Below are positions 1-64,000 of a stretch of DNA of 64,000 bases, one piece after another. Position 1 is the first letter of the stretch; the number at the start of each line of letters is the position of its first letter. The stretch lies in contig VXYT01000105.1 of assembly GCA_009845855.1 (NCBI GenBank), forward strand, positions 944 through 64,943, read 5' to 3'. The translations under genes and the position numbers were made by a program. The notes under the pieces were generated by a model, which ran no database searches, was not told the origin of the DNA, and saw nothing but the letters and a program-made list of their open reading frames with translations. The DNA comes from Candidatus Palauibacter ramosifaciens (GTDB lineage Bacteria; Gemmatimonadota; Gemmatimonadetes; Palauibacterales; Palauibacteraceae).

Positions 1-230
1 CGCGCCCCGCCGCGGGGCTGCGAGCGCGACAATCTAGAGGAAAGGCCCGCCCCTTGCGAGTCGCCCGCCAGCGGGTCGCGCGCGCGGGCGATTCCGGCAG
101 CCCGCGGCAACGTGAGGTTTTGCGGCGGGCCGGCAGGGTGCGGCGATGCGGTCTCCGTTGTAACGTGCCTCCCTGTAGCCGGCAGCCCGTGCAAGACCCC
201 GCGTCAGCGCCACCCGGCGGGGCTTTCGCC

Positions 231-881
231 ATGGGCTGCCAGGAAACATCCGGAGTGACCGGCGCGTACGAGCGAGCGATGACCGAACAGCCCAACGAAC
301 CCGGCCGCGGCGGCCCCGAGGGCCCGGCGCCTCCGTACGCGGTCGTGCCGCTCGTCGCGGCTCCGCCGCAACCGCCGGCGGAACAGACGTCCGACACCGG
401 CGACCGCTACTCGAACGGGGTCGGCTTCGCCCTCTGGTGTTGCCTGTTCGTCGGAGCGGCCGGGATCCACCGCTTCTATCTCGGCATGTATGCGACGGGC
501 ATCATTTGGCTGCTCACATTCGGTCTCTTCGGAATCGGGCAGTTCCTCGACCTCTTCCGCATGAAGCGCCTCGTGCGGACGGCGAACATCCGCGACGGAT
601 ACCTGCCGCACCCCCGTCTCGCCGCAGCCGGCGAGCCTTCCGCCCCGTCGCGGCAGCTCGCCAAGGCGGATACCCGACAGCAGATCCTGCTGAAGGCCGC
701 GCAGGCGAACGGCGGACTGCTGACGGTGACACAGGGCGTCCTGGCCACGGGTCTCAGCTTCGAGGAGGTGGAGGAAGCGCTGCGCGAGATGGTGGTGAAG
801 GGGCACGTGGACGTGGACAACGCGGCGGACAGCGGCGTAATCGTGTACCGTTTCCCGGGCTTGGCCGGCCCGTTCAAGTGA
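231..881 (+). CDS. TM2 domain-containing membrane protein
   Basis: Two hydrophobic helices with the motif GIHRFYLGMYATGIIWLLTFGLFGIGQFLDLFRM typical of TM2 domains. The ORF-track entry 54..881 starts too early; first plausible ATG is at 231. Confidence 0.5.
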   Translation: MGCQETSGVTGAYERAMTEQPNEPGRGGPEGPAPPYAVVPLVAAPPQPPAEQTSDTGDRYSNGVGFALWCCLFVGAAGIHRFYLGMYATGIIWLLTFGLFGIGQFLDLFRMKRLVRTANIRDGYLPHPRLAAAGEPSAPSRQLAKADTRQQILLKAAQANGGLLTVTQGVLATGLSFEEVEEALREMVVKGHVDVDNAADSGVIVYRFPGLAGPFK

Positions 882-1723
882 CGAGCCGTCCGCGCCCCCA
901 TGCCTCCGAACTCCCGCCCGCCTCCCTCGAGGGGTGGTATGTCCTCCATCAGTCGATCGAACTCGACTGGACCGGCCTCCAGCGTACGGATCCGGGGGAA
1001 GCCGGGGAGGCGCTGAGGCGCTTCGCCGCGCTGGCGGAGAGGTGGTCCGCCGGGGCGGAGCGCGGCTGGTCCGGCGTCTACCGCGTGGCGGGGAGCGGGA
1101 TCGATTTCCTCATCCTTCATTTCCGGGACACGTTCGACCGCCTCATCGAAGCGGACGGTGAAATGAAGCTCTCCGCCTGGGGCGATCACGTCCTCGTCCG
1201 CGAAGAGTACCTGTCCGTGGTGGAGCTGGGTCTCTACTCCCTGACGCGGGAACTCTCCGGACGGACGGACCCTGAGGACCGCGAGGCCTGGGACGCAGCC
1301 GTGGCCGACGCCCTGGCGGAGGAGCGGAGGAAGGGCTACGTGCGGCGCCGGCTCGCGCCGAGACAGCCGGAGCACATGCCGTACGTCTGCACCTATCCGA
1401 TGAACAAGCGGCGCAACCCGGGACAGAACTGGTACACGCTTTCGCTGGAGGAGCGTGCCGAGCTGATGGCGGCGCATGGGAGGCTGGGACGGCGCTTCGC
1501 AGGCCGGATCGTTCAGGTGATCAGCGGGTCGATGGGCCTGGATGACTGGGAGTGGGCCGTGACGCTGTGGGCAGCAGATCCGCTCGAGTTCAAGGCGATC
1601 ATCAGCGAGATGCGCTACGACGGGGCGAGTGCGGAGTACGCGGACTTCGGCCCCTTCGTGGTCGGCAAACGGATGGTCGGGGAGGAGATCGAGGGCCTGC
1701 TCCCGTCGGTGCCGGCGCGATGA
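878..1723 (+). CDS. hemQ: chlorite dismutase-family protein, probable coproheme decarboxylase (HemQ/ChdC)
   Basis: Frame of ORF 437..1723. The C-terminal 280 aa (WYVLHQ...YVCTYPMNKRRNPGQNWYTLSLEERAELMAAHG...WAVTLWAADPLEFKAIISEMRYD) resemble the Cld/HemQ family. GTG at 878 overlaps the upstream TGA. Confidence 0.6.
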   Translation: MTSRPRPHASELPPASLEGWYVLHQSIELDWTGLQRTDPGEAGEALRRFAALAERWSAGAERGWSGVYRVAGSGIDFLILHFRDTFDRLIEADGEMKLSAWGDHVLVREEYLSVVELGLYSLTRELSGRTDPEDREAWDAAVADALAEERRKGYVRRRLAPRQPEHMPYVCTYPMNKRRNPGQNWYTLSLEERAELMAAHGRLGRRFAGRIVQVISGSMGLDDWEWAVTLWAADPLEFKAIISEMRYDGASAEYADFGPFVVGKRMVGEEIEGLLPSVPAR

Positions 1724-3339
1724 ACGCGACAGCCGTAGCGCTCTCCCGGAAGCTCACGATTCCCGACGTCGTCGCCGTGGCGCGCGGGGGCTCACGGGTC
1801 GGGGAACTCCGCGGGCACGCGCGCGAGCGCGTGGAGGCGAGCCGGCACACCGTGGGAGAAGCACTGGCTCGGCCCGGGGCCCGGATCTACGGGATCACGA
1901 CCGGCTACGGGTCGCTCGCCGGAACCCGCATCGCGGCGGCGGACGCGGCCCGGCTGTCGTGGAACCTGATCCTCAAGTGTGCGACGGGGACGGGTCCCCC
2001 GCTGCCGGAAGACTGGGTGCGGGCGATGCTGCTCGTGCGAGCGAACTCCCTCGCTCTCGGCGGCTCGGGTGTGCGCCCGGTGATCATCGACACGCTGGTC
2101 CGGATGCTGAACCGGGGGGTCACGCCCGTGGTGCCGGGCAAAGGTTCGCTCGGGGCGAGCGGCGATCTCGCGCCCCTCGCGCACATGGCGGCGGTCGCGA
2201 CCCGTTCACCCGGCCCGGAACCCCGCGTGAGCAAGGGCGAGGATCCTGCGGAGTTCAGCGGCGAGGCCTGGTTCGAGGGGCGCCGCATGGACGGGGCGAG
2301 CGCGATGGCCGCGGCCGGGATCGCCCGTCCGGGCCTGGAGGCGAAGGAGGGGCTGGCGCTGACGAACGGGACGACGATGATGGTCGCTGGCGCCGCGCTG
2401 CAACTCGACGACGCGCGATGCCTCCTTCTGCACGCGGAACTCGCGGCGGCGCTGAGCTTCGAGGCGTTGCTGGCCCGTTCGGCCGCGCTGAACCCGGCGC
2501 TGCACACGGCGAACAACCAGCCTGGCCAGATCGGAACCGCGGCGCGGCTCCGGTCGCTCCTCTCCGGGAGCGCGCTCGTCGATGCCGACGCGGACCGGGT
2601 ACAGGATGCTTACAGTCTGCGCTGCACGCCCCAGGTCTTCGGTCCGGTTCACGACATGGTGGGATTCCTGTGGGGGCGGGTAGAAGCATCGCTCAACGCG
2701 GTGTCGGACAACCCGCTGGTCTTCCCCGCCGCCGGACAGGATCGGGGCGAGGTCGTCTCGGGCGGGAATTTTCACGGCGCCGGGCCGGCGCTGTGGCTCG
2801 ACACGCTGGGGATCGCGCTGGCGGACATCGCGAGCCTGTCCGACCGCCGGATGTTCCGCATGCTGACGCCGGAACTCTCTTCGGGGCTTCCCGCCATGCT
2901 CGTGGAGTCTCCGGGGCTGTACGGGGGTCTGATGTCGCTCCAGTATACGGGGGCGGCGCTCGTCTCCGACAACAAGACGCTCGCGCATCCGGACTCCGTC
3001 GACTCGATCCCGACGAGCGCGAACCAGGAGGACCACGTGAGCATGGGGGCCAACGCGGCCCGGCACGCGCGTGAGATCCTCGACAACACGCGTACCGTGC
3101 TCGCGATCGAACTGTTGGGCGCGGCGCAGGCGATCTACCTCCGTCCCGGGGGCCCGGACCGGCTTGGGGTGGGCACGGGGGCCGTCTACGAGGCCCTACG
3201 CGAGTGCGTACCTCCCGTCATCGAGGACCGGTCGCTGGCGGCGGACGTCGCCCGCCTGGAGGCGGCCATCGACGATGGGACGTTGAAACGGGCAGCCGCC
3301 GACGCCCTGGGCGACCTCTGGCCACCCGCCCCGCTCTGA
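1720..3339 (+). CDS. hutH: histidine ammonia-lyase
   Basis: MIO-forming motif GSLGASGDLAPLAHM, GITTGYGSLA and SDNPLVF motifs. ATG at 1720 overlaps the hemQ stop (ATGA). Confidence 0.9.
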   Translation: MNATAVALSRKLTIPDVVAVARGGSRVGELRGHARERVEASRHTVGEALARPGARIYGITTGYGSLAGTRIAAADAARLSWNLILKCATGTGPPLPEDWVRAMLLVRANSLALGGSGVRPVIIDTLVRMLNRGVTPVVPGKGSLGASGDLAPLAHMAAVATRSPGPEPRVSKGEDPAEFSGEAWFEGRRMDGASAMAAAGIARPGLEAKEGLALTNGTTMMVAGAALQLDDARCLLLHAELAAALSFEALLARSAALNPALHTANNQPGQIGTAARLRSLLSGSALVDADADRVQDAYSLRCTPQVFGPVHDMVGFLWGRVEASLNAVSDNPLVFPAAGQDRGEVVSGGNFHGAGPALWLDTLGIALADIASLSDRRMFRMLTPELSSGLPAMLVESPGLYGGLMSLQYTGAALVSDNKTLAHPDSVDSIPTSANQEDHVSMGANAARHAREILDNTRTVLAIELLGAAQAIYLRPGGPDRLGVGTGAVYEALRECVPPVIEDRSLAADVARLEAAIDDGTLKRAAADALGDLWPPAPL

Positions 3340-4253
3340 GCCCGGGTTGGCTCCTCTGCGAGCCCAACGTGAGCGAGGGACGCAACCCGCACAGGATGGC
3401 CCGCTTCACGGCCGCGGTCGAGGGAAGCCGCGGCGTCGAACTCCTTCACGCGTCGGCCGACCCGGACCACCATCGCATGGTGCTCGCCTATCGGGGGGGC
3501 CGGGCGGATGTCGTCCGCGCGACGATCGCCCTCGCGTCGGCCGTGTACGCGGAGGTGGATCTGCGGCGGCACCGGGGCCGGCACCCCCGGATCGGCGCGC
3601 TGGATGTCGTTCCCTTCGTCCCTGGCCCCGGATGCCCCGAGGTCGATGCGCTCGCGGCGTCCCGGTCCTTCGGCGGGTGGGCGGCGCGGCGCGGCGTCCC
3701 GGTCTTCTTCTACGAACGGGCGGCGACGATGGCCGAGCGGATTTCCCTTCCCCGCATCCGGTCCGGGCAGTTCGAGGCGCTGGCCGAGAGACTGTCGAGC
3801 CCCGAATGGAGGCCGGATCTCGGTCCGCCGGCGCCCCATCCGTCGCTGGGCGCCGTCGCCGTCGGCGTGCGGGAACCGCTCGTACGTTTCAACGTGAACC
3901 TCGACACGGCGGATCCGGGACCGGCCCGGCGCATCGCGGCGGCGATTCGGGAGTCGGGTGGCGGGCTCCGGCATGTCCGGGCGCTCGGAATCTCGCTCCG
4001 GCGACGGGGGTTGACGCAGGTGTCCATGAACCTGACTCGCTACGCGGCAACCGGGATCGAACCGGTGTACGAGCGGGTCGCCGAGCGCGCGCGGGCGGAG
4101 GGCGTGGCCCTCGCGGGATGCGAGTTCATCGGCCCGGTGCCCGCGGGGGCGATCCGTGGCCTCGATCCCGCGCGGCTGGACGCGGATCTCGCGCCTGGAC
4201 AGATATTGGAGCTGCCTGGGACTGTCGGCGGCGAAGAGGGAGGTGAGGCATGA
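3336..4253 (+). CDS. ftcD: glutamate formiminotransferase (transferase domain only)
   Basis: N-terminal [12 protein letters not shown] matches the conserved formiminotransferase N-terminus (C-x-P-N-x-S-E-G-R). No ATG/GTG/TTG lies in frame between hutH and this motif. Start is unresolved: CTG at 3336, or ATG at 3204 with a 136-nt overlap. Confidence 0.65.
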
Positions 4254-5908
4254 AACCGGCCGGACCGATTCGCGCGCCGAGGGGAAGGACGCTCTCCTGC
4301 AGGGGATGGCACCAGGAGGCGGCCCTCCGGATGCTCATGAACAACCTAGACCCGGACGTGGCGGAACGTCCGGCGGATCTCGTCGTGTACGGGGGCGCAG
4401 GCAAGGCGGCGCGCGACTGGACCGCATACGCGAAGATCGTGGAGACGCTCCGCCGGCTCGAGAACGACGAGACCCTCCTCGTCCAGAGCGGAAAGCCGGT
4501 CGGCGTGTTCCGCACCCACGACGAGGCGCCGCGCGTCCTCATCGCGAACGCCCACCTCGTGCCCCGCTGGGGAGACATCGACGAGTTCCGGCGTCTCGAT
4601 GCGATGGGCCTCACGATGTACGGGCAGATGACCGCGGGTTCGTGGATCTACATTGGCACCCAGGGGATCCTCCAGGGGACGTACGAGACGTTCGCGGAAC
4701 TCGCCCGGCAGCACTTCGGGGGCTCCCTCGCGGGACGGCTCGTGGTGACCGCCGGGCTGGGCGGGATGGGGGGTGCCCAGCCCCTCGCCGCGACGATGAA
4801 CGGGGGGGCTTTCCTGGGAGTCGAGGTCCGGGAGGACCGCATTCGCCGCCGGCTCGACACGGGCTACTGCGACCGCATGGCGACGGACCTCGACGAGGCG
4901 CTGGAGTGGCTCGCCGCCGCCATGGACCGCAGGGAGGCGCTTTCCGTGGCCCTGCTCGGGAACATCGCCGATGTCCTGCCGGCGCTCGCCGAGCGGGGCG
5001 TGGTGCCCGACGTGCTCACGGATCAGACTTCGGCGCACGACCTCCGGCTCGGCTACATCCCCGCCGGCCTTTCCGTGGAGGAGGCCGAGGCCATGAGCGC
5101 CTCGAACCCGGACCGCTACGTCGAGCGTGTCCTCGATTCGATGGTGGCGCACGTGTCGGCCATGCTCGCGCTCAGGGCGAGAGGGGCGGTCGCGTTCGAC
5201 TACGGGAACAACCTCCGCGGCCAAGTCGCCGACCTGCGCGGGATGTCGGAGGCCTTCGACATTCCCGGCTTCGTGCCTGCCTTCATTCGGCCCCTCTTCT
5301 GTCGGGGCGCGGGCCCCTTCCGCTGGGCCGCCCTCTCCGGCGACCCCGAAGACATCGCGGCGACGGACGCTGCCGTCCTCGAGACGTTCCCCGAGAAGGA
5401 GGCGCTGGGCCGCTGGATCCGGCAGGCGCGCGAGCGGGTGCGCTTCCAGGGCCTCCCCTCCCGCATCTGCTGGCTCGAATACGGCGAGAGGGCGGAGATG
5501 GGCGAGCGCTTCAACTGGCTCGTGAAGACGGGCCGCGTGCGGGCGCCCATCGTGATCGGACGCGACCACCTCGACACCGGCTCCGTGGCTTCGCCGAATC
5601 GGGAGACGGAGGGGATGCGGGACGGCTCAGACGCGATCGCCGACTGGCCGCTGCTCAACGCGATGCTCAACACCGCCTGCGGGGCGAGTTGGGTCTCGAT
5701 CCACAACGGGGGCGGGGTGGGCATCGGGTATTCCACGCACGCGGGCATGGTGTGCGTCGCCGACGGGACCGAATCCGGCAGCCGGCGGCTGGAGCGCGTG
5801 CTCACCGCGGATCCGGGGACCGGGGTCATGCGCCACGCCGACGCCGGGTACCCGGAGGCGATTCGCACGGCGCGCGAGCGCGGCGTCGACCTCCCCATGC
5901 TCGAGTAA
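4250..5908 (+). CDS. hutU: urocanate hydratase
   Basis: 552 aa with [10 protein letters not shown] and a typical urocanase N-terminus ([14 protein letters not shown]). ATGA overlap with ftcD. Confidence 0.9.
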
Positions 5909-5924
5909 CGGCCCGCCCTCCGCC

Positions 5925-7157
5925 ATGCCGCGCCTCGCGAACATCGGCTGCCTCGCCACCTGCGCGAACCCTGCCGGGCAGGACGACATCGGGCTCATCC
6001 GGGACGCCGCGCTCGTGTGGCGCGATGGGACCGTACGCTGGGCCGGGCCGGCCACGGCGCTGCCGGCGGAGTTCGAAGCGGAGCCCGCCCTGGACGCCGG
6101 TGGGCGGCTCGTCATTCCCGGACTCGTGGACGCGCACACGCATCTCGCCTTCGGCGGCTGGCGGGCGGATGAGTTCGCCGATCGGCTGCGGGGCCGCGCT
6201 TACCTGGAGATCGCCGCGGCGGGCGGCGGGATCGCCTCCACGGTGCGGGCGACGCGCGCTCTCGAAGAGGAGGCGCTGCTCGCCCGGGCGCGGCAGTTCC
6301 TGTCCGACATGGTGTCCCTCGGGATCACGACCGTAGAGGCGAAGAGCGGGTACGGGCTGGACATGGAGACGGAACTCCGACTCCTGCGGGTGTACCGGCG
6401 ACTCGACGAAATGGGAGCGGCGCGGATCGTCGCGACGTGCCTCGCCGCGCACGTCGTCCCTCCGGAATGGGCGGCCGACCGGGCGGGCTATGTGAGGCTC
6501 ATCACGGAGCGGATCCTGCCCGCCGTGGCCGAGGAGGGGCTGGCCGAGTTCTGCGACGTGTTCGTCGAGGACTCGGCCTTCTCCGCCGGCGAGGCGCGGC
6601 GGATCTGCGAACGGGGATCCGAACTGGGGTTACGGCCGAAGCTCCATGTGGACCAGCTCTCCGAGGGTGGCGGGGCCGAACTCGCCGCGTCGCTCGGCGC
6701 CGTGTCGGCGGACCACCTGGAGTACGTGTCGGAGGCCGGGATCGAGGCGCTCGCGGCGGGCGGCGTCGTCGGGGTTACGCTTCCCCTCGCCACCCTCTAC
6801 CTGAACCAGGCGCCGCCCCCGGCCCGGGCGCTCATCGAGGGCGGTGTCGCGGTGGCGGTGGCCACCGATTTCAACCCCGGCACCGCCCCGTCCTATCACC
6901 TTCCGTTCGCCATGACGCTGGCCTGCATGCGACAACGGATGACGCCCGCCGAAGTGCTCAAGGGCGCAACGCGCTACGCGGCCCGCGCCCTCGACCTCGA
7001 AGGCGAAGTGGGGTCGCTGGAGCCGGGAGCCGCAGCGGATTTTGCGGTCATCGATGCCCCCGACGTGGAGCACTGGCTCTACCACCTGCGGCCCAATGCG
7101 TGCGTCGCCGTGGCGAGCCGCGGCGAGATCTGCCGCGGAGTGCTTCGGAGAGCCTAG
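5925..7157 (+). CDS. hutI: imidazolonepropionase
   Basis: 410 aa, amidohydrolase motif GLVDAHTHL; follows hutU. Confidence 0.9.
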   Translation: MPRLANIGCLATCANPAGQDDIGLIRDAALVWRDGTVRWAGPATALPAEFEAEPALDAGGRLVIPGLVDAHTHLAFGGWRADEFADRLRGRAYLEIAAAGGGIASTVRATRALEEEALLARARQFLSDMVSLGITTVEAKSGYGLDMETELRLLRVYRRLDEMGAARIVATCLAAHVVPPEWAADRAGYVRLITERILPAVAEEGLAEFCDVFVEDSAFSAGEARRICERGSELGLRPKLHVDQLSEGGGAELAASLGAVSADHLEYVSEAGIEALAAGGVVGVTLPLATLYLNQAPPPARALIEGGVAVAVATDFNPGTAPSYHLPFAMTLACMRQRMTPAEVLKGATRYAARALDLEGEVGSLEPGAAADFAVIDAPDVEHWLYHLRPNACVAVASRGEICRGVLRRA

Positions 7158-7202
7158 CGGCAGGAGCCGCGCCGCGTTCGAGCGGGGGTGCGGCGCCCGA
7201 CG

Positions 7203-8498
7203 TCAGACCCCGGGATTCGCTGCCGAATTGAGCGTGACCGTGCCCCCGTCCAGTCTGATGACCGTACGGTTCCAGCCGCCGTCCCGTCGGCGAACGAGGC
7301 GAAGCATCTCCACTGCGGCGTCGAGCAGGTCCGCAGCGATGAGCTTGCCGCCGTAGCTCTCCCGGATCGTGCGCACGGGGGTATGTCCGACGACGTGAAT
7401 GCGGGCCCCGTAGCGCTCCAGGACAGCATCGAGGTGGCCTCCGAGCGTGTCGGTAAGCACCAGGTCCCGGTACCAGAGCACGCTCTCCGGTCCGAAGAAG
7501 AAGTCGTATCGGCGATAGATCCGGGCGGGATCGCGCCGGGTTTCGCGCACATATTCGCGGAGGAACGCTTCGTCCCGCCATCTCGTGAACAGCGGTTCCT
7601 CGATGAAGGTCACCAGGGTGTCCTGGTACTCACCGAGCGAAGAGTCGACATAGGCCGGACTCACGCCCCCGTGCGCGAACAGCAGATCCCCAAGTCTGAC
7701 GAGCCCCGGCTTGGCCGCGATCCAGTCGCCGAGGACGGATCTCTCCGGATCGAACAGCGTCTCATAGGCCATGCCGTGCAGTTCGCCGATCGTCTGCTCC
7801 TTCGGCGCCACGTAGCGGAGATCGCCGGTCAGGACCATCGCTTCATGATTGCCGAGGAGTGTGATGACCCGGCCCCCCGCCGCCGTGGCCTCCCGTTCCA
7901 GGCCGTAGACGAACCAGAGGAGGCGCGTCACGTCGTTCCCCCGGTCGAACAGGTCTCCCAGGAAGGCGACCGCGGCGTCGCCGCCCGTCCAGCGCCCTTC
8001 CGCGTCGATCAGCCCGGCCCGGCCGAGCAGCGATACGACGCGGTCGAACTCGCCGTGCACGTCTCCGAACACGAACACGGAGTCGTGGCCGGTGAGATCG
8101 ACTTCCGGGGGCGGGGGCTCGGCCCAGATCCGGGTTCGGTGCAACGGCGCGGCGCCGCCGGCGCCCTCCGGAGGCCCGGCCCCGTATTCGAGCGTGACTT
8201 CGGGCGCCCGTACCCGCAGGCGAGCCGCGTGCGCGTACCCCGACTCCGTCTTCTGCTCGTCGGCCACCCGCCCATCGACAATCGCCCGCACCAGGCCGGG
8301 CCGCTCCTCTTCGGTCAGCCAGCGCACTTCGAGACCGGCGCCGGTGAACGCGACGTAGAGTCCGTACTCCCCCGCGACATGCCAACCGGACTGCCCCGTT
8401 CGCGCAACGGACCCGGCCAGCGGCGTCGCGCCGCCAACAGCGACCGTCGAGGCGCCGGTCCACCCCGCCCCCGCAGCGGCGACGGCACAGCCCAGCAC
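7203..8498 (-). CDS. calcineurin-like metallophosphoesterase
   Basis: GDVHGEF...GDLFDRG...GNHE motifs; N-terminal hydrophobic/Ala-rich signal-like region. Confidence 0.6.
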   Translation of the reverse strand: MLGCAVAAAGAGWTGASTVAVGGATPLAGSVARTGQSGWHVAGEYGLYVAFTGAGLEVRWLTEEERPGLVRAIVDGRVADEQKTESGYAHAARLRVRAPEVTLEYGAGPPEGAGGAAPLHRTRIWAEPPPPEVDLTGHDSVFVFGDVHGEFDRVVSLLGRAGLIDAEGRWTGGDAAVAFLGDLFDRGNDVTRLLWFVYGLEREATAAGGRVITLLGNHEAMVLTGDLRYVAPKEQTIGELHGMAYETLFDPERSVLGDWIAAKPGLVRLGDLLFAHGGVSPAYVDSSLGEYQDTLVTFIEEPLFTRWRDEAFLREYVRETRRDPARIYRRYDFFFGPESVLWYRDLVLTDTLGGHLDAVLERYGARIHVVGHTPVRTIRESYGGKLIAADLLDAAVEMLRLVRRRDGGWNRTVIRLDGGTVTLNSAANPGV

Positions 8499-8521
8499 AC
8501 CGGACAGCCGACGCGGAAGCC

Positions 8522-9520
8522 TCAGGGGATCAACTCGTAGCGGCCGTCATCGACCCGCTCCAGCAAGCGGACGATGCGCCTGTGCATCGCCCGGATTTCC
8601 GACTCCGTGAGGCCGAGCTGGATCCGGTCCGCCTCGCGTCGGACGCCGCGGCCGGGGTCGAGATTCTCCGTCGGCTCCACCTCCACGAAGTTCCCGGCCC
8701 GCAGTTCAAGCTCGACGAGGACCCCGAGTCGCGCCTGCAGATCTTCGAGCGAGAGGCCGCGCAGTCGGTCGATGGCGGAGGCCGCGTAGCGGTCGAGGCG
8801 CAGATTGCGCCACTGCGTGCCGCGGCTGCTCTCCTCGCTCGCGAACGCCACGCCGTTGTCGACGCTGAACATGCGGGGCCACGCGGGATCCAACGACTGC
8901 ACGAAGTTCCCCTCGTTCGAGTCGCTGTGGCGGATGATGTAGGTGAGGAGGTTGAAGTTTCCGAGCAGACGCTCGTAGACCTCGTCTTCCTCGATTCGGT
9001 CGTCGTCGGGAAGGTCGTCGGGGAGGTCGACGTTGAACATCCAGTACTGGAGCGCGACGAGGGTCATCGGCCACTCGTCGAACGTCGGTTCCGGAGGGGG
9101 GGCCGCGTCTCCCGTCCGGGCGACCGTCGCCCGCACGACATCGACGGGGAACGCGCGGATCGCGGTCGGAGGCACGACCATCTCCCGCTCGTCGAGGAAG
9201 AGGGCCTGGACGTCGTAAGCCGCCAGCTCGTAGCGGGGCCGGTTGTTGAACTCGTCTGCGCCCTCGCCGGCCGGGGCGTACTTGACCTGGAGCACATGGT
9301 CGCCGGACTGCAGCGTGACGCGATACGTGCGCTCGCCCGGAAGGCCGCGGGACGGATGTACGTCGAGGACCTGCAATTCGCCCTCGCGGAGGATCCGTTC
9401 GATCTCGGCGATGGGGAGAAGAAAATTGGCGTCCTGGGCCGCCGCCGGGGCCGCCGCCGCAACGGCGGCCACTGCAACGACGAAGACGGGGGCCCGAAGC
9501 CGATTCGCGCAGCGCATCAT
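8522..9520 (-). CDS. secreted hypothetical protein
   Basis: True start MMRCANRLRAPVFVVAVAAVAAAAPAAAQ (signal peptide) preceded by GGAGGGAGG; ATGATGA overlap with the histidine kinase stop. No recognisable domain. Confidence 0.5.
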   Translation of the reverse strand: MMRCANRLRAPVFVVAVAAVAAAAPAAAQDANFLLPIAEIERILREGELQVLDVHPSRGLPGERTYRVTLQSGDHVLQVKYAPAGEGADEFNNRPRYELAAYDVQALFLDEREMVVPPTAIRAFPVDVVRATVARTGDAAPPPEPTFDEWPMTLVALQYWMFNVDLPDDLPDDDRIEEDEVYERLLGNFNLLTYIIRHSDSNEGNFVQSLDPAWPRMFSVDNGVAFASEESSRGTQWRNLRLDRYAASAIDRLRGLSLEDLQARLGVLVELELRAGNFVEVEPTENLDPGRGVRREADRIQLGLTESEIRAMHRRIVRLLERVDDGRYELIP

Positions 9521-10314
9521 TCCGCAGCCTCCCTCCGGGCGGGAGCCGTGGGCTGCCGGAGCGGGAGGTACACGTCGAACGTCGTCCCACGTCCCGGCTC
9601 GCTCTCGACCGAGATGTCTCCTCCGTGCTGGTGTACGATCTGGAGCGTGATCGCGAGACCCAGCCCCATCCCGATCCGCTCGCCCTTGGTCGTGAAGCCG
9701 GGCTCGAAGATCTCCTCGATGACGTCGGGCGGGATGCCACGGCCCGTGTCGGCGACGCGGACGTGCGCGTGATCCCCTTCCACCCGCGTCCGGACGGTGA
9801 GTGCGCCGCCGTCGCGCATGGCCTGGGCCGCGTTGTGCACGAGGTTCATGAACACCTGGTTGATCCGGTTCGGATGGCACACTACGAGCGGCAGATCCCC
9901 GAAGTCGCGGACGACGTCGATCTCCCTCAGCTCGTGTCCCAGCAGCGCCAGCGTGCCCTCGATGCCCTCGTGAAGGTCCGCGGGGCGAGGCTCGGAGGTC
10001 GTGGGCCGGCCGAAGTTCCGCAGGTTCCGCACGAGGCTCACCATGCGTTCCACCGCGATGCCGTTCGTCCGCAGCACCGACTCCGTGGCCCGGACGACCC
10101 TCCGAACCTCGTCGAGTTCGTCCGGCGTGACGACCTCGTCCTCGAGGATCTCCCCCAGTTTGAGGAGGGCGCGCTCGATGACGTGGTGGTTGCTGTTCAG
10201 CGCGCCCAGCGGGGTGTTGAGTTCGTGCGCGATCCCGGCGACCAGCATGCCGAGCGTCGCCAGTCGGGCCTGCGTGATCTCCCGTGCCGTCGGCCCGAGC
10301 CCCGGCTCGCTCAC
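9517..10314 (-). CDS. sensor histidine kinase (cytoplasmic, HisKA + HATPase_c)
   Basis: H-box GIAHELNTPL; N, G1 and G2 boxes (NLVHNAAQA, DTGRGIP, GMGLGL). GTG start overlaps the response-regulator TGA (GTGA). Confidence 0.75.
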   Translation of the reverse strand: MSEPGLGPTAREITQARLATLGMLVAGIAHELNTPLGALNSNHHVIERALLKLGEILEDEVVTPDELDEVRRVVRATESVLRTNGIAVERMVSLVRNLRNFGRPTTSEPRPADLHEGIEGTLALLGHELREIDVVRDFGDLPLVVCHPNRINQVFMNLVHNAAQAMRDGGALTVRTRVEGDHAHVRVADTGRGIPPDVIEEIFEPGFTTKGERIGMGLGLAITLQIVHQHGGDISVESEPGRGTTFDVYLPLRQPTAPARREAAE

Positions 10315-10796
10315 AGGAAGGCCTGTATCCAGCGCTGCCGGAGTCCGGCGAGTTCGTCGTTGGCGGCTTCGAGTTCGGCCATGCGTTCGGTCAACGCTCG
10401 AAAAAGGAGGCTCCGCTCGACGCCGTTGCGGATGGCGAAGGCGAGCGCGTCGTTGTTCCACGGCTTCTCAAGATACTGGTAGAGCCCGGCTTCGTTGATG
10501 GCGAGGATGGCGTTCTCCTTGTCGGCGTAGCCCGTGAGCAGAATCCGGGTCGCCTCCGGCCTCACCCCGCGGGCTCGCGTCAGGAACTGCACGCCGTCGA
10601 GTTCGGGCATCATGAGGTCGGCCACGATCGCGTGGACCGGTTCCTCCTCCAGGTGGGCAAGCGCGTCGCGCGCGGAGGTGAAGGGGAGCACGTGGTGGTC
10701 CGTTTCCAACTCCAGGAACCCCTGGATGGCGTCCACGACCATGTCCTCGTCGTCGACGACCATCACGGTGCCGCCGTCCGGCTTGATCTCATCCAT
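10311..10796 (-). CDS. response regulator (receiver domain with C-terminal coiled coil)
   Basis: VMVVDDE...D...MP..DG...K receiver motifs; 161 aa. Confidence 0.8.
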   Translation of the reverse strand: MDEIKPDGGTVMVVDDEDMVVDAIQGFLELETDHHVLPFTSARDALAHLEEEPVHAIVADLMMPELDGVQFLTRARGVRPEATRILLTGYADKENAILAINEAGLYQYLEKPWNNDALAFAIRNGVERSLLFRALTERMAELEAANDELAGLRQRWIQAFL

Positions 10797-10802
10797 GTCG
10801 GA

Positions 10803-13800
10803 TCATGTCATCGCCAGGCCGCGAACGCGACTCGCAAGCCCGCGGAGCAGATCGAGGCCGAGTTCCGGGTGGTCGATGAGAAGGTCTCGAAAGTCCTCCC
10901 GCGTGATGCGCAGCACGCGGGTGGGCGCGACGGCGCGCGCCTCGACGAGACTCGGGTGTTCGTCGATCAGCGCCCACGTCCCGAACGCCTCTCCGTCCGT
11001 GATGGAGATCGACCCCTCCCCCTCACCCTCGAGCGAAACTTCACCGTGGATCACGAGATAGAGGGCATCCGTCGGCTCCCCCCTCCGGATGAAGATGGCA
11101 TCCGGCCGCACCTCCACCTCCCTTGCGATCGAGGCGAGGAGCGCGAGTTGCCGGCTCTTCACGCCCGAGAGGAGATCCACGCTCTGCAGGCGGAACACCT
11201 TTTCGATCAGTTCCATCTCTTCCTCGTCTCGTTCGTCCCCCGGCTCCCGCTCGGGGGTCTCCGCTCGCCGTGCAAGCCGGCCAGCCACCAGCGCCAGCGC
11301 CGGTTCCGCCGGCGTGAAACCGCGGAGGGCCTCTTCCGTTGCGCCGCGGTCGGTTTCGAAGGATGTCCAGAGCGCGCACCTCGCGATCCAGGCGTCCTCA
11401 TCGTCCCACAGCTCCCGCAGAACCTCTCCCGTCTCATGACGGGGACCGTGCGGGGCCTCCTCCGCGAGCACCGGCCTGAGGTCGGAGAACGTACGGTGCC
11501 CGACCGTGGTCTCGATCCATTCCAGCGCGTTCGCGCGGCGGCGCGGTCCGCTCTCCAGGGCCAGGTAGCTGCGCCGCATCGGCTGTTCGGGATATACGAG
11601 CCCGAGCCACCGGAAGACACTCGCCCGCCGGTCCCTCCGCGCCTCGGCGAGCGCCCGGAGGAGCAGCGTTCGGGGCATCGACGCCGGCAGGCCCTCGAGT
11701 GCGGTGGCGGCGCGTGCGTAGCGCCGGGACGCCTCGACCTCCCGCTCGACGGCTTCCAGCACCCTCTCCGCCGGAAACGTGAGGTGATCGTGCCGCGTGC
11801 GCAGCCGGTGCAGCGACACGAGCGCCTGGTCGTCGAGCGCCTGTTCGGTTTCCGGCAGCAGATAGGACGTGACGAGGGCGTCGATCGTGGCGGGCGTCGC
11901 GATCTCCCCGAGCACGCTCGCCACGCCCCGGCGGACCCAGGGGTCGCCGCCCGGGTCGGCCAGCGCCGCAAGCAGAGGCTTCACGATCTCCTCTCCCCGC
12001 CCCGCGAGGCCTTCGCGAGCCGCGCTCCGGGTCCGGGGGATCGCCAGCGACGCGATGGCCGCCTGCACGAGGGCCGGCTGCGGCAGCCGGGATGCGCTGC
12101 GCGCGGCCGCCGCCGCAACCTCCCCGCGGGGATCGGAGATCAGTCCGAGGAGGACGCGCTCCACCGCGGGATGACCCGGGACGAGCCCCGCCGCCGTCGC
12201 CAACTCGCGGGCGTCGGCTCCGCTTAGCGCCCCCCGCTCATGGTCTCGCAGCAGGTGATCGAAGCGGGGGGTCGCGATGCGTTCGGCGCGCTCGGCGCCG
12301 AAGTCGCCGAACAGGCAGTCGAGCGCAGCCGAGCGGGCGTTCGCCGACTCCGAGTCGAGGAGCGGGATGAGGACATCCCGGGCGCGCGGCGCCGCTTTCA
12401 GGGCGAGGAGCCGGGCCGCGGCGCGCCGCACGGCGGCGTCCGGATCCTCGAGCCGGGCCCGGACGGCCCCCTCGTTCGAGAGGCCGGGGGCGCGCGCCAG
12501 CGATCGCAGCGCCCTCGCCCGAAGGCCGGGGCTCTCGTGCTCGAGGAGGCGGTACAGCTCCGGGGAAAGCGCCTCGATGTCCTCCGGCGTGGCGCCGCCC
12601 AGGAGGTCGAAGGCGAACGCGATCTTCAGCGGCCGCTCGTCCTCGAGCGCGTCCCGTGCGAGAGCCAGCGCCCCCACGTCCGCCATCGACACGAAGGTTC
12701 CGCGCAAGCTCGCGAAGCGCCCCTCGAAGGATTGCGCGAGACTCGTCACGTACGACTTTCGCACCCTGAGGAAGGCGAGCAGCAGGACGCCTGCCAGCGC
12801 TACGCCGACGACCCCGAGAATGATGAGCCGACCCATGATCGAAACGCCGGCGAGAGCGAGCGAGGGGATCGCGATGAGCACGCCGGATAGCGCTTTCCCC
12901 AACCCCTTTTCCACCGCCACGTCGATGTACGACTTCGCCTTGAGCTTGATGTCCTCCGGGACGGGCACATAGAGGATCTCGCGGCCCGTGCGCTCGGCGG
13001 AATAGCGGAACGTCTTCTCCGTCGTCCGGGCCCCCACGGCGACGGCGAGCGCGGCGGTGGACAGCCACACGGCGGCGGCGAGCGCCCCGGTAGCGAGGAT
13101 CACGGCCACGGGGAAGATGATGACGGCCACCGCGGCTCCCCAGCGGCGCAGGATCGGACGCAGCGCGAGGAGGACGACGATCGGGAGCCACTGCGTGAGT
13201 ACATCGACGAAGGCCAGGAAGCCGGCGATCGCGCCCAGATCGGTGAAGACCTCGCGCGTCAGCGTGTTGTACTGGTAGTCGATGAACTGCTTGACGACGA
13301 TCGTCAGCAGCACGGTGGCCGCGATGAGCCGCACCTGCGGGTGCGCGGCCATGCGGCGCAGATCGCTGCGCTCGAGCTCCGGGTCTTCCGCGTGCGCGTA
13401 CTCCGACGGCGGCTCCGGCGGCTCCCGCGACCATACGAGAGCGAGCCCGCCAGCCAGCAGGAGGAGCGCGGCGCCCGCCACGAGGAGCAGATTCTCGGAC
13501 GGCCCGCCGCCGGAGGTGAAGACGGTCGTGAGAAGCGCTCCGAGCGTGGCCCCGGCCGACCCCGAGGCGATGACGACCGGATAGGCGCGCTTCGCGTCGC
13601 GCGCGTTATAGAAGACCTGCGTCGCAATGTAGAAGTGCGTGACGAGCGAGGCCGCCAGCACGTCGTACCACCCGTAGAAGACAAGCCCGAACCAGGCCTC
13701 TCCCGGCCGGTAGAGAAGGCGAAAGGCAACCATGCTGAGGGCGAAGAACGCTGCCGTCAGGGGGATGAGGCGGCGCCACGAGATGCGATCCGAGAGGAAG

Positions 13801-13949
13801 TTGTAGAGGGGGGCGACGACCACCACCGCCGCGCTGATGAAGTACACCTGGTAGAAATCGCCCGCGGCGAGTCCCGAGAGGGCGAAGGCGCTGCGCAGGG
13901 GACGCAGGATCCCGATTACGAAGAGGACGAGCGCCGCCAGCCCCATCAT
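10803..13949 (-). CDS. TLC/NTT-family (ATP:ADP antiporter-like, MFS-type) transporter fused to HEAT repeats and a C-terminal cyclic-nucleotide-binding domain
   Basis: N-terminal ~450 aa polytopic, with LFAMMGLAALVLFVIGILRPLRSAF resembling the TLC N-terminus. Middle ~400 aa is Ala/Leu/Arg-rich HEAT-like repeats (DPDAAVRRAAARLLALKAAP...). C-terminus is cNMP-binding (GEAFGTWALID...RAVAPTRVLRI). Start chosen at MMGLAAL; the ORF extends to 14048. Confidence 0.7.
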   Translation of the reverse strand: MMGLAALVLFVIGILRPLRSAFALSGLAAGDFYQVYFISAAVVVVAPLYNFLSDRISWRRLIPLTAAFFALSMVAFRLLYRPGEAWFGLVFYGWYDVLAASLVTHFYIATQVFYNARDAKRAYPVVIASGSAGATLGALLTTVFTSGGGPSENLLLVAGAALLLLAGGLALVWSREPPEPPSEYAHAEDPELERSDLRRMAAHPQVRLIAATVLLTIVVKQFIDYQYNTLTREVFTDLGAIAGFLAFVDVLTQWLPIVVLLALRPILRRWGAAVAVIIFPVAVILATGALAAAVWLSTAALAVAVGARTTEKTFRYSAERTGREILYVPVPEDIKLKAKSYIDVAVEKGLGKALSGVLIAIPSLALAGVSIMGRLIILGVVGVALAGVLLLAFLRVRKSYVTSLAQSFEGRFASLRGTFVSMADVGALALARDALEDERPLKIAFAFDLLGGATPEDIEALSPELYRLLEHESPGLRARALRSLARAPGLSNEGAVRARLEDPDAAVRRAAARLLALKAAPRARDVLIPLLDSESANARSAALDCLFGDFGAERAERIATPRFDHLLRDHERGALSGADARELATAAGLVPGHPAVERVLLGLISDPRGEVAAAAARSASRLPQPALVQAAIASLAIPRTRSAAREGLAGRGEEIVKPLLAALADPGGDPWVRRGVASVLGEIATPATIDALVTSYLLPETEQALDDQALVSLHRLRTRHDHLTFPAERVLEAVEREVEASRRYARAATALEGLPASMPRTLLLRALAEARRDRRASVFRWLGLVYPEQPMRRSYLALESGPRRRANALEWIETTVGHRTFSDLRPVLAEEAPHGPRHETGEVLRELWDDEDAWIARCALWTSFETDRGATEEALRGFTPAEPALALVAGRLARRAETPEREPGDERDEEEMELIEKVFRLQSVDLLSGVKSRQLALLASIAREVEVRPDAIFIRRGEPTDALYLVIHGEVSLEGEGEGSISITDGEAFGTWALIDEHPSLVEARAVAPTRVLRITREDFRDLLIDHPELGLDLLRGLASRVRGLAMT

Positions 13950-14059
13950 GGCGAACAGCTTCCCCGCCCCGGCCCTCCGCGCGAAGACCCCGCGGAACTT
14001 CACGTGCCCTCCGGCGCCGGGGTGGCTTCGACCTCCCGGGCGGTCCATCTTTCCGGACT

Positions 14060-14133
14060 TCGGGGCGTGGCGCAGTCCGGTAGCGCACCTGCTTTGGGAG
14101 CAGGGGGTCGCCGGTTCAAATCCGGCCGCCCCG
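14060..14133 (+). tRNA. tRNA-Pro (anticodon UGG)
   Basis: Cloverleaf: acceptor CGGGGCG/CGCCCCG, D-arm GCGC-AGTCCGGTA-GCGC, anticodon stem CCTGC/GCAGG with loop TTTGGGA (UGG), T-arm GCCGG-TTCAAAT-CCGGC, discriminator A. CCA not encoded. Confidence 0.85.
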
Positions 14134-14193
14134 ATTCAACCGGGCAGCCCGCCGCAGGGGCCCCACGCCCGGCGGGCGGCCGGACTCGAGGCT

Positions 14194-14820
14194 TCACGGC
14201 TCCATGCCCCGGTCCCGCAGGACTTCCCTTTCGATCCACCCCCTGGCCCGCCGGATCGCCTGCGCACGATGGCTCGTCGCCGTTTTCGCCGCAGCAGGCA
14301 GTTCGGCGTAAGTGCGGTCATGGCCCTCCGGCACGAAGAGCGGGTCGTAGCCGAAGCCTCCCGAACCGCTCGGCCGGCGCGCGATCCGGCCTTGCACGAT
14401 GCCCTCCACGACTTCGTGGCGCAGATCGTCCGTGAGCGCGACCGCGCAACGGTAGTGCGCCCCGCGGCGCTCCGCGTCCACGTCTTCCAGCTGCTCGAGC
14501 AGCCAGCGGTTGTTCGCTTCGTCCCGTCCCCAGCGCGCGACGCGGTCGGGAGGGGCAAAGCGCCGGGTCCGCACGCCGGGACCGCCCTGGAGGGCGTCCA
14601 CGCAAAGCCCGGAATCGTCCGCGAGCACGGGGAGACCGGACCGGCGGTGAAAGTACTTCGCCTTGGACAGCGCGTTGCGTGCGAAGGTGTCGAAGGGTTC
14701 GAGGTGGTCCTCTTCCTCCTGCTCGGGAAGGCCGAGGTCCTCCGGCCCGAGCAACCGGACGGGAAGATCGGCGAGGAGGCCGCGGATTTCGCGGAGTTTG
14801 TGGGCGCTGCGCGTGGCCAC
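14194..14820 (-). CDS. rdgB: dITP/XTP pyrophosphatase (RdgB/HAM1 family)
   Basis: LVATRSAHKLREI...FGYDPLF...HRA motifs. GTG start at 14820 lies just downstream of the stop of the upstream membrane protein. Confidence 0.75.
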   Translation of the reverse strand: MATRSAHKLREIRGLLADLPVRLLGPEDLGLPEQEEEDHLEPFDTFARNALSKAKYFHRRSGLPVLADDSGLCVDALQGGPGVRTRRFAPPDRVARWGRDEANNRWLLEQLEDVDAERRGAHYRCAVALTDDLRHEVVEGIVQGRIARRPSGSGGFGYDPLFVPEGHDRTYAELPAAAKTATSHRAQAIRRARGWIEREVLRDRGMEP

Positions 14821-14837
14821 GAGGACCGGGGGCCGGT

Positions 14838-15800
14838 TCAGTCCGCCCAAAGACTCTCCGCCGTGAGACTCTCCGCGAACGCCGGGTAGACCTTCCACAG
14901 ATATCCGCCCATGACGAGCGCCGCGAGGATGTTCCCGACCAGGACCGACCACCAGGCGAGTTCCTCGAGGATCCAGCCCCCCAGCATCGCGACCATGGCG
15001 ACGAAGAAGACCTCGAAGACGACGAACAGCACGATGATGCCGAGGGCCAGCGGCGGGAATCTGGACACCTGTCTCGCAAGGCCGGAGACCGCAACGCCGA
15101 ACAGCACGAAGAAGGCGAAATGGGCCAGCGTGTAGCCGAGGACCGGCGCGAAAGAGATCTCGACCGCGGCCGGCGTCGGGGCGCCTCGGAACAGAACCGT
15201 CGCCAGCGCTGCCGGCGTGTAGAGCGGCTGTCGCAGGATGGTGTCGATGATGAGAAACCAGAACGCGACGACCACCGCGCCGAGGACCCCGGCGTAGATC
15301 CCGTGCCGCGTGACGCGGTGCGTCTGCAGGAAGTTCATCATCCCCACGATGCCGGGTTCGGAACTCACCCAGTGCATATGCGTGAACATCACGACCCCGG
15401 CGAGCGCGTTCCCGAAGAAGACGGCCGGCCATCCCGGCGCGGACATGACGATCCCGGAAGGCGCCCGGATGAGTCCGAGGTAGAACGCGAGCGAGCACAC
15501 GAAAAGCCCGTAAAGCGCGCCGATGAACACGTTGCGCGGGACGCCCGCCCACTGCACGAGCGCCGCGGCCAGCATCCCGAGCCCGGCCCACGCGGTGAAG
15601 TGGATGAGGGTGAAGCCCACGATGATCCCCGCCGACACCTCGACCTCGGCGCGGCTGATGATCGCCCCCCAGAGGAAGGCGGGGGTCTGAAGCGGGGTCC
15701 CCTGCCCGAGGTCGTAGAAGTAGAAGAGCACCGCGAGGACGAAGCCGCCCAGCAACCCTCCGACGAGCCCGGCCCGGATCCTGCGCCTGAGCGTCAGCAT
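14838..15800 (-). CDS. polytopic membrane protein with internal two-fold repeat (unknown function)
   Basis: About 8 TM helices. Two homologous halves each carry (A/E)VE(V/I)S...G(F/Y)TL(I/A)HF, plus a HMHW motif. Sits between ctaB and rdgB. Confidence 0.5.
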   Translation of the reverse strand: MLTLRRRIRAGLVGGLLGGFVLAVLFYFYDLGQGTPLQTPAFLWGAIISRAEVEVSAGIIVGFTLIHFTAWAGLGMLAAALVQWAGVPRNVFIGALYGLFVCSLAFYLGLIRAPSGIVMSAPGWPAVFFGNALAGVVMFTHMHWVSSEPGIVGMMNFLQTHRVTRHGIYAGVLGAVVVAFWFLIIDTILRQPLYTPAALATVLFRGAPTPAAVEISFAPVLGYTLAHFAFFVLFGVAVSGLARQVSRFPPLALGIIVLFVVFEVFFVAMVAMLGGWILEELAWWSVLVGNILAALVMGGYLWKVYPAFAESLTAESLWAD

Positions 15801-15804
15801 GGCG

Positions 15805-16008
15805 TCAGCGCGCGGAGTCCGGGTCGACGGCGTGGGCCGCCTCCCATTTGCGCTGTTCCTCCAGGGCTTCCTCGACCTCCCGCTGGCGTTGCCGGCGGCG
15901 CGCCCGGAAAATCCCGCCCCCGATCACGACGAGCAGCAGGTAGGGCATCGCCGCCATAAACACGAACATGAGGACGTATCCCGCCTGTTCGTCGGGCGTA
16001 TGCTGCAT
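15805..16008 (-). CDS. small single-TM membrane protein
   Basis: 67 aa (MQHTPDEQAGYVLMFVFMAAMPYLLLVVIGGGIF + charged tail), 45 nt downstream of ctaB. Only the C-terminal part of ORF 15805..16602 is credible. Confidence 0.35.
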   Translation of the reverse strand: MQHTPDEQAGYVLMFVFMAAMPYLLLVVIGGGIFRARRRQRQREVEEALEEQRKWEAAHAVDPDSAR

Positions 16009-16052
16009 CTGCGGGGCCGCCGCGAGGACGGCGAAAGGTTTCGGCACGGCCA

Positions 16053-16973
16053 CTACAGCTTGTCGAGGACGAGTACCGCCATGAGCAGTGGAAGATACAG
16101 GATCGAGGCCCGGAACAAACCCCGGGCGTTCGCCGGCGTCGCGGCGCGGGCGAAGCGGAGCGCGGTCCACAGGAAGAACCCGCCGAGACCGAGCGCCACC
16201 GTGAAGTAGGCGAGGCCTGTGAGGCCGAGGACGCTCGGTAGCAGACTCACCGGAATCAGCGTGAGCGCGTAGAGCAGCGCCTGGTGGCGCGTCCGCCGGC
16301 CCTCGAAATCGCCGACGGAGAGCATGCGAAGCCCCGCCGCCCCGTAATCGTCGCGGAGCAGCCACGCCAGGGCGAGAAAGTGCGGCAACTGCCAGACGAA
16401 GAGGATCGCGAACAGCGCCCAGCCGCCCGGACCGAACTGCCCGGTGGCGGCGGTCCAGCCACCGAGGATCGGCAGCGCCCCGGGCACCGCGCCCACGACG
16501 GTGGAGAGCGAGTGCACGCGCTTGAGCGGCGTGTAGACGAAGTCGTAGGAGATGAAGGTGGCGAGCGCGAGGCCCGCGGTCACCGGATTGACCGCGATCC
16601 ACAGCCAGACGATGCCCGCCGCGGCCAGGACGCCGGAGAAGGCCGCAGCCGGGGGTGTCGCGATCCGGCCCGCCGGCAGAGGCCGCGCGCGCGTGCGCCC
16701 CATGAGCGCGTCCACATCCCGCTCCAGCACCTGGTTCATCGCGCTCGTTCCCGATGCCACGAGGGCCACGCCGGCCATGGCCTGCGCGAAGAGGGCGAAG
16801 TCGAAGCTCGCCGCGCCGAGGAGGAATCCGGCGGCCGCGCTCGCGACGACGAGCGCCGTGATGCGCGGCTTGGTGAGTTCCAGGTATGCGGGAAGCGTCC
16901 CGCGAATCGAGTGGACCCGCCTCGACATCCCGCCGAGCGGGATGGGGGCCTTCAGCAGGCTGCCGGCCTCCAC
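16053..16973 (-). CDS. ctaB: protoheme IX farnesyltransferase (heme O synthase)
   Basis: UbiA-family polyprenyltransferase with the typical CtaB/CyoE N-terminus YLELTKPRI. Start may be the internal ATG at 16928. Confidence 0.85.
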   Translation of the reverse strand: MEAGSLLKAPIPLGGMSRRVHSIRGTLPAYLELTKPRITALVVASAAAGFLLGAASFDFALFAQAMAGVALVASGTSAMNQVLERDVDALMGRTRARPLPAGRIATPPAAAFSGVLAAAGIVWLWIAVNPVTAGLALATFISYDFVYTPLKRVHSLSTVVGAVPGALPILGGWTAATGQFGPGGWALFAILFVWQLPHFLALAWLLRDDYGAAGLRMLSVGDFEGRRTRHQALLYALTLIPVSLLPSVLGLTGLAYFTVALGLGGFFLWTALRFARAATPANARGLFRASILYLPLLMAVLVLDKL

Positions 16974-16986
16974 GACGGCGTCGCGC

Positions 16987-17295
16987 CTACACGTACTCCA
17001 TCATGATCGCGATGATCATGATGGCCACGGCCGGAAGGGGCGCCAGCGCCACCAGCCGCAGGCGGTTGGGTTCGAATTTCAGGTGCATGTAGTAGAGCGC
17101 GACGAGCAACGCCTTCCAACCCGCCATGATGAGCAGTGACGTGATGATCAACCACTGTGCGATGTCCAGGTAGACCACCCCGACCTCGAGGGCCGTGAGG
17201 ATGGCCAGGTACAGCCAGATGAGCATGTACTTCGGGTGCTCGTGCCCGTGATCGTCGGCGCCGCCCGCCGCGTGTCCTCCGGCTGCTTCACTCAT
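16987..17295 (-). CDS. cytochrome c oxidase subunit IV (prokaryotic type)
   Basis: 102 aa, two TM helices, His-rich N-terminus; directly downstream of coxC. Confidence 0.6.
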   Translation of the reverse strand: MSEAAGGHAAGGADDHGHEHPKYMLIWLYLAILTALEVGVVYLDIAQWLIITSLLIMAGWKALLVALYYMHLKFEPNRLRLVALAPLPAVAIMIIAIMMEYV

Positions 17296-17350
17296 TCGTT
17301 CGCTCCATGTCTCCCGGCGCCGACCGGCCCGGCGCGGCCAGGTGTCGACG

Positions 17351-17965
17351 CTAGATCAGGTATACGATCGTGAACAGGATGATCCACACGAGGTCGACGA
17401 AGTGCCAGTAGAGGCCGAGCACCTCGATCCCGTGCGTGTTGTCCGCCCCCCAGTGCCCGCGCCAGGCGCGGATCGTGGCCCACGCAAGGCAGATGACGCC
17501 GAGCAGGACGTGGAAGCCGTGGAAGCCCGTCATGGTGAAGAACGTCGCCCCGTACAGTCCCGCGGCCGGCGTGAACCCGTGGCTCCCCTGCCAGGACTGG
17601 TGAAGCACGAGTTCGACGTACTCGTACACCTGCACGCCGAGGAAGGTCGCCCCCAGGAGCGTCGTCCCCAGGAGATAGACCTTGATCCCCCGCTGATCCC
17701 CCGCCTGCGCGGCCGCGAACGCCTTCACCATCGTCACCGAGCTGCAGATGAGGAGGAAGGTGTTGAACGCGGTGATCGGGACGTTGAGCACCTCGTTGGG
17801 TACCGCCCACGTGTCGGCGGCCCCGAACCGGAGCACGACGTACGAGCCGATGAGGCCCGCGAAGAACATCACCTCCGAGCACAGAAACACCCACATTCCC
17901 ACCTTCTGGGTGTAGACGTCGAGTCCTCGCTCGGGGACCCGGCCTGCGGTCGCGGCGTGCGCCAT
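17351..17965 (-). CDS. coxC: cytochrome c oxidase subunit III
   Basis: 204 aa with 5-6 TM helices; GFHGFHVLLGV and WHFVDLVWI motifs. Confidence 0.85.
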   Translation of the reverse strand: MAHAATAGRVPERGLDVYTQKVGMWVFLCSEVMFFAGLIGSYVVLRFGAADTWAVPNEVLNVPITAFNTFLLICSSVTMVKAFAAAQAGDQRGIKVYLLGTTLLGATFLGVQVYEYVELVLHQSWQGSHGFTPAAGLYGATFFTMTGFHGFHVLLGVICLAWATIRAWRGHWGADNTHGIEVLGLYWHFVDLVWIILFTIVYLI

Positions 17966-18008
17966 TATCGTCTCTTCCCTTCCCCTGCGCTGCTGGTTCG
18001 ATCGATGG

Positions 18009-19775
18009 TCAATGGCTGCCCGCGGCCGGGCTCACGACGTCCGGCCGTTCGTTCTGGGCCAGCCAGTCCTTGTCCTCCACATCCGGGTGGCTGTACTCGT
18101 GCGGACCGTGATAGACGACCGGGACTTCCTCCCAGTTGCCGTGCTTGGGCGGCGAGGGCGTCTGCCATTCCAGCGTCGTCGCGTTCCACGGATTCGCCCC
18201 GGCCTTCCTCCCCTTCTTCAGGCTCCAGAAGAAGTTGAAGGCGAACAGGAAGCCGGACGCGAAGAGTCCGAACGCCGCCCACGTGATGATCGCGTTCGTG
18301 TCCTCGATGCCCTGCAGGTGCGCGTAGCCGGTGGAGTCGTAGATGCGGCGCATCATCCCCACCATCCCCACGCCGTGCATCGGGAAGAAGACCAGGTTGA
18401 AGAAGACGAAGGTGAGCCAGAAGTGGATCTTGCCCATCGTCTCGTTCATCATCCGGCCGAACATCTTCGGATACCAGAAGTAGATCGCCCCGAAGAGCGC
18501 GAACAGGCTGCCTCCGAAGAGTACGTAGTGGATATGCGCCACGATGAAGTACGTGTCGTGGATGTAGATGTCCACCGGCGTCGAGGCCATGAAGACGCCC
18601 GACAGGCCTCCGATCGCGAACATCGCCACGAACCCGATCGCGAACAGCATGGCCGAGTGGAGCTGGAGGTTCCCGCGCCACATCGTGCCCATCCAGTTGA
18701 ACGTCTTGATCGCCGAGGGCACGGCGATGAAGAGCGTCGAGACGGTGAAGGTGAGCCCCAGCATCGGGTTCATCCCGCTCTGGAACATGTGGTGGCCCCA
18801 CACGATGAAGCCCAGGAAGGCGATCGAGACGAGCGCCAGGACCATCGCCTTGTAGCCGAACACCGGCTTCCGCGACCCCACGGAGAGGATCTCGGAGGTG
18901 AAGCCCATGGCCGGGAGGATGAGGATGTAGACCTCCGGGTGGCCGAAGAACCAGAACAGGTGCTGCCAGAGGAGCGGCTGTCCCCCGCCCTCCGGGAGGA
19001 AGAAGCTCGTTCCGATCGTCTGGTCGAAGATGAGCATGATCCCGGCGGCCGACAGGACGGGCATCGCGAGCAGCGCGAGGATGGCCGTGATGAACAGCGA
19101 CCAGATCGTCAGCGGCATGCGCATCCAGGTCATGCCGGGGGCGCGCATGTTGATCGTCGTCGTGATGTAGTTCACCGATCCCAGAATCGATGAGAGCCCG
19201 ATGAAGACGAGCGCTACCAGCCACAGGATCTGCCCCAGCCCGACGCCGGTAAGGTCGGGACGCGCGCTGAGCGGCGCGTAGAGCGTCCAGCCGGCCCCGG
19301 CCGCGCCTCCGACGACGAAGAAGCTGGCAAGGGTGAGGATGCCCGCCGGCACCATGGCCCAGAATGAGAGCATGTTGAGCCGCGGGAACGCCATGTCGTG
19401 CGTGCCCAGCTGGAGCGGGATGAGGTAGTTCGCCCACACGCCCACGAGCATCGGCATGATGGCGAGGAAGACCATCACCGAGCCGTGCATCGTGACGAGC
19501 GCGTTGTAGAACTCCGGCAGTATGTACCCGCTCGCGACCATGCTCTCGGGGAAGATCCCGCCCAGCGGCAGCTCGCCCCGCGCCGGCCACGCGATCTGGT
19601 ATCGCATGAGCATCGCGAGCAGTCCGCCGATCATGAGGAAGAACAGGGTGTAGATCAGGAACTGGATCGCGATGACCTTGTGGTCGGTCGAGAAGATGTA
19701 CTTGCGCAGGAAGGACTGCTCGTGCTCCTCGTGCAGGATCGCCTGCCCGGTCGCCTCCGCTACGATCGTCGCCAT
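18009..19775 (-). CDS. coxA: cytochrome c oxidase subunit I (A-family heme-copper oxidase)
   Basis: 588 aa; WFFGHPEVYILILP and HDTYFIVAHIHYVL motifs. Confidence 0.95.
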   Translation of the reverse strand: MATIVAEATGQAILHEEHEQSFLRKYIFSTDHKVIAIQFLIYTLFFLMIGGLLAMLMRYQIAWPARGELPLGGIFPESMVASGYILPEFYNALVTMHGSVMVFLAIMPMLVGVWANYLIPLQLGTHDMAFPRLNMLSFWAMVPAGILTLASFFVVGGAAGAGWTLYAPLSARPDLTGVGLGQILWLVALVFIGLSSILGSVNYITTTINMRAPGMTWMRMPLTIWSLFITAILALLAMPVLSAAGIMLIFDQTIGTSFFLPEGGGQPLLWQHLFWFFGHPEVYILILPAMGFTSEILSVGSRKPVFGYKAMVLALVSIAFLGFIVWGHHMFQSGMNPMLGLTFTVSTLFIAVPSAIKTFNWMGTMWRGNLQLHSAMLFAIGFVAMFAIGGLSGVFMASTPVDIYIHDTYFIVAHIHYVLFGGSLFALFGAIYFWYPKMFGRMMNETMGKIHFWLTFVFFNLVFFPMHGVGMVGMMRRIYDSTGYAHLQGIEDTNAIITWAAFGLFASGFLFAFNFFWSLKKGRKAGANPWNATTLEWQTPSPPKHGNWEEVPVVYHGPHEYSHPDVEDKDWLAQNERPDVVSPAAGSH

Positions 19776-19790
19776 ATCAGCCTTTCTCGA

Positions 19791-20462
19791 TCACTGGGCG
19801 GCAGCCGGCGCCTGGCTGGCCTGCCAGGCGTCGAAGTCCGCCGCGCTGTGCACGGTCACGCTCGCCATCATGTAGTAGTGGCCGAGGCCACACAGTTCGG
19901 CGCACGCGATCTCGAAGTTCCCGGTCTGGGTCGCGTCGAACCACACCGGGATGGTCATGCCCGGCACCGCATCCTGCTTCACGCGCAGTTCGGGGATGAA
20001 GAAGGAATGGATCACGTCTTCGGACTCGAGCAGGATCGTGATGTCCTCGTTCACCGGGAAGTGGAACTGGTTCCGGACGGTGAAGTCGTCCGCCGTTCCC
20101 AGCGTCTCGTCGACTCCGGGATAAGTGATGTTCCACTCGAACTGCTTGCCGACGACGAGGAACTCGAGCGCGTCCGCGGGGCGGTTGGAGCTTCCCTTGA
20201 TGTCGTCCCAGACGAGGGCCGAGTAGGCGCCGAGGACCGCGATGATGATCGCGGGGATCACCGTCCAGATGATCTCCAGCCGGTTCGATCCATGGGTGTA
20301 GTGCGCCTTCGCTCCTTCACGCCCGCGATACTTGAGGCAGAACCAGAGAATCCCGCCCTCCACGAGGAGGAAGGCAATGCCGGTGATGACGAGAATGATC
20401 CAGAACAGCTGGTCGATCACGACGCCGAATGTCGAGTAGTTCGGGGGCAGCGCCCAATCCAC
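19791..20462 (-). CDS. coxB: cytochrome c oxidase subunit II (CuA, no cytochrome c domain)
   Basis: Two N-terminal TM helices; CuA motif CAELCGLGHYYM; no CxxCH present. Confidence 0.9.
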   Translation of the reverse strand: MDWALPPNYSTFGVVIDQLFWIILVITGIAFLLVEGGILWFCLKYRGREGAKAHYTHGSNRLEIIWTVIPAIIIAVLGAYSALVWDDIKGSSNRPADALEFLVVGKQFEWNITYPGVDETLGTADDFTVRNQFHFPVNEDITILLESEDVIHSFFIPELRVKQDAVPGMTIPVWFDATQTGNFEIACAELCGLGHYYMMASVTVHSAADFDAWQASQAPAAAQ

Positions 20463-20552
20463 GAGCGATCTCCTTCCAGGTGAGCCCTTCGGGTGAACGG
20501 GAACGCGAGCGGGACCGGGCGGCCGCTCCGGCCGCCCGGTCCCGCCCCGGAG

Positions 20553-21413
20553 TTACTGGGTGCGCTCCACCCGAATGCGGTTCGTGCCGTGCTCGAGGAC
20601 GAGCGCGTCGCCCATGGGGACGTCGGCGCCCATCATCTCGCCGCTGTAGTCGAACGAGGCCATGGCCGTCCCGCCCGCAGTGACGGTCACGCTCGCCGTC
20701 ATGGTGCCGAACTCCTCGTGCCACGCCGTCATCGTGTAATCGCCGGCCGGCACGTTGGCGATCGAGTAGCTCCCGTCGGCGCCCGTCACCGCGAAGTACG
20801 GGTGGTCGACGACACCGATGTACGCCTGCATCCAGCCGTGCACGTCGCAGCGCACCGGCACCATCACCTCTGCCACCTGGAAGCGCTGCGTGCTCGTGAT
20901 CCCCGCCCGCGGCTGGCTGATGTTGAAGCCACGGTTCTCGGTCGGGGTGGCGTTGATGTTGTGGAGCAGGTTGTCGCTGTTCGAGATCTCGATGTCCTGA
21001 CCACTCTGCACGCCGAGCACGTGCGGCGTGTAGCGGCAGTTCACCTGGTCGAGTTCCGCGGCGCCGGACGCCGCCGGCGCGCCGGAGACGCCCTCGCTCA
21101 GGTAGACGAACACGTTGGCGAGGCCGCCGTTGGACACGAGGACGTTCTGGGCCATGGGCCCGTCCGCGCCGTAGCCGGCGGCGCAATCCGCCTCGGCCGA
21201 CATGTCGATGGCCTCCATCGTCGGGACCATCCCGCCGAAGTTGGCCATACCCGAGATCGTCCCCACCGTGGACGGATCCACCGCAGCGGCAGCCGGCGCC
21301 GCCTCGCCGGCGTCGTCCGCCGCACCTTCGGACGATCCGCCACCGCCGCCACAGGCGGCCATCGCCACGACGGCCAGCAGGGCGGCCGAGCGGTTCCAGA
21401 AATGCGATCGCAT
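20553..21413 (-). CDS. cupredoxin-like lipoprotein with C-terminal carboxypeptidase-regulatory-like beta-sandwich
   Basis: Lipobox AMAAC. Type-1 copper-like ligand pattern H(TPHVLG)...C-D-V-H-G-W-M (C-x2-H-x2-M, amicyanin spacing). C-terminal GADGSYSIANVPAGDYTMTA motif. Only the last 286 aa of ORF 20553..22922 are credible. Confidence 0.55.
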   Translation of the reverse strand: MRSHFWNRSAALLAVVAMAACGGGGGSSEGAADDAGEAAPAAAAVDPSTVGTISGMANFGGMVPTMEAIDMSAEADCAAGYGADGPMAQNVLVSNGGLANVFVYLSEGVSGAPAASGAAELDQVNCRYTPHVLGVQSGQDIEISNSDNLLHNINATPTENRGFNISQPRAGITSTQRFQVAEVMVPVRCDVHGWMQAYIGVVDHPYFAVTGADGSYSIANVPAGDYTMTAWHEEFGTMTASVTVTAGGTAMASFDYSGEMMGADVPMGDALVLEHGTNRIRVERTQ

Positions 21414-21475
21414 TGACTTACCTCCGTACCAGAAGCTGTTGCGCAAATGGCTGTTGAGAGCCCTTCCCCGTTGCT

Positions 21476-23038
21476 TCATCCATCCCTCCGACGGTCCTGG
21501 GCCCGGCGCACGAGAACGAGACCGAAGGCCCCCGTCAAGAGCATGGCCAGCAGGGGCGTCACGACGACCGTGCTGGATGCCGGAGGTTCGAGCAGAATGT
21601 AGTACCACGTGCTTACGGAACTGCGCTTTCCGACCTCGGCGCTGGACCCGTCCCACGCCTGGAACGCGATGGGCGTCGGGGTGCCCTCGGCGAAGTCCAG
21701 GCCGTCGCTTTCGATTTCGATCGAGCGGCGGAGGTAGAGCGTCCAGCGCCCCTCCTCCCACGTCGCCTCTCCGGCTACCGGGTCCTCCGCGAGCGGTTCG
21801 ACGGAGTCGAGGCCGCGGCCGCGCCCCGCTCCGACGCCGGTCTCCGAATCCCACGTCCACAGGTAGACCGGCTCGCGGGCGTCGCCCATCAGGAAGTACG
21901 GCCTGTCCGTGCCCTCCGGCGGTTCGAAGGGGAACTGCAGGAGCACCGCGTCCGGGGGCCGCGAGGTCGGCGCGCCGACGCTGTCGAGCGCGATGGGTTC
22001 CGCGCCGTCCAGGTCGAGCGCGGTCGTGATCTTGTTCTGCCACTCGTCCCAGTTCGGGTCCGGGCTGTTCGATGGGTCGTTCCACTGCACGCGCAGGGCG
22101 ATGTCGTTTCCATCGTGGAGCCCCTGCACCCAGAGCCCGTCGACCGCCGGCGCGAAGTTGCGCGGCAGCTGCACGACCTGGCCGGACAGCGGGAAGTAGA
22201 AGGCCTCGACGCCCGCCCAGGCCTCCTCGCCGCCGTCGGCCGGGAGCCCGCCCTCGGCGCGTCCCACGCGGATCACGTCGCGTAGCGGCGGCATCTCGCG
22301 CGGCCCCAGCGAGGCGAGGTAGTGCGCCAGTTGCCAGACCTCGTCGGGCGAGACGACGCCCGAGTTCATGGCGTCGATGGCCGACGGCATCGGCGTGCCG
22401 TCCAGTCCGGTCAGCATGCGGGTATGCATGTCCTCGACGCTGCTGCCGCCGTTCAGGACCCATGCCTCCGTGAGGTCGGCGGCGCGAATGGGGAGGCCGC
22501 GCCAGTCCTCCAGCGTCGGCGCCGAAGTCCCGTCGCCGCGCCCCGAGAGGCCGTGGCACTCCTCGCACAGCATCGTCAGGTACGCCGCCGCCCCTGCCTC
22601 GACCGCGGCGGGACCGCCGCCGGGATCGGAGCCGAAGTCCAGCGGCTCCGGGGCCGGACCCTGGCCGAAGAACCTCGAGAAGCTCTTCAGGTAGACGATG
22701 AGGTCGTCGATCTCCCCGTCCGTGAGGTTGGGCCAGCCCGGCATCGTCGTACCCGGGAGCCCGTTCTCGATCGCGAACCGGATGTCCGCGTCCGTGGGGA
22801 GCTGCCCGCTCCCGGTCGTCCGGATCTGGTAGAGCGCCTGCGTGAAATCGCGCGGCCGCGGCAGCATCGACGCGGCGGCCGAGCCATCCCCCTGCCCGGT
22901 TTCGCCGTGACACTCCGCGCACCAGCGATCGTACACGACCTTGCCCGCGGCGGCCGCGTCTTCCTGTCCCGCGAGTGCGGACGGCGTGCCCGCGAAGAGG
23001 ACGAGGAGCACGATTCCCGTTCCGCGCGGCGCCCTCAT
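21476..23038 (-). CDS. dihaem c-type cytochrome with large C-terminal domain and C-terminal TM anchor
   Basis: Signal peptide, CAECH and CEECH, then a ~250-aa W/D-rich domain and a TM helix at the extreme C-terminus. Confidence 0.65.
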   Translation of the reverse strand: MRAPRGTGIVLLVLFAGTPSALAGQEDAAAAGKVVYDRWCAECHGETGQGDGSAAASMLPRPRDFTQALYQIRTTGSGQLPTDADIRFAIENGLPGTTMPGWPNLTDGEIDDLIVYLKSFSRFFGQGPAPEPLDFGSDPGGGPAAVEAGAAAYLTMLCEECHGLSGRGDGTSAPTLEDWRGLPIRAADLTEAWVLNGGSSVEDMHTRMLTGLDGTPMPSAIDAMNSGVVSPDEVWQLAHYLASLGPREMPPLRDVIRVGRAEGGLPADGGEEAWAGVEAFYFPLSGQVVQLPRNFAPAVDGLWVQGLHDGNDIALRVQWNDPSNSPDPNWDEWQNKITTALDLDGAEPIALDSVGAPTSRPPDAVLLQFPFEPPEGTDRPYFLMGDAREPVYLWTWDSETGVGAGRGRGLDSVEPLAEDPVAGEATWEEGRWTLYLRRSIEIESDGLDFAEGTPTPIAFQAWDGSSAEVGKRSSVSTWYYILLEPPASSTVVVTPLLAMLLTGAFGLVLVRRAQDRRRDG

Positions 23039-23826
23039 TCGTGCCCCCCTTCCTCTTCCCAGGTGCGCGGCGGGAACCCCGTCTGGTCGTAGAGATAGAG
23101 GATCACCGCCCAGATCTCGTCCTGTTCGAGGATCGTCTCCCAGGCCGGCATCGCCGAGTCCCACGGCGTCCCTTCGCGCGGAAGGCCGGGGCCGCCCTTG
23201 ACGATGCGCCAGAACACGTAGCTCTCCGTGAGCTGGGGCAGGTTGCCCGAACTCGTGAAGTCGGCGGGGACCGGGTTGAAGGCCGGCGCGTAGTGGCCCT
23301 GGCCGTCGAGCAGATCGCCGTGGCAGGGCACGCAGTTTCGCACGTAGATCCGTTTCCCGACCGCCAGGTGCTCCTCCATGGAGCCTTCCTCGCGCAGCGG
23401 ATTCTCGAGCCCCGTCAGCTCGATCGTCTCCCCGCGGAAGGTGAGCTGGTTCGGCGGCGCCGGGTGTACGGCCCGCAGCGTGGCCGGTGCGGCGTAGCTC
23501 GGCTTCACGCGCTCGTAGGCGAGCCAGCCGATGAGGACCGGGAAGGCGACCATGAGGATGCCGCGCACCGTCCGCCGGTCAGGCTGCACCATCGTCGCGC
23601 GGATCGGCTCGCGGAAGCGCTGCCACCGGTCCTCGTCCGCGCTCATGTAGAGGAGGACGCCGACGAGCACGATCAGCATGTACTCCACGATGACCGAACT
23701 CGGGACCGGCGCGCTCGCCACGCCGATCACCGGGAGGACGTAGCCGATCACGTACTCGAACGCGACGTAGGACGCCACGACGACGATCGCGCCCTGCCAG
23801 AACGGGTGGGACAGGTAACGTTTCAT
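23035..23826 (-). CDS. membrane-anchored monohaem cytochrome c
   Basis: Two N-terminal TM helices followed by a class I cytochrome c domain (CVPCH). ATGA overlap with the downstream gene. Confidence 0.65.
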   Translation of the reverse strand: MKRYLSHPFWQGAIVVVASYVAFEYVIGYVLPVIGVASAPVPSSVIVEYMLIVLVGVLLYMSADEDRWQRFREPIRATMVQPDRRTVRGILMVAFPVLIGWLAYERVKPSYAAPATLRAVHPAPPNQLTFRGETIELTGLENPLREEGSMEEHLAVGKRIYVRNCVPCHGDLLDGQGHYAPAFNPVPADFTSSGNLPQLTESYVFWRIVKGGPGLPREGTPWDSAMPAWETILEQDEIWAVILYLYDQTGFPPRTWEEEGGHE

Positions 23827-24659
23827 CGGCTACCTCCCACGCTGTCGGGCGGGACTTCCGCCGCATCGCCGGGAGCCTCCGCGCCGCCTCCCGCGCCTCC
23901 CACGAAGAAGTCCACCAGCACGTCGAGTTCCACCGGTGACATGAGATCGCCGAAGATCGTCGGCATCGTTCCGGCGAAGGTCGAGTATTCCTCGTTGATC
24001 GTCGCCATCGGATCCACGATCCCCTCGAGGACGAAAGCGGGATCCTGTCCCCGCAGTTCCTCGAAGGGGGGGGCGACCATGCCGCCCTCTCCGCCGAGCG
24101 CGTGGCAGGCGAGGCAACCCTGGGCCGTAATCAGCGCAACGGCGTCGACCTGGCTCAGGTCGGTGACGGCGACGGGCGGCGGTGCGGACGCGGCCGCGTC
24201 GTCGGCCGCCAGCGCCGCGGCGAAGTCGTCCGCGTTCACCGTGATCTCACCGCCTTGCGATTGCAGGAAGGCGACGAGCGTCCACAGCTCGGCCTGCGAT
24301 GAAACGATGCTCTGATCGATCATGATGGGGTCGAAGCCCTCCACGATGTAGGCCGTCGGGTTGACCAGAGATTCCCACAGATAGTCCTTGCAGCTTTGCC
24401 CCGGGACGCGCGTCGCGCACACGCCGCCCACCACCCCGAGGAGGTCCGGAGCGCGCGTTCCGAGCCCGTGGCACGCCGTGCAGCCGCCCGCCCCCGCGTA
24501 GATCTCCTCGCCGATCGCCGCCAGCTCCTCGGGCGGCATGTCCGCGTTGAGCACGATCTCCCGAGGGACCGCCGACTGCACCTGCGGAATCACGTTGGCC
24601 ACGAAGGTGAACACCGCCAGCGTCGCCACGACCGTGAACAGGATCTTCAGGTTCGTCAT
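23823..24659 (-). CDS. membrane-anchored dihaem cytochrome c (CcoP-like architecture)
   Basis: N-terminal TM, CTACH and CLACH haem sites separated by an Ala/Asp-rich linker. Confidence 0.7.
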   Translation of the reverse strand: MTNLKILFTVVATLAVFTFVANVIPQVQSAVPREIVLNADMPPEELAAIGEEIYAGAGGCTACHGLGTRAPDLLGVVGGVCATRVPGQSCKDYLWESLVNPTAYIVEGFDPIMIDQSIVSSQAELWTLVAFLQSQGGEITVNADDFAAALAADDAAASAPPPVAVTDLSQVDAVALITAQGCLACHALGGEGGMVAPPFEELRGQDPAFVLEGIVDPMATINEEYSTFAGTMPTIFGDLMSPVELDVLVDFFVGGAGGGAEAPGDAAEVPPDSVGGSR

Positions 24660-24738
24660 CTACTCTTCCCGTCCTCGCACCACGGTCCTCGAATCCCCGC
24701 TCCGGGCCATCGTCCGTCCCCGCTCCCGGTCATCGCCC

Positions 24739-26559
24739 CTAGTCCACGTCGCCCAGGGAGGGCGCCGGCATGGGGTCCCCGAGCGCGGCGCGCCCCTCCT
24801 GTCCAGCCTTCACCTTCGCCTCGGCTTCCTGGTACACGGAGCGTTCGGCCAGGCCACCGAGCCAGAAGATGAGGCCGACGAGCCCGAAGAAGATGAGCAC
24901 GCAGATGCTGATGATCGTCGCCGCCGGCCCGAGTGCCGGGGTGAACGCCTGCTCGCTCGTGTCCCGGATCACCTCATAGACGTGCCAGTGCTGCCGGATC
25001 CCGCTGCGCGCGAAGCCCATCAGCCCCATGAGCCACGTAAACGTGACCGCGAGGATGAGGAGCGCGTACTGGGACCGGTCCGGCATCCGCCCCCACCGGA
25101 TCTCGCCTCGGGATCTGGCGCCCCGCAGCATCGCCATGTCGATGCCGATGACGAACAGGATCGTCGCCAGGACCGCGAGCACCTGGTAGACGGAGAAGCC
25201 GATCCGCACGATCGCCGTCACGAAATAGCCGTACACGCCGTAGAACACGACGATGACGGCGCACAGCGCGAAGGCCGCCCCCTGCAGCATGGTCCCCGCG
25301 CGCGCCCACGGCACCACGGGATCCTTGTTCGCCCTCCGGTACATGAGGAAGGAGAGGAACGTCGTCAGGATCATCAGGTTGACGGCCGTGTTCTTCGCGC
25401 TCATCACGCCGAGCACCTGCAGGAACGGGTGCCGGATCCCTCCCATGGCCGCGATCTCGTCCCGGTCCGCAATCATCGTATTCGGCGTGGCCCACACGAT
25501 GACCCCGAGCACGAGCACGAGCAGCATCCACTTGATGTAGGGCTGAAACCGTTCCGCCCCGGGAATCCGCCCCATCCCGATCCAAAGATAGTAGTTGCCC
25601 GCGAGGAAGAGGATGCCGATGAGGAAGGCCTGGATGATCCAGAGCCAACTCATGAAGCCGCCCATCATCGTGATGCCCATCTGCTGGCTGAACTCGTAGA
25701 TCTCCCGTCCGAGCCAGTAGCCGGCGAAGGGGAGGACGATGAGCGCGCCGATCGCGATCAGGTTGCCGGTGTAGCCCATCCAGTCGTAGTGGGCGCGTTC
25801 CTCATCCGTCTTGCTCGTGAGGAAGCGGTACGCCGCGTAGGCGCCGACGATGGCGCCGCCGAACACCACGTTCGCCAGCAGCCGGTGGATGTTGATCGGC
25901 ATCCAGGTCGCGTTGTTGATGGCGCTCCACAGCTGGACGGTCTGCGGGGCCGTATCCGCCGTGAGTCCCTCCGGCGGGCTCATCATGTAGGTGAGCCAGC
26001 CGTTCGCGATGAACATGACGATCGTGCCCCAGACGTTGAGCATGATCCCCAGGCACCAGTGGGCCTTCTTCGCCGCGCCCTTCTTCCACGCGTCCCACCC
26101 GTAGTAGTAGAGGTAGAGCGTGAAGGATTCGAGGAAGAAGAGGCCCGCGTACACCCACATCGACGGAGCGAAGATCGCCGTAAGATACGCCCAGAAGCGC
26201 GGGTAGAGCGTCGAGAGGAAGAAGACGAGGATCGCGCCCCAGATCGCGGTCGCGCTGTAGGCCACGAGGAGGAGGCGGGTGAATTCCTTCGCGAGCTTGT
26301 CGTACTTCTCGTCCCCCCCGAACATCCCGATCGCCTCGATGACGACGGCGAACATGGGCACGCCGAGCACGAAGGCGGCAAACAGCAGGTGGAGCTGGGC
26401 CGCGATCCAGACCGCGCCGCGGCGGTCGAGCCCGAGGAAGTTGAACTCTCCGTAGTCGGGTCCCGGCGCTTGCGCGAGGAGCGGGAGGGCGACCGCCAGG
26501 ACGAGGACGGCGAGCAGTACGCCGCGGGTCGCGACGCCACGGGTAATCCAGCGCTTCAT
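24739..26559 (-). CDS. cytochrome bd-type oxidase subunit I (CydA) homologue, stand-alone (no CydB)
   Basis: Helix-1 motif RGAVWIAAQLHLLF. GLFFLESFTLYLYYYGWD and KAHWCLGIMLNVWGTIVMFIANGW closely match the CydA FFLES...GWD...ANGW region. 606 aa with an extra N-terminal helix. Only the last 606 aa of ORF 24739..27192 are credible. Confidence 0.75.
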   Translation of the reverse strand: MKRWITRGVATRGVLLAVLVLAVALPLLAQAPGPDYGEFNFLGLDRRGAVWIAAQLHLLFAAFVLGVPMFAVVIEAIGMFGGDEKYDKLAKEFTRLLLVAYSATAIWGAILVFFLSTLYPRFWAYLTAIFAPSMWVYAGLFFLESFTLYLYYYGWDAWKKGAAKKAHWCLGIMLNVWGTIVMFIANGWLTYMMSPPEGLTADTAPQTVQLWSAINNATWMPINIHRLLANVVFGGAIVGAYAAYRFLTSKTDEERAHYDWMGYTGNLIAIGALIVLPFAGYWLGREIYEFSQQMGITMMGGFMSWLWIIQAFLIGILFLAGNYYLWIGMGRIPGAERFQPYIKWMLLVLVLGVIVWATPNTMIADRDEIAAMGGIRHPFLQVLGVMSAKNTAVNLMILTTFLSFLMYRRANKDPVVPWARAGTMLQGAAFALCAVIVVFYGVYGYFVTAIVRIGFSVYQVLAVLATILFVIGIDMAMLRGARSRGEIRWGRMPDRSQYALLILAVTFTWLMGLMGFARSGIRQHWHVYEVIRDTSEQAFTPALGPAATIISICVLIFFGLVGLIFWLGGLAERSVYQEAEAKVKAGQEGRAALGDPMPAPSLGDVD

Positions 26560-27968
26560 CGCTTTTCCCCCCGTCCCGCGCTCCGCCGACTGCGGGCGAA
26601 GAAGGGTATCCGTTTCGAGAAGTCCACCGGCATGGCCCGGCGGACCTCGGTCATCACGTCGACCGTCACCTCTGCGTGCCCGCGCTCGCGCGCGAACTTC
26701 TCCACACGTTCCGAAACCACGCCGCGCACGAAGCTGGGAATGGCGTTCAGCCGGGTGGCGGCCTCGGCGCTCCACGGCAGCTCCCGCTCGACCGCCGAGC
26801 CGTAGGTGACCGGCTGCCGCGGCTCGATCGCGGGCGCGATGCCGGGTGCCGGCTCGTAGGCGCAGGAAGAATCGGGACCGAGCAGGTCTCCGTCCACCGC
26901 GTAGGCGCGGGCGCGGCAGCCGCCGCACAGGGCGCGGTACTCGCAGCGCCCGCACTTGCCGCCCGGTTCGCCCTCGCGCAGCAGGCGGAAGACGGTCGCC
27001 TCGCGCCAGATCTCGCCGAAGGACGCCTCGGCGAGGTCGCCGGCCACCTCCGGCATGTACGGGCACGGCGTCACCTTGCCCTCGGGCGTGATGCGGCAGT
27101 ACTGGACGCCGCAGGGGCAGCGCGTCCGGTAGTTCAGGAGCGGCGAGTCCGGGTCCCGTTCGTACACGTGCCGCATGAGTTGCGGCTGGCACTTGGAGCG
27201 GATCATCAGCCGCCCGCGGTAGTCTCGCTGGAGTTCGGCCAGCCGGGCCACGATCTCGTCGTTCTCCTCGGGGGCGAGTCCGCGCATTCCCTCTCCCCTG
27301 CCCGTCTCGACGAGGAAGTAGACGTTGAGGCAGACCGCGCCCTTCGCGTCCGCCCAGGCGGCGATCGCATCGAGTTCGTCCCGGTTCCCGCGCGTGACGG
27401 TGAACTGGATGAGGAAGTCGAGCCGGTGCTCGGCCAGCCGATCGACCGCGGCGAGTGTGTCCTCGAGCGCGCCCTCGCCGTGCCGGAAGCGGTCGTGATA
27501 GCGCGAGTCGAGGGAGTCGACGCTGAGGGCAACGCCCTGCACGCCGGCCGCCTTGAGCGAGGCGATGCGTTCATCGGTGAGCCCGGTGCCGTTCGTGCCC
27601 ACGGTCACTGTGGCGCCGCGCTCGGCGGCGTAGGCGGCGATCTCCTCGAGGTCGGAGCGCACGAGCGGCTCCCCCCCGCTGAGGATGAGGAGCGGCGACG
27701 GACTCGTTTCGAGGATCTGGTCGATGACGCGGAAGCAGGCCGCGGTATCGAGTTCGTCCCCGTCCGCGTGCCACGATCCGGCGGAGATGTAGCAGTGCGC
27801 GCAGGCGAGGTTGCAGCGGCGCGTAAGGTTCCAGGCGACCACGTGCGGGATCGCGACATCGGGTTCGGCCCGCGGAGACCCGGCGGCGGAGGCGCCGTCC
27901 CAGAGCGAACCGGGCACGGCCGGGCTCCGGTTCGCGACGGCTTCCGCGGCCAGCGGGGCCCCGGTCAC
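26556..27968 (-). CDS. radical SAM/SPASM-domain enzyme with C-terminal PCP_red-like module
   Basis: CNLACAHCY radical-SAM cluster motif; Cys-rich SPASM/twitch region (CPCG...CGRCEYRALCGGC). C-terminal LPWSAEAATRLNAIPSFVRGVVSERVEKFARERGHAEVTVDVMTEVRRA. GTG start overlaps the upstream TGA; stop overlaps the cydA-like ATG. Confidence 0.75.
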   Translation of the reverse strand: MTGAPLAAEAVANRSPAVPGSLWDGASAAGSPRAEPDVAIPHVVAWNLTRRCNLACAHCYISAGSWHADGDELDTAACFRVIDQILETSPSPLLILSGGEPLVRSDLEEIAAYAAERGATVTVGTNGTGLTDERIASLKAAGVQGVALSVDSLDSRYHDRFRHGEGALEDTLAAVDRLAEHRLDFLIQFTVTRGNRDELDAIAAWADAKGAVCLNVYFLVETGRGEGMRGLAPEENDEIVARLAELQRDYRGRLMIRSKCQPQLMRHVYERDPDSPLLNYRTRCPCGVQYCRITPEGKVTPCPYMPEVAGDLAEASFGEIWREATVFRLLREGEPGGKCGRCEYRALCGGCRARAYAVDGDLLGPDSSCAYEPAPGIAPAIEPRQPVTYGSAVERELPWSAEAATRLNAIPSFVRGVVSERVEKFARERGHAEVTVDVMTEVRRAMPVDFSKRIPFFARSRRSAGRGEKR

Positions 27969-30262
27969 TTCGCGCGTGACCCCTGCTCCGAAGCGGGACG
28001 GACGTCCGCTCCCGACTCTTCGCCCAGTTCGGTGCGCGCGAACTTCTCGACCGCCGCGCGGGCATCGTCGGGCGACACCATCTTGAAGTCGACGGGACAG
28101 TCCGCCGCCTGCTGCTCGATGTCGCGGATCGGACAGCGCGTTACGCCGGAAGCCTTCGCTTCCTCGATGAAGCGCTTCATCTCCTCGCTCATGCCGTCGA
28201 CGCCGGCAGCTTCGGCCCGCGCCTGCTTCGCCTTCAACTCGTTGAACATCACGAGCATCGTGTCGAGGTCGAACTCGTCGGCCGCGATCATCGCGTCCTT
28301 GTTCTCGTCCATCACGACGGTCGTCACGCGCCACATGCCCTGGTCGCGGGCGAAGCGCTCCACCGTGTTCCGAGCGAGGGGGCGGGCGATCAGCGGCACG
28401 CGCCCCAGCCGCTCGAACGCCTCGTGCGTCCACACGATCGGGTCGGCGTCCGTGCGGTCGCGGGGGATCTGGTTGTCCGTGACCGGACACTTCGCCATCA
28501 CGGGGAGGGGGGCCTCGAAGGCGTCCGCGTCGCTCGTCTCCACGACGGTGCGCTTCATCGCCTCACCCGCCTTCACCTCCGCGAGGGCGAGCTCCTCGGC
28601 GTCACCGATCCCCATCACGAGCTGCATGTGGGTCGGAAGGAGCTTCTTGATCGCCTCGTCCAGGCGCTCGTTCGTCACCACGGGCAACTGGTCGCGGTTC
28701 CAGAGTTCCGTCTTCTCCGCCTTCCCCCGCCCGTTGGCGGCCTGTCCGACCTCGGCGATCGACGGGGCCGCGCCGGTCTCCAGCGCGTCGCGCGCCACCT
28801 TCGCGGTGCCGCTCGCCCCATTGCCGGCCGCGGCGTTTCCATCGGCCGGCGGCGACGCCGCCCGGTACTGCTTCTCGTCCTTCGGGTTCGGGACGAAGGC
28901 GGCCGCGTAACGGCTCCCGGGGCCATAGTGTTCGAGGACGAACTCCTCGACGGCCTTGCGGGCGATCCCCAGGGCGAAGGGCGGCACGCGCAGGATCCTC
29001 ACCTCCGCCTCGGGTGCCCACTCGAGCCCGGCCTCGCCGTCCTCCTCGATCCAGGGGATCTCCTCCGGCCGGACGTTCCCGGTCCCGAGGAGGAGGATGT
29101 TCGTATCCGCGAGCGAGACGAGGTTGTCGGCCTGCGAGCCGATGTCCGTGCCCTCGATGCGGTGCGAGCCGTGGCGGGCCACGACGATGAGGGACGGATC
29201 GATCTCCTCGGCCCACTTGAGGAGCACGTCGAACGGCTTCCCGACCAGCACCTGGGTCTCGATGTCGACCTCGGGATACTCGCTCGCCATCACCTCGGCC
29301 CGCTTGATGTTCGCCTTGCAGAGGCGGAGGAGGCCCTTGTCGATGATGTTGTTGTGGAGCTCTTCCTGCTCCTCGAACTTGAACACCTTCGAGGCCTGGA
29401 CGGAGAGCACGTCCTTGATGTTGTGGAAGACGACGTGGTGGTACTGCACGTCGAAGGCGCTTGCGATGTAGACCGTGGCGCCGTATTCGCGCGCCATTTC
29501 GAGCGCGATCCTCAGGCCCTTGTAGGCGTAGGCCGACCCGTCCACGCCGACGAGCCACTTGCCGCCCTCCAGCGGCCGGTCGTCGCGAACGATGAGCGCG
29601 TCCTTTTCGATCCCGCGGAGCGCGCGCGCCACGACGCCGCCGAGGCGGCTCCGTTCCTGCCTCCCGAGACCGTGGGCGCCGATGGTGACGAGGTCGTAGT
29701 CGCGGCCGGAGGTACCCGCGAGCTTGTCCTCCTGCTCTTCGTCCTCGGCCACGAGCCGGCCGTTCTCGCCCAGCTTGACGTCCGCCCGCTGCTTTTCGCT
29801 GCCGTCGTAGTTGTGGGCGATGTTGGGGTCGAAGCCGATGAGGCTCGGGAGACGTCCGCCGCCGCGGTTCGCCTCGTTGATGATCTCCTCGTAGTTGATG
29901 CCCTCGAGGAGCTGCCGCGTGAGGGTCACCCCGGCTTCGGAGCAGCGGCGGTGGAGCTGGTCCAGGAAGCTGTCCGAGATGAGTTGCAGCCCCTTCTCGA
30001 TCAGCTTGTCGTGGATCTTGCGCTGCCTGCGGATCTCCGCCGGCTCCTGGAACTGGGCCGGGAGCCCGATCTCGAGCTGGCGGAACCGGATGTCGTGGAG
30101 GCGCGCGGCGTAGACGTGAGAGCCGGTGATGCGGCCCCCGGAGCGAGCGCAGAGTTCGATGGCTCGGTCCACGGCCCAGTCCGACTCGCGCGAGTTATCG
30201 ACCGGGACGAATACCTCTCGATACATGGCGCTCCGTTGGACGGCATGCTGCGGCCGGTTCAC
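27965..30262 (-). CDS. multidomain protein: tandem universal-stress-protein (UspA) domains plus PCP_red-like repeats
   Basis: UspA-like segments (VFVPVDNS...; YDLVTIGAHGLG; LIVVARHGSHRIEGTDIGS). Two C-terminal copies of the W-x-x-EA-x-x-RL-x-x-P-x-x-x-R-x-x-x-x-x-x-E-x-FAR-x-xG motif. Confidence 0.55.
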   Translation of the reverse strand: MNRPQHAVQRSAMYREVFVPVDNSRESDWAVDRAIELCARSGGRITGSHVYAARLHDIRFRQLEIGLPAQFQEPAEIRRQRKIHDKLIEKGLQLISDSFLDQLHRRCSEAGVTLTRQLLEGINYEEIINEANRGGGRLPSLIGFDPNIAHNYDGSEKQRADVKLGENGRLVAEDEEQEDKLAGTSGRDYDLVTIGAHGLGRQERSRLGGVVARALRGIEKDALIVRDDRPLEGGKWLVGVDGSAYAYKGLRIALEMAREYGATVYIASAFDVQYHHVVFHNIKDVLSVQASKVFKFEEQEELHNNIIDKGLLRLCKANIKRAEVMASEYPEVDIETQVLVGKPFDVLLKWAEEIDPSLIVVARHGSHRIEGTDIGSQADNLVSLADTNILLLGTGNVRPEEIPWIEEDGEAGLEWAPEAEVRILRVPPFALGIARKAVEEFVLEHYGPGSRYAAAFVPNPKDEKQYRAASPPADGNAAAGNGASGTAKVARDALETGAAPSIAEVGQAANGRGKAEKTELWNRDQLPVVTNERLDEAIKKLLPTHMQLVMGIGDAEELALAEVKAGEAMKRTVVETSDADAFEAPLPVMAKCPVTDNQIPRDRTDADPIVWTHEAFERLGRVPLIARPLARNTVERFARDQGMWRVTTVVMDENKDAMIAADEFDLDTMLVMFNELKAKQARAEAAGVDGMSEEMKRFIEEAKASGVTRCPIRDIEQQAADCPVDFKMVSPDDARAAVEKFARTELGEESGADVRPASEQGSRAK

Positions 30263-30439
30263 GCTGCTCGCACCAGCCTCGCCCGGGTGCGAAGCCCGGA
30301 TGTACGCAGCTCGCGAAAGTCGGCCACGGACGAGGAATTCGGCGATGCTGGTTCAAGGCCTTCGGGGTCGCCCGGAGGTCCGGACCCCCGCTTATGGGCC
30401 AAGAAGTTGCGGTTGACCACGGGGAAAGTCAAACGCGGT

Positions 30440-31147
30440 CTAGGGAGTTCGCGGCCAGCGGAGGCGGCGGCTCCAATCCGAGGCGAAAACGGCGGCCCCG
30501 AAGGTCGCGCCGGCCGCAACGAGAAGGCTTGGCAGCCAGACGGAAGCCTCCATGGGCATCCCGCTGGTGCCGGCCGTGAGCGCGGCCCGCAGCGGCGTGT
30601 ACGGATTCCACTCGGCGACGAGGGAGGTCCAGCCGGGAACGGGGGTCCGGAAGAAGCCGGCGAGGTGAAGGAGGAGAAGGGAAAGCGCCGCGGAAGCGAG
30701 GGCCGCTTCGGCGAGCGAGCGCACCGCGGCCGCCACGAGGGGACCCAGCAGGTTCGCGAACCACAGCGTCGCGAGGACCGACAGGAGGACAACGGGACCC
30801 GCGCCTGCTCCGCCGGCCGACCACAGGAGGACGAGGGCGGCGGGCGCAAGCTGGAGCGCGTCGATCGTCGTGCCGGCGAGCGTGCGCTCGAGGAACCAGC
30901 GGGGCGCGGAGTAGCCGGTGCGGAGGATCTCATCGAGCCAGCCGTCTCGGGCGTCGCGCACAGCCGGAATGGCTGAACCGAAAGCTCCGAAAAAGACGAT
31001 GAACACGCCGAAGACTGCGACCCGGTGCGGCGCCGCGGCTGCGCTGAGGGCGACAGGCGTGAGGAGGAGGAGCGGGACCGCGACGTTCCACAGAAACAAC
31101 CGCCGCCGCCGGAGGGCGGTGCGCCACGCCAGACGCCAGATCGTCAC
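30440..31147 (-). CDS. ABC-2 type transporter permease
   Basis: 235 aa, six hydrophobic helices, downstream of the ABC ATPase with a 4-nt overlap. Confidence 0.5.
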   Translation of the reverse strand: MTIWRLAWRTALRRRRLFLWNVAVPLLLLTPVALSAAAAPHRVAVFGVFIVFFGAFGSAIPAVRDARDGWLDEILRTGYSAPRWFLERTLAGTTIDALQLAPAALVLLWSAGGAGAGPVVLLSVLATLWFANLLGPLVAAAVRSLAEAALASAALSLLLLHLAGFFRTPVPGWTSLVAEWNPYTPLRAALTAGTSGMPMEASVWLPSLLVAAGATFGAAVFASDWSRRLRWPRTP

Positions 31148-32091
31148 CGGGCGCGCCCTTCCAGACGCCGGCCCGTGAGCGTCGCGAACGCGTCCGCAAG
31201 ATCGGGTTCCCGGACATCGACGGAGGCGACGGAGGCGCCGCCGCGCAGGACCCAGGCCAGCGTCTCCGGGAGGGCCCGGCTCGGGTCCTCGACCCTAAGG
31301 ATCACCGCGCTCTCGTCCCAGGCCGACGCGCGCACCGCCGGCGGCGCGGGGCCGAGTGTGTCGGGATCGGGACTCTTCCCGGCGGCAAACCGGATCTCGA
31401 CGCGCGGACGGGCGCCGACGCGCTCCAGGAGCCGGGCCGGGGTATCCGCCACCGCGCAGCGGCCATCGACGATGAACGCGACGCGGTCGCAGTGCGCCGC
31501 GGCGAAGGCGGGATCATGGGCGGACAGCACGGAGGTCTTCCTGGCCGCGCGGTGGTCGGCGAGGGCTTCGGCGAAGGCCTCCCGCCCGCCGGGGTCGAGC
31601 CCGGCCAGCGGTTCGTCGAGGAGGAGGAGGGGGGCCGCGGTACCGAACGCGGTCGCGAGGGCAAGCCGTCTCCGCATACCGCTCGAGTAGGTGCCGGCGG
31701 GGCGGTCCGCGTCGGCCTCGAGCCCGAAGCGCGCGAGCCAGGCGTTGGCCGTAGCACGCGCCTCGCCGGACCCCGCGCCGTGGAGTTCGAGCAGGATGGC
31801 CGCGTTTTCACGCCCGCTGAGCCACGTGCGGAGGGCGGGCCGGTCGGTGGCGAGCCAGCGCTTTCGGGCATCGTCGACGCCGGCGGTCCGTCGCATCCCC
31901 GGAACGCCGTCGCCGCCGAGGAGGCGGAGGAAGGTCGATTTTCCGGATCCGTTCGGGCCGAGGAGCGCGAGGCACTCTCCCTCGCGGACTTCGAGCGAGA
32001 GGTCCTTGAGGGCGGGACTCCCATCGGGGTAGCGGTAGGCGACCGCCTCCGCCGTCACCAGCAGCGGCTTCGCCCCTGCGCCGGGGCTCAC
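31144..32091 (-). CDS. ABC transporter ATP-binding protein
   Basis: Walker A GPNGSGKST; signature SSGMRRRLALA; Walker B LLLDEP. GTG start overlaps the ferredoxin TGA. Confidence 0.8.
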   Translation of the reverse strand: MSPGAGAKPLLVTAEAVAYRYPDGSPALKDLSLEVREGECLALLGPNGSGKSTFLRLLGGDGVPGMRRTAGVDDARKRWLATDRPALRTWLSGRENAAILLELHGAGSGEARATANAWLARFGLEADADRPAGTYSSGMRRRLALATAFGTAAPLLLLDEPLAGLDPGGREAFAEALADHRAARKTSVLSAHDPAFAAAHCDRVAFIVDGRCAVADTPARLLERVGARPRVEIRFAAGKSPDPDTLGPAPPAVRASAWDESAVILRVEDPSRALPETLAWVLRGGASVASVDVREPDLADAFATLTGRRLEGRAR

Positions 32092-32381
32092 GGAACGATC
32101 TCGATCCCGTCTTCCAGGACGGTGATCGCGTCGACCGGGCAGGACGCGCACGCCTCGATGAAACGCTGCCGCGAGGCGTGTTCGGGTCCGGTGAAGACCG
32201 CCACTCCATCCTCATCGAGATCGAAGGCCTCCGGCGCCTCCTCAATACAGTCCCCGAAGCCGACGCACAGGTCACGGTCGATGACGGCGCGAACCCCGTG
32301 GACCTCCCGCTCCACGGACGGGTCCGGCGTCCCCGTCCCCTCACCCGCATCTCCCACGCCTGCGCCGCCGTCCGTCACCAC
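32088..32381 (-). CDS. small ferredoxin-like protein (single [4Fe-4S]/[3Fe-4S] type)
   Basis: C-x-G-x-G-x-C...C-x-x-CP pattern (DLCVGFGDCIE...ACASCPVDAI). Confidence 0.5.
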   Translation of the reverse strand: MVTDGGAGVGDAGEGTGTPDPSVEREVHGVRAVIDRDLCVGFGDCIEEAPEAFDLDEDGVAVFTGPEHASRQRFIEACASCPVDAITVLEDGIEIVP

Positions 32382-32384
32382 CGG

Positions 32385-32828
32385 CTACATGCCTTCCAGC
32401 CCGAGATCGGAGCGGGCACGATCCATGACGGCGGGCGTCATTTCCTCGATCCCGCGCTCCCGGGCGTATTCGTTGTAGATCTTCTTCACCATCCCCCGCA
32501 CGAAGGAGGGTACGTGGCCGAGCCGCTCGACCGCATCCACGTTCCAGCGCACGGGTCCGGGGTTCGTCAACGGCGCTGCGGGCAAGGCTTCGTCGCGCGG
32601 GTCCTCCACGCCGGCGCGAATGCCCTCGAAGTTCTCGTTCGGGACGGTCCGACCTCCCACCTTCACGCCGAGCGAACTCACGAGTTGCGTCTCCATGGGG
32701 TTGGCGAGCATCGCCGTCTTCCGCCCGCAGGCGGGGCACCTGAAGACGGCGGCCATTGTGCCGTCGCCGGGTACGGCCCGCTCGTCGAAGGCCATCTGCC
32801 GGTCGCACTCCACGCAGAGGAACTTCAT
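32385..32828 (-). CDS. zinc-ribbon protein with PCP_red-like module
   Basis: CVECDRQ...CPACGRK zinc ribbon, then VRWNVDAVERLGHVPSFVRGMVKKIYNEYARERGIEEMTPAVMDRAR. ATG at 32828. Confidence 0.5.
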   Translation of the reverse strand: MKFLCVECDRQMAFDERAVPGDGTMAAVFRCPACGRKTAMLANPMETQLVSSLGVKVGGRTVPNENFEGIRAGVEDPRDEALPAAPLTNPGPVRWNVDAVERLGHVPSFVRGMVKKIYNEYARERGIEEMTPAVMDRARSDLGLEGM

Positions 32829-33715
32829 CGCGTCGCGGGCGCCGCGCGGAGCACGTCGACCATCGTCCGGACGGCTTCCGCTGTGGGCCCTCCACCAGCC
32901 AGCCATTCCTCAAGCCGCCCCTCGTCCGCCGCGGCCCCCAACGCCGCGTCGAAGGGGAGTCGCGCGAGCAGCGGGGCCCGAAAGCGCTCCGCCAGCTCGG
33001 CCCCGGCGTTTCCGGCGTGCAGCGGCGCGAGCCCCCCGCAGGCGTCGCAGCGAACCCCCGACAGGTTCTCCACGAGTCCCGGCATGGGGAGGCCGCGTCT
33101 CCGGGCGAGATCGAGCGAGCGGGCCACGGCATCGCGGGAAGCCGCGCTCGGGATGGTGACCGCGATGATGCCCGCCAGTCCGGGGACGAGCGCGTGAAGC
33201 TCGGCGAGGCGCTGGGTGCCAGGTGGCAGGTCCACGAGCAGCACATCCAGCTCTCCCCACGCGACATCCGACAAAAATTCGCGCAGAGCCCCCCGCTCCT
33301 GGGCGCCGCGCCACACGAAACCGGCGTCGGCGGGCTCGCGCCACGTGAGGGCGCGGTCCGGCTCCATGAGAAACGCCATCGACATGACGCGGACCCCGGC
33401 GCGCGAGGAGGGCGGCGCGAATCCGTTCCGGGATTCGGCGAGGACTCCGGGCTCGATGCCGAGGAGGCGCGGCACGCTGGGGCCGTTCAGGTCGGCGTCG
33501 ACCAGGCCCACGCGATCCCCGCGGCGGGCGAGCGCGGTCGCGAGGAGGCCGGAGACGAGGCTCTTCCCCACGCCGCCCTTGCCGCTCATCACCGCGATGA
33601 CCCGGGCGACGGAAGCGAGCCGCACGGACACGCGCTCGTCCCCCGCCGCGATCTGGTCGGGGAGATCCGAACGCAGTTCGTCCACTTCGTGGTAGGTGCG
33701 AAATCCGGAACTCAT
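32825..33715 (-). CDS. apbC: Mrp/NBP35/ApbC-family Fe-S cluster carrier ATPase
   Basis: Deviant Walker A GKGGVGKS; CxxC (CDACGG) Fe-S bridging motif. Confidence 0.8.
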   Translation of the reverse strand: MSSGFRTYHEVDELRSDLPDQIAAGDERVSVRLASVARVIAVMSGKGGVGKSLVSGLLATALARRGDRVGLVDADLNGPSVPRLLGIEPGVLAESRNGFAPPSSRAGVRVMSMAFLMEPDRALTWREPADAGFVWRGAQERGALREFLSDVAWGELDVLLVDLPPGTQRLAELHALVPGLAGIIAVTIPSAASRDAVARSLDLARRRGLPMPGLVENLSGVRCDACGGLAPLHAGNAGAELAERFRAPLLARLPFDAALGAAADEGRLEEWLAGGGPTAEAVRTMVDVLRAAPATR

Positions 33716-33759
33716 GGGGAGTGGAAGCTCCAATCGGGCCGGCAGACGGTCAACAGTGG

Positions 33760-33947
33760 ATAGCAGCCCGTGGCAAAACCCCGCTGCGTTCGAGCGGCGC
33801 TGCAGGTCGCCATCCCCAGAGGGGGCCCCCCGGCGCTCTGCGTCGCTCCTCGATCACGTAGCGCTGCTATGCTCCCTCGTCGCTCCTTGTCAGGCGAACG
33901 TTTCACCGCTCTCGGCGATTGACGCGGGGTTTTGCCACGGACTGCCA
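33760..33947. repeat. ~190-bp MITE/REP-like element with ~22-bp terminal inverted repeats, copy 1
   Basis: Ends CAGCCCGTGGCAAAACCCC ... GGGGTTTTGCCACGGACTGCCAG. Same element recurs inverted at 40002..40191. Explains ORFs 33712..33906 and 39997..40182, which share the translation ALLCSLVAP...DAGFCHGLP. Confidence 0.7.
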
Positions 33948-33983
33948 GAGGCGAAGTTTCGGCTCGCGTCCCGCCTTCGTACG

Positions 33984-34256
33984 ATGTTCGAAAGACGGAT
34001 CGAAGTCCACCGTGAATCGGAACATCCCATGTCGATCATCGGGTTTCACCGTTTTCTCATCGCAACGGCCATCGTCTTCTGCGCCGTCTTCGCCGCGTGG
34101 GAGTTCCGGATCTTCGCGAGCGCCGGGAGTCTCGGGGCGCTCGCGATCGGTGTGATCTTCGCGCTCGCGGCGGCGGCGCTGGCCTACTATCTCGCCAACC
34201 TGGCCAGGTTCCTGGACGGAACGCGGCACGAGTCCCCGTGGCACCGGGGTCGGTGA
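33984..34256 (+). CDS. small two-TM membrane protein
   Basis: MSIIGFHRFLIATAIVFCAVFAAWEF...ALAIGVIFALAAAALAYYL; start at ATG 33984 or 34029. Confidence 0.35.
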   Translation: MFERRIEVHRESEHPMSIIGFHRFLIATAIVFCAVFAAWEFRIFASAGSLGALAIGVIFALAAAALAYYLANLARFLDGTRHESPWHRGR

Positions 34257-34882
34257 GGCGCGAGGACCGGGCGGACGGAGGCCGGCCGGTTGTACTCTAT
34301 TTCGCGGCCGCCGTGTTCCTGTTCATCCTCGTCGTCGTCGTTGCCGGCTCGTTCACGAGGCCCGACCCCGTCACCTTCGTTCCAACGCCCGTCGCCCTGC
34401 GCGCCCCCGTGGACCGGTTCGTCGTGGACACGGTCACCGTCGATGCCCGGGACGGCTCGCGATGGGTCTACTTCGATTTCGACCGGGGGAGCGCGGTCGC
34501 CGGCCCGCTCGCCGGCTGGGATCTCGCGCTCAACCGGTATCACGTCGTCGTGAACGGCGGCGCCGGATACCCCGGGGCCGGCGGAGCGATCGCCATCGGC
34601 GCGCCGTGGGAAACCGTGACCGAGGCCCCGGCGTCCGGTTACGCGACGACGGAGGGCGCGCTGGAGGATGGCCCGGCGACGCCCGGACTCGAGCGCTGGT
34701 ACCGGTACGGGTTCTTCTCCCACCTCCTCGAACCGAAGGACGAGACGTACGTGATCCGGACGGCGGAGGGTGGCTACGCGAAGCTGAGGATCCTGAGCTA
34801 TTACTGCCCGCAGGCGACGCCCGGATGCGTGACCCTCATGTACGGCTTTCAGGGAGACGGTTCGCGGCGCCTCACGGACTGA
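34253..34882 (+). CDS. membrane-anchored hypothetical protein
   Basis: GTG overlaps the upstream TGA; N-terminal TM (VVLYFAAAVFLFILVVVVAGSF) then ~180-aa soluble domain with no clear family. Confidence 0.4.
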   Translation: MRREDRADGGRPVVLYFAAAVFLFILVVVVAGSFTRPDPVTFVPTPVALRAPVDRFVVDTVTVDARDGSRWVYFDFDRGSAVAGPLAGWDLALNRYHVVVNGGAGYPGAGGAIAIGAPWETVTEAPASGYATTEGALEDGPATPGLERWYRYGFFSHLLEPKDETYVIRTAEGGYAKLRILSYYCPQATPGCVTLMYGFQGDGSRRLTD

Positions 34883-35849
34883 GCCGGCGTGCCCGCTCCA
34901 CGAGGCCGGACGCCCCCGCCTCGACCAACTGTTCCGCCAGCCGGCGGCCGAGTGCGCCGGGCGAAGCGCGAGACCCCGTACCGGCCGCTTCGACCGGGGG
35001 GCCACCGTCCACGTCGTAGACGGCCGCGCGGAGCAGGAGGTCCTCCGCCCGCAGTGACGCGCGGGCGGCGATGGGAACCCGGCATCCACCTTCGAGCGCC
35101 GCGAGCAGTGCCCGCTCGGCGGTCGTCTCCGCCCGGGCGGCCGGATCGTCGAGCGCCCCGATGCGCGCGGCCGCTCCGTCCGGCCCGTCGCGACACTGGA
35201 GCCCGAGCGCACCTTGACCGGGGGCCGGTAGCCAGTCCTCATCGAGGACGTGGGCGCCGGGGGGCCACACGCCGAGCCGCCGGAGCCCGGCCGCCGCCAG
35301 GACCAGCGCCTCGAAGCGGCCGTCCTCCAGCTTGTGGAGCCGCGTGTCGACATTCCCGCGGATCGGCCGCGGATCGAGGTCGGTCCGGGCGGCGCGCAAC
35401 TGAGCGGCGCGGCGCAACGACGACGTGCCGACGCGCGCGCCGGAGGGGAGGCGTCGCAGAAGGTCGCGTCCATCCGCGTCCCGGGGCGCGGAGTCCGGCG
35501 GATTCCGAACCGCGAGATTCCGAACCACGAGCACGTCCCGGGGATCTTCGCGGGTCGGGACGGCGCCCAGCATCAACCCGTCGGGGAGGTCCGCCGGCAG
35601 ATCCTTCAGGGAGTGCACCGCGACATCGATGTCTCCTTCCCGGAGCGAGCGTTCGAGGTCTTCGGTGAACAGCCCCTTCCCTCCGATCTCCGGAAGCGGC
35701 GTCGCGAGATCGCGGTCCCCGGCAGTGGTGATGAACCGGTATTCAACGGGCAGCTCGGGCCAGCGTTCGCGCAGCCGTTCGCCCACCCAGGCGGCCTGCG
35801 CCCGGGAGAGCGGTGACCGCCGCGCCCCGACCACGAGCGGCGCATTCAC
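34872..35849 (-). CDS. hemC: hydroxymethylbilane synthase (porphobilinogen deaminase)
   Basis: VGARRSPLSRAQA...GKGLFTEDLE...SLKDLP and GGCRVPIAA motifs. Confidence 0.85.
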   Translation of the reverse strand: MNAPLVVGARRSPLSRAQAAWVGERLRERWPELPVEYRFITTAGDRDLATPLPEIGGKGLFTEDLERSLREGDIDVAVHSLKDLPADLPDGLMLGAVPTREDPRDVLVVRNLAVRNPPDSAPRDADGRDLLRRLPSGARVGTSSLRRAAQLRAARTDLDPRPIRGNVDTRLHKLEDGRFEALVLAAAGLRRLGVWPPGAHVLDEDWLPAPGQGALGLQCRDGPDGAAARIGALDDPAARAETTAERALLAALEGGCRVPIAARASLRAEDLLLRAAVYDVDGGPPVEAAGTGSRASPGALGRRLAEQLVEAGASGLVERARRLSP

Positions 35850-37438
35850 CGCCGGCCGACGTGTCCCAGCACGCCGAGAATGGCCGCCCGGTCAACCTTC
35901 CCCACGCCGGTGAGCGGCATCTCCTCCACGAGCGCGATGCGCCGGGGGTGCGCGTACGCGGGTCCGCGCTCGAGCGTGTAGCGCTTGAGCGATTCGGCCG
36001 TGGCCCTCGCCTCCGGCCCGAGTCTGACCACCGCGGCCGGGACCGCGCCCTTGAGGGCGTGGGGCACGGGCACGACAGCCGCCTCGCGGACATCAGGATG
36101 GGACAGCAGCAGGTCCTCCACCTCCTTGGGATAGATGTTCTCGCCGCCCGAGTTGAACATGTCGTCGGTGCGGCCGCGGAAGTAGTAGAAGCCCTCCCCG
36201 TCGCGGAAGAAGAGGTCGCCCGTGGCGAGCCAGCCGTCCCGGATCCGGGCCGCGTTGACCGCGGGCAGGTTGTGATAGCCGGTCGTGACGCCGGGATTCC
36301 GAACCCACAGCTCACCGTACTCCGGATCTTCGCGGCCGTCGCGCACGAGCCTGATCTCTCCCTCGGGCCACGCCGTACCGCAGCTTCCCCTCGGAGTCGG
36401 ACGTCCGTCGCGCGCAGGCCCGATCATGACCGGTCCGCCCTCTGTGAGCCCGTAGCTCTCGCCGACTTCAACGCCGAACGCGCGCTCGACCGCGTGCATC
36501 AGTTCGGGCTGCACCGGGGCGGATCCCAGCGTGACCTTCCGGAGCGCCGAGAAATCCAGCTCCGCGATCAGGTCCATGCGATCCAGGATCATCGCGAACA
36601 CGGCGGGGACGGCCCCCACCTGCGTACACCGGTACTCGCTGAGGGCCCGCAGGAAGGATTCCGGGGAGAAGCCGGGAAGAACGACGACCGAAGCCCCGGC
36701 CTGCAGCAAGGGCTTGATGGCCCCGGCCATCGCGTTCTTGTGGTAGAGGGGCACGGCGACGAGCGCCCGGTCGCCCGGGGCGGCGGGCCAGTACTTCCGC
36801 AGGCACCGCACCCACCAGAGCTGCCCTTCGTGGGAGAGGACAACGCCCTTGGGCTTGCCCGTCGACCCCGACGTGTAGGGCTGGAAGGCCGGGTGGCCGG
36901 CGCCGAGCCTCGGAGGGTCGAACCGGGCCGGTGATCCCCCGAGCGCGCGCTCGTAGTCCAGCCACTCGGCGCTGCCTGGTTCGAGCCTCCGGCCGGCCCC
37001 GCCGACGTCCCACCTTGTCTCGATTCCCGACTGTTCGACGACCGCGGCCGAGCGCTCCGTGACGGCGGTCTCGACGAAGGCGGCCCGGCAGGCCGCGTCC
37101 CGCACGATGTGGGCGAGCGACGCCGCCGACAGCTTGAAGTTGAGGGGCACCGGGACAGCCCCGCAGCGCATCCCGCCGAAGAGGATTTCGACGAACTCGA
37201 AGCGGTTCCCGACACTCAGCGCAAACCGGTCGCCGGCTCCGATACCGGCATCCGAGAGCAGGTTGGCCACGCGATCCATCCGCTCGTTCAGTTCGGCGTA
37301 GGTGACCTCGCGGGGGACGGGACGTGAAAGGTCGATGAGCGCGACGCGGCCGGGGAAAGCCTCGGCCGCTTCGCGGAGCCAGTATCCGAGGTTGGCATCG
37401 CGGCCGCGGGAACCGTCGGCCCGCCCGGCGCCGCTCAC
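35846..37438 (-). CDS. AMP-dependent synthetase/ligase (acyl-CoA synthetase family)
   Basis: YTSGSTGKPKGV AMP-binding motif; GYG-TE...; GTGA-type start at 37438. Confidence 0.8.
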   Translation of the reverse strand: MSGAGRADGSRGRDANLGYWLREAAEAFPGRVALIDLSRPVPREVTYAELNERMDRVANLLSDAGIGAGDRFALSVGNRFEFVEILFGGMRCGAVPVPLNFKLSAASLAHIVRDAACRAAFVETAVTERSAAVVEQSGIETRWDVGGAGRRLEPGSAEWLDYERALGGSPARFDPPRLGAGHPAFQPYTSGSTGKPKGVVLSHEGQLWWVRCLRKYWPAAPGDRALVAVPLYHKNAMAGAIKPLLQAGASVVVLPGFSPESFLRALSEYRCTQVGAVPAVFAMILDRMDLIAELDFSALRKVTLGSAPVQPELMHAVERAFGVEVGESYGLTEGGPVMIGPARDGRPTPRGSCGTAWPEGEIRLVRDGREDPEYGELWVRNPGVTTGYHNLPAVNAARIRDGWLATGDLFFRDGEGFYYFRGRTDDMFNSGGENIYPKEVEDLLLSHPDVREAAVVPVPHALKGAVPAAVVRLGPEARATAESLKRYTLERGPAYAHPRRIALVEEMPLTGVGKVDRAAILGVLGHVGRR

Positions 37439-37656
37439 TCGTCGGACCGCGAGGGGCGCGCGAGCACGGCGATGCAGGCGACCGTGGCGCCGCAGCCGAC
37501 GACGACCCACGTCCAGCCGCCGCCCCCGCCCGTCCGCATGACCGACGAGACGCCCCACAGCGCCACCGCGTTCGCGACCAGGTTGAGAACGAGTCCCCAG
37601 ACCCGCCCCGACCAGGGTCCGACCCGTCGTGCGAGAAGCCGGTCCACGGCGCTCAT
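37435..37656 (-). CDS. small membrane protein
   Basis: 73 aa with two hydrophobic helices; start overlaps the mntH stop. Confidence 0.3.
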   Translation of the reverse strand: MSAVDRLLARRVGPWSGRVWGLVLNLVANAVALWGVSSVMRTGGGGGWTWVVVGCGATVACIAVLARPSRSDE

Positions 37657-38993
37657 CACCACCACCCCAGCCGATTGAAGACGTACGTGACGGCGATCGC
37701 GTTGAGGAGGGTCACTTGGAGCAGGATCCCGAGGTTCCACAGGTAGGACCGACAGCGGTCAGCGCCGAGGAGTTCCCGGTCGTTCAGCAGGAGGTACATC
37801 GACCATCCGACGACGTTGTTCGCCAGCGAGAGAAAGGCCGCGATCGCGATCACGAGCCACACCGGACGGGCATTCCAGGCGGCCAGGAAGGCGACCTGCG
37901 GCAGCAGCGCACTGACCCTCCAGCGCCACGACGACGTGTCGGGCTCCCAGCCGAAGGCCTCGTGGACGGCCATCGCCCCCGCCAGGCTCATCCCGACCGT
38001 CGTCGTGATCGGCACGGCCAGAAAACCCGCGTAGAAAAGGATCTGCGACCACGTGGGTCCGAGGAGCGGCATGAGGGCGGCCGCCAGTTCGGGCGCCGAG
38101 TCGGGGGTGACCCCCTGCGGAAACAGCGTCGCCGCGAACACGCCGATCATCAGAAAGTTGATGACGACGAACGGTACGAAAAGCCCGGCGATGAGGTCGA
38201 AGCGGGCCAGCGATTCGTGTTTCCGCCCCCAGCCCCGGCCGAGTCCCGCGTAGTGGAAGAAGACCCAGTCCATGACCCCGACGGCGGCGGCGGACGACGC
38301 GATGAAGAGGTCCAGACCCTCCCCGCCTCCGGGCAGCCACGGCACGAAGAAGCCGCGCGCCGCCGCGCCCCAGTCGACGCCCACCAGCAGCAGCACGGCT
38401 CCGAACGCGAGGATCATGACGGCGATGCCGCTCTTCATGACCGCCTCGACGAGCCGCGTCCCCCGGCCTCCCCGGCGCCCGTAGCTGAGGATGAGCGCGC
38501 TCGTGACCCCGCAGTAGAGGAGCCAGTTGTACTCGGCGGGGAACGTGAAGCCGGCAAACGGCGCCAGCGACTCGATGAGATGGGTGCCGAGCGCGACCTG
38601 GCCGAAGTTGAAGATCACGGCGACCGCGGCGGTGCCGACGAGGCCGGTCATCAGGGACCCGATGACCCATGAGTGGCGCCGGTTCTGTGTCGGAATGACG
38701 CGGAAGCCGCCCCGGCAGGTGAAACGGGCCATCGCGGCCATCATGAAGAGGCCCAGCCCCGCACTCAACCAGATGAGCCACAGGGTGCGGTAGCCGAAGG
38801 TGGCGCCCGACAGCATCGAAGCCGTGAGCGTGCCGGCACCGAGCGTGAGCGCCGCCCCCATGAACCCCGGCCCGGCCAGGCGGGCGTAGCCACCGAGCCT
38901 GCGGTGCCACGGCGCGTCGGCGAGCTGTGCCATCCGGTCGGCTTCGGCATCCAGGACCGCCCGCGGGATCTTGCGGGCGATCGGATAGTTCAC
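37656..38993 (-). CDS. mntH: NRAMP-family divalent metal (Mn2+/Fe2+) transporter
   Basis: About 11 TM helices; DPGN-like N-terminal region GPGFMGAALTLGAGTL and MPH-like region. GTG start overlaps the upstream TGA; an alternative ATG lies at 38933. Confidence 0.75.
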   Translation of the reverse strand: MNYPIARKIPRAVLDAEADRMAQLADAPWHRRLGGYARLAGPGFMGAALTLGAGTLTASMLSGATFGYRTLWLIWLSAGLGLFMMAAMARFTCRGGFRVIPTQNRRHSWVIGSLMTGLVGTAAVAVIFNFGQVALGTHLIESLAPFAGFTFPAEYNWLLYCGVTSALILSYGRRGGRGTRLVEAVMKSGIAVMILAFGAVLLLVGVDWGAAARGFFVPWLPGGGEGLDLFIASSAAAVGVMDWVFFHYAGLGRGWGRKHESLARFDLIAGLFVPFVVINFLMIGVFAATLFPQGVTPDSAPELAAALMPLLGPTWSQILFYAGFLAVPITTTVGMSLAGAMAVHEAFGWEPDTSSWRWRVSALLPQVAFLAAWNARPVWLVIAIAAFLSLANNVVGWSMYLLLNDRELLGADRCRSYLWNLGILLQVTLLNAIAVTYVFNRLGWW

Positions 38994-40000
38994 GGGGTCA
39001 GAATCGATTTTCCGAATACGGCGCGCTCCATGAGTTCGCGCATCGCCGCGCGGCTCTCGTCGATGGGCCTGACGGCGTGGATGACCGGGTCGAGTTCGCC
39101 GCCCGCCACCATGTCGAGCAGCCGCGCCAGCCCCTCGCGGCTCCAACCGTCCGATCCGATGATCGACTGCTCGAAGCTCCAGATGTAACGGATGTCCGTG
39201 CGCGGGTCGTAGCCGGCGGTGGCCCCGCAGGTAACCATGCGGCCCTGGAAGCGCAGCGCCTTCAGGCTGGCGGCCCACGTGGTCCCGCCGATGTAGTTGA
39301 TCACGGCGTCCACGCCTCCGGCGTCGGGATCGTGGTAGCGGGGCCGGCCCGCGATCGCCCGCACTTGGCGCACCAGTTCGGCGGAGTCGGAGGGCAGCAC
39401 GTGATCCGCCCCCAGCGCGCGGAGCCGTTCGAGCTTCCAGCGCGAGCCTCCGGTGGCGATGATCCGCGCCCCGGTTCGCTTGCAGAGCTGGACGCAGCCA
39501 CAGCCCACGCCGCCCGTCGCCCCCAGGATCAGCACCGTCTCGCCCGGTTGTATCCGGGCGCGGTCCTCGATCATGCGCAGGGCGGTCCCGTACGCGACGG
39601 GCAGGGCGGCGGCCTGCTCGAACGAAACGCCGTCGGGAACCGACAGCAGATTCCCGAGGGGGACGGCGAGGTACTCGGCGGCCGCGCCCGGAGCCTTCTC
39701 GCCCAGCATGCCGCGGCCCTCGATCAACGGGTCGATCAGCACGCGGTCCCCGACCCGCCGTCCGGCCGCGTCCGTCCCGGGTCCGAAGCCGGCGATCTCT
39801 CCCGCCGCGTCGCCACACGGCGTCATGGGGAGCGGGACTCGCAGCCCCGTCGTGCCGCCCAGCATCATCGGATCGAAACCGTTGAGCCCGCAGGCCCGGA
39901 TCCGGACCAGGGCTTCCCCGGGCGCGGGTTCCGGGTCGGGGACCTCGCCCACGTAGAGTTGGTCGGCGTCGCCGTGGGCGTCGTAGAGGACCGCCTTCAC
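38990..40000 (-). CDS. zinc-type alcohol dehydrogenase/quinone oxidoreductase (MDR family)
   Basis: VKAVLYDAHGD...EVP.P.PG.GE.LVRI.A.GLN and GATGGVGCG nucleotide-binding motifs. GTG start abuts the repeat element. Confidence 0.8.
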   Translation of the reverse strand: MKAVLYDAHGDADQLYVGEVPDPEPAPGEALVRIRACGLNGFDPMMLGGTTGLRVPLPMTPCGDAAGEIAGFGPGTDAAGRRVGDRVLIDPLIEGRGMLGEKAPGAAAEYLAVPLGNLLSVPDGVSFEQAAALPVAYGTALRMIEDRARIQPGETVLILGATGGVGCGCVQLCKRTGARIIATGGSRWKLERLRALGADHVLPSDSAELVRQVRAIAGRPRYHDPDAGGVDAVINYIGGTTWAASLKALRFQGRMVTCGATAGYDPRTDIRYIWSFEQSIIGSDGWSREGLARLLDMVAGGELDPVIHAVRPIDESRAAMRELMERAVFGKSILTP

Positions 40001-40001
40001 A

Positions 40002-40191
40002 CTGGCAGTCCGTGGCAAAACCCTGCGTCGGCGCCGAGAGCGGCGAGGCGCTCGGCGGGGACCCCTCTGGGGAGAGGCGCGACGAGGGAGCATAGCAGGG
40101 CTGTGTGACCGAGGAGCAACGCAGAGCGTAGCGTTTCAGGCGAGATGCATTCGCCGCTCGAACGCAGCAGGGGTTTTGCCACGGGCTGCTA
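40002..40191. repeat. ~190-bp MITE/REP-like element, copy 2 (inverted relative to copy 1)
   Basis: Ends CTGGCAGTCCGTGGCAAAACCC ... GGGGTTTTGCCACGGGCTGCTA. Internal blocks GCGACGAGGGAGCATAGCAG and CGCCGCTCGAACGCAGC are shared with copy 1, with partial internal rearrangement. Confidence 0.7.
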
Positions 40192-40632
40192 GCCCACCAG
40201 GGACGAGTAAGTCCCGCGTCCGACGGCGCACAAGCGACCCTGGTCGTCGTGCACGTCGATGTCCGACACCGAGATCGTGCGGCCGAAACGCCGCAGACGG
40301 GCCGTGGCGAGCAGATAGGGGCCGGTGCAGGGACGGAGGTAGTCGACGCGCAGCGAGATGGTCGGCACCCCGCCTCCCGCTCGCACGGCGACGACCATGT
40401 CTCCGGCGATGTCGATCAGCGACGCGACCGGACCGCCGTGATATATCGTGCCGTCACCGCGCGTCAGCTCCGGTTGTTTTGCCATCCGGAGGACCGCCGT
40501 GTCTTCGCCCAGCTCCTCGAGCGTGACGCCGAGTGCGACGATCGCCTCCGAGTCGGCGAGGATGGACTCGATGAGAGACCGTGCGTCCGCATCCCGAACC
40601 CCGCCGGTCCGCGCCGCGCGGGACCTCGTCAT
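40189..40632 (-). CDS. PaaI-type hotdog-fold thioesterase
   Basis: 147 aa with GTIYHGGPVASLID...A. Only the C-terminal 147 aa of ORF 40189..42141 are credible. ATGA overlap with the upstream mrp gene. Confidence 0.6.
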   Translation of the reverse strand: MTRSRAARTGGVRDADARSLIESILADSEAIVALGVTLEELGEDTAVLRMAKQPELTRGDGTIYHGGPVASLIDIAGDMVVAVRAGGGVPTISLRVDYLRPCTGPYLLATARLRRFGRTISVSDIDVHDDQGRLCAVGRGTYSSLVG

Positions 40633-42356
40633 GGCGGCGGGAGAGCGCTCGTGAGCGGGGTACTCGCGTAGTAGAGGAGCAGGAAGAGGAGGAGCAGGAT
40701 GGCGACCCAGATGACGGAGGTGCCGGTAGGCCAGGTGCGACCCAGCACCCCCGTCGGGCCCATGTAGCGCCGGGCCGATCCGATCACGCTGCCGGCCACG
40801 GTCACGGTGCGCGCCGCGACGGCATCCCTCAGCCGCGACGCAACGCCCCCGGCCGCGAACGCCAGTCCCCTGCCGAAGCGGCGATAGAACCAGTCCGCGT
40901 CCAGGTTCGTCGAGGGCAACTCGTGCGGCTCCCGGTCGGTGAGCCGAAGCCACACGAAGGCGAGCACGGCGAAGAAGAGCAGCTGCAACTGGCTGATCAC
41001 GTGCGCGGAGGTGAACGGTTCGTACGTCACCTCGTACGGCAGGTTCGGATACAGGAACAGCGTCGGCCACGTCCCGTTGAAGACGCAGAGGAAGGCCGCC
41101 ATCCCCATCGCGATGAGCATGCTCGTCGGCGCCTCCTTCGTGCAGATCCCGGAATCCGGGCCGAAGAAGCCGTAGAACGGGATCTTGATCCCCGCGTGGT
41201 GGAGCACGCCGGCGGAGGCGAAGAGGAGGAAGAGCCACACGACATCGAGGTTCTGCTCCAGCGCGGCAGCCATCACCATCGACTTGCTCACGAACCCGCT
41301 GAACAGCGGGAAGGCGGAGATGGAGGCGGCGCCGACGACGCAGAGCGCCGCCGTCTTCGGCATGCTCTTGTAGAGTCCGCCCAGTTCGCTGCACTTCGTC
41401 GTACCGGTGCGATAGAGCAGCGCGCCGGTCGACATGAAGAGGAGTCCCTTGAAGAGCACGTCGTTGAAGGCGTGCGCAACGGCACCGTTCATGGCCATCT
41501 CGGTGCCGATCCCGACGCCGCACACCATGAAGCCGATCTGGTTGATCATGCTGTAGCCGAGCACCCGGCGCAGATCGTTCTCGATCACGGCGTAGAAGAT
41601 CGGGAACATCGTCATCACGACGCCGACGTAGATCAGCAGCTCCTCGCCCTGGTATCCCCGCGCCAGGGCGTAGACGGCGACCTTGGTCGTGAACGCGCTC
41701 AGGAAGACGGCGCCGCTGTAGGTGGCCTCGGGATAAGCGTCCGTGAGCCAGTTGTGGAGCAGCGGAAAGGCCGCCTTGATCCCGATCCCGAGCAGGATGA
41801 GGTTCGTGCCGAGCGCCCCGGTCTCCATGGGTCCGAACGCGACGGAGCCGGTGGTCCGCGCGTGGGCGATGATCCCGGCCAGGAGGACGACGCCGGATCC
41901 GACCTGCACCAGGAGGTAGCGGATCCCCGCCCGGTAGGAACGCTCCGTGCCCCGCGCCCACACGAGGAAGACGGAACTCAGCGCCAGGAGCTCCCAGAAG
42001 ACGAAGAGCGTGATCAGGTCGCCGGCCTGCACGGCGCCCACCGCGGCGCCCGCGTAGACGAGCGCCGAGACGTCCTCCAGCGCGCTTCCTCCGCGCCGCG
42101 CGAAGATGAGCCCGATGAAGGCCGCGATGTGGAAGAGCCACCCGAAGATCCGGCTCAGCCCGTCGATCCGGACGAGCGTCAGTTCGTACGAGAAGATCGA
42201 GATCTGCCCGAACTCCCCTTCTCCCAACGCGAGAAGGGCGGCGAGGCTCGCGGCGGGGAGGAGGAGGACCCAGCCGGTACGCGCGCGGCCCCGAAGGAGA
42301 GGCACGAGCAGCGCCCCGAGGATCATGACGGCGGCCGGAGGAAGGCTACCGATCAT
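40629..42356 (-). CDS. NuoL/M/N-family proton-pumping antiporter subunit (MrpA/MrpD-like)
   Basis: 575 aa with ~14 TM helices; motifs LLLLG.GIKAAFPLH.WL.DA..E and YSMINQIGFM. Confidence 0.8.
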   Translation of the reverse strand: MIGSLPPAAVMILGALLVPLLRGRARTGWVLLLPAASLAALLALGEGEFGQISIFSYELTLVRIDGLSRIFGWLFHIAAFIGLIFARRGGSALEDVSALVYAGAAVGAVQAGDLITLFVFWELLALSSVFLVWARGTERSYRAGIRYLLVQVGSGVVLLAGIIAHARTTGSVAFGPMETGALGTNLILLGIGIKAAFPLLHNWLTDAYPEATYSGAVFLSAFTTKVAVYALARGYQGEELLIYVGVVMTMFPIFYAVIENDLRRVLGYSMINQIGFMVCGVGIGTEMAMNGAVAHAFNDVLFKGLLFMSTGALLYRTGTTKCSELGGLYKSMPKTAALCVVGAASISAFPLFSGFVSKSMVMAAALEQNLDVVWLFLLFASAGVLHHAGIKIPFYGFFGPDSGICTKEAPTSMLIAMGMAAFLCVFNGTWPTLFLYPNLPYEVTYEPFTSAHVISQLQLLFFAVLAFVWLRLTDREPHELPSTNLDADWFYRRFGRGLAFAAGGVASRLRDAVAARTVTVAGSVIGSARRYMGPTGVLGRTWPTGTSVIWVAILLLLFLLLYYASTPLTSALPPP

Positions 42357-42657
42357 AGTAGTCCTCGTCCCGCATCACGCCCTTCCGGAGCGCCTTGGCG
42401 GTGTAGACGATCACCGTGTAGGCGAGGAAGCCGTAGACGGCGTAGAAGGGCGGCAGACCCTCCCAGTCGCGCTCGGGGTGGCGCAACTCGTGCCACCCCA
42501 TTCGCTGCTGCAGGAAGTTCACGAAGTCGAGCGCAAACAGCACGCCGCACACCACGATCAGGATCGCGATGAGGCGCTTCCAGCGCTTGGGATCGTCGAA
42601 GTAGTGCCGGCCCCGGTCATTCACCTTGCCGCCCGTGTCGTGCGTGTCTGCGGCCAT
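42346..42657 (-). CDS. small two-TM membrane protein within the mrp cluster
   Basis: 103 aa; charged N-terminus, then LIAILIVVCGVLFALDFV and FYAVYGFLAYTVIVY. Confidence 0.35.
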   Translation of the reverse strand: MAADTHDTGGKVNDRGRHYFDDPKRWKRLIAILIVVCGVLFALDFVNFLQQRMGWHELRHPERDWEGLPPFYAVYGFLAYTVIVYTAKALRKGVMRDEDYYDR

Positions 42658-42660
42658 GGC

Positions 42661-44118
42661 TTACCCTCCGCCCAGGGGAACGAGCAGGCGATACACATCG
42701 TCCGCGAAGAAGAAGAGGACGATGCAGCCGAGCGCCGTGAACGAGAGCGCCGCGACGCAGAACGCCGGCGCCTCCCTGAAGCGCGGCGGGTCCGAACCAT
42801 CGGCGGGCTTCGAGAAGAACGCCCGGATGGGGATCGGGACGAGGTACGCGATGTTCAGCAGCGAACTGACCATGAGGACCGCGACGAGGAGGATCTGGCC
42901 GGCGTCCAGCGCCCCGAGCGCCAGGTACCACTTGCTCCAGCTTCCGCCGAGGGGCGGGACGCCGATGACGCTGAGTGCCCCAATGAGGAACGCCGCCATC
43001 GTGATCGGCATCGCGCGGCCCAGCCCGCGCATGTCGCTGATCTCCGTCTTGTGCGCCGCGACGTAGATCGCGCCGGCGCAGAAGAAGAGGGTGATCTTGC
43101 CGAAGGCGTGCATCAGGATGTGCATGCTGCCGCCGACCACGCCCCAGGCGTTCGCGAGCGCCGCCCCGAGGACGATATAGGAGAGCTGGCTCACCGTGGA
43201 GTAGGCGAGGCGCCGCTTGAGGTTGTCCTGCGCCATGGCGACGAGCGAGCCCGCGATGACGGTGAACCCCGCGGCGTACATGAGCCACACGCTGATCCCC
43301 GTCGAGGTCAGGAGATCGAGGCCAAAGATGTAAATGACGACCTTCATGATCGTGAACACGCCCGCCTTCACGACCGCGACCGCGTGCAGGAGCGCGCTCA
43401 CCGGCGTTGGCGCGACCATGGCGGCGGGGAGCCAGCGGTGGACCGGCATGAGGGCGGCCTTCCCCGTCCCGAAGACGAAGAGCGCGAGCAGAACGAGGAG
43501 GACGCCATCGCTCGCCCGGCCGGCCAGGATCCCTCCGACGCGGAAGTCGAGCGTGCCTGCGACGACCCAGGTCCACGCCACCGCGAGGAGGAGAAACGCG
43601 ACGGATGTGCTGACGAGGATCCCCAGATACGTGCGGGCGCCCCTCATCGCCTTCGGCGTCCCGTGGTGCGAGACGAGCGGATAGGTCGAGAGCGTCAGCA
43701 CCTCGTAGAACAGGAACAGCGTGAGCAGGTTGCCCGCGAGCGCCACGCCCATGGCGGCGCTGATGGAGACCGCGAAGCAGACGTAGAACCGCGTCTGGTG
43801 CGCCTCGGCGTGCCCCCGCATGTAGCCGATCGAGTACAGCGAAGTGACGATCCAGAGCCCGGACGCCACCAGGGCGAAGAGCATGCCGAGGGGCTCCAGC
43901 CGGAGCACGAGGGAGAGGCCGGCGGGGAGCAGCCGCACCATGAGCACCCCGGGCATCTCGCCGGCAAGGACGTGCGGCACGAGCGACGCGACGAACCAGA
44001 AGAGCGCCACGCCGGTGGCGAGCGTGACGGCTTCCCGGACGTTGGGCCACCGGCCGAGCAGCGCGATGAGCACGGCGCCGGCGAGCGGGATCGCCAGCGC
44101 CCAGTACAGCGGGACCAT
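42661..44118 (-). CDS. NuoL/M/N-family antiporter subunit (MrpD-like)
   Basis: True start MVPLYWALAIPLAG at 44118; WLPAAMVAPTPVSALLHAV and YSTVSQLSYI motifs. Confidence 0.8.
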   Translation of the reverse strand: MVPLYWALAIPLAGAVLIALLGRWPNVREAVTLATGVALFWFVASLVPHVLAGEMPGVLMVRLLPAGLSLVLRLEPLGMLFALVASGLWIVTSLYSIGYMRGHAEAHQTRFYVCFAVSISAAMGVALAGNLLTLFLFYEVLTLSTYPLVSHHGTPKAMRGARTYLGILVSTSVAFLLLAVAWTWVVAGTLDFRVGGILAGRASDGVLLVLLALFVFGTGKAALMPVHRWLPAAMVAPTPVSALLHAVAVVKAGVFTIMKVVIYIFGLDLLTSTGISVWLMYAAGFTVIAGSLVAMAQDNLKRRLAYSTVSQLSYIVLGAALANAWGVVGGSMHILMHAFGKITLFFCAGAIYVAAHKTEISDMRGLGRAMPITMAAFLIGALSVIGVPPLGGSWSKWYLALGALDAGQILLVAVLMVSSLLNIAYLVPIPIRAFFSKPADGSDPPRFREAPAFCVAALSFTALGCIVLFFFADDVYRLLVPLGGG

Positions 44119-44123
44119 GCCGC

Positions 44124-45614
44124 TCACCGGAGCCCTCCGAGCACGGCCTCGGCCGCCTGCTCCGCCACGCCCGCCGAATACGCCGTATAGATGCCGAAGA
44201 AGACGGTCGCCCCGAGGAGCACCCAGGTCGGGACCAGCATCGAGACCGGCGCCTCGCGCGCCTCGCGCGCCCGCTCGCTCGGTTCGTGGAAGAAGGCGGT
44301 CTCGACCACGCGCCACACGTAGACGAGGGCCAGCAGCGAACTGAGGAGCAGGAGGACCGCGACGAGGACGCTGCCCTGTTCCAGCGCCGCCTCGATCAGG
44401 TACCACTTGCTGATGAAGCCGGCCGTCGCCGGGACCCCGATCAGGCCGAGGCCGCCCAGCGCCCACGCGGCCATCGTCCACGGCATCGCCCGCCCGATCC
44501 CGGCCATGTCATCGAGGTCGACGGAGTGCAGCCGCAGCATGATGCACCCCATTGCCATGAAGAGGCCGCCCTTGATGAGCGCGTGATTGAACAGGTGGAC
44601 GATGCCGCCCGTGAGCCCCGTCGCGGTCGCGAAGCTGATGCCGAGCACCATGTAGCCGATCTGCGCCACCGACGAGTAGGCGAGCATGCGTTTAACGTTG
44701 CGCTGGAAGATCGCCGCCGTGGAGGCGACGAAGATTCCGGCGAGAGCCAGCGGCATGAGCGCCCGCCCAAGTCCGAGCTGCTCGAAGGAGAACTCGAGGC
44801 CGAACACGCTGAACATGAAGCGCAGCAGGATGTAGACGGAGACCTTCGTGGCCGTGGCCGCGATGAAGGCGCTCACGATCGATGGTGCGTACGCGTAGGC
44901 GTTCGGGAGCCAGACGTGGAGCGGAAAGAGCGCCATCTTGAGCGCGATCCCGACCGTGAGAAAGCCGAAGGCGACGAGCGCGGTCCGCACCCCCTCCGCG
45001 GCGGGAAGCCGCGCCGCCATGTCCGCCATGTTCAGCGTACCGGTCATCTGGTACATGAGACCGATGCCGATGAGGATGAACGTGGCCCCGATCGTGCCCA
45101 TCACCAGGTACTGGAAGGCCGCGGGCAGCGCCTGCCGGCGGCCCCCGAGCGCGATCAGCGCGTAGGAGGAGAGCGCCGAGACCTCGAGGAAGACGAAGAC
45201 GTTGAACAGGTCCCCGGTGATCGCGATACCGAGCAACCCCGTAAGACAGAGGAGATAGAGGGTGCAGAAGAGATAGTGCCGGCTGGCCGGAATCTCGTCG
45301 CTGAGGCTGCGCGGCGCGTAGGTCAGGACGAGCGCCGCGATCCCGGACACGAAGAGGAGGACGAAGGCCGCCAGCGCGTCGACCCTGTACTCGATCCCCC
45401 AGGGCGCCGCCCAGCCCCCGAGCGCGTAGCTGATGACGCCCGCCTCGAGCACGTCGCCGAGCAGGGAGACTGAGACCAGGAAGGTGAGCCAGCACACGCC
45501 CGTCGCGAACGGGAGCACCAGCGAGCGCCGCCGCAGGATGATGCAGAGGGGCGCCGCGAGCAGCGGGATGACGACTTGCAGGACCGGCAACTGGGCCTGG
45601 ATCGCCTCCATCAT
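44124..45614 (-). CDS. NuoL/M/N-family antiporter subunit (MrpD-like)
   Basis: 496 aa; LPNAYAYAPSIVSAFIAATATKV and YSSVAQIGYM motifs. Confidence 0.8.
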   Translation of the reverse strand: MMEAIQAQLPVLQVVIPLLAAPLCIILRRRSLVLPFATGVCWLTFLVSVSLLGDVLEAGVISYALGGWAAPWGIEYRVDALAAFVLLFVSGIAALVLTYAPRSLSDEIPASRHYLFCTLYLLCLTGLLGIAITGDLFNVFVFLEVSALSSYALIALGGRRQALPAAFQYLVMGTIGATFILIGIGLMYQMTGTLNMADMAARLPAAEGVRTALVAFGFLTVGIALKMALFPLHVWLPNAYAYAPSIVSAFIAATATKVSVYILLRFMFSVFGLEFSFEQLGLGRALMPLALAGIFVASTAAIFQRNVKRMLAYSSVAQIGYMVLGISFATATGLTGGIVHLFNHALIKGGLFMAMGCIMLRLHSVDLDDMAGIGRAMPWTMAAWALGGLGLIGVPATAGFISKWYLIEAALEQGSVLVAVLLLLSSLLALVYVWRVVETAFFHEPSERAREAREAPVSMLVPTWVLLGATVFFGIYTAYSAGVAEQAAEAVLGGLR

Positions 45615-45982
45615 CGAGTCTCGTCCTGCGCCTGGATCTCATCCTCCTCGATCGTCTCGTACGCCTCGCGGATGCGCACGACGAGCGAGAGCGCGACCGA
45701 GGTCGTCGCCACGCCCACGACGATCGCCGTGAGGATGAGTACGCTGGGCAGCGGGTTGCTGTAGACCTCCAACCCTTCGGCCACGATCGGCGCCGTGCCC
45801 CCGCTGACCTTCCCGACCGTGATGTAGAAGAGAAAGACCGAGGTCTGGAAGATGTTGAGCCCGATAACCTTCTTGATGAGGTTACCGCGCGAGATGACGA
45901 TGTAGAACCCCGTCATCATCAGGAAGATGACGACCCAGTAGTTGTAGAGGCCGAGGACGGAGTCGACGAGGGTCTCGGTCAT
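45611..45982 (-). CDS. mrpC: Mrp antiporter subunit C (NuoK-like)
   Basis: 123 aa with three TM helices. Confidence 0.7.
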   Translation of the reverse strand: MTETLVDSVLGLYNYWVVIFLMMTGFYIVISRGNLIKKVIGLNIFQTSVFLFYITVGKVSGGTAPIVAEGLEVYSNPLPSVLILTAIVVGVATTSVALSLVVRIREAYETIEEDEIQAQDETR

Positions 45983-46401
45983 GCGCGCCCTCGTCCCGCG
46001 AAGGTCGAATAGACCGCGATCATGACGGCGGCGACCGTCATCCCGACGCCGAGTTCGACGACGAGGATGCCGTAGTGCTGTCCCGTCGATGGATGCGCGG
46101 AGTTCAGGGCATCGTAGTCGAGGAAGTTCCCGCCCATGAGCATCGTCGCGACGCCGGTGCCCGCGTAGACGAGCACGCCGGTCGCGATGACCAGTTCGAT
46201 CATGCGGGCCGGGGCGACGCGGCGCACCGCGGTAAGCCCGAAGATGAGCCCGTAGAGAACGAAACCGGCCGCGAAGATCACGCCCGCCTGGAAGCCGCCC
46301 CCCGGTCCGTAGTCGCCGTGGAACTGCACGTAGAGGGCGAAGAGGAGGACGTACGGCAGCAGGAGCTTGCTGACCACGCGAAGAATCGTGTGATCGGTCA
46401 T
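45979..46401 (-). CDS. mrpB: Mrp antiporter subunit B (MnhB domain)
   Basis: 140 aa; true start MTDHTILRVVSKLLLPYVLLFALYV at 46401. Confidence 0.6.
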   Translation of the reverse strand: MTDHTILRVVSKLLLPYVLLFALYVQFHGDYGPGGGFQAGVIFAAGFVLYGLIFGLTAVRRVAPARMIELVIATGVLVYAGTGVATMLMGGNFLDYDALNSAHPSTGQHYGILVVELGVGMTVAAVMIAVYSTFAGRGRA

Positions 46402-46898
46402 CCCGCGTCCTCCCCTCCCCCGCCCGTGGGCCGGCGTTTGCGGCTCCCCCGCAGGAGAACCAGCACGGCGATGCCCGCCGTGAAGATCACGACCGTCTCG
46501 CCGAGCGTGTCGTAGCCCCGGTAGCTCGCCAGTACCGCCGTGACCACGTTCGGCACGTGGATGTCGTGCTCCGTGCGCTCGACGTAGGAGGGGTGCGGAT
46601 AGTTGCTGGCCGGAGCCTCCGGATCGCCGAAGTGCGGCATGTCCAGCGTCCCGTAGATCAGCGCCGCGCCGGTGACGGCGACGATGAGGAGCGGTAGCGC
46701 GGGCCGCCGGGCTGGGGCCTTCGCCTTGCGCGTCGTGAGCGCGAGCGTGGCGAGCGCGAGGATGGTAGAGATCCCGGCGCCGACCGAGGCCTCCGTGAAA
46801 GCGACGTCGGGGGCGTCGAGCAGGAGCATCCAGGAGGCGCCGAGGAAGCTGTAAATCCCCATCAGCATGACGGCGGCGAACAGGCCGCGCATGCGCAC
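46398..46898 (-). CDS. MrpA C-terminal-like / DUF4040-type membrane protein
   Basis: 166 aa; hydrophobic N-terminal helices then TAVLASYRGYDTLGETVVIFTAG, typical of the MnhB/MrpA C-terminal region. Confidence 0.5.
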   Translation of the reverse strand: MRMRGLFAAVMLMGIYSFLGASWMLLLDAPDVAFTEASVGAGISTILALATLALTTRKAKAPARRPALPLLIVAVTGAALIYGTLDMPHFGDPEAPASNYPHPSYVERTEHDIHVPNVVTAVLASYRGYDTLGETVVIFTAGIAVLVLLRGSRKRRPTGGGGEDAG

Positions 46899-46963
46899 GA
46901 CGGCGACCGCCGTCGCGCACAGGAGCGTGAGGAGCAGCGCCGTGACGACCTGGACCTCCAGGG

Positions 46964-47287
46964 CTACAAACTCGATGGCGCCTCCTCCGTCTCATCGACG
47001 TTCGGCTTGAGCCCCGCCTCGAGCGCGGCGTTGGCGAGGGCGTGCGTGGCCGTGGGGCTCGTGGTCCAGAGCAGGACGAGGATCGCGAGGAGCTTCACCG
47101 CCACGATCCAGTGAGGCGAGAGGAACATGAGCCCGGTCAGAATCAACCCCGCCCCCAGCGTGTCCGTGATCCCCGCCCCGTGGATGCGGCAGAAGAAATC
47201 GGGCAGACGGACGATTCCGATCCCACCGATGACCGCAAAGATCGCGCCGGCGATCACGAGTACCGAACTCACGATCTCGAGCGTCAT
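46964..47287 (-). CDS. mrpG: Mrp antiporter subunit G
   Basis: 107 aa; VIGGIGIVRLPDFFCRIHGAGITDTLGAGL is a MnhG signature. Confidence 0.7.
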   Translation of the reverse strand: MTLEIVSSVLVIAGAIFAVIGGIGIVRLPDFFCRIHGAGITDTLGAGLILTGLMFLSPHWIVAVKLLAILVLLWTTSPTATHALANAALEAGLKPNVDETEEAPSSL

Positions 47288-47565
47288 GACGTTCTCTCGC
47301 GGTCCGGGTCGGCGAAGTTCCCGTACTTGGAGAACCTCAGCACGGCGATGACGCCGATGAAGTTGATGAGGGCGTACACGAGTCCGAGATCGAGGAAGTC
47401 GGGCCGGTCGGTCACGAACCCGATCACGGCAATCAGGAGGACCGTTTTCGTGCCGAACATGTTCAGCGCGAGAATGCGGTCGAAGACGGTCGGCCCCTTC
47501 CCCGCCCGCACGAGCGCGAGCCCCATCGTGACGATGATCGCGGCGACGACGGCGGCGAGGATCAT
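47284..47565 (-). CDS. mrpF: Mrp antiporter subunit F
   Basis: 93 aa; start MILAAVV at 47565; GPTVFDRILALN is MnhF-like. Confidence 0.65.
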   Translation of the reverse strand: MILAAVVAAIIVTMGLALVRAGKGPTVFDRILALNMFGTKTVLLIAVIGFVTDRPDFLDLGLVYALINFIGVIAVLRFSKYGNFADPDRERTS

Positions 47566-48131
47566 CCGCGCCCCTCCACCCGCGCCACGCGGCGGTCCAT
47601 GTCGCCCGCGAGGACGCCCTCGGCCGCTTCCTCCGTGAGGGCGTGGACCGTGATGTGGTCGCCCTCCGTATCGATCGTCACGGTGCCAGGCGTGAGGGTG
47701 ATGGAGTTCGCGTATATGACCCGGCCGACGTCCGTGCGCTGGCCCGCCCGCACGCGGATCACGCGGGGACGGATCGGCAGGCCCGGCCTCACAATGCGCA
47801 GGGCGACATCGACGTTCGCCTTCACGATCTCGACGACGAGCCACGGCAGGTAGCGCGCCAGCCCCGCCGGGAGTTGGATCGGCAGCCCCTCGTCATCGAC
47901 GATCCGCATGCGGAGGGAAATGAAGACGACGAACGCCACCGACGCCGCACCCAGACCCAGGAGCAGCGGCTTGTCGAGATACCCCGACAGGAGGAGCCAC
48001 ACAGCCGCCAGGATGGTGACGAGACCGGCGGTGTACGTCACGGGTTCAGCGTGGCGGGTCGAGCGGCTGGCAGCATGTCGGCGCCCGGGCGTTGAGTGAA
48101 CGTTGTCGGCCCATGTGATCGAATCGACCAC
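47562..48131 (-). CDS. mrpE: Mrp antiporter subunit E
   Basis: MnhE-like motifs ...VDVALRIVRP...ITLTPGTV...; start probably internal (GTG/ATG downstream of 48131). Confidence 0.5.
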   Translation of the reverse strand: MVDSITWADNVHSTPGRRHAASRSTRHAEPVTYTAGLVTILAAVWLLLSGYLDKPLLLGLGAASVAFVVFISLRMRIVDDEGLPIQLPAGLARYLPWLVVEIVKANVDVALRIVRPGLPIRPRVIRVRAGQRTDVGRVIYANSITLTPGTVTIDTEGDHITVHALTEEAAEGVLAGDMDRRVARVEGRG

Positions 48132-48203
48132 AGAATGGCGAACGCGTCGCGCGGGCGCGAGGGGCTGCCGCAGGATCCGCCGCGGCGGTCGACGGCGGTC
48201 AGT

Positions 48204-48728
48204 CTACCACTGCGATTGCGCTCCGTCGACGATCTGCTGGACCAGGTTCTCGAGCGCGACGATCAGGGCCTGGTCTTCGGTTTCCGCTCCGGGTTCGTAC
48301 TCCCCCGTCCCGGTCAGGCTCTGATTGCCCCAGATGATAAGGTTCTCCGCCACATCGAGGATCTCCACGGAGACGCTGACGGTCACGCGACGCTGGAATA
48401 CATCCGCGCCCACCCCGCCGACGGCGTCGAAGTTGACGGCTTCATCGGCGTAGCGGCGGATCTGCGCCGTGATGACCGCGTCGGCTTCCCCTTCGGAGGC
48501 GAGTCGCAGACCCAGCCGCTGGCGCGCCGCCGTGAGGAGTTCGTCCATCAGGGACTCCGCGATGCCGAACTGCGTGCTCTCGTTCTCGATCGGGGCGACC
48601 CACACGGTGCGCATGTGGCTGGGCAACCCGCCGCCGCCGGAGAAGCCGTAGCACCCCGCCAGCACGGCGAGCATCGCGGTCGCGGCCATCGCTCCGGCGC
48701 GGAAGCGGCAGGACATAATGTTCCTCAT
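48204..48728 (-). CDS. LptE-like outer-membrane lipoprotein
   Basis: Lipobox LAGC; ~170 aa; weak resemblance to LptE/RlpB. Overlaps the upstream lipoprotein ORF in another frame. Confidence 0.4.
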   Translation of the reverse strand: MRNIMSCRFRAGAMAATAMLAVLAGCYGFSGGGGLPSHMRTVWVAPIENESTQFGIAESLMDELLTAARQRLGLRLASEGEADAVITAQIRRYADEAVNFDAVGGVGADVFQRRVTVSVSVEILDVAENLIIWGNQSLTGTGEYEPGAETEDQALIVALENLVQQIVDGAQSQW

Positions 48729-49380
48729 CGTATGGCTGTGATTGAGCTGTCGCGCTCACCAACTCCCAGAGTACCCCGCTCGAGTCGACGATGTCCCGAT
48801 ACCGGGCTTCCCGGGGCCACCGCCGATCGCTCCCCCATTCGAGTTCGATCCAGCGCTCGCGGCGGCCGGCCCGCCGCTCATCGAGTCGGGTGAGCCGTCC
48901 GTCGTCAAGATAATAGCTTCGCGTCGCGCCTCCTTCGACCGCGAACTCCAGGACGCGGGAGCCGGGGATCCCGTACCCCGCGGCGGGAGGCGTGTCGCCG
49001 GGTCGAAACACGCCCGCCATGGCGTACAGGAAGACGGTCGGGGGCAGCTCGACGTCCTCGAGGTCGCCCGATGTGGCCAGGACCCCGTCGACGAGGGTCG
49101 CCTGGAGGCTTCCCTCCCCCGTCGAGAAGAGGTCGAGACGAAAGCGGTCGGGAGGGTTCACCCGGGCCGCGCCATCGCCGCGGAAGCTTCCGCGCTCGCC
49201 GGCGTATTCCCACCGGAAGACGACGTGCATCGGTTGCTCCGCACCCGAGGTTGCGCGTGCCCGCCGCGCGACCTCCTCCGCATCCGGCATCGGAGCCCCG
49301 CGCTCGAAGCCGCCACCGCAGGCGGTAAGCGGCAGGAAGAGGAGGAGCCGCAGGACGCGGCGCGCGGGTGCGCGGTTCAT
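48442..49380 (-). CDS. LolB-like/DUF4292-like outer-membrane lipoprotein; C-terminus uncertain
   Basis: Lipobox LTAC after MNRAPARRVLRLLLFLPL. Credible sequence runs to about ...VLWELVSATAQSQP; the last ~95 codons overlap the LptE-like gene, so the 3' end is suspect. Confidence 0.4.
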   Translation of the reverse strand: MNRAPARRVLRLLLFLPLTACGGGFERGAPMPDAEEVARRARATSGAEQPMHVVFRWEYAGERGSFRGDGAARVNPPDRFRLDLFSTGEGSLQATLVDGVLATSGDLEDVELPPTVFLYAMAGVFRPGDTPPAAGYGIPGSRVLEFAVEGGATRSYYLDDGRLTRLDERRAGRRERWIELEWGSDRRWPREARYRDIVDSSGVLWELVSATAQSQPYDEEHYVLPLPRRSDGRDRDARRAGGVLRLLRRRRVAQPHAHRVGRPDREREHAVRHRGVPDGRTPHGGAPAAGSATRLRRGSRRGHHGADPPLRR

Positions 49381-49823
49381 CCGACGACCGGCGGGGCGGC
49401 GACGGCCGGGAGGGTCTCCAACTGCCGCTTCACGGCCTCCGGAAACCGGTGCGGACGGCCCCGCGCATCGGTACACACCAGGGCGGTGCGGGCGCGAGCG
49501 AGCGTCGCGTCGTCGGACGCGCGCGCGATCCGGTAGGCGAACACGATTTCCCGGCTCCGGACGCGTTCCACTCGGGTGTGAATCCGGATGAGTTCATCGT
49601 ACTCGACCGGGATCCGGTATTCGACTTCGACCCGGGACACCGGGAGCCAGAGGCCTCCGCGCTCGAGTTCCGCGTACGACACGCCGCGCTCGCGCATGAG
49701 CGTCGTGCGTCCGAGCTCGCACCACACGAGGTAGTGGCGGTGGTGCGCACGCCCCATCTGATCGGTCTCGGCATACCGTACGCGGACTTCCGTCGTTCCG
49801 ACTCCGCTTGCGCCTTCCATGCC
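49377..49823 (-). CDS. ybgC: 4HBT/YbgC-family acyl-CoA thioesterase
   Basis: VRVRYAETDQMGRAHHRHYLVWCE hotdog thioesterase motif. Confidence 0.65.
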   Translation of the reverse strand, partial: GMEGASGVGTTEVRVRYAETDQMGRAHHRHYLVWCELGRTTLMRERGVSYAELERGGLWLPVSRVEVEYRIPVEYDELIRIHTRVERVRSREIVFAYRIARASDDATLARARTALVCTDARGRPHRFPEAVKRQLETLPAVAAPPVVG

Positions 49824-49936
49824 CGCAATATGCTCCCGCGACGCACCGGGTGTCGAACTTTCTCCGGTCACGCGTTCGCCGCGGCCCGCCGTCGGGGGTT
49901 TGACGGGCCGCGCCCGGCGCGCCGAGCTTCGGCCTC

Positions 49937-50680
49937 ATGTCCGAACGCACCGTCGTCGTATCCGACATCCACCTTGGGGCCGTAGCCGAGCAGAACGCGC
50001 GCGCGTTCCTCGCCTTCCTCGAGGAGGCGGACCGCCGGGGCGACGAACTGCTCATCAACGGCGACCTGTTCGACTTCTGGTTCGAATACCGCCAGGTGAT
50101 CCCGCGGGGTCAACTCGACGTGCTCTCCCGCCTGCGGAGACTCGTGGAAGGCGGCATGCCGGTCCTCTTCATGGGGGGGAACCACGACGCGTGGGGGGGG
50201 AGTTTTCTCCGCGACGAGGTTGGAGTCGAGGTCCTCGAAGAGCCGGCGCTGCGACGCATCGCGGGTCGGCGCGCGTACATCGCGCATGGCGATGGACTCG
50301 GCCCCGCGGACCGGGGCTACCGGTTCCTGCGCCGGGCCGCCCGCAGTCCGGTGGGACGCGGACTCTTCAGGTGGGTCCACCCCGACCTCGGGCTCCCCCT
50401 CGCGCGGCTCGCCAGCGGCACGCGGCGGGCCCAGGAGGGCGGGGTCCGGAGCGAGTCGCCCCGGGCGTCGCTCCTCGCGCGGCACGCGGCTGAGGTGTTG
50501 GCCGACCGCGAAGATGTGGACCTCGTCGTGTTCGGACATTCGCACCGGCCGGAAGTCACCGAGCTCGCGCCGGGGAGGTTCTACCTCAACTCCGGGGACT
50601 GGCTCCATCACAACAGCTTCGCCGTCGTGACGCCGGAAGAGATCCGCCTGGAGTCGTACCCGGGGCCCGGCGAAGGCTGA
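49937..50680 (+). CDS. lpxH: UDP-2,3-diacylglucosamine hydrolase-like metallophosphoesterase
   Basis: VVSDIHLG...INGDLFDFWFE...GGNHD...HGD...FGHSH motifs. Confidence 0.6.
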   Translation: MSERTVVVSDIHLGAVAEQNARAFLAFLEEADRRGDELLINGDLFDFWFEYRQVIPRGQLDVLSRLRRLVEGGMPVLFMGGNHDAWGGSFLRDEVGVEVLEEPALRRIAGRRAYIAHGDGLGPADRGYRFLRRAARSPVGRGLFRWVHPDLGLPLARLASGTRRAQEGGVRSESPRASLLARHAAEVLADREDVDLVVFGHSHRPEVTELAPGRFYLNSGDWLHHNSFAVVTPEEIRLESYPGPGEG

Positions 50681-50710
50681 GTTCCGACGGCGGGAAGGTG
50701 TCGGCCCCCT

Positions 50711-51307
50711 TCAGGGGAAATCGACCTCGAAGCCGAGCGCCAGCCCGATGGAGCCATCTGCGGGCGGGCCGATCGACGGCTCGAAGTCCCAGAACTGCGT
50801 GGACACCCAGGCGTCGAGACCGCTCAGAAAGGCGAAAAAACCGGCGAGGACGATCCAGTTCTCCCTCTGCCCCGAGCGGTTGGAGATTCGCTCTTCGTTC
50901 AGCGGCAGCTCCTCCTTCGCCGCGGAGAGCCGGGCGTCCGATTTGAATACCATGAACAGGAAGACGGACTCCGCCGCGAAGTAGAAGGCGCCGCGAGCCG
51001 GGCGCCCGACCTCCAGTTGTCCCCAGCCCGGAAGGATCAGGGAGCGCCCGAAGGCACCGAGCGGGGAGATCGGCGGGCGCCGAATCGTCGTGTCGGCGAC
51101 AAGGCTCGTTTCGGCGACGGCGGAATCGGGCGCGGCCACGGGAAGCGGTGGATCCTGCGCCCGCAGCGGCGAGGGGCCCAGGGCCTGGCCGGCCAGAAGC
51201 ACGGTCACGAGCACGAAGGTGGCGGGAACGTGTGGGAATCGAACCCACCCGGGACGCGCGAACGCCCCGTAACGGTTTTGAAGACCGCAGGCGACACCAG
51301 TCACCAT
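50711..51307 (-). CDS. hypothetical secreted/membrane protein with PGWGQ motif
   Basis: N-terminal hydrophobic segment; LILPGWGQL motif and FFAFLSGLDAWV helix. Confidence 0.35.
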   Translation of the reverse strand: MVTGVACGLQNRYGAFARPGWVRFPHVPATFVLVTVLLAGQALGPSPLRAQDPPLPVAAPDSAVAETSLVADTTIRRPPISPLGAFGRSLILPGWGQLEVGRPARGAFYFAAESVFLFMVFKSDARLSAAKEELPLNEERISNRSGQRENWIVLAGFFAFLSGLDAWVSTQFWDFEPSIGPPADGSIGLALGFEVDFP

Positions 51308-51353
51308 CCGCTCCCGGTCATCCGCATCGTTCGTGGTTCATATCCGGCCGCCG

Positions 51354-51743
51354 TCACGCCGACCGGGCCCGCCCGATCACTTCGATCTCGACGCGGGCCC
51401 CCAGCGGAAGCGCGCGCACAGCGACCGTCGAGCGCGCGGGATACGGAGGCTCGAAGTGGCGGGCGTAGACCTCGTTCACCGCGCTGAAATCGCCCATGTC
51501 CGCGAGGAAGATCGTCGTCTTCACGACATCTCCGAAGGCGAGTCCGGCCTCGCCCAGCACGGCTGCGAGGTTCGTCATCACGCGCTCCGCCTGGGACACG
51601 ACATCCGGACCCACCAGCTCGCCGGTGGACGGGACCAACGCCACCTGCCCAGCGGAGTAGAACAACTCGCCGGCCCAGTAGCCCTGGGAGTACGGGCCGA
51701 CGGCGGCGGGTGCATGGTCGGTGTGGACCGGTCCGGTCTGCAT
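51354..51743 (-). CDS. ridA: RidA/YjgF-family enamine/imine deaminase
   Basis: 129 aa; APAAVGPYSQG...TTIFL.DM.DF..VNEVY...PARS.V.V..LP.GA.VEIE motifs. Confidence 0.8.
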   Translation of the reverse strand: MQTGPVHTDHAPAAVGPYSQGYWAGELFYSAGQVALVPSTGELVGPDVVSQAERVMTNLAAVLGEAGLAFGDVVKTTIFLADMGDFSAVNEVYARHFEPPYPARSTVAVRALPLGARVEIEVIGRARSA

Positions 51744-52010
51744 GCTGCAGGCTCCTTTCGAGGGCGGGCGATCAGCCGTCGCCACCGGGCATGACGCGGC
51801 GTATCCGCGGATCGCCGTTGCCTTGCATCGGATCGGTGGGAGCCGGTAACCTCGCCCATACGCCTCATCGCTGGAGGCGAGTCGTTGCGTTCGAACGCGT
51901 TCTGGCGGTCGGGCGAACATACTTCGATCCCCCGGAGAGCGCCAAAGATCGTGCCCGACGGCTCCGCCCGCCGTTCCGCCGCAAGACTCGCCCGCGATGC
52001 CATCTTTCGC

Positions 52011-52781
52011 ATGGCCTTCGCGGTCGAGTCGTATTTCAGGCTTTTTCTGCGCGTGGCGAGGGCCTGCCTGAGCCGGCCCTTCTACCGCGGCGACCTCGTA
52101 CAGCAGATGGACACGATCGGCGTCGCCTCGATCTTCATCGTCATGCTGACGGGCCTGTTCACAGGGATGGTGCTCGCCCTCCAGGCCGCCGTGGAGATGG
52201 AACGGTTCGGGGCGACGGTATACATCGGCCGCCTGGTGGGAGCTAGCACGATCCGCGAACTCGGCCCCGTGCTCACGGCGCTCATCGTCACGGGCCGCGC
52301 CGGGGCCGGCATGGCGGCGGCCCTGGGCGCGATGCGGGTCACGGAACAGGTAGACGCGCTCCGTACGATGGGCGTGGACCCGATCCGGAAACTCGTCGTG
52401 CCGCGTTTCCTGGCCGCGCTCGTGATGCTCCCCGTGGTTACGATCATCGGCGATGCCATCGCCATTCTGGGCGGCCTCCTCATCGCGGTGCTGACCCTGG
52501 ACTTCACGGCCCAGTTGTACATCAACTCCGTGTGGGAGACCCTCGCGCAGACCGGCTTCGTGCTCACGGTCATCCCCATCGACCTGATTCAGGGGCTGGC
52601 AAAGCCCTTCGCGTTCGGCGGGATCATCGCGCTCACGAGCTGCTTCCACGGCCTTCGGGCGGAGGGCGGCACGGAAGGCGTGGGACGCGCGACGACGCGA
52701 GCCGTGGTGACCTCGTCCATCCTCATCCTCGCGGTGGATTATTTCCTCACCCAGATCCTGCTCGTCATGTTCCAGTGGTGA
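52011..52781 (+). CDS. mlaE: phospholipid ABC transporter permease
   Basis: MlaE family: EQVDALRTMGVDPIRKLVVPRFLA motif and 5-6 TM helices. Confidence 0.8.
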   Translation: MAFAVESYFRLFLRVARACLSRPFYRGDLVQQMDTIGVASIFIVMLTGLFTGMVLALQAAVEMERFGATVYIGRLVGASTIRELGPVLTALIVTGRAGAGMAAALGAMRVTEQVDALRTMGVDPIRKLVVPRFLAALVMLPVVTIIGDAIAILGGLLIAVLTLDFTAQLYINSVWETLAQTGFVLTVIPIDLIQGLAKPFAFGGIIALTSCFHGLRAEGGTEGVGRATTRAVVTSSILILAVDYFLTQILLVMFQW

Positions 52782-52794
52782 GCGAGGATCCGAC

Positions 52795-53637
52795 GTGAAC
52801 GACCACGCGCCCCCCGGCGCGCCGGAGCCGGGAAGCGAGGCCTTCGAGGCGGAGCTGCGCGACGAGATTCGCCGCGAGCTGCAGACCCACGGAGACGGGT
52901 CCGCGCAATCCGAAATCGTCGAACTCCGGGATGTGTGGCTCTCGTTCGGAGATCACGAGGTGCTGCGCGGCGTCTCGCTCCGCGTCGCGCGGGGCGGGAC
53001 GTTGTGCATTCTCGGCGGATCCGGGGTCGGGAAGTCGACGATCCTGCGCCTCATGCTTCGGCTCCTCCTCCCCGACCGCGGCGAGGTTCTCATCGAGGGA
53101 CGCGACATCAGTGCGGTTTCGCGCCCGGAGGCTCTGGCCCTCCGGGAACGGATGGGGATGGTGTTCCAGGGATCGGCGCTCTTCGATTCCCTGAACGTGT
53201 TCGACAACGTGGCCTTCCCGCTCTACGAGCATACGAGGCTGGGAGATGGCGAAGTCCGGGACCGCGTCGAGGAGGTGCTGTCCTTCGTCGACCTCGACCC
53301 GACCATGGTTCTCCCCCTGCTCCCGTCCGCACTCTCCGGCGGCATGCGCAAACGCGTCGCCATCGCGCGGGCGATCGTGCACCGCCCCCCCATCCTCCTC
53401 TTCGACGAACCGACGAGCGGGCTCGACCCGATCACGACGCGGAGGATTGATGAGCTGATCCTGAAGCTGCGACGGGAACTTCATGTCTGCGTGGTCGTCG
53501 TGACCCACGATGTGCGGTCCGCGGCGAGAATCGCGACCGAGACCGCGCTCCTGAAGGACGGGAAGATTATCTTCAGCGGAACTCCGGAGGAGATGCACGC
53601 CACGGAAGACCGTTATGTTCGGGCCTTCCGGGGCTAA
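52795..53637 (+). CDS. mlaF: phospholipid ABC transporter ATP-binding protein
   Basis: Walker A GGSGVGKST; signature LSGGMRKRVAIARA; Walker B LLFDEPTSGLD. Confidence 0.85.
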   Translation: MNDHAPPGAPEPGSEAFEAELRDEIRRELQTHGDGSAQSEIVELRDVWLSFGDHEVLRGVSLRVARGGTLCILGGSGVGKSTILRLMLRLLLPDRGEVLIEGRDISAVSRPEALALRERMGMVFQGSALFDSLNVFDNVAFPLYEHTRLGDGEVRDRVEEVLSFVDLDPTMVLPLLPSALSGGMRKRVAIARAIVHRPPILLFDEPTSGLDPITTRRIDELILKLRRELHVCVVVVTHDVRSAARIATETALLKDGKIIFSGTPEEMHATEDRYVRAFRG

Positions 53638-53678
53638 CCGGGGGCTGCCAAACCGGTCAGACAGGGGACACAGGATAC

Positions 53679-54659
53679 ATGCGACGGTCGGAACCGATCA
53701 CCTGGGACCAGATGCGCGTGGGGTTCGTCCTCATCGTCTCTCTCGTCCTGCTCGCGTTGTGCGTGCTGCTCGTGGGCCGGATCGGGGACGTGTTCGGCGA
53801 GCGCTATCAGCTGGTGGCGTTGATGGAATCCGCTTCAGGGCTCCGTCCCGGCGCCCCCGTGCAGGTGGCCGGCCGGGGCGTCGGCCAGGTCGAGCGGGTG
53901 GAGTTCATTGCCCCGGAGGCGCGCGGCGACTCGGAGGCGGCGGTCGCGGTCTGGCTCGGGGTCAACGTGGACGTTCAAGAGCAGATCCGGCGTGGATCGA
54001 GAGCCCGCGTGCGGACGCAGGGACTGCTCGGCGACCGTCTCATCGACATCCAGCCAGGATCTCCCGACTCGGCAGTCCTTGTTCCGGGAGATACCATCGG
54101 CACGGCGCCAGCGCTGAGCTACGACGAACTCCTCGGCCAGGCGGCCGATGCCGTCCTCGGTCTCACGCAGCTCTCGAACGATCTGTCCGAGACGCTGGCC
54201 CGCGTCTCGAGCGGGGAGGGTTCGCTTGGGCGGCTCCTCGTCGATGAGGCGCTCTACGACGGCCTCGTCGACCTCAACGAGAATCTCGCCGCCGTGCTGG
54301 GACCGATCGCCGACGGAGAAGGCTCCTTCGCCCGCCTGCTCGAAGACCGGGAGTTTTACGACCGCCTCGTTTCCTCCACCGCCCGCTTCGACACGGTGAC
54401 GGCGGCGCTGGCGGCCGGTGAAGGGACGCTCGGACGTCTGTTGGCATCGGACTCCCTGTATCGTGCGGTCGCCTCATCCGCGACCCGGGCCAATGCCATC
54501 CTGGGCATCATCGAGAACGGCGAAGGGGCGGTCGGACAGCTCATCGGCGACGAGACGCTGTACGAGGAGTTTCTCAAGGTCGTGGTGGACCTGAACGCGT
54601 TCCTCGCCGAGGTGCGTGCCAACCCCGGCAAGTTCATTCCGTCGATCCGCGTCTTCTAG
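53679..54659 (+). CDS. mlaD: MCE-domain periplasmic substrate-binding component
   Basis: N-terminal TM anchor, MCE domain (GAPVQVAGRGVGQVERVE), then repeated LGRLL coiled-coil-like segments. Confidence 0.75.
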   Translation: MRRSEPITWDQMRVGFVLIVSLVLLALCVLLVGRIGDVFGERYQLVALMESASGLRPGAPVQVAGRGVGQVERVEFIAPEARGDSEAAVAVWLGVNVDVQEQIRRGSRARVRTQGLLGDRLIDIQPGSPDSAVLVPGDTIGTAPALSYDELLGQAADAVLGLTQLSNDLSETLARVSSGEGSLGRLLVDEALYDGLVDLNENLAAVLGPIADGEGSFARLLEDREFYDRLVSSTARFDTVTAALAAGEGTLGRLLASDSLYRAVASSATRANAILGIIENGEGAVGQLIGDETLYEEFLKVVVDLNAFLAEVRANPGKFIPSIRVF

Positions 54660-54664
54660 CCTTG

Positions 54665-55132
54665 CTAGAGGTCGTGCAGCGTCTCGAAATCGACGACCTC
54701 GAATTCGCGCGCGCCGGCGGGGAGCCTCACGCTCACGAGTTCGCCCTTCCTTCTCCCGAGGAGCGCCCGTCCGATGGGCGACTCCATCGAGATGTCGTTG
54801 TTCTCGATGTCGACGTCGTCGCCGATCGTGACGTTGAACGACTCGATCTCGTCGTCGTCCAGGTCGCGCACGGCAACTCTCGAGCCGAACCCGACCCGGT
54901 CCGTCGGGATGTTCTCGATATCGAGTTCTCCGAGCTGCGACATCCGGCGTGCCAGATAGTCGAGCCGCGCCCGTACGAAGCCCTGCCGTTCCAGGGCGGC
55001 CGTGTACTCGGAATTCTCCCGCAAATCGCCTTGGGCGACGGCCTTCTCGATCTCTTTCGGAAGGATGACGTTCAGCTCGTGGAGGAGCGTCTCCGCTTCG
55101 TCCCCGATCTTGCGCTGCAGTTCTTCGATCAT
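54665..55132 (-). CDS. greA: transcription elongation factor GreA
   Basis: GDLRENSEYTAA and GrfA C-terminal motifs; 155 aa; ATG at 55132. Confidence 0.85.
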   Translation of the reverse strand: MIEELQRKIGDEAETLLHELNVILPKEIEKAVAQGDLRENSEYTAALERQGFVRARLDYLARRMSQLGELDIENIPTDRVGFGSRVAVRDLDDDEIESFNVTIGDDVDIENNDISMESPIGRALLGRRKGELVSVRLPAGAREFEVVDFETLHDL

Positions 55133-55166
55133 CCGGAACCTCCTCGACCCGTCGACGGGTCGGCCG

Positions 55167-55206
55167 CAAAAAAAGCCGAGGCGCTCCCGGCAAGGGAGGC
55201 GCCCCG
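55167..55206 (-). terminator. intrinsic terminator downstream of tmRNA
   Basis: On the minus strand: GC-rich hairpin GGCGCCTCCC-TTGCC-GGGAGCGCC followed by CGGCTTTTTTTG. Confidence 0.5.
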
Positions 55207-55247
55207 GGCGGAGCACTGCCGGCGCGGGTCCGAGACCCTGCACCCGA

Positions 55248-55616
55248 TGGAGGCGGCGGGAATCGAACCCGCGTCCGCGAGCCCATCCGCCACGGCATCT
55301 ACGTGCGTAGTCCGTGATCGAGTCTCGTCCCGCAAGGGTTCACGAACAACCCCTTGCGAAACCAGCCGCGTACACGGCTCTCGCCATGCTCTCGCCACCC
55401 GCGGCTCACGGCACGCCGGGATGACCAGCCCGATTCATCGACGTCCATCGGGAGGTCCTCGGGCCCGGACCTCTCGGGGACGGGCTACGCGATTTTACGC
55501 AGCCAGAGCCAAACCATCGTTGGCACCTGAAGATTCCCCGGTGTTTAACGAGGCCCCGGGCACCTCGGCACGCTTCCGCGGCTTCCGGTTCACGCGTCGA
55601 AGCCGTGTCGCCCCCC
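55248..55616 (-). ncRNA. ssrA: tmRNA (ssrA)
   Basis: 5' end GGGGGCGACACGGCUUCGACGCGUG...GUGCCGAGG. 3' end has T-arm GGUUCGAUUCCCGCCGCCUCCA. Internal tag reading frame GCC AAC GAU GGU UUG GCU CUG GCU GCG UAA gives ANDGLALAA*. Confidence 0.8.
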
Positions 55617-55694
55617 TGATACTCGCAAAGGCTACCCCACACGGTCGTTTATCCCGTCGTGCGGCGCAAGTTCCGGGAGCGGCTCCGGAGATTC

Positions 55695-55724
55695 TTTGAC
55701 AGCCGGAAACCGGCACGGGTATAC
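55695..55724 (+). promoter_or_regulatory. sigma70-like promoter upstream of ptsN
   Basis: TTGACA (55695-55700), 18-nt spacer, TATACT (55719-55724); ~85 nt upstream of the ptsN ATG. Confidence 0.45.
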
Positions 55725-55807
55725 TCGGAGTTTGCCGGGTCCGGCAGCGCCGGCACCCGTTGATTCGATATGCGCCCCGCGCTCGCGGGGAGGAGACATA
55801 GATCCAA

Positions 55808-56260
55808 GTGCAGCTTCGAGAATTTTTCGTCCCGTCCGCCATCAAGCTCGACCTGGCGGCCGAGACGAAGGATGAGGCCCTGAAGGAACTCGTGTCGTGT
55901 ATGGGTCTCGACGGAAAGTCCGAAGGAATCCTCTACAAGATGTTGAAGCGGCGGGAGAATCTCGGTTCGACCGGGATCGGCCGCGGCATCGCGATCCCGC
56001 ACTGCCGTTCGCTCGTCGTGACCCGGTTGAGGGTCGCGTTCGGCCGCAAGCTCTCGGGTCTGGATTTCAAGGCGATCGACGAGAAACCCGTGCGGTACGT
56101 CTTCCTCATCGTCGCGCCGCCGCTGGAGGTCTCGAACCAGTATCTCCCCGTGCTGGGCAAGATTGCGCAATTCGGCAAGGAGGCCGACGTGCCGGAATTG
56201 CTCGCGGAGATATCGAGCCCCGAACAGTTCATCGAGTTGCTCGATGCGAAGGATCTCTAG
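55808..56260 (+). CDS. ptsN: PTS EIIA(Ntr)-type nitrogen regulatory protein
   Basis: Fructose/mannitol-type EIIA fold with the phosphorylatable His motif GIAIPHCRS. Confidence 0.75.
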   Translation: MQLREFFVPSAIKLDLAAETKDEALKELVSCMGLDGKSEGILYKMLKRRENLGSTGIGRGIAIPHCRSLVVTRLRVAFGRKLSGLDFKAIDEKPVRYVFLIVAPPLEVSNQYLPVLGKIAQFGKEADVPELLAEISSPEQFIELLDAKDL

Positions 56261-56616
56261 TGGACCAGCAACTCGAACTACTCCTTGAGATCCAGGACCT
56301 GCGGATGCAGCGTCGAGGTCTCACGGACGGCACGCTGACCGACCTCGAGGCGGAGGTCTTCGACATCAAGATCGAAGACGCGATCCAATCGCTCGACGAG
56401 AAAGTCGAGCAACTCGCGCAGAAGCTGACGCGTGGGGTCCGGGAGCGCTATCGCCGCATCGCCGACAAGGCGCCGCGCGTCGTCGCACCGGTCATCAACG
56501 GCATCTGCTACGGCTGCTTCGTGGCGGTTTCCACGGCCCGCGCCTCCGAGGCGGATCGAAATCTCCGCGTCGAATCGTGCGAGTACTGCGGCTGCTTCCT
56601 CTACCACGTCGGCTGA
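56260..56616 (+). CDS. coiled-coil zinc-ribbon protein
   Basis: GTG overlaps the ptsN TAG; coiled-coil N-terminus and C-terminal CYGCFVAV...CEYCGCF zinc ribbon. Confidence 0.5.
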   Translation: MDQQLELLLEIQDLRMQRRGLTDGTLTDLEAEVFDIKIEDAIQSLDEKVEQLAQKLTRGVRERYRRIADKAPRVVAPVINGICYGCFVAVSTARASEADRNLRVESCEYCGCFLYHVG

Positions 56617-56626
56617 ACCTGGACGG

Positions 56627-58546
56627 CTAGCCGGGGGGGCGGGCGAGGACCCTCCCTTCCACGGTTCGTCGGGTCACGCCTTCCCGGTCGAGGTATTCGA
56701 GGAGCGGAATCAGGTATTTGCGGGAGAGCCCGAACGCTTCCTTGAATCGCGCGGGAGGGGCCGGGACGCCGTCGGCGAGAAGCTCTCTCGCTCGCGCCTC
56801 CACCTTCTCCAGCGCCCCGACGGCGACGTGCAGCTCGGGCGTGACGGCCTTCGTCGCGCCGGCTTCCTGCAGCAGCCGGAGGAGGTCGTCGAGCACGGCG
56901 CGGTCCAGGCGCAACTTCTTTCCCAGTTCCGCGACGAGCGGCGGCTGCAGTCCGGCAGCTGCTATCGTCTCGGCGAGTTGCGCACGTCCCTCCTCCTCGC
57001 GCGGCGTGAGGCGGGGCGCGTGGCCCGGAAGGGCGAGTCGCGGCCCACTCTCGAGGAGGCGACCGTCGGCCAGGAGTCGGCCGACGGCGGTCTCCGCCAG
57101 TTCGAGGTCGCAGACGCGCACCATCGCCGAGCGCACGGCCTCTTTCGACACGCCCGGGGCGCGGCGGTCGGCGGCGTGTAGGCGGGCCATGCAGGCCTCC
57201 ACGGCCTCCATTGCCTCGGCTACCGCGTCGGCAGCGAACCAGCGGTCCCCAATGCGCACGCACTCCGCCTCCTCGGCGGCCGCCTCGAGCGTGGGGTCGC
57301 GCCGCCCGAGGATGATCGATGATGTCGCGACGGGGAGCCCGCGCAGTCCCTCAAGCGTCACGGCGGCCGCGAGCGCCTCCGCCGGGGCGCCGTCGAGAAT
57401 CCGCCGCCAGGCTGCCGTCCGCGCGGGCCAGTCGGGCGGCGGGTCCGGTTCCGCCACGCGGATCCCGCCGATCGTCGTCACCGGCGAGTAGAATCGAAGG
57501 ATGGCCCGATCGCGGGTCCGGGCGAGGAGCGGCGCCTCGAGGGCAAGCACCGCCCAGGCCGTCGCTCCAGGTGCGACGGGCTGGCGACCGGCCGTTTGAA
57601 GTCGGGCCATGACTTCACGGGTGCCGAGGTAGACTCTGAGACGCTGTCCATGGCGGAGGGGTCGGTCGCGGCTCCCGAGCGCTCGTACCCGGACGCCGAG
57701 ACGCTCGCTCGACCTCCACTCGGACGGGTCCACGAGCACGCTCCCCCGCTCCACCCCCGCCGGCGCGACGCCGACGAGCGCGACGGCGCACCGGCGGCCG
57801 GCGGTGACGCGACGACGAGGGTCTTCATGCACCTGAAGTGCGCGCACCCGGGCCGAGCCGCCATCGGGGAAGACGCGCACAGTGTCGCCCACGCTGACGG
57901 ACCCGCTCCACACGGTGCCGGTCACGACGGTCCCCGTGCCCCGGATCGAGAAGGATCGGTCGACCGGGAGCCGGAAGCGGTCGTCGATGCTGCGCGCGCG
58001 GATCCCCGCCGCCAACCTGCGGAGCGAAGCCCGCAGCGGTGCGATTCCGTCTCCCGTGACGGCGGAAACCGGCACGATCTCCCACGACGCCCGGGCGGGG
58101 TCCTCGTCCAGCAGTTCCCGGGTGGTCTCGCTCGCGAGGTCGAGCCAGTCCCCATCCACGCGGTCGCTCTTCGTGAGCGCGACAACCCCTCGCCGGATAT
58201 TCAGAAGCCGCGCGATCGCGAGGTGCTCGTGCGTCTGCGGCATCGGACCCTCGTCCGCCGCGACGACGAGGAGGAGGACATCGATGCCGGTGGCCCCGGC
58301 AAGCATGTTCTTGAGAAAGTCCTCGTGCCCAGGGACGTCCACAATCCCCGTCTCCAGGTCTGGATCGAGGTCGAGCCGGGCGAACCCCAGGTCTATCGTC
58401 AGCCCCCGCTTCCGCTCCTCCACCCAGCGGTCCGTCTCGACCCCAGTCAACGCCCGCACAAGGGCGGTCTTGCCGTGATCCACGTGGCCCGCCGTCCCGA
58501 TCACGATCCCGCGCCGATCTCTCGCGTCCCCCCTCACCGTAGGCAC
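56627..58546 (-). CDS. selB: selenocysteine-specific elongation factor
   Basis: GTAGHVDHGKT P-loop, EF-Tu-like domains, long winged-helix C-terminal extension; 639 aa. Confidence 0.85.
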   Translation of the reverse strand: MPTVRGDARDRRGIVIGTAGHVDHGKTALVRALTGVETDRWVEERKRGLTIDLGFARLDLDPDLETGIVDVPGHEDFLKNMLAGATGIDVLLLVVAADEGPMPQTHEHLAIARLLNIRRGVVALTKSDRVDGDWLDLASETTRELLDEDPARASWEIVPVSAVTGDGIAPLRASLRRLAAGIRARSIDDRFRLPVDRSFSIRGTGTVVTGTVWSGSVSVGDTVRVFPDGGSARVRALQVHEDPRRRVTAGRRCAVALVGVAPAGVERGSVLVDPSEWRSSERLGVRVRALGSRDRPLRHGQRLRVYLGTREVMARLQTAGRQPVAPGATAWAVLALEAPLLARTRDRAILRFYSPVTTIGGIRVAEPDPPPDWPARTAAWRRILDGAPAEALAAAVTLEGLRGLPVATSSIILGRRDPTLEAAAEEAECVRIGDRWFAADAVAEAMEAVEACMARLHAADRRAPGVSKEAVRSAMVRVCDLELAETAVGRLLADGRLLESGPRLALPGHAPRLTPREEEGRAQLAETIAAAGLQPPLVAELGKKLRLDRAVLDDLLRLLQEAGATKAVTPELHVAVGALEKVEARARELLADGVPAPPARFKEAFGLSRKYLIPLLEYLDREGVTRRTVEGRVLARPPG

Positions 58547-58567
58547 ACCCGGTCCTTCACGGGCCCT

Positions 58568-59290
58568 TCAGCCCAGCCGACTCAGAAAAGGCAGGGACTT
58601 CAACTGTGCCCCCTCCGCCACGTGGTGCCGGATGAACTCGGCCAGCCAGCGGCCTTGACGCCCGTTCCCACCGCTCCGTTCCGCTGCCCCGCCGGACACG
58701 AGGATCCGAAGGGCATCGAGCTCTTCCCGATCGAGTTCGGGCCCGATCGGACCGCAAGAGCCGCAGCGAAGCCCGCCTGCCTCGAAGTCGAAGCGCGCGC
58801 GCGTCGTCCCGATGGGGTTCCGGCAACCGACGCAACGTTCGATCTCCGGGCGGAACCCCAGAGCGTTGACCACGCCCCACACGTACTCGAGCCCGCCTGC
58901 CGACGCCCTCTCCCGGACGCGGCCGTGGAGCCCGTCGAGACCCTCCGTCAGCGTTCGGAACAGCTCCGCATCGCTGTGTTCCGGGGCGAGGCGCATGACG
59001 AGTTCGCAGAGGACGGAGGCGATCGTGAATAGCTCGATCGAACGGTCGAGTCCTCGCCGGTCCCGGATGAGTTCGAAGTTGGAGAGGGTATGCAGATCGC
59101 GTCCCTCTCGGCTGTAGAATGTCGCATCCCCTTCGACGAAGGGTTCCAGCAGTCCGCCGAAGCGGCTTCGAGGGCGCAGGGCCCCGCGGGCGACCGCGGA
59201 GCAGGGGCCGAGTTCCCACGTCATCAGGCGCAGGATCTTGCTGGTTTCGCTGTACCGGTACGTCTGGAGGACCACTGCCCGGGTCGTTAC
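58568..59290 (-). CDS. recO: DNA repair protein RecO
   Basis: OB-fold N-terminus and RecO zinc-binding motif CVGCRNP...CGSCGP. Start uncertain (GTG/CTG near 59290-59362). Confidence 0.7.
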   Translation of the reverse strand, partial: VTTRAVVLQTYRYSETSKILRLMTWELGPCSAVARGALRPRSRFGGLLEPFVEGDATFYSREGRDLHTLSNFELIRDRRGLDRSIELFTIASVLCELVMRLAPEHSDAELFRTLTEGLDGLHGRVRERASAGGLEYVWGVVNALGFRPEIERCVGCRNPIGTTRARFDFEAGGLRCGSCGPIGPELDREELDALRILVSGGAAERSGGNGRQGRWLAEFIRHHVAEGAQLKSLPFLSRLG

Positions 59291-59369
59291 GAGTCCCAAT
59301 CGCCCCCCTGGTGCCGTGGCAAGACCCTGCGTCCGCGCCGGGGGCGGTGAGGCGCTCGCCCGGACGCGG

Positions 59370-60509
59370 TCAGTTGGGATGACGAAGCAGGATATCGGTT
59401 GTTCCCGCACCGATCGGCGTCTCGTGGATGAACTCGCCCTCCGCCGAGAGGAGAACGAGACGTCCCGGGCCCGCGGTCACGTAGGTGGCGCAGAGGATCT
59501 GGCCATCGAGAAACCCGGCCGCGACCCGGCAGCTGAGGTTGGAGCCGTCGCGGTCTCGCGGCTGGATCGGGTTTTCCGGCCCGTTCACCCATTCGCGAAC
59601 CGCAAAGCTGAACCTCAGCACATCCGTTTCCGTCGCTCCGCCGCCCTTCGTCCGCACGACGTAGACGAGCCCGTCCCTCCCGCCTTCCATTGAGATTCCG
59701 TTTCCGCCGAGGGTGTTCACGTCCTGTATGCTCCGGGCCAACATGTCGATCTCGAGGAGATTCCCGCCCTCCAGCGAATCGGAGGTCACCGGATCGACTC
59801 CCCCGCCCGCCAGCAGGAGCATGTTGCCTTCGAGCACGATGGCCTCGGTGACGCCGATCATGCCTTCCGGGAGCCTCAGTTCGTCAAGGTAGTTGCCGGT
59901 GGCGAACTCGTGCAGGACGACGCGGGGCGGGCCGAGGGGTGCTCGTCCGCCGTCCTCGTCGTCGAGGTTGCCATCGACGGAGACGAGGAGCTGCCCCGCC
60001 GGGATTACCCTCTCCACGAAGGTGCCGACAGCCTCGACGGCGAGCTGCGCCATGGGAGTGCCCGGGAAGGCCGCGTACACCGCGTCCACGGCCCGGGCGG
60101 GAATGAGCGCGCCCACCGCACCGCCGACATCGAAGACCACGGTGGGTTTACCGGGGTCCACGATGGCGTTGTTCGGGAAAACGGCCGTCGTCCGTTCGTC
60201 CGTGGAGAAGGACCCGAACAGGACCTTGCTTCCCTCCGGAGCGTCCCACGCCGTCACCCAGAGATCATGGATGAAATCCGCCGTCTGTCCCCTGAAATCC
60301 GCCCCCAACTGGATATCGCGACCGAATGGGACGATCTCGCCATCGATCCGGTTGAATTGCTGCAGGGTCCCGGAGATCGAGTTGAGAACGGCGAATTCCG
60401 AGCGGTCGGGACGCGCCACGCCGGGGCCATCCGGTCCCATCCCGTTCGAACCGCCACACCCGGCGAGGACCGCCAGCGCCCCAATCCGTATCCAGCTATG
60501 TGTCCGCAT
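59370..60509 (-). CDS. lipoprotein of unknown function
   Basis: Lipobox LAGC after MRTHSWIRIGALAV; Gly/Asp-rich, beta-rich sequence. Confidence 0.45.
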   Translation of the reverse strand: MRTHSWIRIGALAVLAGCGGSNGMGPDGPGVARPDRSEFAVLNSISGTLQQFNRIDGEIVPFGRDIQLGADFRGQTADFIHDLWVTAWDAPEGSKVLFGSFSTDERTTAVFPNNAIVDPGKPTVVFDVGGAVGALIPARAVDAVYAAFPGTPMAQLAVEAVGTFVERVIPAGQLLVSVDGNLDDEDGGRAPLGPPRVVLHEFATGNYLDELRLPEGMIGVTEAIVLEGNMLLLAGGGVDPVTSDSLEGGNLLEIDMLARSIQDVNTLGGNGISMEGGRDGLVYVVRTKGGGATETDVLRFSFAVREWVNGPENPIQPRDRDGSNLSCRVAAGFLDGQILCATYVTAGPGRLVLLSAEGEFIHETPIGAGTTDILLRHPN

Positions 60510-60761
60510 GTTCCGCTCCTCTGATGCCCAACCCTGTGCGGCCCGCGACCGGTCGCCGACCGGGAGCCACCAGCGTCCCGGCGGTGGGTGCGTCACGGCA
60601 AGGTCCGCCTGCAGGTCGTGACCGGCAAGCGGATGCCACCCCACCCCTTCGGATCCCGTGAGCTTCCGCCAGAATAACGTTTAGATGGCAACGATCGGCG
60701 ACGCCGCGCCCCTCGCCGCCTCCGGCCGACAGGCAGGAAACGGCCCTCTGTGTCGCATCCG

Positions 60762-61301
60762 TCAGGGCTCGAAGCGGCCGAAATCCTCCGGGTCCAATCC
60801 TTTGAGGTAGTCGCTCAGCGGCTCCTCGAGGGCCCGGGATGGCCCGGTCCCGGGAGACGGTGCTTCCCCATCGGCCACTCCCGTCTCCTCGACCTCGAAC
60901 GCGCTCGCATCGAGTAGACTCTCGGCCGCATGAATCGGAACGCCCGCTCGCAGCGCCAGCGCGATGCTGTCGCTGGGACGGGCGTCGATGGATATGAACT
61001 CGTCCTCTCGCTGGAACACGAGCGACGCGTAGTAGGTGTTGTCGACGACCTTCGTGATAAGTACGCGAACGAAGGTGCTGTCGAGTCCGCGCACCACGGC
61101 GTTGAAGAGATCGTGCGTGAGGGGACGCGTGAACTGGACTCCGGCAAGTTCCATCGCGATGGCCGAGGCCTCGCCGGGTCCGATCCAGATCGGGAGGAAG
61201 CGCTCGCCGTCCTTCTCCTTGAGTATGACGACGGGAGCGCCCGTCGTCTTGTCGAGTCCGAGGCTGGCCACCGCGACCTCCCGCATCCGGGACTCCGTCA
61301 T
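60762..61301 (-). CDS. bifunctional nuclease (BFN/DUF151) family protein
   Basis: PVVILKEKDGERFLPIWIGPGEASAIA...RPLTHDL matches the BFN domain. Confidence 0.6.
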   Translation of the reverse strand: MTESRMREVAVASLGLDKTTGAPVVILKEKDGERFLPIWIGPGEASAIAMELAGVQFTRPLTHDLFNAVVRGLDSTFVRVLITKVVDNTYYASLVFQREDEFISIDARPSDSIALALRAGVPIHAAESLLDASAFEVEETGVADGEAPSPGTGPSRALEEPLSDYLKGLDPEDFGRFEP

Positions 61302-61337
61302 TCCAGCTCCCTCCCGGCGCTGCTCCAACGTCGACGG

Positions 61338-62480
61338 CTATCCGGCGAGGGCATCGGTCCGATCGGTTCTCTCCCACGTGAACGCGTCGCCTTCGGGCTC
61401 GCGGCCGAAATGCCCGTAGGCGGCGGTCCGGCGGTAGATCGGTTTCCGGAGCCCGAGCCGCTCGATGATCGCTCGCGGGCGAAGGTCGAAGACCTCCGTC
61501 ACCCGGCGGGCGAGTGCGTCATCCGGCCGGCGCCCGGTGCCGAAGGTGTCGACCATCACGCTGACCGGCTCGTCGACCCCGATGGCGTAGGCGAGCTGAA
61601 CCTCGGCCCGCCGCGCGAGTTCCGCCGCGACGAGGTTCTTGGCGATCCAGCGCGCCGCATACGCCGCCGAGCGGTCGACCTTCGACGGGTCCTTCCCGGA
61701 GAAGGCGCCGCCCCCGTGCCGGCCCACGCCCCCGTACGTGTCCACAATGATTTTCCGCCCGGTGAGGCCCGCATCGCCCTGCGGGCCGCCGATCTCGAAG
61801 CGACCCGTCGGGTTGATGTGGCACTGCGCCCGGTCTTCATCATAGAGCCGGTCGGGCAACACGGGACCGATGACCTCTTCGCGGATCGCCGCTTCGATCT
61901 CATCCTGCGCGATGTCGCCGTCGTGTTGGGCCGAGACGACCACCGTCGTGATCCGGGCCGGTTCGCCGTCCCGGTATTCGACCGATACCTGCGCCTTCCC
62001 GTCCGGCCGCAGCCAGGCGAGGCCGCCGGACCGCCGCACGTCGGCCAGGCGCTTCGCCAGCGCGTGCGCCAGCATGATGGGGAGCGGCATCAGCTCCGGC
62101 GTCTCATCGGTCGCGTATCCGAACATCATCCCCTGATCTCCGGCGCCGCCGACATCCACGCCCTGGGCGATGTTCTCCGACTGCTCGTCGATCGCTGTGA
62201 GCACGCTGCACGTGTCCCACCGGATTCCGTGCTCCGCACGCGTGTAACCGATGTCGCGCAGTACTCCCCGGGCGACGGCGGCGATGTCGATCCCGGCGAC
62301 CGTGGTGATTTCGCCGGTCACGAGGACGAGGCCCGTCGTCACGAGCGTCTCGCATGCGACGCGGCCCCCCTCGTCCTCCGCGAGGATGCGGTCGAGCACG
62401 GCGTCCGAGATCTGGTCCGCAATCTTGTCGGGGTGCCCCTCGGTCACGGATTCCGAGGAAAACGGTTGTATCCCCTTCAC
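61338..62480 (-). CDS. metK: S-adenosylmethionine synthetase
   Basis: [25 protein letters not shown] and [19 protein letters not shown] motifs. GTG start with GGAGA 9 nt upstream. Confidence 0.9.
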
Positions 62481-62586
62481 GAGGCTGATTCTCCCACTTG
62501 GAGGTTCGCGGCGGAGCGCCGCAGGAGGCGTAGCGGCCAAGATAGTGGCCGCCCCGCCGGGCGGAGGCAACGTCGCCCCCGCAGGA

Positions 62587-64000
62587 TCAGGACATATACA
62601 GCGGCGACGGCTCGAGCGGAATCGCATCCTCCAGCCGCGCGAGGAGCTCCCCGGGCATCCCGGAGAGGGAGCCATGGCGGCCGACGCGGCTCCAGAGTTC
62701 CGACAGTTCCGCCACGGACAGGAGTCCCACGAGTTCCCTCACTTCAGGGATCGACGCGGGCGCGAGACTGAAATCGCGATAGCCGAGTGCGAGCAGGACG
62801 GCGAGCCCCAACGGTTCGGCGGCCAGGTCTCCGCAAACGCCGATGTCGAGGTCGAGCGCGCTGGCCGTGTTGAAGATCCGCTCATAGCTGCGGAGGAGCG
62901 CGGGGTGCATGGGGTTCGAGAGGTGTTGCAGCCGGGCGTTGCCGCGGTCCACGGCCAGGGAGTACTGCGTCAGGTCGTTGGTGCCGAGACTGACGAAGTC
63001 CAGGTGCCGCCCCACCAGATCGAGCGTGTCCGCCAGCGCGGGCGTCTCCACCATCACGCCGAAGGAGACCGGTTTCGTCTGACCCAGCTCGCGGCCGACC
63101 TCCGCCACGATTTCCTTCGTGCGCAGGATCTCGGTCTCGGAAATGACGAAGGGGACGAGGATCCGCATGCGGGCCTCCGGTCCGCCGGCCCGGATCGCGG
63201 CGCGCAACTGGTTGCGGAAGAGCTGCGGCCGGTCGAGGCAAACGCGGATGGCGCGCCAGCCCAGGTAAGGATTGTCCTCCGGAGGAACGTCGAGAAAGAG
63301 CGGGAACTTGTCGCCGCCGATGTCGAACGTCCGGAGCGTCACGGGCTGGTTCGGGAAGCCGTCCACGACCTCGCGGTAGGCTTCGTACTGCTCCTCCTCG
63401 CTTGGAATCACCCTCCGTCCGATGACGAGGAACTCGGACCGGAAGAGCCCGACTCCCTCGGCGCCCACGCGCCGAGCCGCCGGCACATCGTGCGGCTGAT
63501 CTATGTTCGCGCGAAGATGGACTCTCACCCCGTCCGCCGTGAGCAGAGGCGCGGGTTCGCTCGCAAGGTGCCCGGCGGGACTTGCGGACAGGCGGCGGAC
63601 CATCCGCAGGTGCGCGGCCTTCTCCGCCTCCGTAGGCTCGATCAGGACGCGACCGTTGCCCCCGTCGAGGAGAACGGTGGTTCCGTCCTCGATCTTCTCG
63701 AGGTCGGCGCCGAGTCCGACCACGGCCGGAATGCCCAGCGAGCGGGCGACCAGCGTGCTGTGCGAGGTCCGGGATCCGGATCCGCTCGCCACCCCGAGAA
63801 CGAGCTCCGGGTCGAGGCGCACCGCGAAGCTGGGCGTGAGGTCGTCGACGGCGATGAGCCCGGGCTCCCCGGGAAGCGCGAGCGGATCCTCCTCGCGCCC
63901 GGTGAGCCGCGCGAGGACGCGCGACCGGATGTCCCGCAGGTCGGCCAGCCGGTCGACGACCATGAAATGCCCCGCATCGATGATCGCCGTCCGAAGTTCG
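62587..64000 (-). CDS. ptsI: phosphoenolpyruvate-protein phosphotransferase (PTS enzyme I), 5'-truncated by window end
   Basis: PEP-utilising enzyme motifs [21 protein letters not shown] and C-terminal TIM-barrel motifs; the N-terminal ~110 aa lie beyond 64000. Confidence 0.8.

Follow-up and report, generated by a model that had tools for sequence, protein, structure and literature searches.

A fusion protein of Candidatus Palauibacter (Gemmatimonadota), in which an NTT-type membrane module is joined to HEAT repeats and a cyclic-nucleotide-binding-fold domain, is best explained as a phosphorelay-controlled carrier that acts together with an exported pair of kinase and phosphatase. This reading is held at somewhat under even odds (roughly 45%), and the substrate within it is a proposal. 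The gene lies in a stretch of 64,000 nucleotides, referred to here as the window, that was analysed from its sequence. The features new to this analysis are the assignment of the membrane module to the NTTs, an altered phosphate-binding cassette, the PI4-kinase-like fold of an exported neighbour, a fifth gene, and the conserved neighbourhood.

The fusion itself was known. The three-domain architecture is not new, having been described by Major, Embley & Williams in 2017 (PMC5381601), who reported the NTT-HEAT class as monophyletic and as widespread among free-living bacteria, with its function uncharacterised, proposed cAMP control of the NTT-HEAT-cNBD proteins, and did not report two-component gene neighbourhoods. 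Proteins of this kind, which NCBI names ‘Npt1/Npt2 family nucleotide transporter’, are also known from Chlamydia, cyanobacteria and oomycetes, and their function has been an open question since 2017. The first clues to it that can be put to the test come from the gene cluster and the altered ‘cyclic-nucleotide’ pocket. The relatives recovered here share 24–34% identity, are ∼ 900–1240 aa long and carry zero, one or two cNBDs; 782 representative clusters of NTT-HEAT(-cNBD) length match the carrier at E ≤ 1e-30, and the tree made here is a rough NJ tree. As in the NTT-HEAT-cNBD class, the three domains of the window protein stand in this order on one polypeptide, whereas the present clade is set apart by a GTW...PS cassette, an obligatory REC/HK pair, and genes for an exported kinase-like protein and a PPP phosphatase.

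Every element listed in an earlier note on this DNA (the fusion, a response regulator, a histidine kinase and a signal-peptide protein) was found on the minus strand (Table 1). That note ended the cluster at 8522 and so left its gene set incomplete: a fifth co-directional gene (8498–7203) begins 23 nt beyond. The carrier fusion stands first in an operon of five translationally coupled genes, with a 6-nt spacer, a GTGA overlap, an ATGA overlap and a 23-nt spacer from carrier to phosphatase, and no terminator-like sites were found inside it. The first spacer had been given as 7 nt, but the carrier stop (10805–10803) and the regulator ATG (10796) leave 6 nt. Both overlaps had been anticipated: the GTGA junction of regulator and kinase places the latter, which lacks both transmembrane and sensor domains, at 10314–9517 (265 aa), and the kinase shares an ATGA with the gene at 9520–8522. 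The start candidates of the carrier gene are GTG 14003 (1066 aa), ATG 14048 (1081 aa) and ATG 13949 (1048 aa). GTG 14003, and not ATG 13949, is most likely the start because the 18 extra residues (VKFRGVFARRAGAGKLFA) are conserved and the gene calls of close relatives read MKFRGVFARRAGAGKLFAMMGL...; the fusion stands as first described, with its length of ∼ 1050 aa revised to a likely 1066 aa in place of 1048 aa. The locus is flanked upstream by a cox operon, ctaB and rdgB, and downstream by hut genes.

Table 1. Features of the carrier locus, in window positions
Feature	Position	Strand	Details and basis
NTT-HEAT-cNBD fusion gene	10803..14003	-	1066 aa from GTG 14003; ORF and Pfam; AF2 pLDDT 88.7
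NTT/TLC-type 12-helix MFS-fold carrier module	12714..14003	-	residues 1–430; profile, Foldseek, TLC, AF2 helices
HEAT-repeat alpha-solenoid	11259..12671	-	∼ residues 445–915; HEAT_2, PDB matches, AF2
Cyclic-nucleotide-binding-fold domain	10806..11210	-	∼ residues 932–1066; PF00027, PDB matches, AF2
Non-canonical phosphate-binding cassette FGTWALIDEHPSLVEA	10938..10985	-	translation; alignment to PKA cassette
Receiver-only response regulator	10311..10796	-	161 aa; Response_reg E 1.3e-20
Minimal cytoplasmic histidine kinase, DHp + CA only	9517..10314	-	265 aa; HisKA, HATPase_c
Exported PI3/PI4-kinase-like protein	8522..9520	-	332 aa, signal peptide; AF2, Foldseek, orthologue PF00454
Shewanella-like PPP-family metallophosphatase (Shelph)	7203..8498	-	431 aa; Metallophos E 4e-12; 2z72/1v73 E 2e-38

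As proposed earlier, the membrane module belongs to the TLC/NTT family (Pfam PF03219), of which it is a divergent member, and not to the generic MFS proteins; family profile, Foldseek and the TLC model all favour an NTT. From the window sequence alone the TLC assignment is marginal, with TLC at 20.5 bits (GA 21) and MFS_1 at 26.6 bits (GA 33.4), both sub-threshold, for the full-length carrier, and TLC at 21.3 bits, just at GA, for the isolated module. At the family level it is clear: among 16 members scanned, TLC matched 16 (best E 7e-18) and MFS_1 15 (6e-11). A family profile searched against the PDB returned 9j3n (E 9e-16) and 9j3j (E 1.5e-15), so that a generic MFS family, whose superior fit would have spoken against the proposal, trails far behind (E 0.19 for the best other MFS protein, against ∼ 1e-15). 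In the AF2 model of the fusion the membrane helices span residues 13–430, and the first three Foldseek ranks are AtNTT1 and CpNTT1 (E 1.8e-8 to 1.4e-7, TM 0.66–0.74), the best being AtNTT1 9j3m (E 1.8e-8, TM 0.74).

Besides being the best profile and fold matches, these canonical NTTs of Arabidopsis and Chlamydia pneumoniae (TLC/NTT, TC 2.A.12; PDB 9j3j–9j3o) share a signature loop with the module, in which RYSAERTGREILYVPVP..KLKAK.YIDV aligns to K(S/Y)..E(M)AYIPLD..KVKGKAAIDV. The equivalents of AtNTT1 E245, E385 and K527 are D114, D242 and K370 (1066-aa numbering), each invariant in 118/118 sequences, and the two Glu-to-Asp exchanges are conservative. In NTTs, K527 is required for ATP binding and E245 for translocation (PMC3306366, PMC4256464), and K155 of AtNTT1 is important for nucleotide binding, even K155R abolishing ADP binding (PMC3306366). 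The equivalent of K155 is not conserved: it maps, in a weak N-terminal HMM alignment, to Gln52, and the family has K in 58, Q in 51, R in 6, E in 2 and L in 1 of 118 sequences. The residue check suggested earlier therefore gave a divided answer, with three equivalents invariant and the fourth lost or variable. Because this position is Gln and variable, ATP/ADP cannot be assumed as the substrate, and the carrier may transport another compound. The module also differs from canonical NTTs in its identity of only 15–18%, its smaller size (∼ 430 aa against ∼ 500) and the ∼ 640 additional cytoplasmic residues that follow it; the carrier is known here from sequence and model.

A disordered linker (residues 428–441) precedes the HEAT solenoid. 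The HEAT repeats reported earlier in the large ORF are recognised by HEAT_2 in three stretches (E 2e-18), match designed alpha-Rep HEAT proteins in the PDB, and are entirely helical, with high pLDDT, in the AF2 model. The C-terminal cNMP-binding domain is likewise upheld by Pfam (PF00027, 50.9 bits, E 1.5e-13; GA 27.5), by matches to the CNB domains of PKA-R, CRP and MloK1 (E 1e-8 to 1e-9) and by a beta-roll in the model. In the canonical cassette, G-E-x-A-L...(P)R-[ST]-A, the Glu contacts the ribose 2'-OH and the Arg contacts the cyclic phosphate. Both contacts are absent from FGTWALIDEHPSLVEA when compared with the PKA cassette GELALLYNAPRAATV, Glu being replaced by Thr and Arg by Ser. Within the clade (118 sequences) the cassette G is found in 118, T in 116, W in 117 and S in 117; canonical cassettes across the superfamily are confined to a minority of distant family members. 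Since the Thr and Ser replacements are nearly invariant, the gating by cAMP/cGMP that had been suggested is not supported; a cassette lacking these residues is what the earlier note itself had named as evidence against its idea. By sequence, the ‘cyclic-nucleotide’ pocket of this large clade is not a cyclic-nucleotide pocket. An adjacent receiver was present in 5/5 look-ups of relatives with G[TSA]W cassettes and missing in 3/3 sampled relatives with the canonical GE...PRSA cassette, the latter a small sample (n = 3) that includes one short contig.

All four enzymes and signalling proteins encoded beside the carrier keep their catalytic residues. The response regulator consists of a REC domain and a ∼ 35-aa C-terminal helix, without an output domain; its acidic pocket, phospho-acceptor Asp, Thr and Lys are in place, with no variation at D15, D16, D60, T88 or K111 in 78/78 orthologues. 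The kinase has its H, N, G1 and G2 boxes, the H-box His and the N box being found in 75/75 sequences and the G boxes in 74–75/75. In the window and in most Gemmatimonadota loci it comprises DHp and CA alone (265–280 aa), with no input domain; the N-terminal inputs of relatives vary (none, six transmembrane helices, PAS, GAF), and receiver and carrier are constant. From the GTGA overlap and the co-occurrence in 72–75 of ∼ 76 loci, we infer that kinase and receiver form a cognate pair.

The fourth gene had been described as encoding a secreted protein of unknown function. The secretion signal stands (an N-terminal signal peptide ending AAA|QD), but a PI4-kinase-like fold with intact catalytic residues had been missed. 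Foldseek of the AF2 model (pLDDT 91.6) returned PI4KII-alpha (4hnd, E 1.5e-7) and PI4KII-beta (1e-5), then PINK1, ERK5 and CtkA. A Pfam scan of the window protein gave no match, PF00454 included; PF00454 was matched by 7/12 orthologues (best E 2.8e-6) and is precomputed on only 2/120 database relatives, all of which are named ‘hypothetical protein’. The motifs are H198-x-D200-x4-N205 and D221-N-G, and the catalytic-loop Asp and Asn, the metal-binding Asp and the Lys/Glu pair are all present: E98, D200, N205, D221 and N222 are invariant (67/67), with H198 in 66/67 and K80 in 58/67. Outgroup homologues, each individually below Pfam thresholds, have canonical DRHxxN and IDH motifs. The nearest known systems are type II PI4-kinases or HipA/Fam20-like kinase folds: the model matches PI4KII-alpha/beta, and the catalytic D..N and D are retained. 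The protein differs from them in its export signal and in its operon with an NTT-type carrier. No described bacterial counterpart of such an exported protein was found in the literature.

The fifth product aligns at E 2e-38 with the cold-active protein-tyrosine phosphatase of Shewanella (2z72/1v73), and its similarity to ApaH is weak. It belongs with the Shewanella-like PPP phosphatases, or Shelphs (Andreeva & Kutuzov 2004, PMC535813; PDB 1v73/2z72), and has all the PPP motifs (GDVHG, GDLFDRG and GNHE, for GDxHG, GDxxDRG and GNHE), with metal ligands invariant in 51/51 sequences. Signal peptides or lipoboxes mark most orthologues; in the window copy the N-terminus is ambiguous and the export signal weak. 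Export and the operon with an NTT-type carrier distinguish it from the known Shelphs.

The components are kept together across Gemmatimonadota and Acidobacteria-type relatives at ∼ 30% identity. In a survey of 76 species-level Gemmatimonadota loci (41–98% identity; denominators vary by gene), the carrier is consistently followed by a receiver-only regulator (75/76) and a histidine kinase (72/72). The phosphatase gene lies downstream in 48/66 loci; the kinase-like gene does so on the same strand in 57/71, with a further 5 on the opposite strand. These accessory genes shift as a set, and some loci have them upstream or on the opposite strand. The earlier note had asked for genomic context in relatives, and the adjacency of carrier, receiver and kinase in 72–75 of ∼ 76 loci strongly supports the wiring to phosphorelay signalling that it had suggested. 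In Acidobacteria bacterium Mor1 the order is carrier-REC-HK-phosphatase, and in P0277 it is carrier-REC-HK(PAS)-phosphatase, the last of these being joined to a kinase-like domain in one protein. A metagenome scan found a receiver downstream in 10/11 complete loci, kinase and phosphatase wherever the contig was long enough, and an exported DRHxxN kinase-like gene, divergent and upstream of the carrier, in 10 loci. Two exported phosphoryl-transfer enzymes accompany the carrier across phyla. With its order repeated in ∼ 76 species-level genomes, the arrangement is far beyond chance.

In the preferred reading, the kinase would phosphorylate the output-less receiver, which would bind the cytoplasmic HEAT/cNBD-like tail by protein–protein contact and so gate transport, making the carrier the effector of the phosphorelay. 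The cNBD-fold domain of this lineage would no longer read cAMP/cGMP and may have taken on a docking or allosteric role, or a different ligand. The carrier would move a nucleotide-like phosphorylated substrate, and the two exported enzymes would act periplasmically in its pathway. The carrier is placed as effector because the receiver has no output domain, because kinase inputs vary between clades while receiver and carrier are constant, and because receiver adjacency tracks cassette type (0/3 canonical vs 5/5 G[TSA]W). The most economical chemistry would be an exchange, ATP(in)/ADP+Pi(out), to supply the exported kinase, its direction being speculative.

PhoR-PstSCAB-PhoU, UhpC-UhpB/UhpA, DctA-DcuS and BceAB-BceS are transporter-coupled two-component systems. 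By analogy, the NTT-like module with its tail might instead sense an extracytoplasmic nucleotide-like compound, by binding or transport, and signal through a kinase docked on the HEAT solenoid to the receiver and on to targets encoded elsewhere. This is rather unlikely overall, although the sensor-less kinase of the window fits such a direction, with the carrier as co-sensor, equally well. The invariable adjacency of carrier, receiver and kinase, the minimal kinase of most Gemmatimonadota loci, the role of HEAT repeats as protein-interaction scaffolds (PMC5381601) and an exported phosphatase that recalls Pho-type logic are all in keeping with it. A carrier that senses would, however, make the kinases' own inputs in many relatives superfluous, the receiver carries neither a DNA-binding nor an enzymatic output, nor is a partner of that kind conserved nearby, and the joint change of cassette and receiver presence is left unaccounted for. 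In the known systems, too, a kinase that itself has no effective sensor is tied to a transporter, functionally and genetically there and from the genes here, but they end in a DNA-binding regulator and lack the large HEAT/cNBD tail. A receiver-only regulator together with this tail suggests a transporter that may serve as the target, instead of or in addition to being the sensor.

It is improbable that the protein is a cyclic-nucleotide-gated scavenging importer, a reading that goes back to the earlier note and Major et al. and in which it would take up ATP or other nucleotides from a host sponge or the environment under cAMP/cGMP tuning to the energy state, the two-component system merely regulating expression. 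NTT homology and fold, the significant cNMP_binding match, the canonical cassette kept in some distant members and the sponge- and coral-associated habit of the genus (PMC10469786) point that way. Both cNMP-contacting residues are replaced, however, with the replacements fixed in the clade; a receiver without a DNA-binding domain could exert no direct control of expression; the co-conserved exported kinase-like protein is given no role; and the carrier family is common in free-living soil, sediment and groundwater Gemmatimonadota/Acidobacteria with genomes of 3–6 Mb. Hardly credible is the view that the genes form no functional unit and are neighbours by descent within one phylum. The flanking genes are indeed also syntenic in Palauibacter and close relatives, but cross-phylum conservation already contradicts it: distant genomes with wholly different flanks keep carrier-REC-HK, and usually the phosphatase and kinase-like genes stay alongside. 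The overlapping start and stop codons, the phosphatase–kinase fusion in one lineage and the movement of the accessory genes as a set also argue against it.

A more far-reaching form of the ATP exchange is distinctly unlikely but of wide consequence. The carrier would export ATP for periplasmic ADP (+Pi) and feed the PI4-kinase-like enzyme, the Shelph would reverse the action of that enzyme, ADP and Pi would return via the carrier, and the HK-to-REC relay acting on the HEAT/cNBD-like tail would keep this ATP leak shut unless needed. Plastid NTT1 and the ER ATP/ADP exchanger SLC35B1/AXER supply ATP to their compartments, AXER feeding luminal kinases and chaperones. In such a scheme the likeness would lie in an antiporter that brings ATP to a compartment unable to make it and equipped with kinases and phosphatases; the difference is that direction and substrate are here proposals. 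To our knowledge, the textbook view is that no ATP-dependent phosphorylation takes place in the periplasm, and we know of no bacterial periplasmic equivalent of plastid/ER ATP delivery. If the carrier does feed ATP to the exported kinase, the view of periplasmic biochemistry would change, and energising the periplasm in this way would be a bacterial counterpart of plastid/ER-lumen delivery that contradicts the textbook. A regulated importer or a sensing carrier would still be a new type of transporter-coupled two-component module.

Foldseek matches of the carrier fusion also include SLC9C1 and CNBD-gated channels. As in SLC9C1 (a Na+/H+ exchanger of sperm that bears a voltage sensor and a CNBD), HCN, MloK1 and SKOR, a transport module is followed by a C-terminal cNBD-fold domain; their membrane folds are unrelated to that of the carrier, and their CNBDs bind cAMP/cGMP via canonical cassettes, the Glu and Arg of which are absent here.

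The gene calls and the comparative analysis show that five genes form a conserved, translationally coupled module, encoding an NTT-type carrier that bears a HEAT/cNBD-fold tail, a receiver-only response regulator (REC), a histidine kinase (HK) and two predicted exported phosphoryl-transfer enzymes, one kinase-like and one a phosphatase. The genes are co-directional on the minus strand of the 64 kb window (G+C ∼ 70%), spanning 7203-14003, and a scan of the operon interior found no promoter- or terminator-like sites. An Rfam scan of the operon gave no riboswitch upstream, the sole element being a tRNA-Pro gene just upstream on the other strand. This tRNA-Pro(TGG) lies 11-56 nt upstream of the possible carrier starts, with the carrier gene on one side and an rdgB/Ham1-type XTP/dITP diphosphatase gene on the other; rdgB is the upstream neighbour in Palauibacter relatives too. 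GTG 14003 is the preferred start of the carrier gene, since the 18 residues preceding the ATG chosen in the earlier note are conserved and fall within the gene calls of relatives. That note's description of the genes was correct overall, except for this start codon, the length of the spacer that follows the carrier (6 nt) and the fifth gene, which lies beyond the region it covered.

Features of the operon, the carrier domains and the surrounding window (nucleotide positions refer to the window, residue numbers to the 1066-aa carrier)
Feature	Position	Strand	Description
Gene 1, carrier	10803-14003	-	1066 aa; HEAT_2 E 2e-18; cNMP_binding E 1.5e-13; MFS_1 and TLC weak
Carrier, helical membrane bundle	residues 13-430		AlphaFold2 model
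Carrier, disordered linker	residues 428-441		AlphaFold2 model
Carrier, all-helical solenoid	residues 445 to ~915		AlphaFold2 model
Carrier, beta-roll domain	residues ~950-1066		AlphaFold2 model
Gene 2, REC		-	161 aa, receiver-only; ATG 6 nt past carrier stop
Gene 3, HK		-	265 aa; GTG overlaps REC TGA as GTGA
Gene 4, kinase-like protein	8522-9520	-	332 aa, signal peptide; ATG overlaps HK TGA as ATGA
Gene 5, phosphatase	7203-8498	-	431 aa, Metallophos; 23-nt gap after gene 4
hut-pathway amidohydrolase (imidazolonepropionase-like)	5925-7157	+	convergent on operon end
tRNA-Pro(TGG)	14060-14135	+	
rdgB/Ham1-type diphosphatase	within 14194-15591	-	
Cytochrome c oxidase subunit III and UbiA/CtaB-type prenyltransferase genes	~15800-19600	-	upstream of operon
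tRNA-Sec	51220-51315	-	
tmRNA	55245-55615	-	tag peptide ANDGLALAA

The closest proteins (86-94% identity) are from Gemmatimonadota, as are all 80 species-level genomic loci, and the nearest relatives are Candidatus Palauibacter MAGs of sponge or coral origin. Conservation of the module was assessed in 76 species-level Gemmatimonadota loci in which the carrier gene is complete (41-98% identity), counting genes downstream on the same strand, with loci having sufficient contig downstream as denominators. A receiver was present in 75/76 loci and an HK in 72/72, so the carrier-REC-HK linkage described in the earlier note holds across relatives. The 332-aa kinase-like protein followed in 57/71 loci (with five further copies on the opposite strand and a few upstream) and the Metallophos protein in 48/66. 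Upstream of the window operon lie ctaB, rdgB and a cox operon, and downstream of it hut genes, in synteny with Palauibacter relatives; relatives L001 and L002 have the same flanks. In more distant genomes the flanks outside the module are entirely different. Chance or synteny-only adjacency is ruled out, as the module is kept while its flanks change, and across clades.

Some loci carry variations on this arrangement. In one Gemmatimonadota/Longimicrobiales subclade (L062, L065 and L073, with an HK of ∼ 650 aa, and L048) the HK has an N-terminal domain of about six transmembrane helices with the motif HYIGASSWLATLFLLFPAIEWNMLYPG; this subclade lacks the phosphatase gene, and its kinase-like gene is at times duplicated. 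In L071, L075, L079, L081, L043 and L045 a second histidine kinase is encoded directly upstream of the carrier gene, with an N-terminus that is multi-transmembrane or, in L071, of SixA-like phosphohistidine-phosphatase type (YLVRHGEA...).

The module spans more than one phylum. In Acidobacteria bacterium Mor1, where the carrier is 30% identical, the order is carrier-REC-HK-phosphatase. The gene table for this locus (L094, CP011806, 10650-12900) is empty for 2.3 kb downstream of the receiver; translated ORFs in the gap match the module HK (E 3e-54) and phosphatase (E 4e-33). A second relative, P0277 (32% identity), has the order carrier-REC-HK(PAS)-phosphatase, and three further relatives with a G[TS]W-type cassette have an adjacent receiver and usually adjacent kinases too. 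In a metagenome scan seeded with the outgroup clade, a receiver lay downstream in 10/11 complete loci, with HK and phosphatase present wherever the contig was long enough. By contrast, an adjacent receiver-only regulator was absent from all three loci looked up for canonical-cassette relatives. In one NTT-HEAT relative lacking the cNBD, a separate cNBD gene comes next, matching the report of Major et al.

The three-domain architecture of the carrier is not new, since Major, Embley and Williams reported fusions of the NTT-HEAT and NTT-HEAT-cNBD types, in their account a class that is monophyletic, widespread and uncharacterised, and speculated on cAMP control (PMC5381601), and relatives already bear the NCBI name 'Npt1/Npt2 family nucleotide transporter'. 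A literature search found no later functional work on NTT-HEAT fusions. The original observation is real but largely known. What is added here is a regulatory pocket that is non-canonical yet conserved; a module of five components with deep conservation, without description in the accessible literature; and a testable, potentially surprising hypothesis on extracytoplasmic phosphorylation. In the Palauibacterales genomics paper (PMC10469786), 'two-component' does not occur and 'antiporter' occurs once.

The membrane module is a divergent NTT and not a generic MFS protein, in agreement with the TLC/NTT-type assignment made earlier. A profile built from the membrane modules of 16 family members matched only the two solved NTT translocases in the PDB, C. 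pneumoniae NTT1 (CpNTT1, E 9e-16) and Arabidopsis NTT1 (AtNTT1, E 1.5e-15), against E 0.19 for the next MFS protein. An AlphaFold2 model of the carrier (70 homologues, pLDDT 88.7) ranked AtNTT1 and CpNTT1 top in Foldseek (TM ≤ 0.74), and the Pfam TLC model matched 16/16 family members (best E 7e-18). Together, these data rule out a generic MFS identity at family level; the window carrier alone is marginal, scoring 20.5-21.3 bits for TLC against a threshold of 21, with MFS_1 slightly higher and neither score above its threshold. AtNTT1 depends on four charged residues (PMC4256464, PMC3306366). With these landmarks taken from the older mutagenesis literature, and with an inferred chain-to-precursor offset of 84 for the NTT structure, under which all four align with K/E/E/K, the equivalents of E245, E385 and K527 are D114, D242 and K370, invariant across 118 relatives. 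The equivalent of K155 is Gln in the window carrier and K/Q/R/E among relatives. Since even K155R abolishes ADP binding by AtNTT1 (PMC3306366), an ATP/ADP substrate cannot simply be assumed.

The cNBD fold is well supported by Pfam, the PDB and the AlphaFold2 model, but its cassette is not canonical. The window carrier has FGTWALIDEHPSLVEA; an ungapped alignment with FGELALLYNAPRAATV, the cassette of PKA, puts Thr in place of the ribose-binding Glu and Ser in place of the Arg that binds the cyclic phosphate. In 118 relatives, down to 43% identity, key cassette positions are near-invariant (G 118/118, T 116/118, W 117/118, S 117/118), and the Thr and Ser replacements are therefore not decay. 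Gating by cAMP/cGMP, the headline proposal of the earlier note, is not supported: the cassette check suggested there found both canonical contacts replaced, which refutes the proposal for the window carrier, and on the cassette residues such gating is rejected for the window clade. Among superfamily representatives (13,356 at E ≤ 1e-3; 782 at E ≤ 1e-30), the cassette is GTW...PS in the window clade and G[TSA]W...PR in intermediate clades, and only a minority, often two-cNBD members, keep GE...PRSA. In many two-cNBD members (P0288-P0348, ∼ 1200-1240 aa) both cassettes are highly degenerate (e.g. IGIY.., VGFE..), so that members of the NTT-HEAT-cNBD superfamily have commonly lost the canonical cNMP contacts, and not only in Gemmatimonadota. 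The strong conservation of the altered cassette argues for another ligand or a protein-docking role.

The 332-aa protein has no Pfam match of its own; a Gemmatimonadales MAG encodes a protein of 100% identity, annotated as 'hypothetical protein'. Seven of 12 orthologues matched PI3_PI4_kinase. A profile search of PDB sequences gave only an insignificant Vps34 match, so that a fold comparison was needed; the AlphaFold2 model (pLDDT 91.6) best matched type II PI4-kinases (E 1.5e-7), followed by protein kinases. The catalytic set E98, H198-x-D200-x4-N205 and D221 is near-invariant. The fifth gene product is a Shewanella-like PPP phosphatase (PMC535813), matching 2z72/1v73 (E 2e-38), with all PPP motifs and with metal ligands kept in 51/51 sequences; most orthologues have a signal peptide or lipobox, and the N-terminus of the window copy is ambiguous. 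Ten outgroup loci have, upstream of the carrier and divergent from it, a gene for a predicted exported protein that contains the canonical kinase motifs DRHxxN and IDH. One lineage joins a kinase-like domain and the exported phosphatase in a single protein: the exported 653-aa product of L084 (10860-12821, plus strand) combines a Shelph phosphatase domain with a C-terminal HipA/PI3-PI4-kinase-like domain, which links the module's two exported enzymes in the manner of a Rosetta-stone protein. Each of these outgroup matches is sub-threshold by itself, yet they agree with one another.

HK and REC are catalytically intact in sequence, and the phosphorelay probably has the carrier as its effector. 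This reading draws on the receiver having no output domain, on HK input that varies by clade (none, six transmembrane helices, PAS or GAF) while receiver and carrier stay constant, and on receiver presence tracking the non-canonical cassette, with n = 3 relatives on the canonical side. It suggests that second-messenger control may have been swapped for docking of the phospho-receiver on the HEAT/cNBD-fold tail. The main rival would run the signal in reverse, with the carrier acting as co-sensor for a sensor-less HK, as in Pst-PhoU-PhoR and UhpC-UhpB, and the minimal HK of the window would suit it equally well.

Retention of three of the four NTT landmarks, including the ATP-binding Lys, points to a nucleotide-like anion as substrate. 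The exported kinase, if active, needs an extracytoplasmic phosphoryl donor, and export of ATP in exchange for ADP + Pi is therefore the most economical, if speculative, reading of the carrier's activity. Elsewhere in the window lie a tmRNA gene and a tRNA-Sec gene, the latter implying selenoprotein synthesis in the organism.

Follow-up and report, generated by a model that had tools for sequence, protein, structure and literature searches.

An OR-N2-type CydA homologue encoded with three cytochromes and a conserved accessory set in Candidatus Palauibacter ramosifaciens

A CydA homologue without CydB

The window (the whole 64-kb stretch of DNA analysed) carries a gene for a 606-aa CydA-like protein at 24739..26559 on the minus strand, as are all genes described below. 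The product begins MKRWITRG and was identified by Pfam, an AF2 model, Foldseek and individual residues. Its homology to CydA spans TM1-TM6 in both the Pfam and the PDB-profile comparison (E 1.4e-17), with Cyt_bd_oxida_I (PF01654) matching residues 52-299 well above chance (E 6.4e-23). The CydA signatures quoted in the original prediction were all present (LHLLF with H57, FFLES...YYYGWD and KAHWC...ANGW). After an N-terminal signal/anchor helix come 13 TM helices, and the AF2 model (pLDDT 87.4) likewise shows 14 helices without any long hydrophilic loop, in agreement with the absence of a Q-loop. Structural neighbours found by Foldseek were CydA chains only.

H57, Y137, E144, H167, H225, M386, S519 and W525 are conserved in the protein. 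Among the haem-ligand positions that the original prediction singled out, the equivalents of E. coli H19, H186 and M393 are retained together with E107, whereas E99 is replaced by Tyr and E445 by Ser; both losses are family-wide. H126 is also kept, and the F114 and F116 equivalents are Tyr. Across OR-N2 homologues, conservation extends to the catalytic-haem ligand and to the channel residues. The protein thus shares with CydAB(X) (qOR1-3; PDB 6rko, 5doq, 7nkz) the TM1-TM6 core, these ligands and a GRQPW-like loop motif, here IRQHW, but it lacks CydB and the Q-loop, adds two helical hairpins and an N-terminal helix, and is partnered by cytochromes c rather than quinol. The expectation that bd oxidases work without a cytochrome c partner holds only for the quinol-oxidising qOR branch.

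As predicted, no CydB was found when all polytopic membrane ORFs of the window were scanned with Pfam; these encode cox, UbiA, ABC-2, Mrp/Nuo-type, Nramp and MlaE proteins and one 7-TM protein with no Pfam match. A tblastn search of the window detected no second CydA paralogue. The CydA-like protein is 50% identical to a Nitrospirota OR-N2 orthologue, compared with 31% to an OR-N1-type paralogue. Identity was 75-98% among Gemmatimonadota matches and at least 52% among the other phyla retrieved, which argues against a degenerate gene.

Murali, Gennis and Hemp (2021) described OR-N2 as having 14 TM helices and no quinol site, and its operons as carrying several cytochromes c and an EbdC homologue. 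The CydA-like protein belongs to OR-N2 by sequence, because its residue pattern fits the OR-N2 row in Supplementary Table 6 of Murali et al. (2021); helix count and the Nitrospirota identity agree with this placement. The original prediction of a cytochrome-c-linked bd-superfamily member that had been noted phylogenetically but was biochemically uncharacterised was therefore borne out. We also considered OR-C, which resembles the present protein in lacking a quinol site and in its presumed cytochrome c donor. This identity was rejected because OR-C has CxxCH inside CydA itself, a motif absent from the Ca. Palauibacter protein; OR-C also has 8 TM helices and keeps E99. A few close homologues do carry a C-terminal CxxCH fusion, with a cytochrome c domain fused at that end.

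The OR-N2 subfamily corresponds to TO_1 of Ca. Manganitrophus and to what is called the NIDE0901-like 'bd-like oxidase' in Nitrospira. Lucker et al. reportedly discussed the bd-like module in 2010, and are credited with this in the Nitrospira literature. Papers of 2024 and 2025 state that OR-N2 subunit composition and function lack experimental confirmation, and the PDB held no OR-N structure up to April 2026. In Ca. Palauibacter the host is a heterotrophic marine member of Gemmatimonadota, unlike the nitrifying Nitrospira. The absence of an OR-N1 partner from the vicinity speaks against the CydAA' arrangement that was put forward for Nitrospirota and Nitrospinota. We conclude that the gene is genuine and intact and belongs to the OR-N2 / bd-like branch, which has been named but whose members have never been purified.

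Three cytochromes in an invariant order

Three c-type cytochrome genes lie downstream, as originally predicted. The first encodes cA2 (23823..24659), a dihaem cytochrome c with an N-terminal membrane anchor (TM 6-24), the motifs CTACH and CLACH, and matches to Pfam Cytochrome_CBB3 and Cytochrom_C. The second encodes cB1 (23035..23826), assigned as a monohaem cytochrome c with three to four N-terminal TM segments from its CVPCH motif, hydrophobic segments and Pfam; it is 45% identical to its Nitrospirota counterpart. The third, cEB (21476..23038), combines a signal peptide, a Kustc0457-type dihaem c domain (CAECH, CEECH), an EbdC/NxrC-like haem b domain and a C-terminal TM anchor. It matched EB_dh, DMSO_red_II_gam and PDB 6h5l_B (E 1e-47), and alignment with 2ivf_C and 7b04_C indicated that the Met ligand is conserved. 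As judged from sequence, the set totals five c-haems and one EbdC-type b-haem, and all three cytochromes are predicted to be membrane-anchored with their haems facing the periplasm.

The cA2/cB1 and cB1/cEB junctions are ATGA overlaps, but 79 nt separate the CydA-like stop from the cA2 start, so that the predicted overlap of all frames held for the cytochromes and not for the first junction. The interval originally given for the unit, 23035-26559, left cEB outside.

The order CydA-like, cA2, cB1, cEB was invariant in 59/59 loci, with cA2 always next after the CydA-like gene. These loci came from Gemmatimonadota, Acidobacteriota, Bacteroidota, Myxococcota, NC10, Calditrichota, Fibrobacterota and others. 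Homologues of cA2 and cB1 also follow the Nitrospirota bd-like gene whose product is 50% identical to the present CydA-like protein. The operon is the same as that of published OR-N2, with two cytochromes c and an EbdC/alt-NxrC-like cytochrome.

Flanking genes: a radical SAM/PCP_red set, a cupredoxin and an aa3 oxidase

The gene immediately upstream (26556..27968) encodes a 470-aa radical SAM/SPASM enzyme that belongs to the AhbD/NirJ clade and carries a PCP_red domain at its C-terminus, as assigned by Pfam, NCBIfam and its start site. Its stop overlaps the CydA-like start codon (ATGA), confirming the predicted coupling, and its other end forms a GTGA overlap with the next gene, which encodes a protein with two USP and two PCP_red domains (27965..30226; two stretches each of Pfam Usp and PCP_red). 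The enzyme contains a CX3CX2C motif and the exact AhbD auxiliary-cluster motif CX2CX5CX2CX17C (PMC10114771). Although its best NCBIfam matches are NirJ2 (272 bits) and AhbD (268 bits, haem b synthase), both reach only about half of the equivalog cut-offs of 500 bits. It further differs from AhbD and NirJ in its extra BchB-type PCP_red domain and in being tied to a respiratory complex instead of ahb or nir genes.

Further upstream, we identified a single-cluster 4Fe-4S ferredoxin (32091..32384; Pfam Fer4_13, E 6.7e-11), a small Zn-ribbon/PCP_red protein (32388..32867; Pfam) and an Mrp/NBP35 (NUBPL-type) P-loop ATPase (32897..33733; Pfam ParA/NUBPL, E 1.6e-60) that probably carries Fe-S clusters. 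An ABC pair (30440..32151), comprising an ABC-2 permease (30440-31147) and an ABC ATPase (31144-32151), splits this set into two halves; it was defined by Pfam and synteny and is conserved mainly within Gemmatimonadota. The radical SAM gene was linked to the CydA-like gene in 8/8 Gemmatimonadota loci and in 17/28 other loci with full flanks, and reciprocal look-ups from radical SAM homologues landed beside OR-N2 clusters. Homologues of the USP/PCP_red protein lay no more than 10 kb away in 23/28 non-Gemmatimonadota loci. The Zn-ribbon/PCP_red gene, adjoining the Mrp-like gene, was present in 37/80 loci and the ATPase gene in 36/80; the ferredoxin gene also occurs in two further loci (L087 and L088). 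The radical SAM gene is therefore part of a conserved accessory set and not incidental. The AhbD/NirJ-like enzyme, three BchB-type PCP_red proteins, the ferredoxin and the ATPase seem to form a maturation set.

Downstream of the cytochrome genes are two features absent from the original prediction, a cupredoxin gene and a complete coxBACD-ctaB operon. The former (20553..21413) encodes a lipoprotein (lipobox AMAAC) in which an amicyanin-type (type 1 Cu) cupredoxin domain is joined to a CarboxypepD_reg beta-sandwich at the C-terminus. Residues H151, N152, C189, H192 and M195 are invariant, the last three forming a C-x2-H-x2-M pattern, and its family profile matched the type 1 Cu protein 5fc9 (E 3.5e-5) and amicyanins (E 4e-4); it is probably a membrane-tethered electron carrier. 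The operon (16053..20462; Pfam COX2, COX1, COX3, COX4_pro, UbiA) encodes an aa3-type cytochrome c oxidase, and its coxB (19791-20462) lacks a fused cytochrome c domain. Between the cupredoxin gene and coxB, two perfectly matching 17-bp arms enclose a 3-nt loop (20509..20545). This inverted repeat may mark an operon boundary or form an mRNA-stabilising hairpin; a terminator scan did not call it because it has no T-run. The present locus is flanked by the aa3 operon, the cupredoxin gene and the radical SAM/PCP_red set; the papers on OR-N2 that we consulted mention none of these flanks.

Likely function and competing explanations

Taken as a whole, the locus probably encodes a four-subunit OR-N2 membrane complex that reduces O2, with the radical SAM enzyme supplying or tailoring its haem. 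Most likely, the electrons would come from the periplasmic c-haems. By sequence, the CydA-like subunit retains the N-terminal four-helix core of cytochrome bd, in which H57 (E. coli H19) corresponds to the His that binds the catalytic high-spin haem. The His/Met pair of low-spin haem b558 (H225 and M386) is retained as well, as is part of the proton pathway (E144 and H167). Periplasmic donors, for example a soluble cytochrome c or the cupredoxin lipoprotein encoded next to the cluster, might feed a chain of c- and b-haems, from which electrons would reach first the b558-like haem and finally the haem bound by H57. At this last haem, O2 would be reduced to water with protons from the cytoplasm, and the charge separation would build membrane potential as in cytochrome bd. 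The co-transcribed AhbD/NirJ-like enzyme may act on the haem of this complex, probably assisted by the PCP_red-domain partners, the ferredoxin and the Mrp/NBP35 ATPase. Alternatively, it could serve the cell at large as an O2-independent coproheme decarboxylase and share only its regulation with the complex.

Since none of the OR-N enzymes has so far been purified, O2 reduction is an extrapolation. In its favour, the Nitrospira literature treats the module as the terminal oxidase of organisms without haem-copper oxidases and reports it as highly expressed, and the catalytic-haem ligand is kept throughout the family. The same literature also records the module in anaerobic anammox bacteria, and for one Nitrospira copy reverse electron flow has been proposed instead; both points count against an O2 reductase, as does the aa3 oxidase that the organism already encodes immediately downstream. 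In addition, with the third-haem ligand E445 and the channel residue E99 both lost, the complex may lack a di-haem active site like that of true bd oxidases.

In a rather unlikely alternative, the complex handles a substrate other than O2, such as NO or peroxide, or docks periplasmic type II DMSO-reductase-family enzymes at the membrane as an electron-entry module. Electrons might then be driven uphill to quinone, a role that has been suggested for one Nitrospira copy and for anammox bacteria. In known enzymes, an NxrC/EbdC-like haem b domain such as that of cEB docks a Mo/Fe-S module, NXR anchoring has been proposed in the Nitrospira literature along with reverse electron transport, the module is reported in strict anaerobes, and the E445-type ligand is lost. 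However, no molybdoenzyme gene was found in the cluster or among the genes listed for loci L086-L088, most carriers retrieved belong to phyla not known for nitrite oxidation, and the catalytic-haem ligand is conserved.

In alternative complex III (ACIII) systems with auracyanin and caa3 oxidase, the genes for a membrane complex with several haems, for a blue copper protein on a lipid anchor and for a haem-copper oxidase stand in a row, and the OR-N2/cupredoxin/cox order resembles such arrangements. The complex might accordingly be a quinol:cytochrome c/cupredoxin oxidoreductase, an ACIII built on a CydA scaffold, although we regard this as unlikely. The CydA-like subunit would then be the site of quinol oxidation, and electrons would pass through the c-haems and the cupredoxin to the aa3 oxidase. 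The gene order from the CydA-like gene through the three cytochromes and the cupredoxin to coxBACD, a CoxB without fused cytochrome c, and cox genes adjoining the cluster in all Gemmatimonadota loci and in Rhodothermales loci are consistent with this route; canonical CydA, the ancestral form, oxidises quinol beside haem b558, whose ligands are retained here. On the other hand, the Q-loop is missing, cox linkage is not general (coxA in 3/28 and coxB in 8/28 non-Gemmatimonadota loci), and Nitrospira has the module without a haem-copper oxidase. Retention of the H19-type ligand and of E107/H126 would be needless in a simple quinol dehydrogenase. The membrane core also differs from that of ACIII, being a CydA homologue in place of NrfD-like ActC/F, with no ActB-type Fe-S subunit.

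That the cytochromes serve the aa3 oxidase, beside an unrelated or degenerate CydA-like neighbour, is very improbable: they share the strand and vicinity of cox genes whose CoxB has no cytochrome c domain of its own, but synteny already contradicts this, as they follow the CydA-like gene in 59/59 loci, cox present or not, and the perfect hairpin separates the cluster from coxB.

With O2 reduction as the preferred reading, the Palauibacter locus adds one member to a family that is already known, was classified in 2021 and is biochemically uncharacterised. What seems unreported is its company: the maturation set and the amicyanin-type cupredoxin lipoprotein appear as conserved companions of OR-N2.

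The CydA-like subunit and its assignment to the OR-N2 branch

The window has a G+C content of about 70%, and every gene of interest here is encoded on its minus strand. The CydA-like ORF (24739-26559, minus strand) encodes a protein of 606 aa, of which residues 52-299 matched Pfam Cyt_bd_oxida_I (E 6.4e-23). Each of the CydA signatures originally claimed for it was found: LHLLF with H57, FFLES...YYYGWD, and KAHWC...ANGW. Alignments and a family-profile search (5doq_A, E 1.4e-17) showed that TM1-TM6 are homologous to solved CydA chains. This homology ends near residue 290; towards the C-terminus, only the surroundings of the GRQPW loop matched weakly, with IRQHW in the CydA-like protein. The AlphaFold2 model (pLDDT 87.4, pTM 0.85) consisted of an N-terminal helix and 13 long helices. 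In a Foldseek search of the PDB up to April 2026, every match was a CydA subunit from a canonical bd oxidase (E 6.5e-9 to 1.7e-5, 13-15% identity), and no OR-N structure was among them.

We then compared individual residues in a family alignment of 34 sequences (28-98% identity). The haem ligands that the original prediction had singled out for checking were conserved in part. The equivalents of E. coli H19 (H57; H21 in Geobacillus), H186 (H225), the M393 site (M386/N390), and E107 (E144) were kept, H57 in 32 of the 34 family members and E144 in 26, but those of E99 (now Y137) and E445 (now S519, with W525 six residues later) were lost. H126 was also kept (H167), and F114/F116 were replaced by Y151/Y153. 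No Q-loop was seen: the model has a helical hairpin at that position in place of a long hydrophilic loop, and its longest periplasmic loops span 22-29 residues. A Pfam scan of every polytopic membrane ORF detected no CydB in the 64-kb window, where the protein stands alone as proposed. No PF02322 gene was found in the window or in the related loci L084 and L086-L088. Whereas the canonical CydAB quinol oxidase has CydB, the Q-loop, E445, and E99, the CydA-like protein lacks all four.

This residue pattern is that of OR-N2, a branch of the bd superfamily. For OR-N2, Murali, Gennis and Hemp list 14 TM helices, H99, Y183, E190, H213, H269, N434/M430, S563, and W569 in their Supplementary Table 6 (bioRxiv 10.1101/2021.01.16.426971). 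The CydA-like protein matched this entry in the change of E99 to Y, the retained E107, the Y/Y pair at F114/F116, H126, H186, the M/N pair, and the change of E445 to S/A followed by W, as well as in the 14 TM helices of its model. An OR-N2 operon usually encodes an EbdC homologue along with several cytochromes c, and the donor may be a cytochrome c (bioRxiv 10.1101/2021.01.16.426971); here, three such cytochrome genes lie directly 3' of the CydA-like gene. In pairwise comparison only, the protein shared 50% identity, across 577 residues, with the product of a NIDE0901-type Nitrospirota bd-like gene that has homologues of two of these cytochromes (cA2 and cB1) next to it, and 31% with a Nitrospirota paralogue beside Rieske/cytochrome b genes, an OR-N1-type context. 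The initial reading, a cytochrome-c-linked bd-superfamily member noted phylogenetically and biochemically uncharacterised, was essentially right. The clade was named in 2021 and its operon has already been described, and the window locus is one more member of this catalogued family.

Two other assignments were considered. OR-C enzymes carry a CxxCH haem c motif inside CydA and have 8 TM helices; this assignment was dropped because the 606-aa protein contains no CxxCH and has 14 TM helices. An OR-N-type CydAA' enzyme comprises two CydA paralogues, and a second CydA-like or OR-N1 gene was absent from the window: tblastn with five CydA-like queries across the 64 kb found no paralogue, the sole match being the gene itself.

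The family is large, with more than 7,800 homologues scored in a 90%-clustered database and 1,186 representatives at E <= 0.001 after 50% clustering. The closest proteins, at up to 98% identity, came from Candidatus Palauibacter and other Gemmatimonadota. Three homologues of 47-55% identity (P0122, P0125, and P0134; 784-889 aa) had one or two C-terminal CxxCH motifs and are natural fusions of a CydA-like protein with cytochrome c. Three paralogues of 30-40% identity (P0193, P0158, and P0141, from loci L081, L082, and L083) were orphan genes without cytochrome c neighbours, one of them translationally coupled to a saccharopine dehydrogenase/ArgZ-like gene. These orphans may represent a functionally different subfamily and, having no cytochrome genes, were uninformative about the nitrifier context; the Nitrospinaceae locus L085 was incomplete.

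Partner cytochromes and conserved gene order

The three membrane-anchored c-type cytochromes expected after the CydA-like gene were found. The first, cA2 (23823-24659, minus strand), is a dihaem cytochrome (CTACH, CLACH) with an N-terminal anchor, and the second, cB1 (23035-23826, minus strand), is a monohaem cytochrome (CVPCH) with 3-4 N-terminal hydrophobic segments. The third, cEB (21476-23038, minus strand), carries two haem motifs (CAECH, CEECH) and an additional EB_dh domain; it also has a signal peptide and, at the C-terminus, a TM helix. The cytochrome genes are joined to one another by ATGA overlaps, but the description of all frames as overlapping was not exact, because 79 nt separate the CydA-like stop from the cA2 start.

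A close relative of the N-terminal dihaem domain of cEB is chain B of PDB 6h5l (E 1e-47), which we take to be the dihaem partner Kustc0457. The depositors named this chain "conserved hypothetical cytochrome protein", and the entry is a Kuenenia HAO-like complex (PDB 6h5l). For the C-terminal domain, alignment to EbdC (2ivf_C) and to NxrC of Kuenenia (7b04_C) showed that the haem-ligand Met is conserved and that there is a Lys close to the second haem-ligand position.

A synteny scan covering one genome per species yielded at least 579 loci, of which the best 80 were examined. These came from Gemmatimonadota, NC10, Acidobacteriota, Bacteroidota/Rhodothermales, Myxococcota, Calditrichota, Fibrobacterota, Spirochaetota, Thermodesulfobacteriota, and Rhodocyclales. 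In all 59 of the best 80 loci that had at least 4.8 kb of downstream sequence, the genes for the CydA-like protein, cA2, cB1, and cEB were intact and colinear. No second CydA-like gene was present in the flanks of 77 of these 80 loci, and a further CydA-like match was found in the other three (L019, L020, and L022). As no OR-N1-type partner was found in the flanks, with these three exceptions of a further match, the OR-N2 enzyme in the retrieved phyla seems to use a single CydA-family subunit. L020 (Myxococcota) and L022 (Spirochaetaceae) each contain two complete, divergent OR-N2 clusters, the second ~6.5 kb upstream of the match on the opposite strand, and cytochromes and a cupredoxin-like lipoprotein are encoded separately in each cluster. 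In the short Thermodesulfobacteriota locus L019, a second CydA-like gene begins downstream on the same strand, and the contig then ends.

Radical SAM and PCP_red genes upstream

The radical SAM gene noted directly upstream is indeed translationally coupled, its stop overlapping the CydA-like start (ATGA). It encodes a radical SAM/SPASM/PCP_red enzyme (26556-27968, minus strand). Its start is probably GTG 27968, which overlaps the stop of the preceding gene and gives 470 aa, the same length as the closest radical SAM homologues. Further upstream on the same strand are genes for a protein containing USP and PCP_red domains, two of each (27965-30226), an ABC transporter (30440-32151), a 4Fe-4S ferredoxin (32091-32384), a Zn-ribbon/PCP_red protein (32388-32867), and an Mrp/NBP35 (NUBPL-type) ATPase (32897-33733). 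In total, this accessory set (26556-33733, minus strand) contains four PCP_red domains in three proteins. The PCP_red domain is known from the C-terminus of protochlorophyllide reductase subunit B (BchB), where it caps the tetrapyrrole pocket.

The best NCBIfam scores of the radical SAM protein were 272 bits for NirJ2 and 268 bits for the haem b synthase AhbD, the cut-offs being 500 bits. It has a CX3CX2C motif and the exact auxiliary-cluster motif CX2CX5CX2CX17C described for AhbD (PMC10114771). By its sequence, it is predicted to be a member of the AhbD/NirJ clade and not an equivalog.

Linkage was counted in 28 non-Gemmatimonadota loci with full 10-kb flanks and in eight Gemmatimonadota loci. 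The USP protein was linked in 23 of the 28, the radical SAM enzyme and the Mrp-like ATPase in 17 each, and the small PCP_red protein in 14; all four were linked in every Gemmatimonadota locus. More radical SAM copies appear to lie just outside the 10-kb flank. In the reverse look-up from radical SAM homologues, an OR-N2 cluster was adjoining in three of three places. In the Thermoanaerobaculia locus L086, a nucleotidyltransferase/HepT-like toxin-antitoxin pair (9143-9962) is located between the small PCP_red and radical SAM genes.

On the mundane reading, the radical SAM enzyme would be an O2-independent AhbD-like coproheme decarboxylase, as postulated for bacteria using the coproporphyrin pathway (PMC10114771). 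The stronger reading makes it a haem-tailoring enzyme specific to the OR-N2 complex. We put forward only tentatively, as a possibility on the doubtful side, that a tetrapyrrole-tailoring pathway dedicated to OR-N2 complexes, and required by them, produces a non-standard active-site haem. Such a pathway would comprise the AhbD/NirJ-like radical SAM enzyme with its BchB-type lid, the two other PCP_red proteins, the ferredoxin, and the Mrp/NBP35 ATPase as Fe-S carrier; its product would correspond to haem d, in an enzyme that has lost the E445-ligated third haem. If so, reconstitution of the bd-like oxidase could be affected, because the accessory genes would need to be co-expressed.

Just upstream of the accessory set are genes for an HmuY-like haem-binding protein (34217-34879, plus strand) and porphobilinogen deaminase (HemC; 35166-35804, minus strand), which hint at a wider haem theme; HmuY also adjoins the cluster in locus L087. 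The Murali paper and its supplements make no mention of the radical SAM protein, the USP protein, or the cupredoxin discussed below (bioRxiv 10.1101/2021.01.16.426971). Literature searches outside subscription journals for PCP_red/PF08369, or for radical SAM with bd-like and heme, returned no relevant paper, which lends weak support to novelty.

Possible electron donors, alternative functions, and significance

The lipoprotein gene between the cytochromes and coxB (20553-21413, minus strand) was initially recognised in Pfam only by its CarboxypepD_reg domain. Its product has a lipobox, and H151, N152, C189, H192, and M195, including an amicyanin-type C-x2-H-x2-M loop, were invariant in 20 homologues from several phyla. 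Matches of the family profile to a type 1 copper protein (5fc9; E 3.5e-5) and to amicyanins (E 4e-4) covered these proteins from end to end. Together, these features identify it as a predicted membrane-tethered, amicyanin-like type 1 (blue) copper protein, which is probably an electron carrier. The gene comes after cEB in Gemmatimonadota, and the same order was found in part of the loci from Myxococcota, Spirochaetota, Fibrobacterota, and Thermodesulfobacteriota.

The cupredoxin gene and coxB are separated by a GC-rich inverted repeat (20509-20545) whose 17-bp arms pair perfectly around a 3-nt loop and which lacks a T-run; it may mark an operon boundary or form a stabilising hairpin. A scan of 14-34 kb for promoters and terminators gave nothing above shuffle expectation. 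Downstream of ctaB, a 7-TM protein (14841-15863, minus strand) without a Pfam or NCBIfam match is conserved in Gemmatimonadota loci and could act in oxidase assembly or be a haem A synthase of divergent sequence. The window also contains a 1,110-aa protein in which an MFS/TLC-like transporter is fused to HEAT repeats and, at the C-terminus, to a cyclic-nucleotide-binding domain (10803-14135, minus strand), and a cluster resembling Mrp/Mbh-type cation:proton antiporters (40192-46991, minus strand) with three Proton_antipo_M and MnhB, MbhD/E, and NuoK-like subunits.

As read from the sequences, the predicted complex combines a CydA-derived membrane subunit, in which the ligands of the b558-type haem and of the H19-type haem are retained, with three periplasm-facing cytochromes holding five c-haems and one b-haem, and it would operate without a quinol loop or CydB. 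We consider it fairly probable that periplasmic donors feed a haem chain leading to the H57 haem, where O2 would be reduced with cytoplasmic protons. The loss of the E445 and E99 equivalents and reports of the module in anaerobes count against this reading. A non-O2 reductase, or an anchoring or reverse-electron-flow module for type II molybdoenzymes, seems unlikely to us.

The aa3 oxidase (cox) genes adjoin the cluster in all Gemmatimonadota loci and in Rhodothermales, but among the other 28 full-flank loci coxA was present in only three and coxB in only eight. It is improbable that the complex is an ACIII-like quinol:cytochrome c/cupredoxin oxidoreductase supplying the adjacent aa3 oxidase. 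That the cytochromes belong to cox and not to the CydA-like gene is contradicted by the synteny and can scarcely be credited.

Complexes of the OR-N or bd-like type are the presumed terminal oxidases of nitrifiers (Nitrospira, Nitrospina), which are globally important, and of Mn-oxidising Nitrospirota. The same four-gene unit appears in papers on Nitrospira and Manganitrophus as a putative terminal oxidase that is highly expressed; there, the bd-like oxidase is accompanied by two cytochromes c and by a membrane-anchored protein termed alt-NxrC or "periplasmic cytochrome b". A 2024 review of Nitrospinota and a 2025 review of Nitrospirales regard the subunit composition and function of the bd-like complex as still unconfirmed. 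Our analysis adds the conserved radical SAM/PCP_red/ferredoxin/Mrp set, the cupredoxin, and the spread of the module in non-nitrifiers, as it is common in heterotrophic phyla including Gemmatimonadota, Acidobacteriota, Rhodothermales, and Myxococcota. Organisms better suited to genetic and biochemical work may be available in these phyla. The companion genes belong in any reconstitution of the complex and suggest hypotheses on its cofactor and electron donor.

Follow-up and report, generated by a model that had tools for sequence, protein, structure and literature searches.

A PCP_red domain marks a conserved cytoplasmic core of four proteins, namely an AhbD-like radical SAM enzyme, a tandem-USP protein, a zinc-ribbon protein and an Mrp/NBP35-type ATPase, in the 64,000-nucleotide stretch of Candidatus Palauibacter ramosifaciens DNA analyzed here (hereafter the window). 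This core is joined by a ferredoxin and, in certain lineages, by an ABC-2 exporter, and the whole module lies within operons for terminal oxidases. Our favored reading, which we hold tentatively at close to even chances, is that the module constitutes an oxygen-independent decarboxylase of a tetrapyrrole, probably coproheme, that is assembled with its partners through PCP_red and supplies haem to the adjacent oxidases. A literature search turned up no paper describing the module, in line with the sequence-only reading, which had called it undescribed.

PCP_red Domains in Three Products of the Window

The sequence-only reading had noticed one motif four times in three gene products and had likened it to the C-terminal domain of the DPOR subunit BchB/ChlB. 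Both observations held up. The three peptides it quoted were located on the minus strand, and the profile search it had proposed, with the 45-position Pfam model PF08369 (PCP_red; gathering score, 32.5), placed all three products above the gathering score. The radical SAM enzyme (56.0 bits, E 4e-15) and the zinc-ribbon protein (47.2 bits) each matched the full model, and the USP protein reached 53.2 bits in two stretches, with the model covered end to end.

The window contains three full copies of the domain and a truncated one, all on the minus strand. Copy 1 (26664-26780) is C-terminal in the radical SAM enzyme, copy 2 (32436-32552) belongs to the zinc-ribbon protein and copy 3 (28322-28438) covers residues ~596-640 of the USP protein (pLDDT 82-87); each was found as a quoted peptide, by Pfam and by an HMM. 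Copy 4 (28928-29029, residues ~400-433 of the USP protein) corresponds to the second Pfam stretch and matched an HMM made from the other three copies with 16.4 bits over positions 4-33 only. Since it is almost invariant among ~70 orthologues of the USP protein, we regard it as a real, diverged module. When the three-copy HMM was run against all six translated reading frames of the window, no further copy was found at E < 0.6, and the recurrence is therefore specific to the radical SAM, USP and zinc-ribbon products.

Copy 2 could be aligned to PDB 2KRU and to residues 457-510 of 2XDQ_B. What the three products share is a true three-helix PCP_red domain, the same 45-residue domain that forms the BchB/ChlB C-terminus and the standalone protein Asr4154 (2L09), and the copies of the module have the conserved pattern W..A..L...P.F.R......ARE.G in common with BchB/ChlB. 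Unlike DPOR, however, the module includes neither a nitrogenase-like body nor BchN, BchL or any chlorophyll genes, and PCP_red is carried by the radical SAM, USP and zinc-ribbon proteins instead of BchB. In the accessible texts of our literature search, we found no description of partner docking by PCP_red in DPOR, nor of any other function of the domain there.

Gene Order and Genomic Setting

On the minus strand, the module genes follow each other in the order Mrp-type Fe-S ATPase, zinc-ribbon-PCP_red, ferredoxin, optional ABC exporter, tandem-USP-PCP_red and radical SAM/SPASM-PCP_red, and are succeeded by an OR-N2 bd-like CydA, three cytochromes c and an aa3 oxidase. The interval 26556-33715 extends exactly from the stop codon of the radical SAM gene to the ATG of the Mrp/ApbC-like gene. 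Overlapping stops and starts on one strand, as described earlier, were seen at four junctions: ATGA at 32825-32828 (Mrp stop/zinc-ribbon start), GTGA at 31144-31147 (ABC ATPase/permease), GTGA at 27965-27968 (USP stop/GTG start of the radical SAM gene) and ATGA at 26556-26559 (radical SAM stop/ATG of the CydA-like gene). The module genes are translationally coupled. Domain searches verified each of the neighbors that had been named from the letters alone, i.e., the ApbC-like, ferredoxin, ABC, CydA-like and cytochrome c genes.

The CydA-like membrane protein (24739..26559, minus strand, 606 aa) scored 81.9 bits against PF01654, with only positions 8-247 of the 418-position profile covered; it contains no CxxCH motif, and its hydrophobic segments number at least 12. 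The three cytochrome c genes (23823-24659, 23035-23829 and 21476-23164, minus strand) encode two, one and two CxxCH motifs, respectively, and the last one is fused to an EB_dh (EbdC-like) domain. Domain searches assigned the genes at 16053..21401 (minus strand) to an aa3-type oxidase operon comprising a CarboxypepD_reg protein, COX2, COX1, COX3, COX4 and the haem O synthase CtaB, and such an operon lies downstream of the module in 65/65 loci. The operon type of the CydA-like gene matches OR-N2 of Murali, Gennis & Hemp (bioRxiv 10.1101/2021.01.16.426971): in both, a CydA homologue that is rich in TM helices and matches only in the N-terminal haem-binding part precedes genes for multiple cytochromes c and an EbdC-like subunit. 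What goes beyond OR-N2 as described is the upstream accessory module, kept with the operon in 80/80 loci; the supplements of that paper do not contain the terms "radical SAM", "universal stress" or "nirJ", and its main text does not contain "radical SAM".

Haem-related genes are also present upstream. A membrane-anchored HmuY-like protein of a haem-binding family (34097..34882, plus strand, PF14064, 55-57 bits) is transcribed divergently from the module and was found in most loci with enough upstream flank. HemC (porphobilinogen deaminase; 34872..35849, minus strand, PF01379, 234 bits) lies directly upstream of the module on the same strand, a position kept across the Palauibacter clade and taken by HemA and HemB in locus L003. 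Besides HemC, no CPD or siroheme-pathway gene was found within the window.

The Radical SAM Enzyme Is AhbD-Like but Forms a Separate Clade

The radical SAM/SPASM enzyme with its C-terminal PCP_red (26556..27968, minus strand, 470 aa; PF04055, PF13186, PF08369) had its top NCBIfam matches in Firmicute "NirJ2" (TIGR04055, 272 bits) and AhbD (TIGR04545, 267 bits), both over the full length. AhbD and NirJ2 are always the top full-length matches, above AhbC and NirJ. The earlier reading had made its case contingent on the enzyme not being a confidently classified AhbD or NirJ, and indeed its 267 bits against AhbD and 173 bits against NirJ fall short of the equivalog cutoffs of 500 and 515 bits, respectively. 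Plain AhbD-like relatives scored higher against the AhbD model (350-533 bits), and the substrate of the window enzyme may therefore differ from coproheme.

Like AhbD, the enzyme has an invariant CX3CX2C motif (C52/C56/C59) and an invariant CX2CX5CX2CX17C motif (C339/342/348/351/369), the latter being the AhbD auxiliary-cluster motif, which differs from the NirJ form (PMC10114771). In a tree calculated from the catalytic core alone, 26/28 PCP_red-bearing enzymes fell into one clade. As judged from sequence, the window enzyme is AhbD-like and belongs to a nearly monophyletic clade separate from plain AhbD. Unlike AhbD, members of this clade carry one to three C-terminal PCP_red domains, and unlike plain AhbD-like genes they have an obligate USP-PCP_red partner, usually an Mrp, and a terminal-oxidase operon setting.

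The AF2 model of the enzyme (pLDDT 83, pTM 0.83) has a SPASM fold. The high values for PCP_red (pLDDT 92-97) and the linker (about 89-93) are consistent with a domain that is packed on the radical SAM catalytic core and not flexibly tethered.

Partner Proteins of the Enzyme

The tandem-USP protein (27965..30226, minus strand, 753 aa; PF00582, PF08369) combines two PCP_red modules with a Cys-Pro-rich tail and matched PF00582 with 106 bits in two stretches. It is near-invariant among ~70 orthologues, including C579, C697 and C710. In its AF2 model, the USP domains and the second PCP_red copy are confident and the remainder is poor. The zinc-ribbon (rubredoxin-like, four-Cys) PCP_red protein (32385..32828, minus strand, 147 aa) has C5, C8, C31 and C34 invariant in 68 orthologues; its family counts 4,706 matches and carries the PGAP name "PCP reductase family protein". 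Loci L107 and L117 instead encode a USP-PCP_red protein into which a rubredoxin-like domain (PF21349) is fused, and this provides a Rosetta-stone link between two genes of the window.

The P-loop Fe-S carrier ATPase of the Mrp/NBP35/ApbC type (32825..33715, minus strand, 296 aa; PF10609, 206 bits) resembles known carriers, including MrpORP (NF041136), in its PF10609 domain, its conserved Walker A GKGGVGKS, a CxxC (C223, C226) present in at least 80% of orthologues and its closest PDB structures, the Fe-S carrier 3KB1/6OBY and CFD1. It nevertheless stays below both nearest equivalog cutoffs (MrpORP, 211 bits, cutoff 450; ApbC, 136 bits, cutoff 348), and it is translationally coupled to a PCP_red protein, a pairing for which we came across no description among other Mrp proteins.

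A single-cluster ferredoxin (32088..32381, minus strand, 97 aa; PF13370/PF13459) is part of the cluster at 65 loci in variable position. The ABC transporter ATPase (31144..32151, minus strand, PF00005), whose nearest NCBIfam models DrrA/NodI/CcmA all scored below cutoff, is an optional component missing at about a third of loci, and the ABC-2 type permease (30440..31147, minus strand, PF01061) co-varies with it.

Conservation Across Lineages

The genes had been expected to be clustered rather than scattered in related genomes, and the module is in fact tightly conserved: in Gemmatimonadota-type loci, both USP-PCP_red and the CydA-like gene adjoin the enzyme in 80/80 cases and Mrp is adjacent in 66/66. 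Distant loci kept the USP-PCP_red/radical SAM pair in 16/18 and an adjacent Mrp in 9/14 cases; their link to CydA-like genes is looser (4/12). At plain AhbD-like loci, a USP-PCP_red neighbor (0/15) or an Mrp neighbor (0/8) was never found. Rokubacteria and one metagenome contig have the complete gene order of the window, Thermoanaerobaculia the same gene set rearranged, and a rearranged or partial module is present in six lineages besides Gemmatimonadota and Rokubacteria. Linkage to CydA-like, cytochrome c or COX genes extends over at least five lineages in differing arrangements.

In Nitrospinota, Deltaproteobacteria and Nitrosomonadales (L084-L086), the core pair also occurs where no CydA-like gene is present, and at L107 it lies inside a plain haem-copper oxidase operon containing COX genes only. 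The module is thus not specific to the bd-like protein. The statement that it feeds directly into the CydA-like gene describes the gene order of the window but does not extend to these loci, and electron delivery into the CydA-like protein found no support. Haem-related genes are CtaA/CtaB at L107 and an Amino_oxidase-family gene together with Peripla_BP_2 at L086; the Amino_oxidase family includes CgoX/HemY. A few PCP_red-bearing enzymes lacked USP or haem-related neighbors.

Possible Function of the Module

A haem or tetrapyrrole role is the best-supported reading of the earlier proposal of a haem or metallo-cofactor maturation system, given the AhbD-like enzyme, its AhbD Cys motif and the HemC, HemA, HemB and HmuY neighbors. 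For the substrate, the haem supply, the assembly function of PCP_red and the parts played by Mrp, ferredoxin and USP, we infer the following scheme. The enzyme would catalyze AhbD-type oxidative, oxygen-independent decarboxylation of tetrapyrrole propionate side chains, with coproheme to haem b as the default candidate reaction, and the haem would go to the oxidases and cytochromes encoded alongside. The PCP_red modules may serve as a common interaction handle joining enzyme, USP scaffold and small redox protein; Mrp may load or repair the three [4Fe-4S] clusters of the enzyme, and the ferredoxin and the rubredoxin-like domain may supply or accept electrons for the radical SAM cycle. Because radical SAM enzymes are oxygen-sensitive, such a module is unexpected in aa3 oxidase operons.

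The earlier contention that the system is something other than housekeeping was neither borne out nor contradicted. The enzyme might be the general, perhaps the sole, oxygen-independent haem b synthase (AhbD) of the cell with no special oxidase link, the USP- and zinc-ribbon-PCP_red proteins being regulators or stabilizers, e.g., nucleotide- or hypoxia-sensing ones. AhbD occurs without AhbA/B/C in CPD-pathway organisms, where it is the presumed anaerobic coproheme decarboxylase (PMC13564367), a fact that fits our favored reading as well. In addition, the enzyme has the AhbD-type motifs, JGI auto-annotation names the window enzyme "AdoMet-dependent heme synthase", haem biosynthesis genes adjoin some loci, and at L085 the core pair lies away from any oxidase genes. 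We still consider a purely general synthase unlikely: the enzyme belongs to a distinct clade and scores under the AhbD cutoff, the recurrent oxidase linkage in varied arrangements is hard to call coincidence, and plain AhbD-like genes have no such neighbors.

We consider specialized haem tailoring improbable. In that case, the product of the enzyme would be a non-canonical haem or a further modified haem b destined specifically for the aa3 oxidase, the EB_dh domain or the OR-N2 bd-like protein, and the optional ABC-2 exporter and the HmuY-like protein would carry it toward the periplasm. Divergence from true AhbD, the overlap with the CydA-like start, the invariant CydA-like neighbor with identical order in Rokubacteria and the co-located HmuY-like gene and exporter would fit such tailoring. 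The loci with COX genes only or no CydA-like gene and the absence of the exporter from about a third of loci speak against it.

We give similarly little credence to a BchL-like activase, in which PCP_red would be the docking site of a dimeric SIMIBI-class Fe-S ATPase: the Mrp-like protein would bind PCP_red modules in the way BchL docks on BchNB and would spend ATP to feed the radical SAM enzyme with clusters or low-potential electrons. PCP_red has been characterized only in BchB, which works with the NifH-like ATPase BchL; Mrp is of the same P-loop class and retains Walker A and the CxxC bridging-cluster motif, and its gene overlaps or abuts the zinc-ribbon-PCP_red gene in Thermoanaerobaculia, Nitrospinota and Rokubacteria as well as in the window. 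However, Mrp/NBP35 proteins are known to carry clusters rather than to act as reductases, 5/14 distant loci have no Mrp close to the pair, and the accessible literature describes no contact of the BchB C-terminal domain with BchL.

Decarboxylation of a tetrapyrrole also remains preferable to the very improbable maturation of an oxidase subunit, cytochrome or small peptide in the manner of anSME, PqqE or SkfB: the closest solved folds are indeed peptide-modifying SPASM enzymes (SkfB, PqqE, SuiB, anSME), but this ranking is uninformative because structures of AhbD and NirJ are absent from the PDB, both the Cys motif and the similarity in sequence favor AhbD, no small ORF lies next to the enzyme in the window, and those adjoining it in some distant loci encode unrelated hydrophobic proteins.

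Recurrence of the PCP_red domain in one gene module

The sequence-only reading had proposed that a segment resembling PCP_red (PF08369), the C-terminal domain of the DPOR subunit BchB/ChlB, recurs in three adjacent gene products, and this was borne out. The 45-position Pfam model (gathering score 32.5 bits) aligns over profile positions 1-45 with the radical SAM enzyme, the universal stress (USP) protein and the zinc-ribbon protein at 56.0, 53.2 and 47.2 bits, respectively, all above the gathering score. The segment also aligns with the isolated BchB C-terminal domain (PDB 2KRU), with residues 457-510 of ChlB (2XDQ) and with the standalone protein Asr4154 (2L09). An HMM derived from these three copies detected a fourth, shortened copy in the USP protein (residues ~400-433, 16 bits), which is nearly invariant among ~70 orthologues, and revealed no further copy when all six reading frames of the window were scanned. 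On the strength of the Pfam E-values and this window-wide scan, we rejected chance or low complexity as the source of the repeat.

The likeness to DPOR subunit B (TIGR01278, NF002789) ends with this domain: the NCBIfam matches are confined to the final ~50-70 residues of the models, at profile positions ~457-535, and score 31-38 bits, whereas the equivalogs need at least 490-509 bits. No Oxidored_nitro domain, i.e., no nitrogenase-like body of DPOR, was found in the three PCP_red proteins, and they are thus not BchB/ChlB. In the radical SAM enzyme and the USP protein, PCP_red is followed by a 'PVDF' motif (MPVDFSKRxPFF, 26556-26630, and CPVDF, 28095-28130, respectively), which is invariant in this clade. 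Only 5 of 42 representative clusters have this tail; it is lineage-specific, and we rejected it as a general feature.

All genes of the PCP_red finding lie on the minus strand of the window, which has a G+C content of ~70%; gene starts were placed by GC3 and start-codon inspection. The module starts with an Mrp/NBP35-type ATPase (32825-33715) and continues with the zinc-ribbon-PCP_red protein (32385-32828), a ferredoxin (32088-32381), an ABC ATPase (31144-32151), an ABC-2 permease (30440-31147), the tandem-USP-PCP_red protein (27965-30226) and the radical SAM/SPASM-PCP_red enzyme (26556-27968). It leads into genes for a CydA-like protein (24739-26559) and three cytochromes c, the last one with a fused EB_dh domain (21476-24659), followed on the same strand by a CarboxypepD_reg protein, COX2, COX1, COX3, COX4 and haem O synthase. 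ATGA/GTGA overlaps join the genes at four junctions, namely Mrp/zinc-ribbon, ABC ATPase/permease, USP/radical SAM and radical SAM/CydA-like. The first of the listed genes in transcription order encodes an acyl-CoA ligase (35846-37558) and is followed by hemC (34872-35849), the sole other haem gene within the 64-kb window. Divergent from the module is a plus-strand gene (34097-34882) whose product belongs to the haem-binding HmuY family and is anchored in the membrane by its N-terminus; a gene of this family was found in most loci with sufficient upstream flank.

A distinct AhbD-like radical SAM clade

To our knowledge, AhbC, AhbD and NirJ, the members of this radical SAM group that have been characterised, all act on tetrapyrrole side chains. 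The 470-aa enzyme of the window belongs to the radical SAM/SPASM enzymes (PF04055, 94 bits; PF13186, 32.5 bits; both above gathering scores). Among the NCBIfam models, NirJ2 (272 bits) and AhbD (267 bits) match it best, in both cases over the full length and below the 500-bit equivalog cutoff, and its scores on the AhbC and NirJ models are far lower. On the AhbD model (TIGR04545, equivalog at least 500 bits), distant PCP_red-bearing members reach 280-298 bits, and plain relatives, which lack PCP_red, 350-421 bits; one of the latter passes NirJ2 at 533 bits. Considering both models, the PCP_red-bearing enzymes never exceed 346 bits, whereas the plain relatives range from 350 to 533 bits. The NirJ model (TIGR04051) gave 172.6 bits, compared to the at least 515 needed.

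The CX3CX2C motif at C52/C56/C59 and the auxiliary-cluster cysteines C339-x2-C342-x5-C348-x2-C351-x17-C369 are invariant in 79 family members. The latter spacing is exactly that reported for AhbD, CX2CX5CX2CX17C, and deviates from the NirJ form, CX2CX5CX20-21C (PMC10114771). A neighbour-joining tree built on only the catalytic core placed 26 of the 28 representatives with PCP_red in a single 29-tip clade. Some enzymes of this clade, 600-713 aa in length, carry two or three C-terminal PCP_red domains in tandem (P0124, P0135 and P0140 from Nitrospinota, Nitrosomonadales and a JGI metagenome). The closest genomes are those of Candidatus Palauibacter, i.e., sponge-associated Gemmatimonadota, with 94% identity in the radical SAM enzyme.

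There is no AhbD or NirJ structure in the PDB. The AF2 model adopts the SPASM fold, with SkfB, PqqE, SuiB and anSME as its top Foldseek matches. It has a pLDDT of 83 and a pTM of 0.83; PCP_red and its linker reach a pLDDT of 89-97, and this model confidence is consistent with PCP_red packing on the catalytic core.

Partner proteins of the module

The P-loop protein is a member of the Mrp/NBP35/ApbC family (PF10609, 206 bits), with 3KB1/6OBY and CFD1 as its closest structures. The Walker A motif GKGGVGKS is conserved and C223-x2-C226 is kept in at least 80% of orthologues; the protein scores below the equivalogs ApbC (136 of 348 bits) and MrpORP (211 of 450 bits). The zinc-ribbon protein has four invariant cysteines and belongs to a family with 4,706 matches, for which PGAP gives only the name 'PCP reductase family protein'. 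Similarly, the USP protein is annotated only as 'universal stress protein' or 'hypothetical'. It matches PF00582 in two stretches (106 bits), and its AF2 model is confident for both USP domains and the second PCP_red, and poor for the remainder.

At two related loci from other lineages (L107:7442-9343 and L117:11772-13721), the USP protein has a rubredoxin-like domain (PF21349) in addition to three PCP_red stretches. It is a fusion of the USP-PCP_red and zinc-ribbon-PCP_red proteins, which are encoded separately in the window. The nearest families of the ABC-2 exporter pair (30440-32151) are DrrA, NodI and CcmA, each below cutoff, and about one third of related loci are without the pair; haem or one of its precursors may be its cargo.

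Conservation of the neighbourhood

Relatives, sought in one genome per species, were found in at least 274 genomes. We compared the best 80 loci by tblastn, set Gemmatimonadota-type loci (at least 63% identity) beside distant PCP_red-type loci (below 55% identity) and plain AhbD/NirJ-like loci, and counted only loci with flanks long enough to judge. In the Gemmatimonadota-type loci, USP-PCP_red (80/80), Mrp (66/66), the CydA-like gene (80/80), cytochrome c (69/69) and COX1 (65/65) were always adjacent, and the ABC pair was the only dispensable component. In distant PCP_red-type loci, where queries from the window may miss very divergent neighbours, the corresponding counts were 16/18, 9/14, 4/12, 6/12 and 2/4. 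The plain loci had none of these neighbours (0/15, 0/8, 0/14, 0/10 and 0/1, respectively). These loci represent a built-in negative control because they were brought in by the generic pattern used for the metagenome scan, most matches of which were plain AhbD/NirJ-like genes.

The gene order is identical in Candidatus Rokubacteria and in one further metagenome contig, and a contig from Thermoanaerobaculia carries the same set of genes, rearranged. Nitrospinota combine cytochrome c, DUF420, Mrp, PCP_red, USP-PCP_red and radical SAM-PCP_red genes without a CydA-like gene, and a deltaproteobacterial contig kept just the USP and radical SAM pair. The pair adjoins genes for cytochrome c, an Amino_oxidase-family protein and a Peripla_BP_2 protein in a Nitrosomonadales contig; it is linked to a CydA-like gene, cytochrome c, cupredoxin and SCO1 in Dehalococcoidia and to cytochrome c/EB_dh and CarboxypepD_reg genes in Binatia, and lies inside COX2, COX1, CtaA, CtaB and COX3 in the metagenomic locus L107.

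Several of these loci showed individual features. In the Thermoanaerobaculia locus, an inserted Polbeta/HepT-like toxin-antitoxin pair separates the radical SAM gene from the PCP_red gene (L001:9143-9962). The Nitrosomonadales flavoprotein directly follows the radical SAM-PCP_red gene (L086:7845-9284) and is followed by DAHP synthase and the Peripla_BP_2 binding protein; CgoX/HemY belong to its family, Amino_oxidase. We also rejected the idea that the small ORFs beside the radical SAM gene in distant loci encode a conserved component or a precursor peptide. Their products are hydrophobic, only those of two Longimicrobiales loci are related to each other, and the window has no such ORF. The two related ORFs (L002:5383-5754 and L003:7171-7584) encode multi-pass membrane proteins of 123-137 aa that follow the PCP_red gene and share 63% identity. 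Loci L095 and L093 hold orphan PCP_red-bearing enzymes in uninformative neighbourhoods. The full Gemmatimonadota-type cluster was also present in MAGs labelled Gammaproteobacteria (L043, L052 and L060), which probably reflects mis-binning rather than true distribution.

Link to OR-N2-type oxidase genes

The match of the CydA-like protein to PF01654 is confined to the N-terminal part of bd subunit I (profile positions 8-247 of 418); the protein contains at least 12 hydrophobic segments and lacks a CxxCH motif. The EB_dh domain in the last of the cytochromes c encoded behind it is EbdC-like (48 bits). A CydA homologue accompanied by an EbdC-like subunit and multiple cytochromes c is the operon description of the bd-like oxidase family OR-N2 (Murali et al., bioRxiv 10.1101/2021.01.16.426971), to which we assign these genes by that description. 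The terms 'radical SAM', 'universal stress' and 'nirJ' are absent from the supplements of that study, and 'radical SAM' is absent from its text.

Possible function of the module

The module matches PF08369, the radical SAM/SPASM, Mrp/NBP35 and USP families and the OR-N2 operon description; at equivalog level it is neither AhbD nor NirJ, and it is not BchB. What is new is that an AhbD-like enzyme carries a new domain, keeps fixed partners and has a constant place among respiratory genes. We found no functional description of PCP_red proteins or of the combination of haem synthase, USP protein and oxidase in the literature that we searched.

We tentatively favour a reading in which the radical SAM enzyme is a tetrapyrrole decarboxylase of the AhbD type that works without O2 and serves the adjacent oxidases, assembled via PCP_red with a scaffold, redox partners and an Fe-S supply of its own. 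Five observations point to this function: the enzyme has AhbD-type motifs, it falls in a clade of its own, USP-PCP_red is an obligate partner, Mrp, ferredoxin and rubredoxin-like partners are frequent, and haem-related genes are neighbours (HemC, HemA/B, HmuY, CtaA/B and the Amino_oxidase-family gene); we infer the substrate and the roles of PCP_red, Mrp and USP. The enzyme would decarboxylate tetrapyrrole side chains without O2 in the manner of AhbD, its scaffold, redox and Fe-S partners would be held to it through PCP_red modules, and its product would serve the oxidases encoded alongside. AhbD converts coproheme to haem b and requires an electron donor and acceptor; it occurs alone in some bacteria with the CPD pathway, where it is presumed to be the anaerobic replacement for ChdC (PMC10114771, PMC13564367).

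It is conceivable, although we think it unlikely, that the enzyme of the window is the cell's general haem synthase, accompanied by regulators. Even less probable is that it tailors a non-canonical haem of OR-N2, the oxidase type encoded next to it.

We are equally doubtful of a reading by analogy with DPOR, in which the Mrp-like protein would act as an 'activase' docked on PCP_red, as BchL docks on BchNB. PCP_red would then be a general docking handle for Fe-S ATPases of the NifH/BchL class, and docking of the Mrp-like ATPase would drive ATP-dependent electron or cluster injection, placing a DPOR-like two-component logic on an AhbD-like enzyme whose task would be to produce or tailor haem for the OR-N2 and aa3 oxidases. 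Because the accessible DPOR papers and reviews do not describe the contacts of the BchB C-terminal domain, a docking role of PCP_red is a lead only; if this reading is true, functions would follow for the 'PCP reductase family proteins' as well as for an orphan Mrp clade and the OR-N2 accessory genes. A role of the radical SAM enzyme as a protein maturase is very improbable.

With relatives in at least 274 species-level genomes and a zinc-ribbon partner family of more than 4,700 members, the module defines a widespread AhbD-like radical SAM clade. For haem completion without ChdC in anaerobes and microaerophiles, AhbD-like enzymes are still only presumed, and the decarboxylase reading makes the module a concrete candidate, equipped with its own sources of electrons and Fe-S clusters. 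The module also gives PCP_red a first functional context outside chlorophyll synthesis, and the biochemically uncharacterised OR-N2 bd-like oxidases a set of conserved accessory genes. The labels 'PCP reductase family protein' and 'universal stress protein', carried by thousands of these proteins, are misleading.

Other genes of the window

The gene after haem O synthase, at the end of the cox operon (14838-15923, minus strand), encodes a 361-aa polytopic membrane protein without a Pfam match; CtaA was ruled out, as there is no similarity to it. A 1,110-aa protein (10803-14135, minus strand) combines an MFS/TLC-like transporter region with HEAT repeats and a C-terminal cyclic-nucleotide-binding domain. 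Upstream of the module lies a cluster for a multi-subunit Mrp-type cation/proton antiporter or MBH-like complex (40629-48203, minus strand) with three Proton_antipo_M subunits, MbhD/E and MnhE, and an Nramp-domain ORF and a Zn-dependent dehydrogenase ORF are located between this cluster and the acyl-CoA ligase gene. The window also encodes the selenocysteine-specific elongation factor SelB (56627-58567, minus strand), and the organism therefore probably makes selenoproteins.
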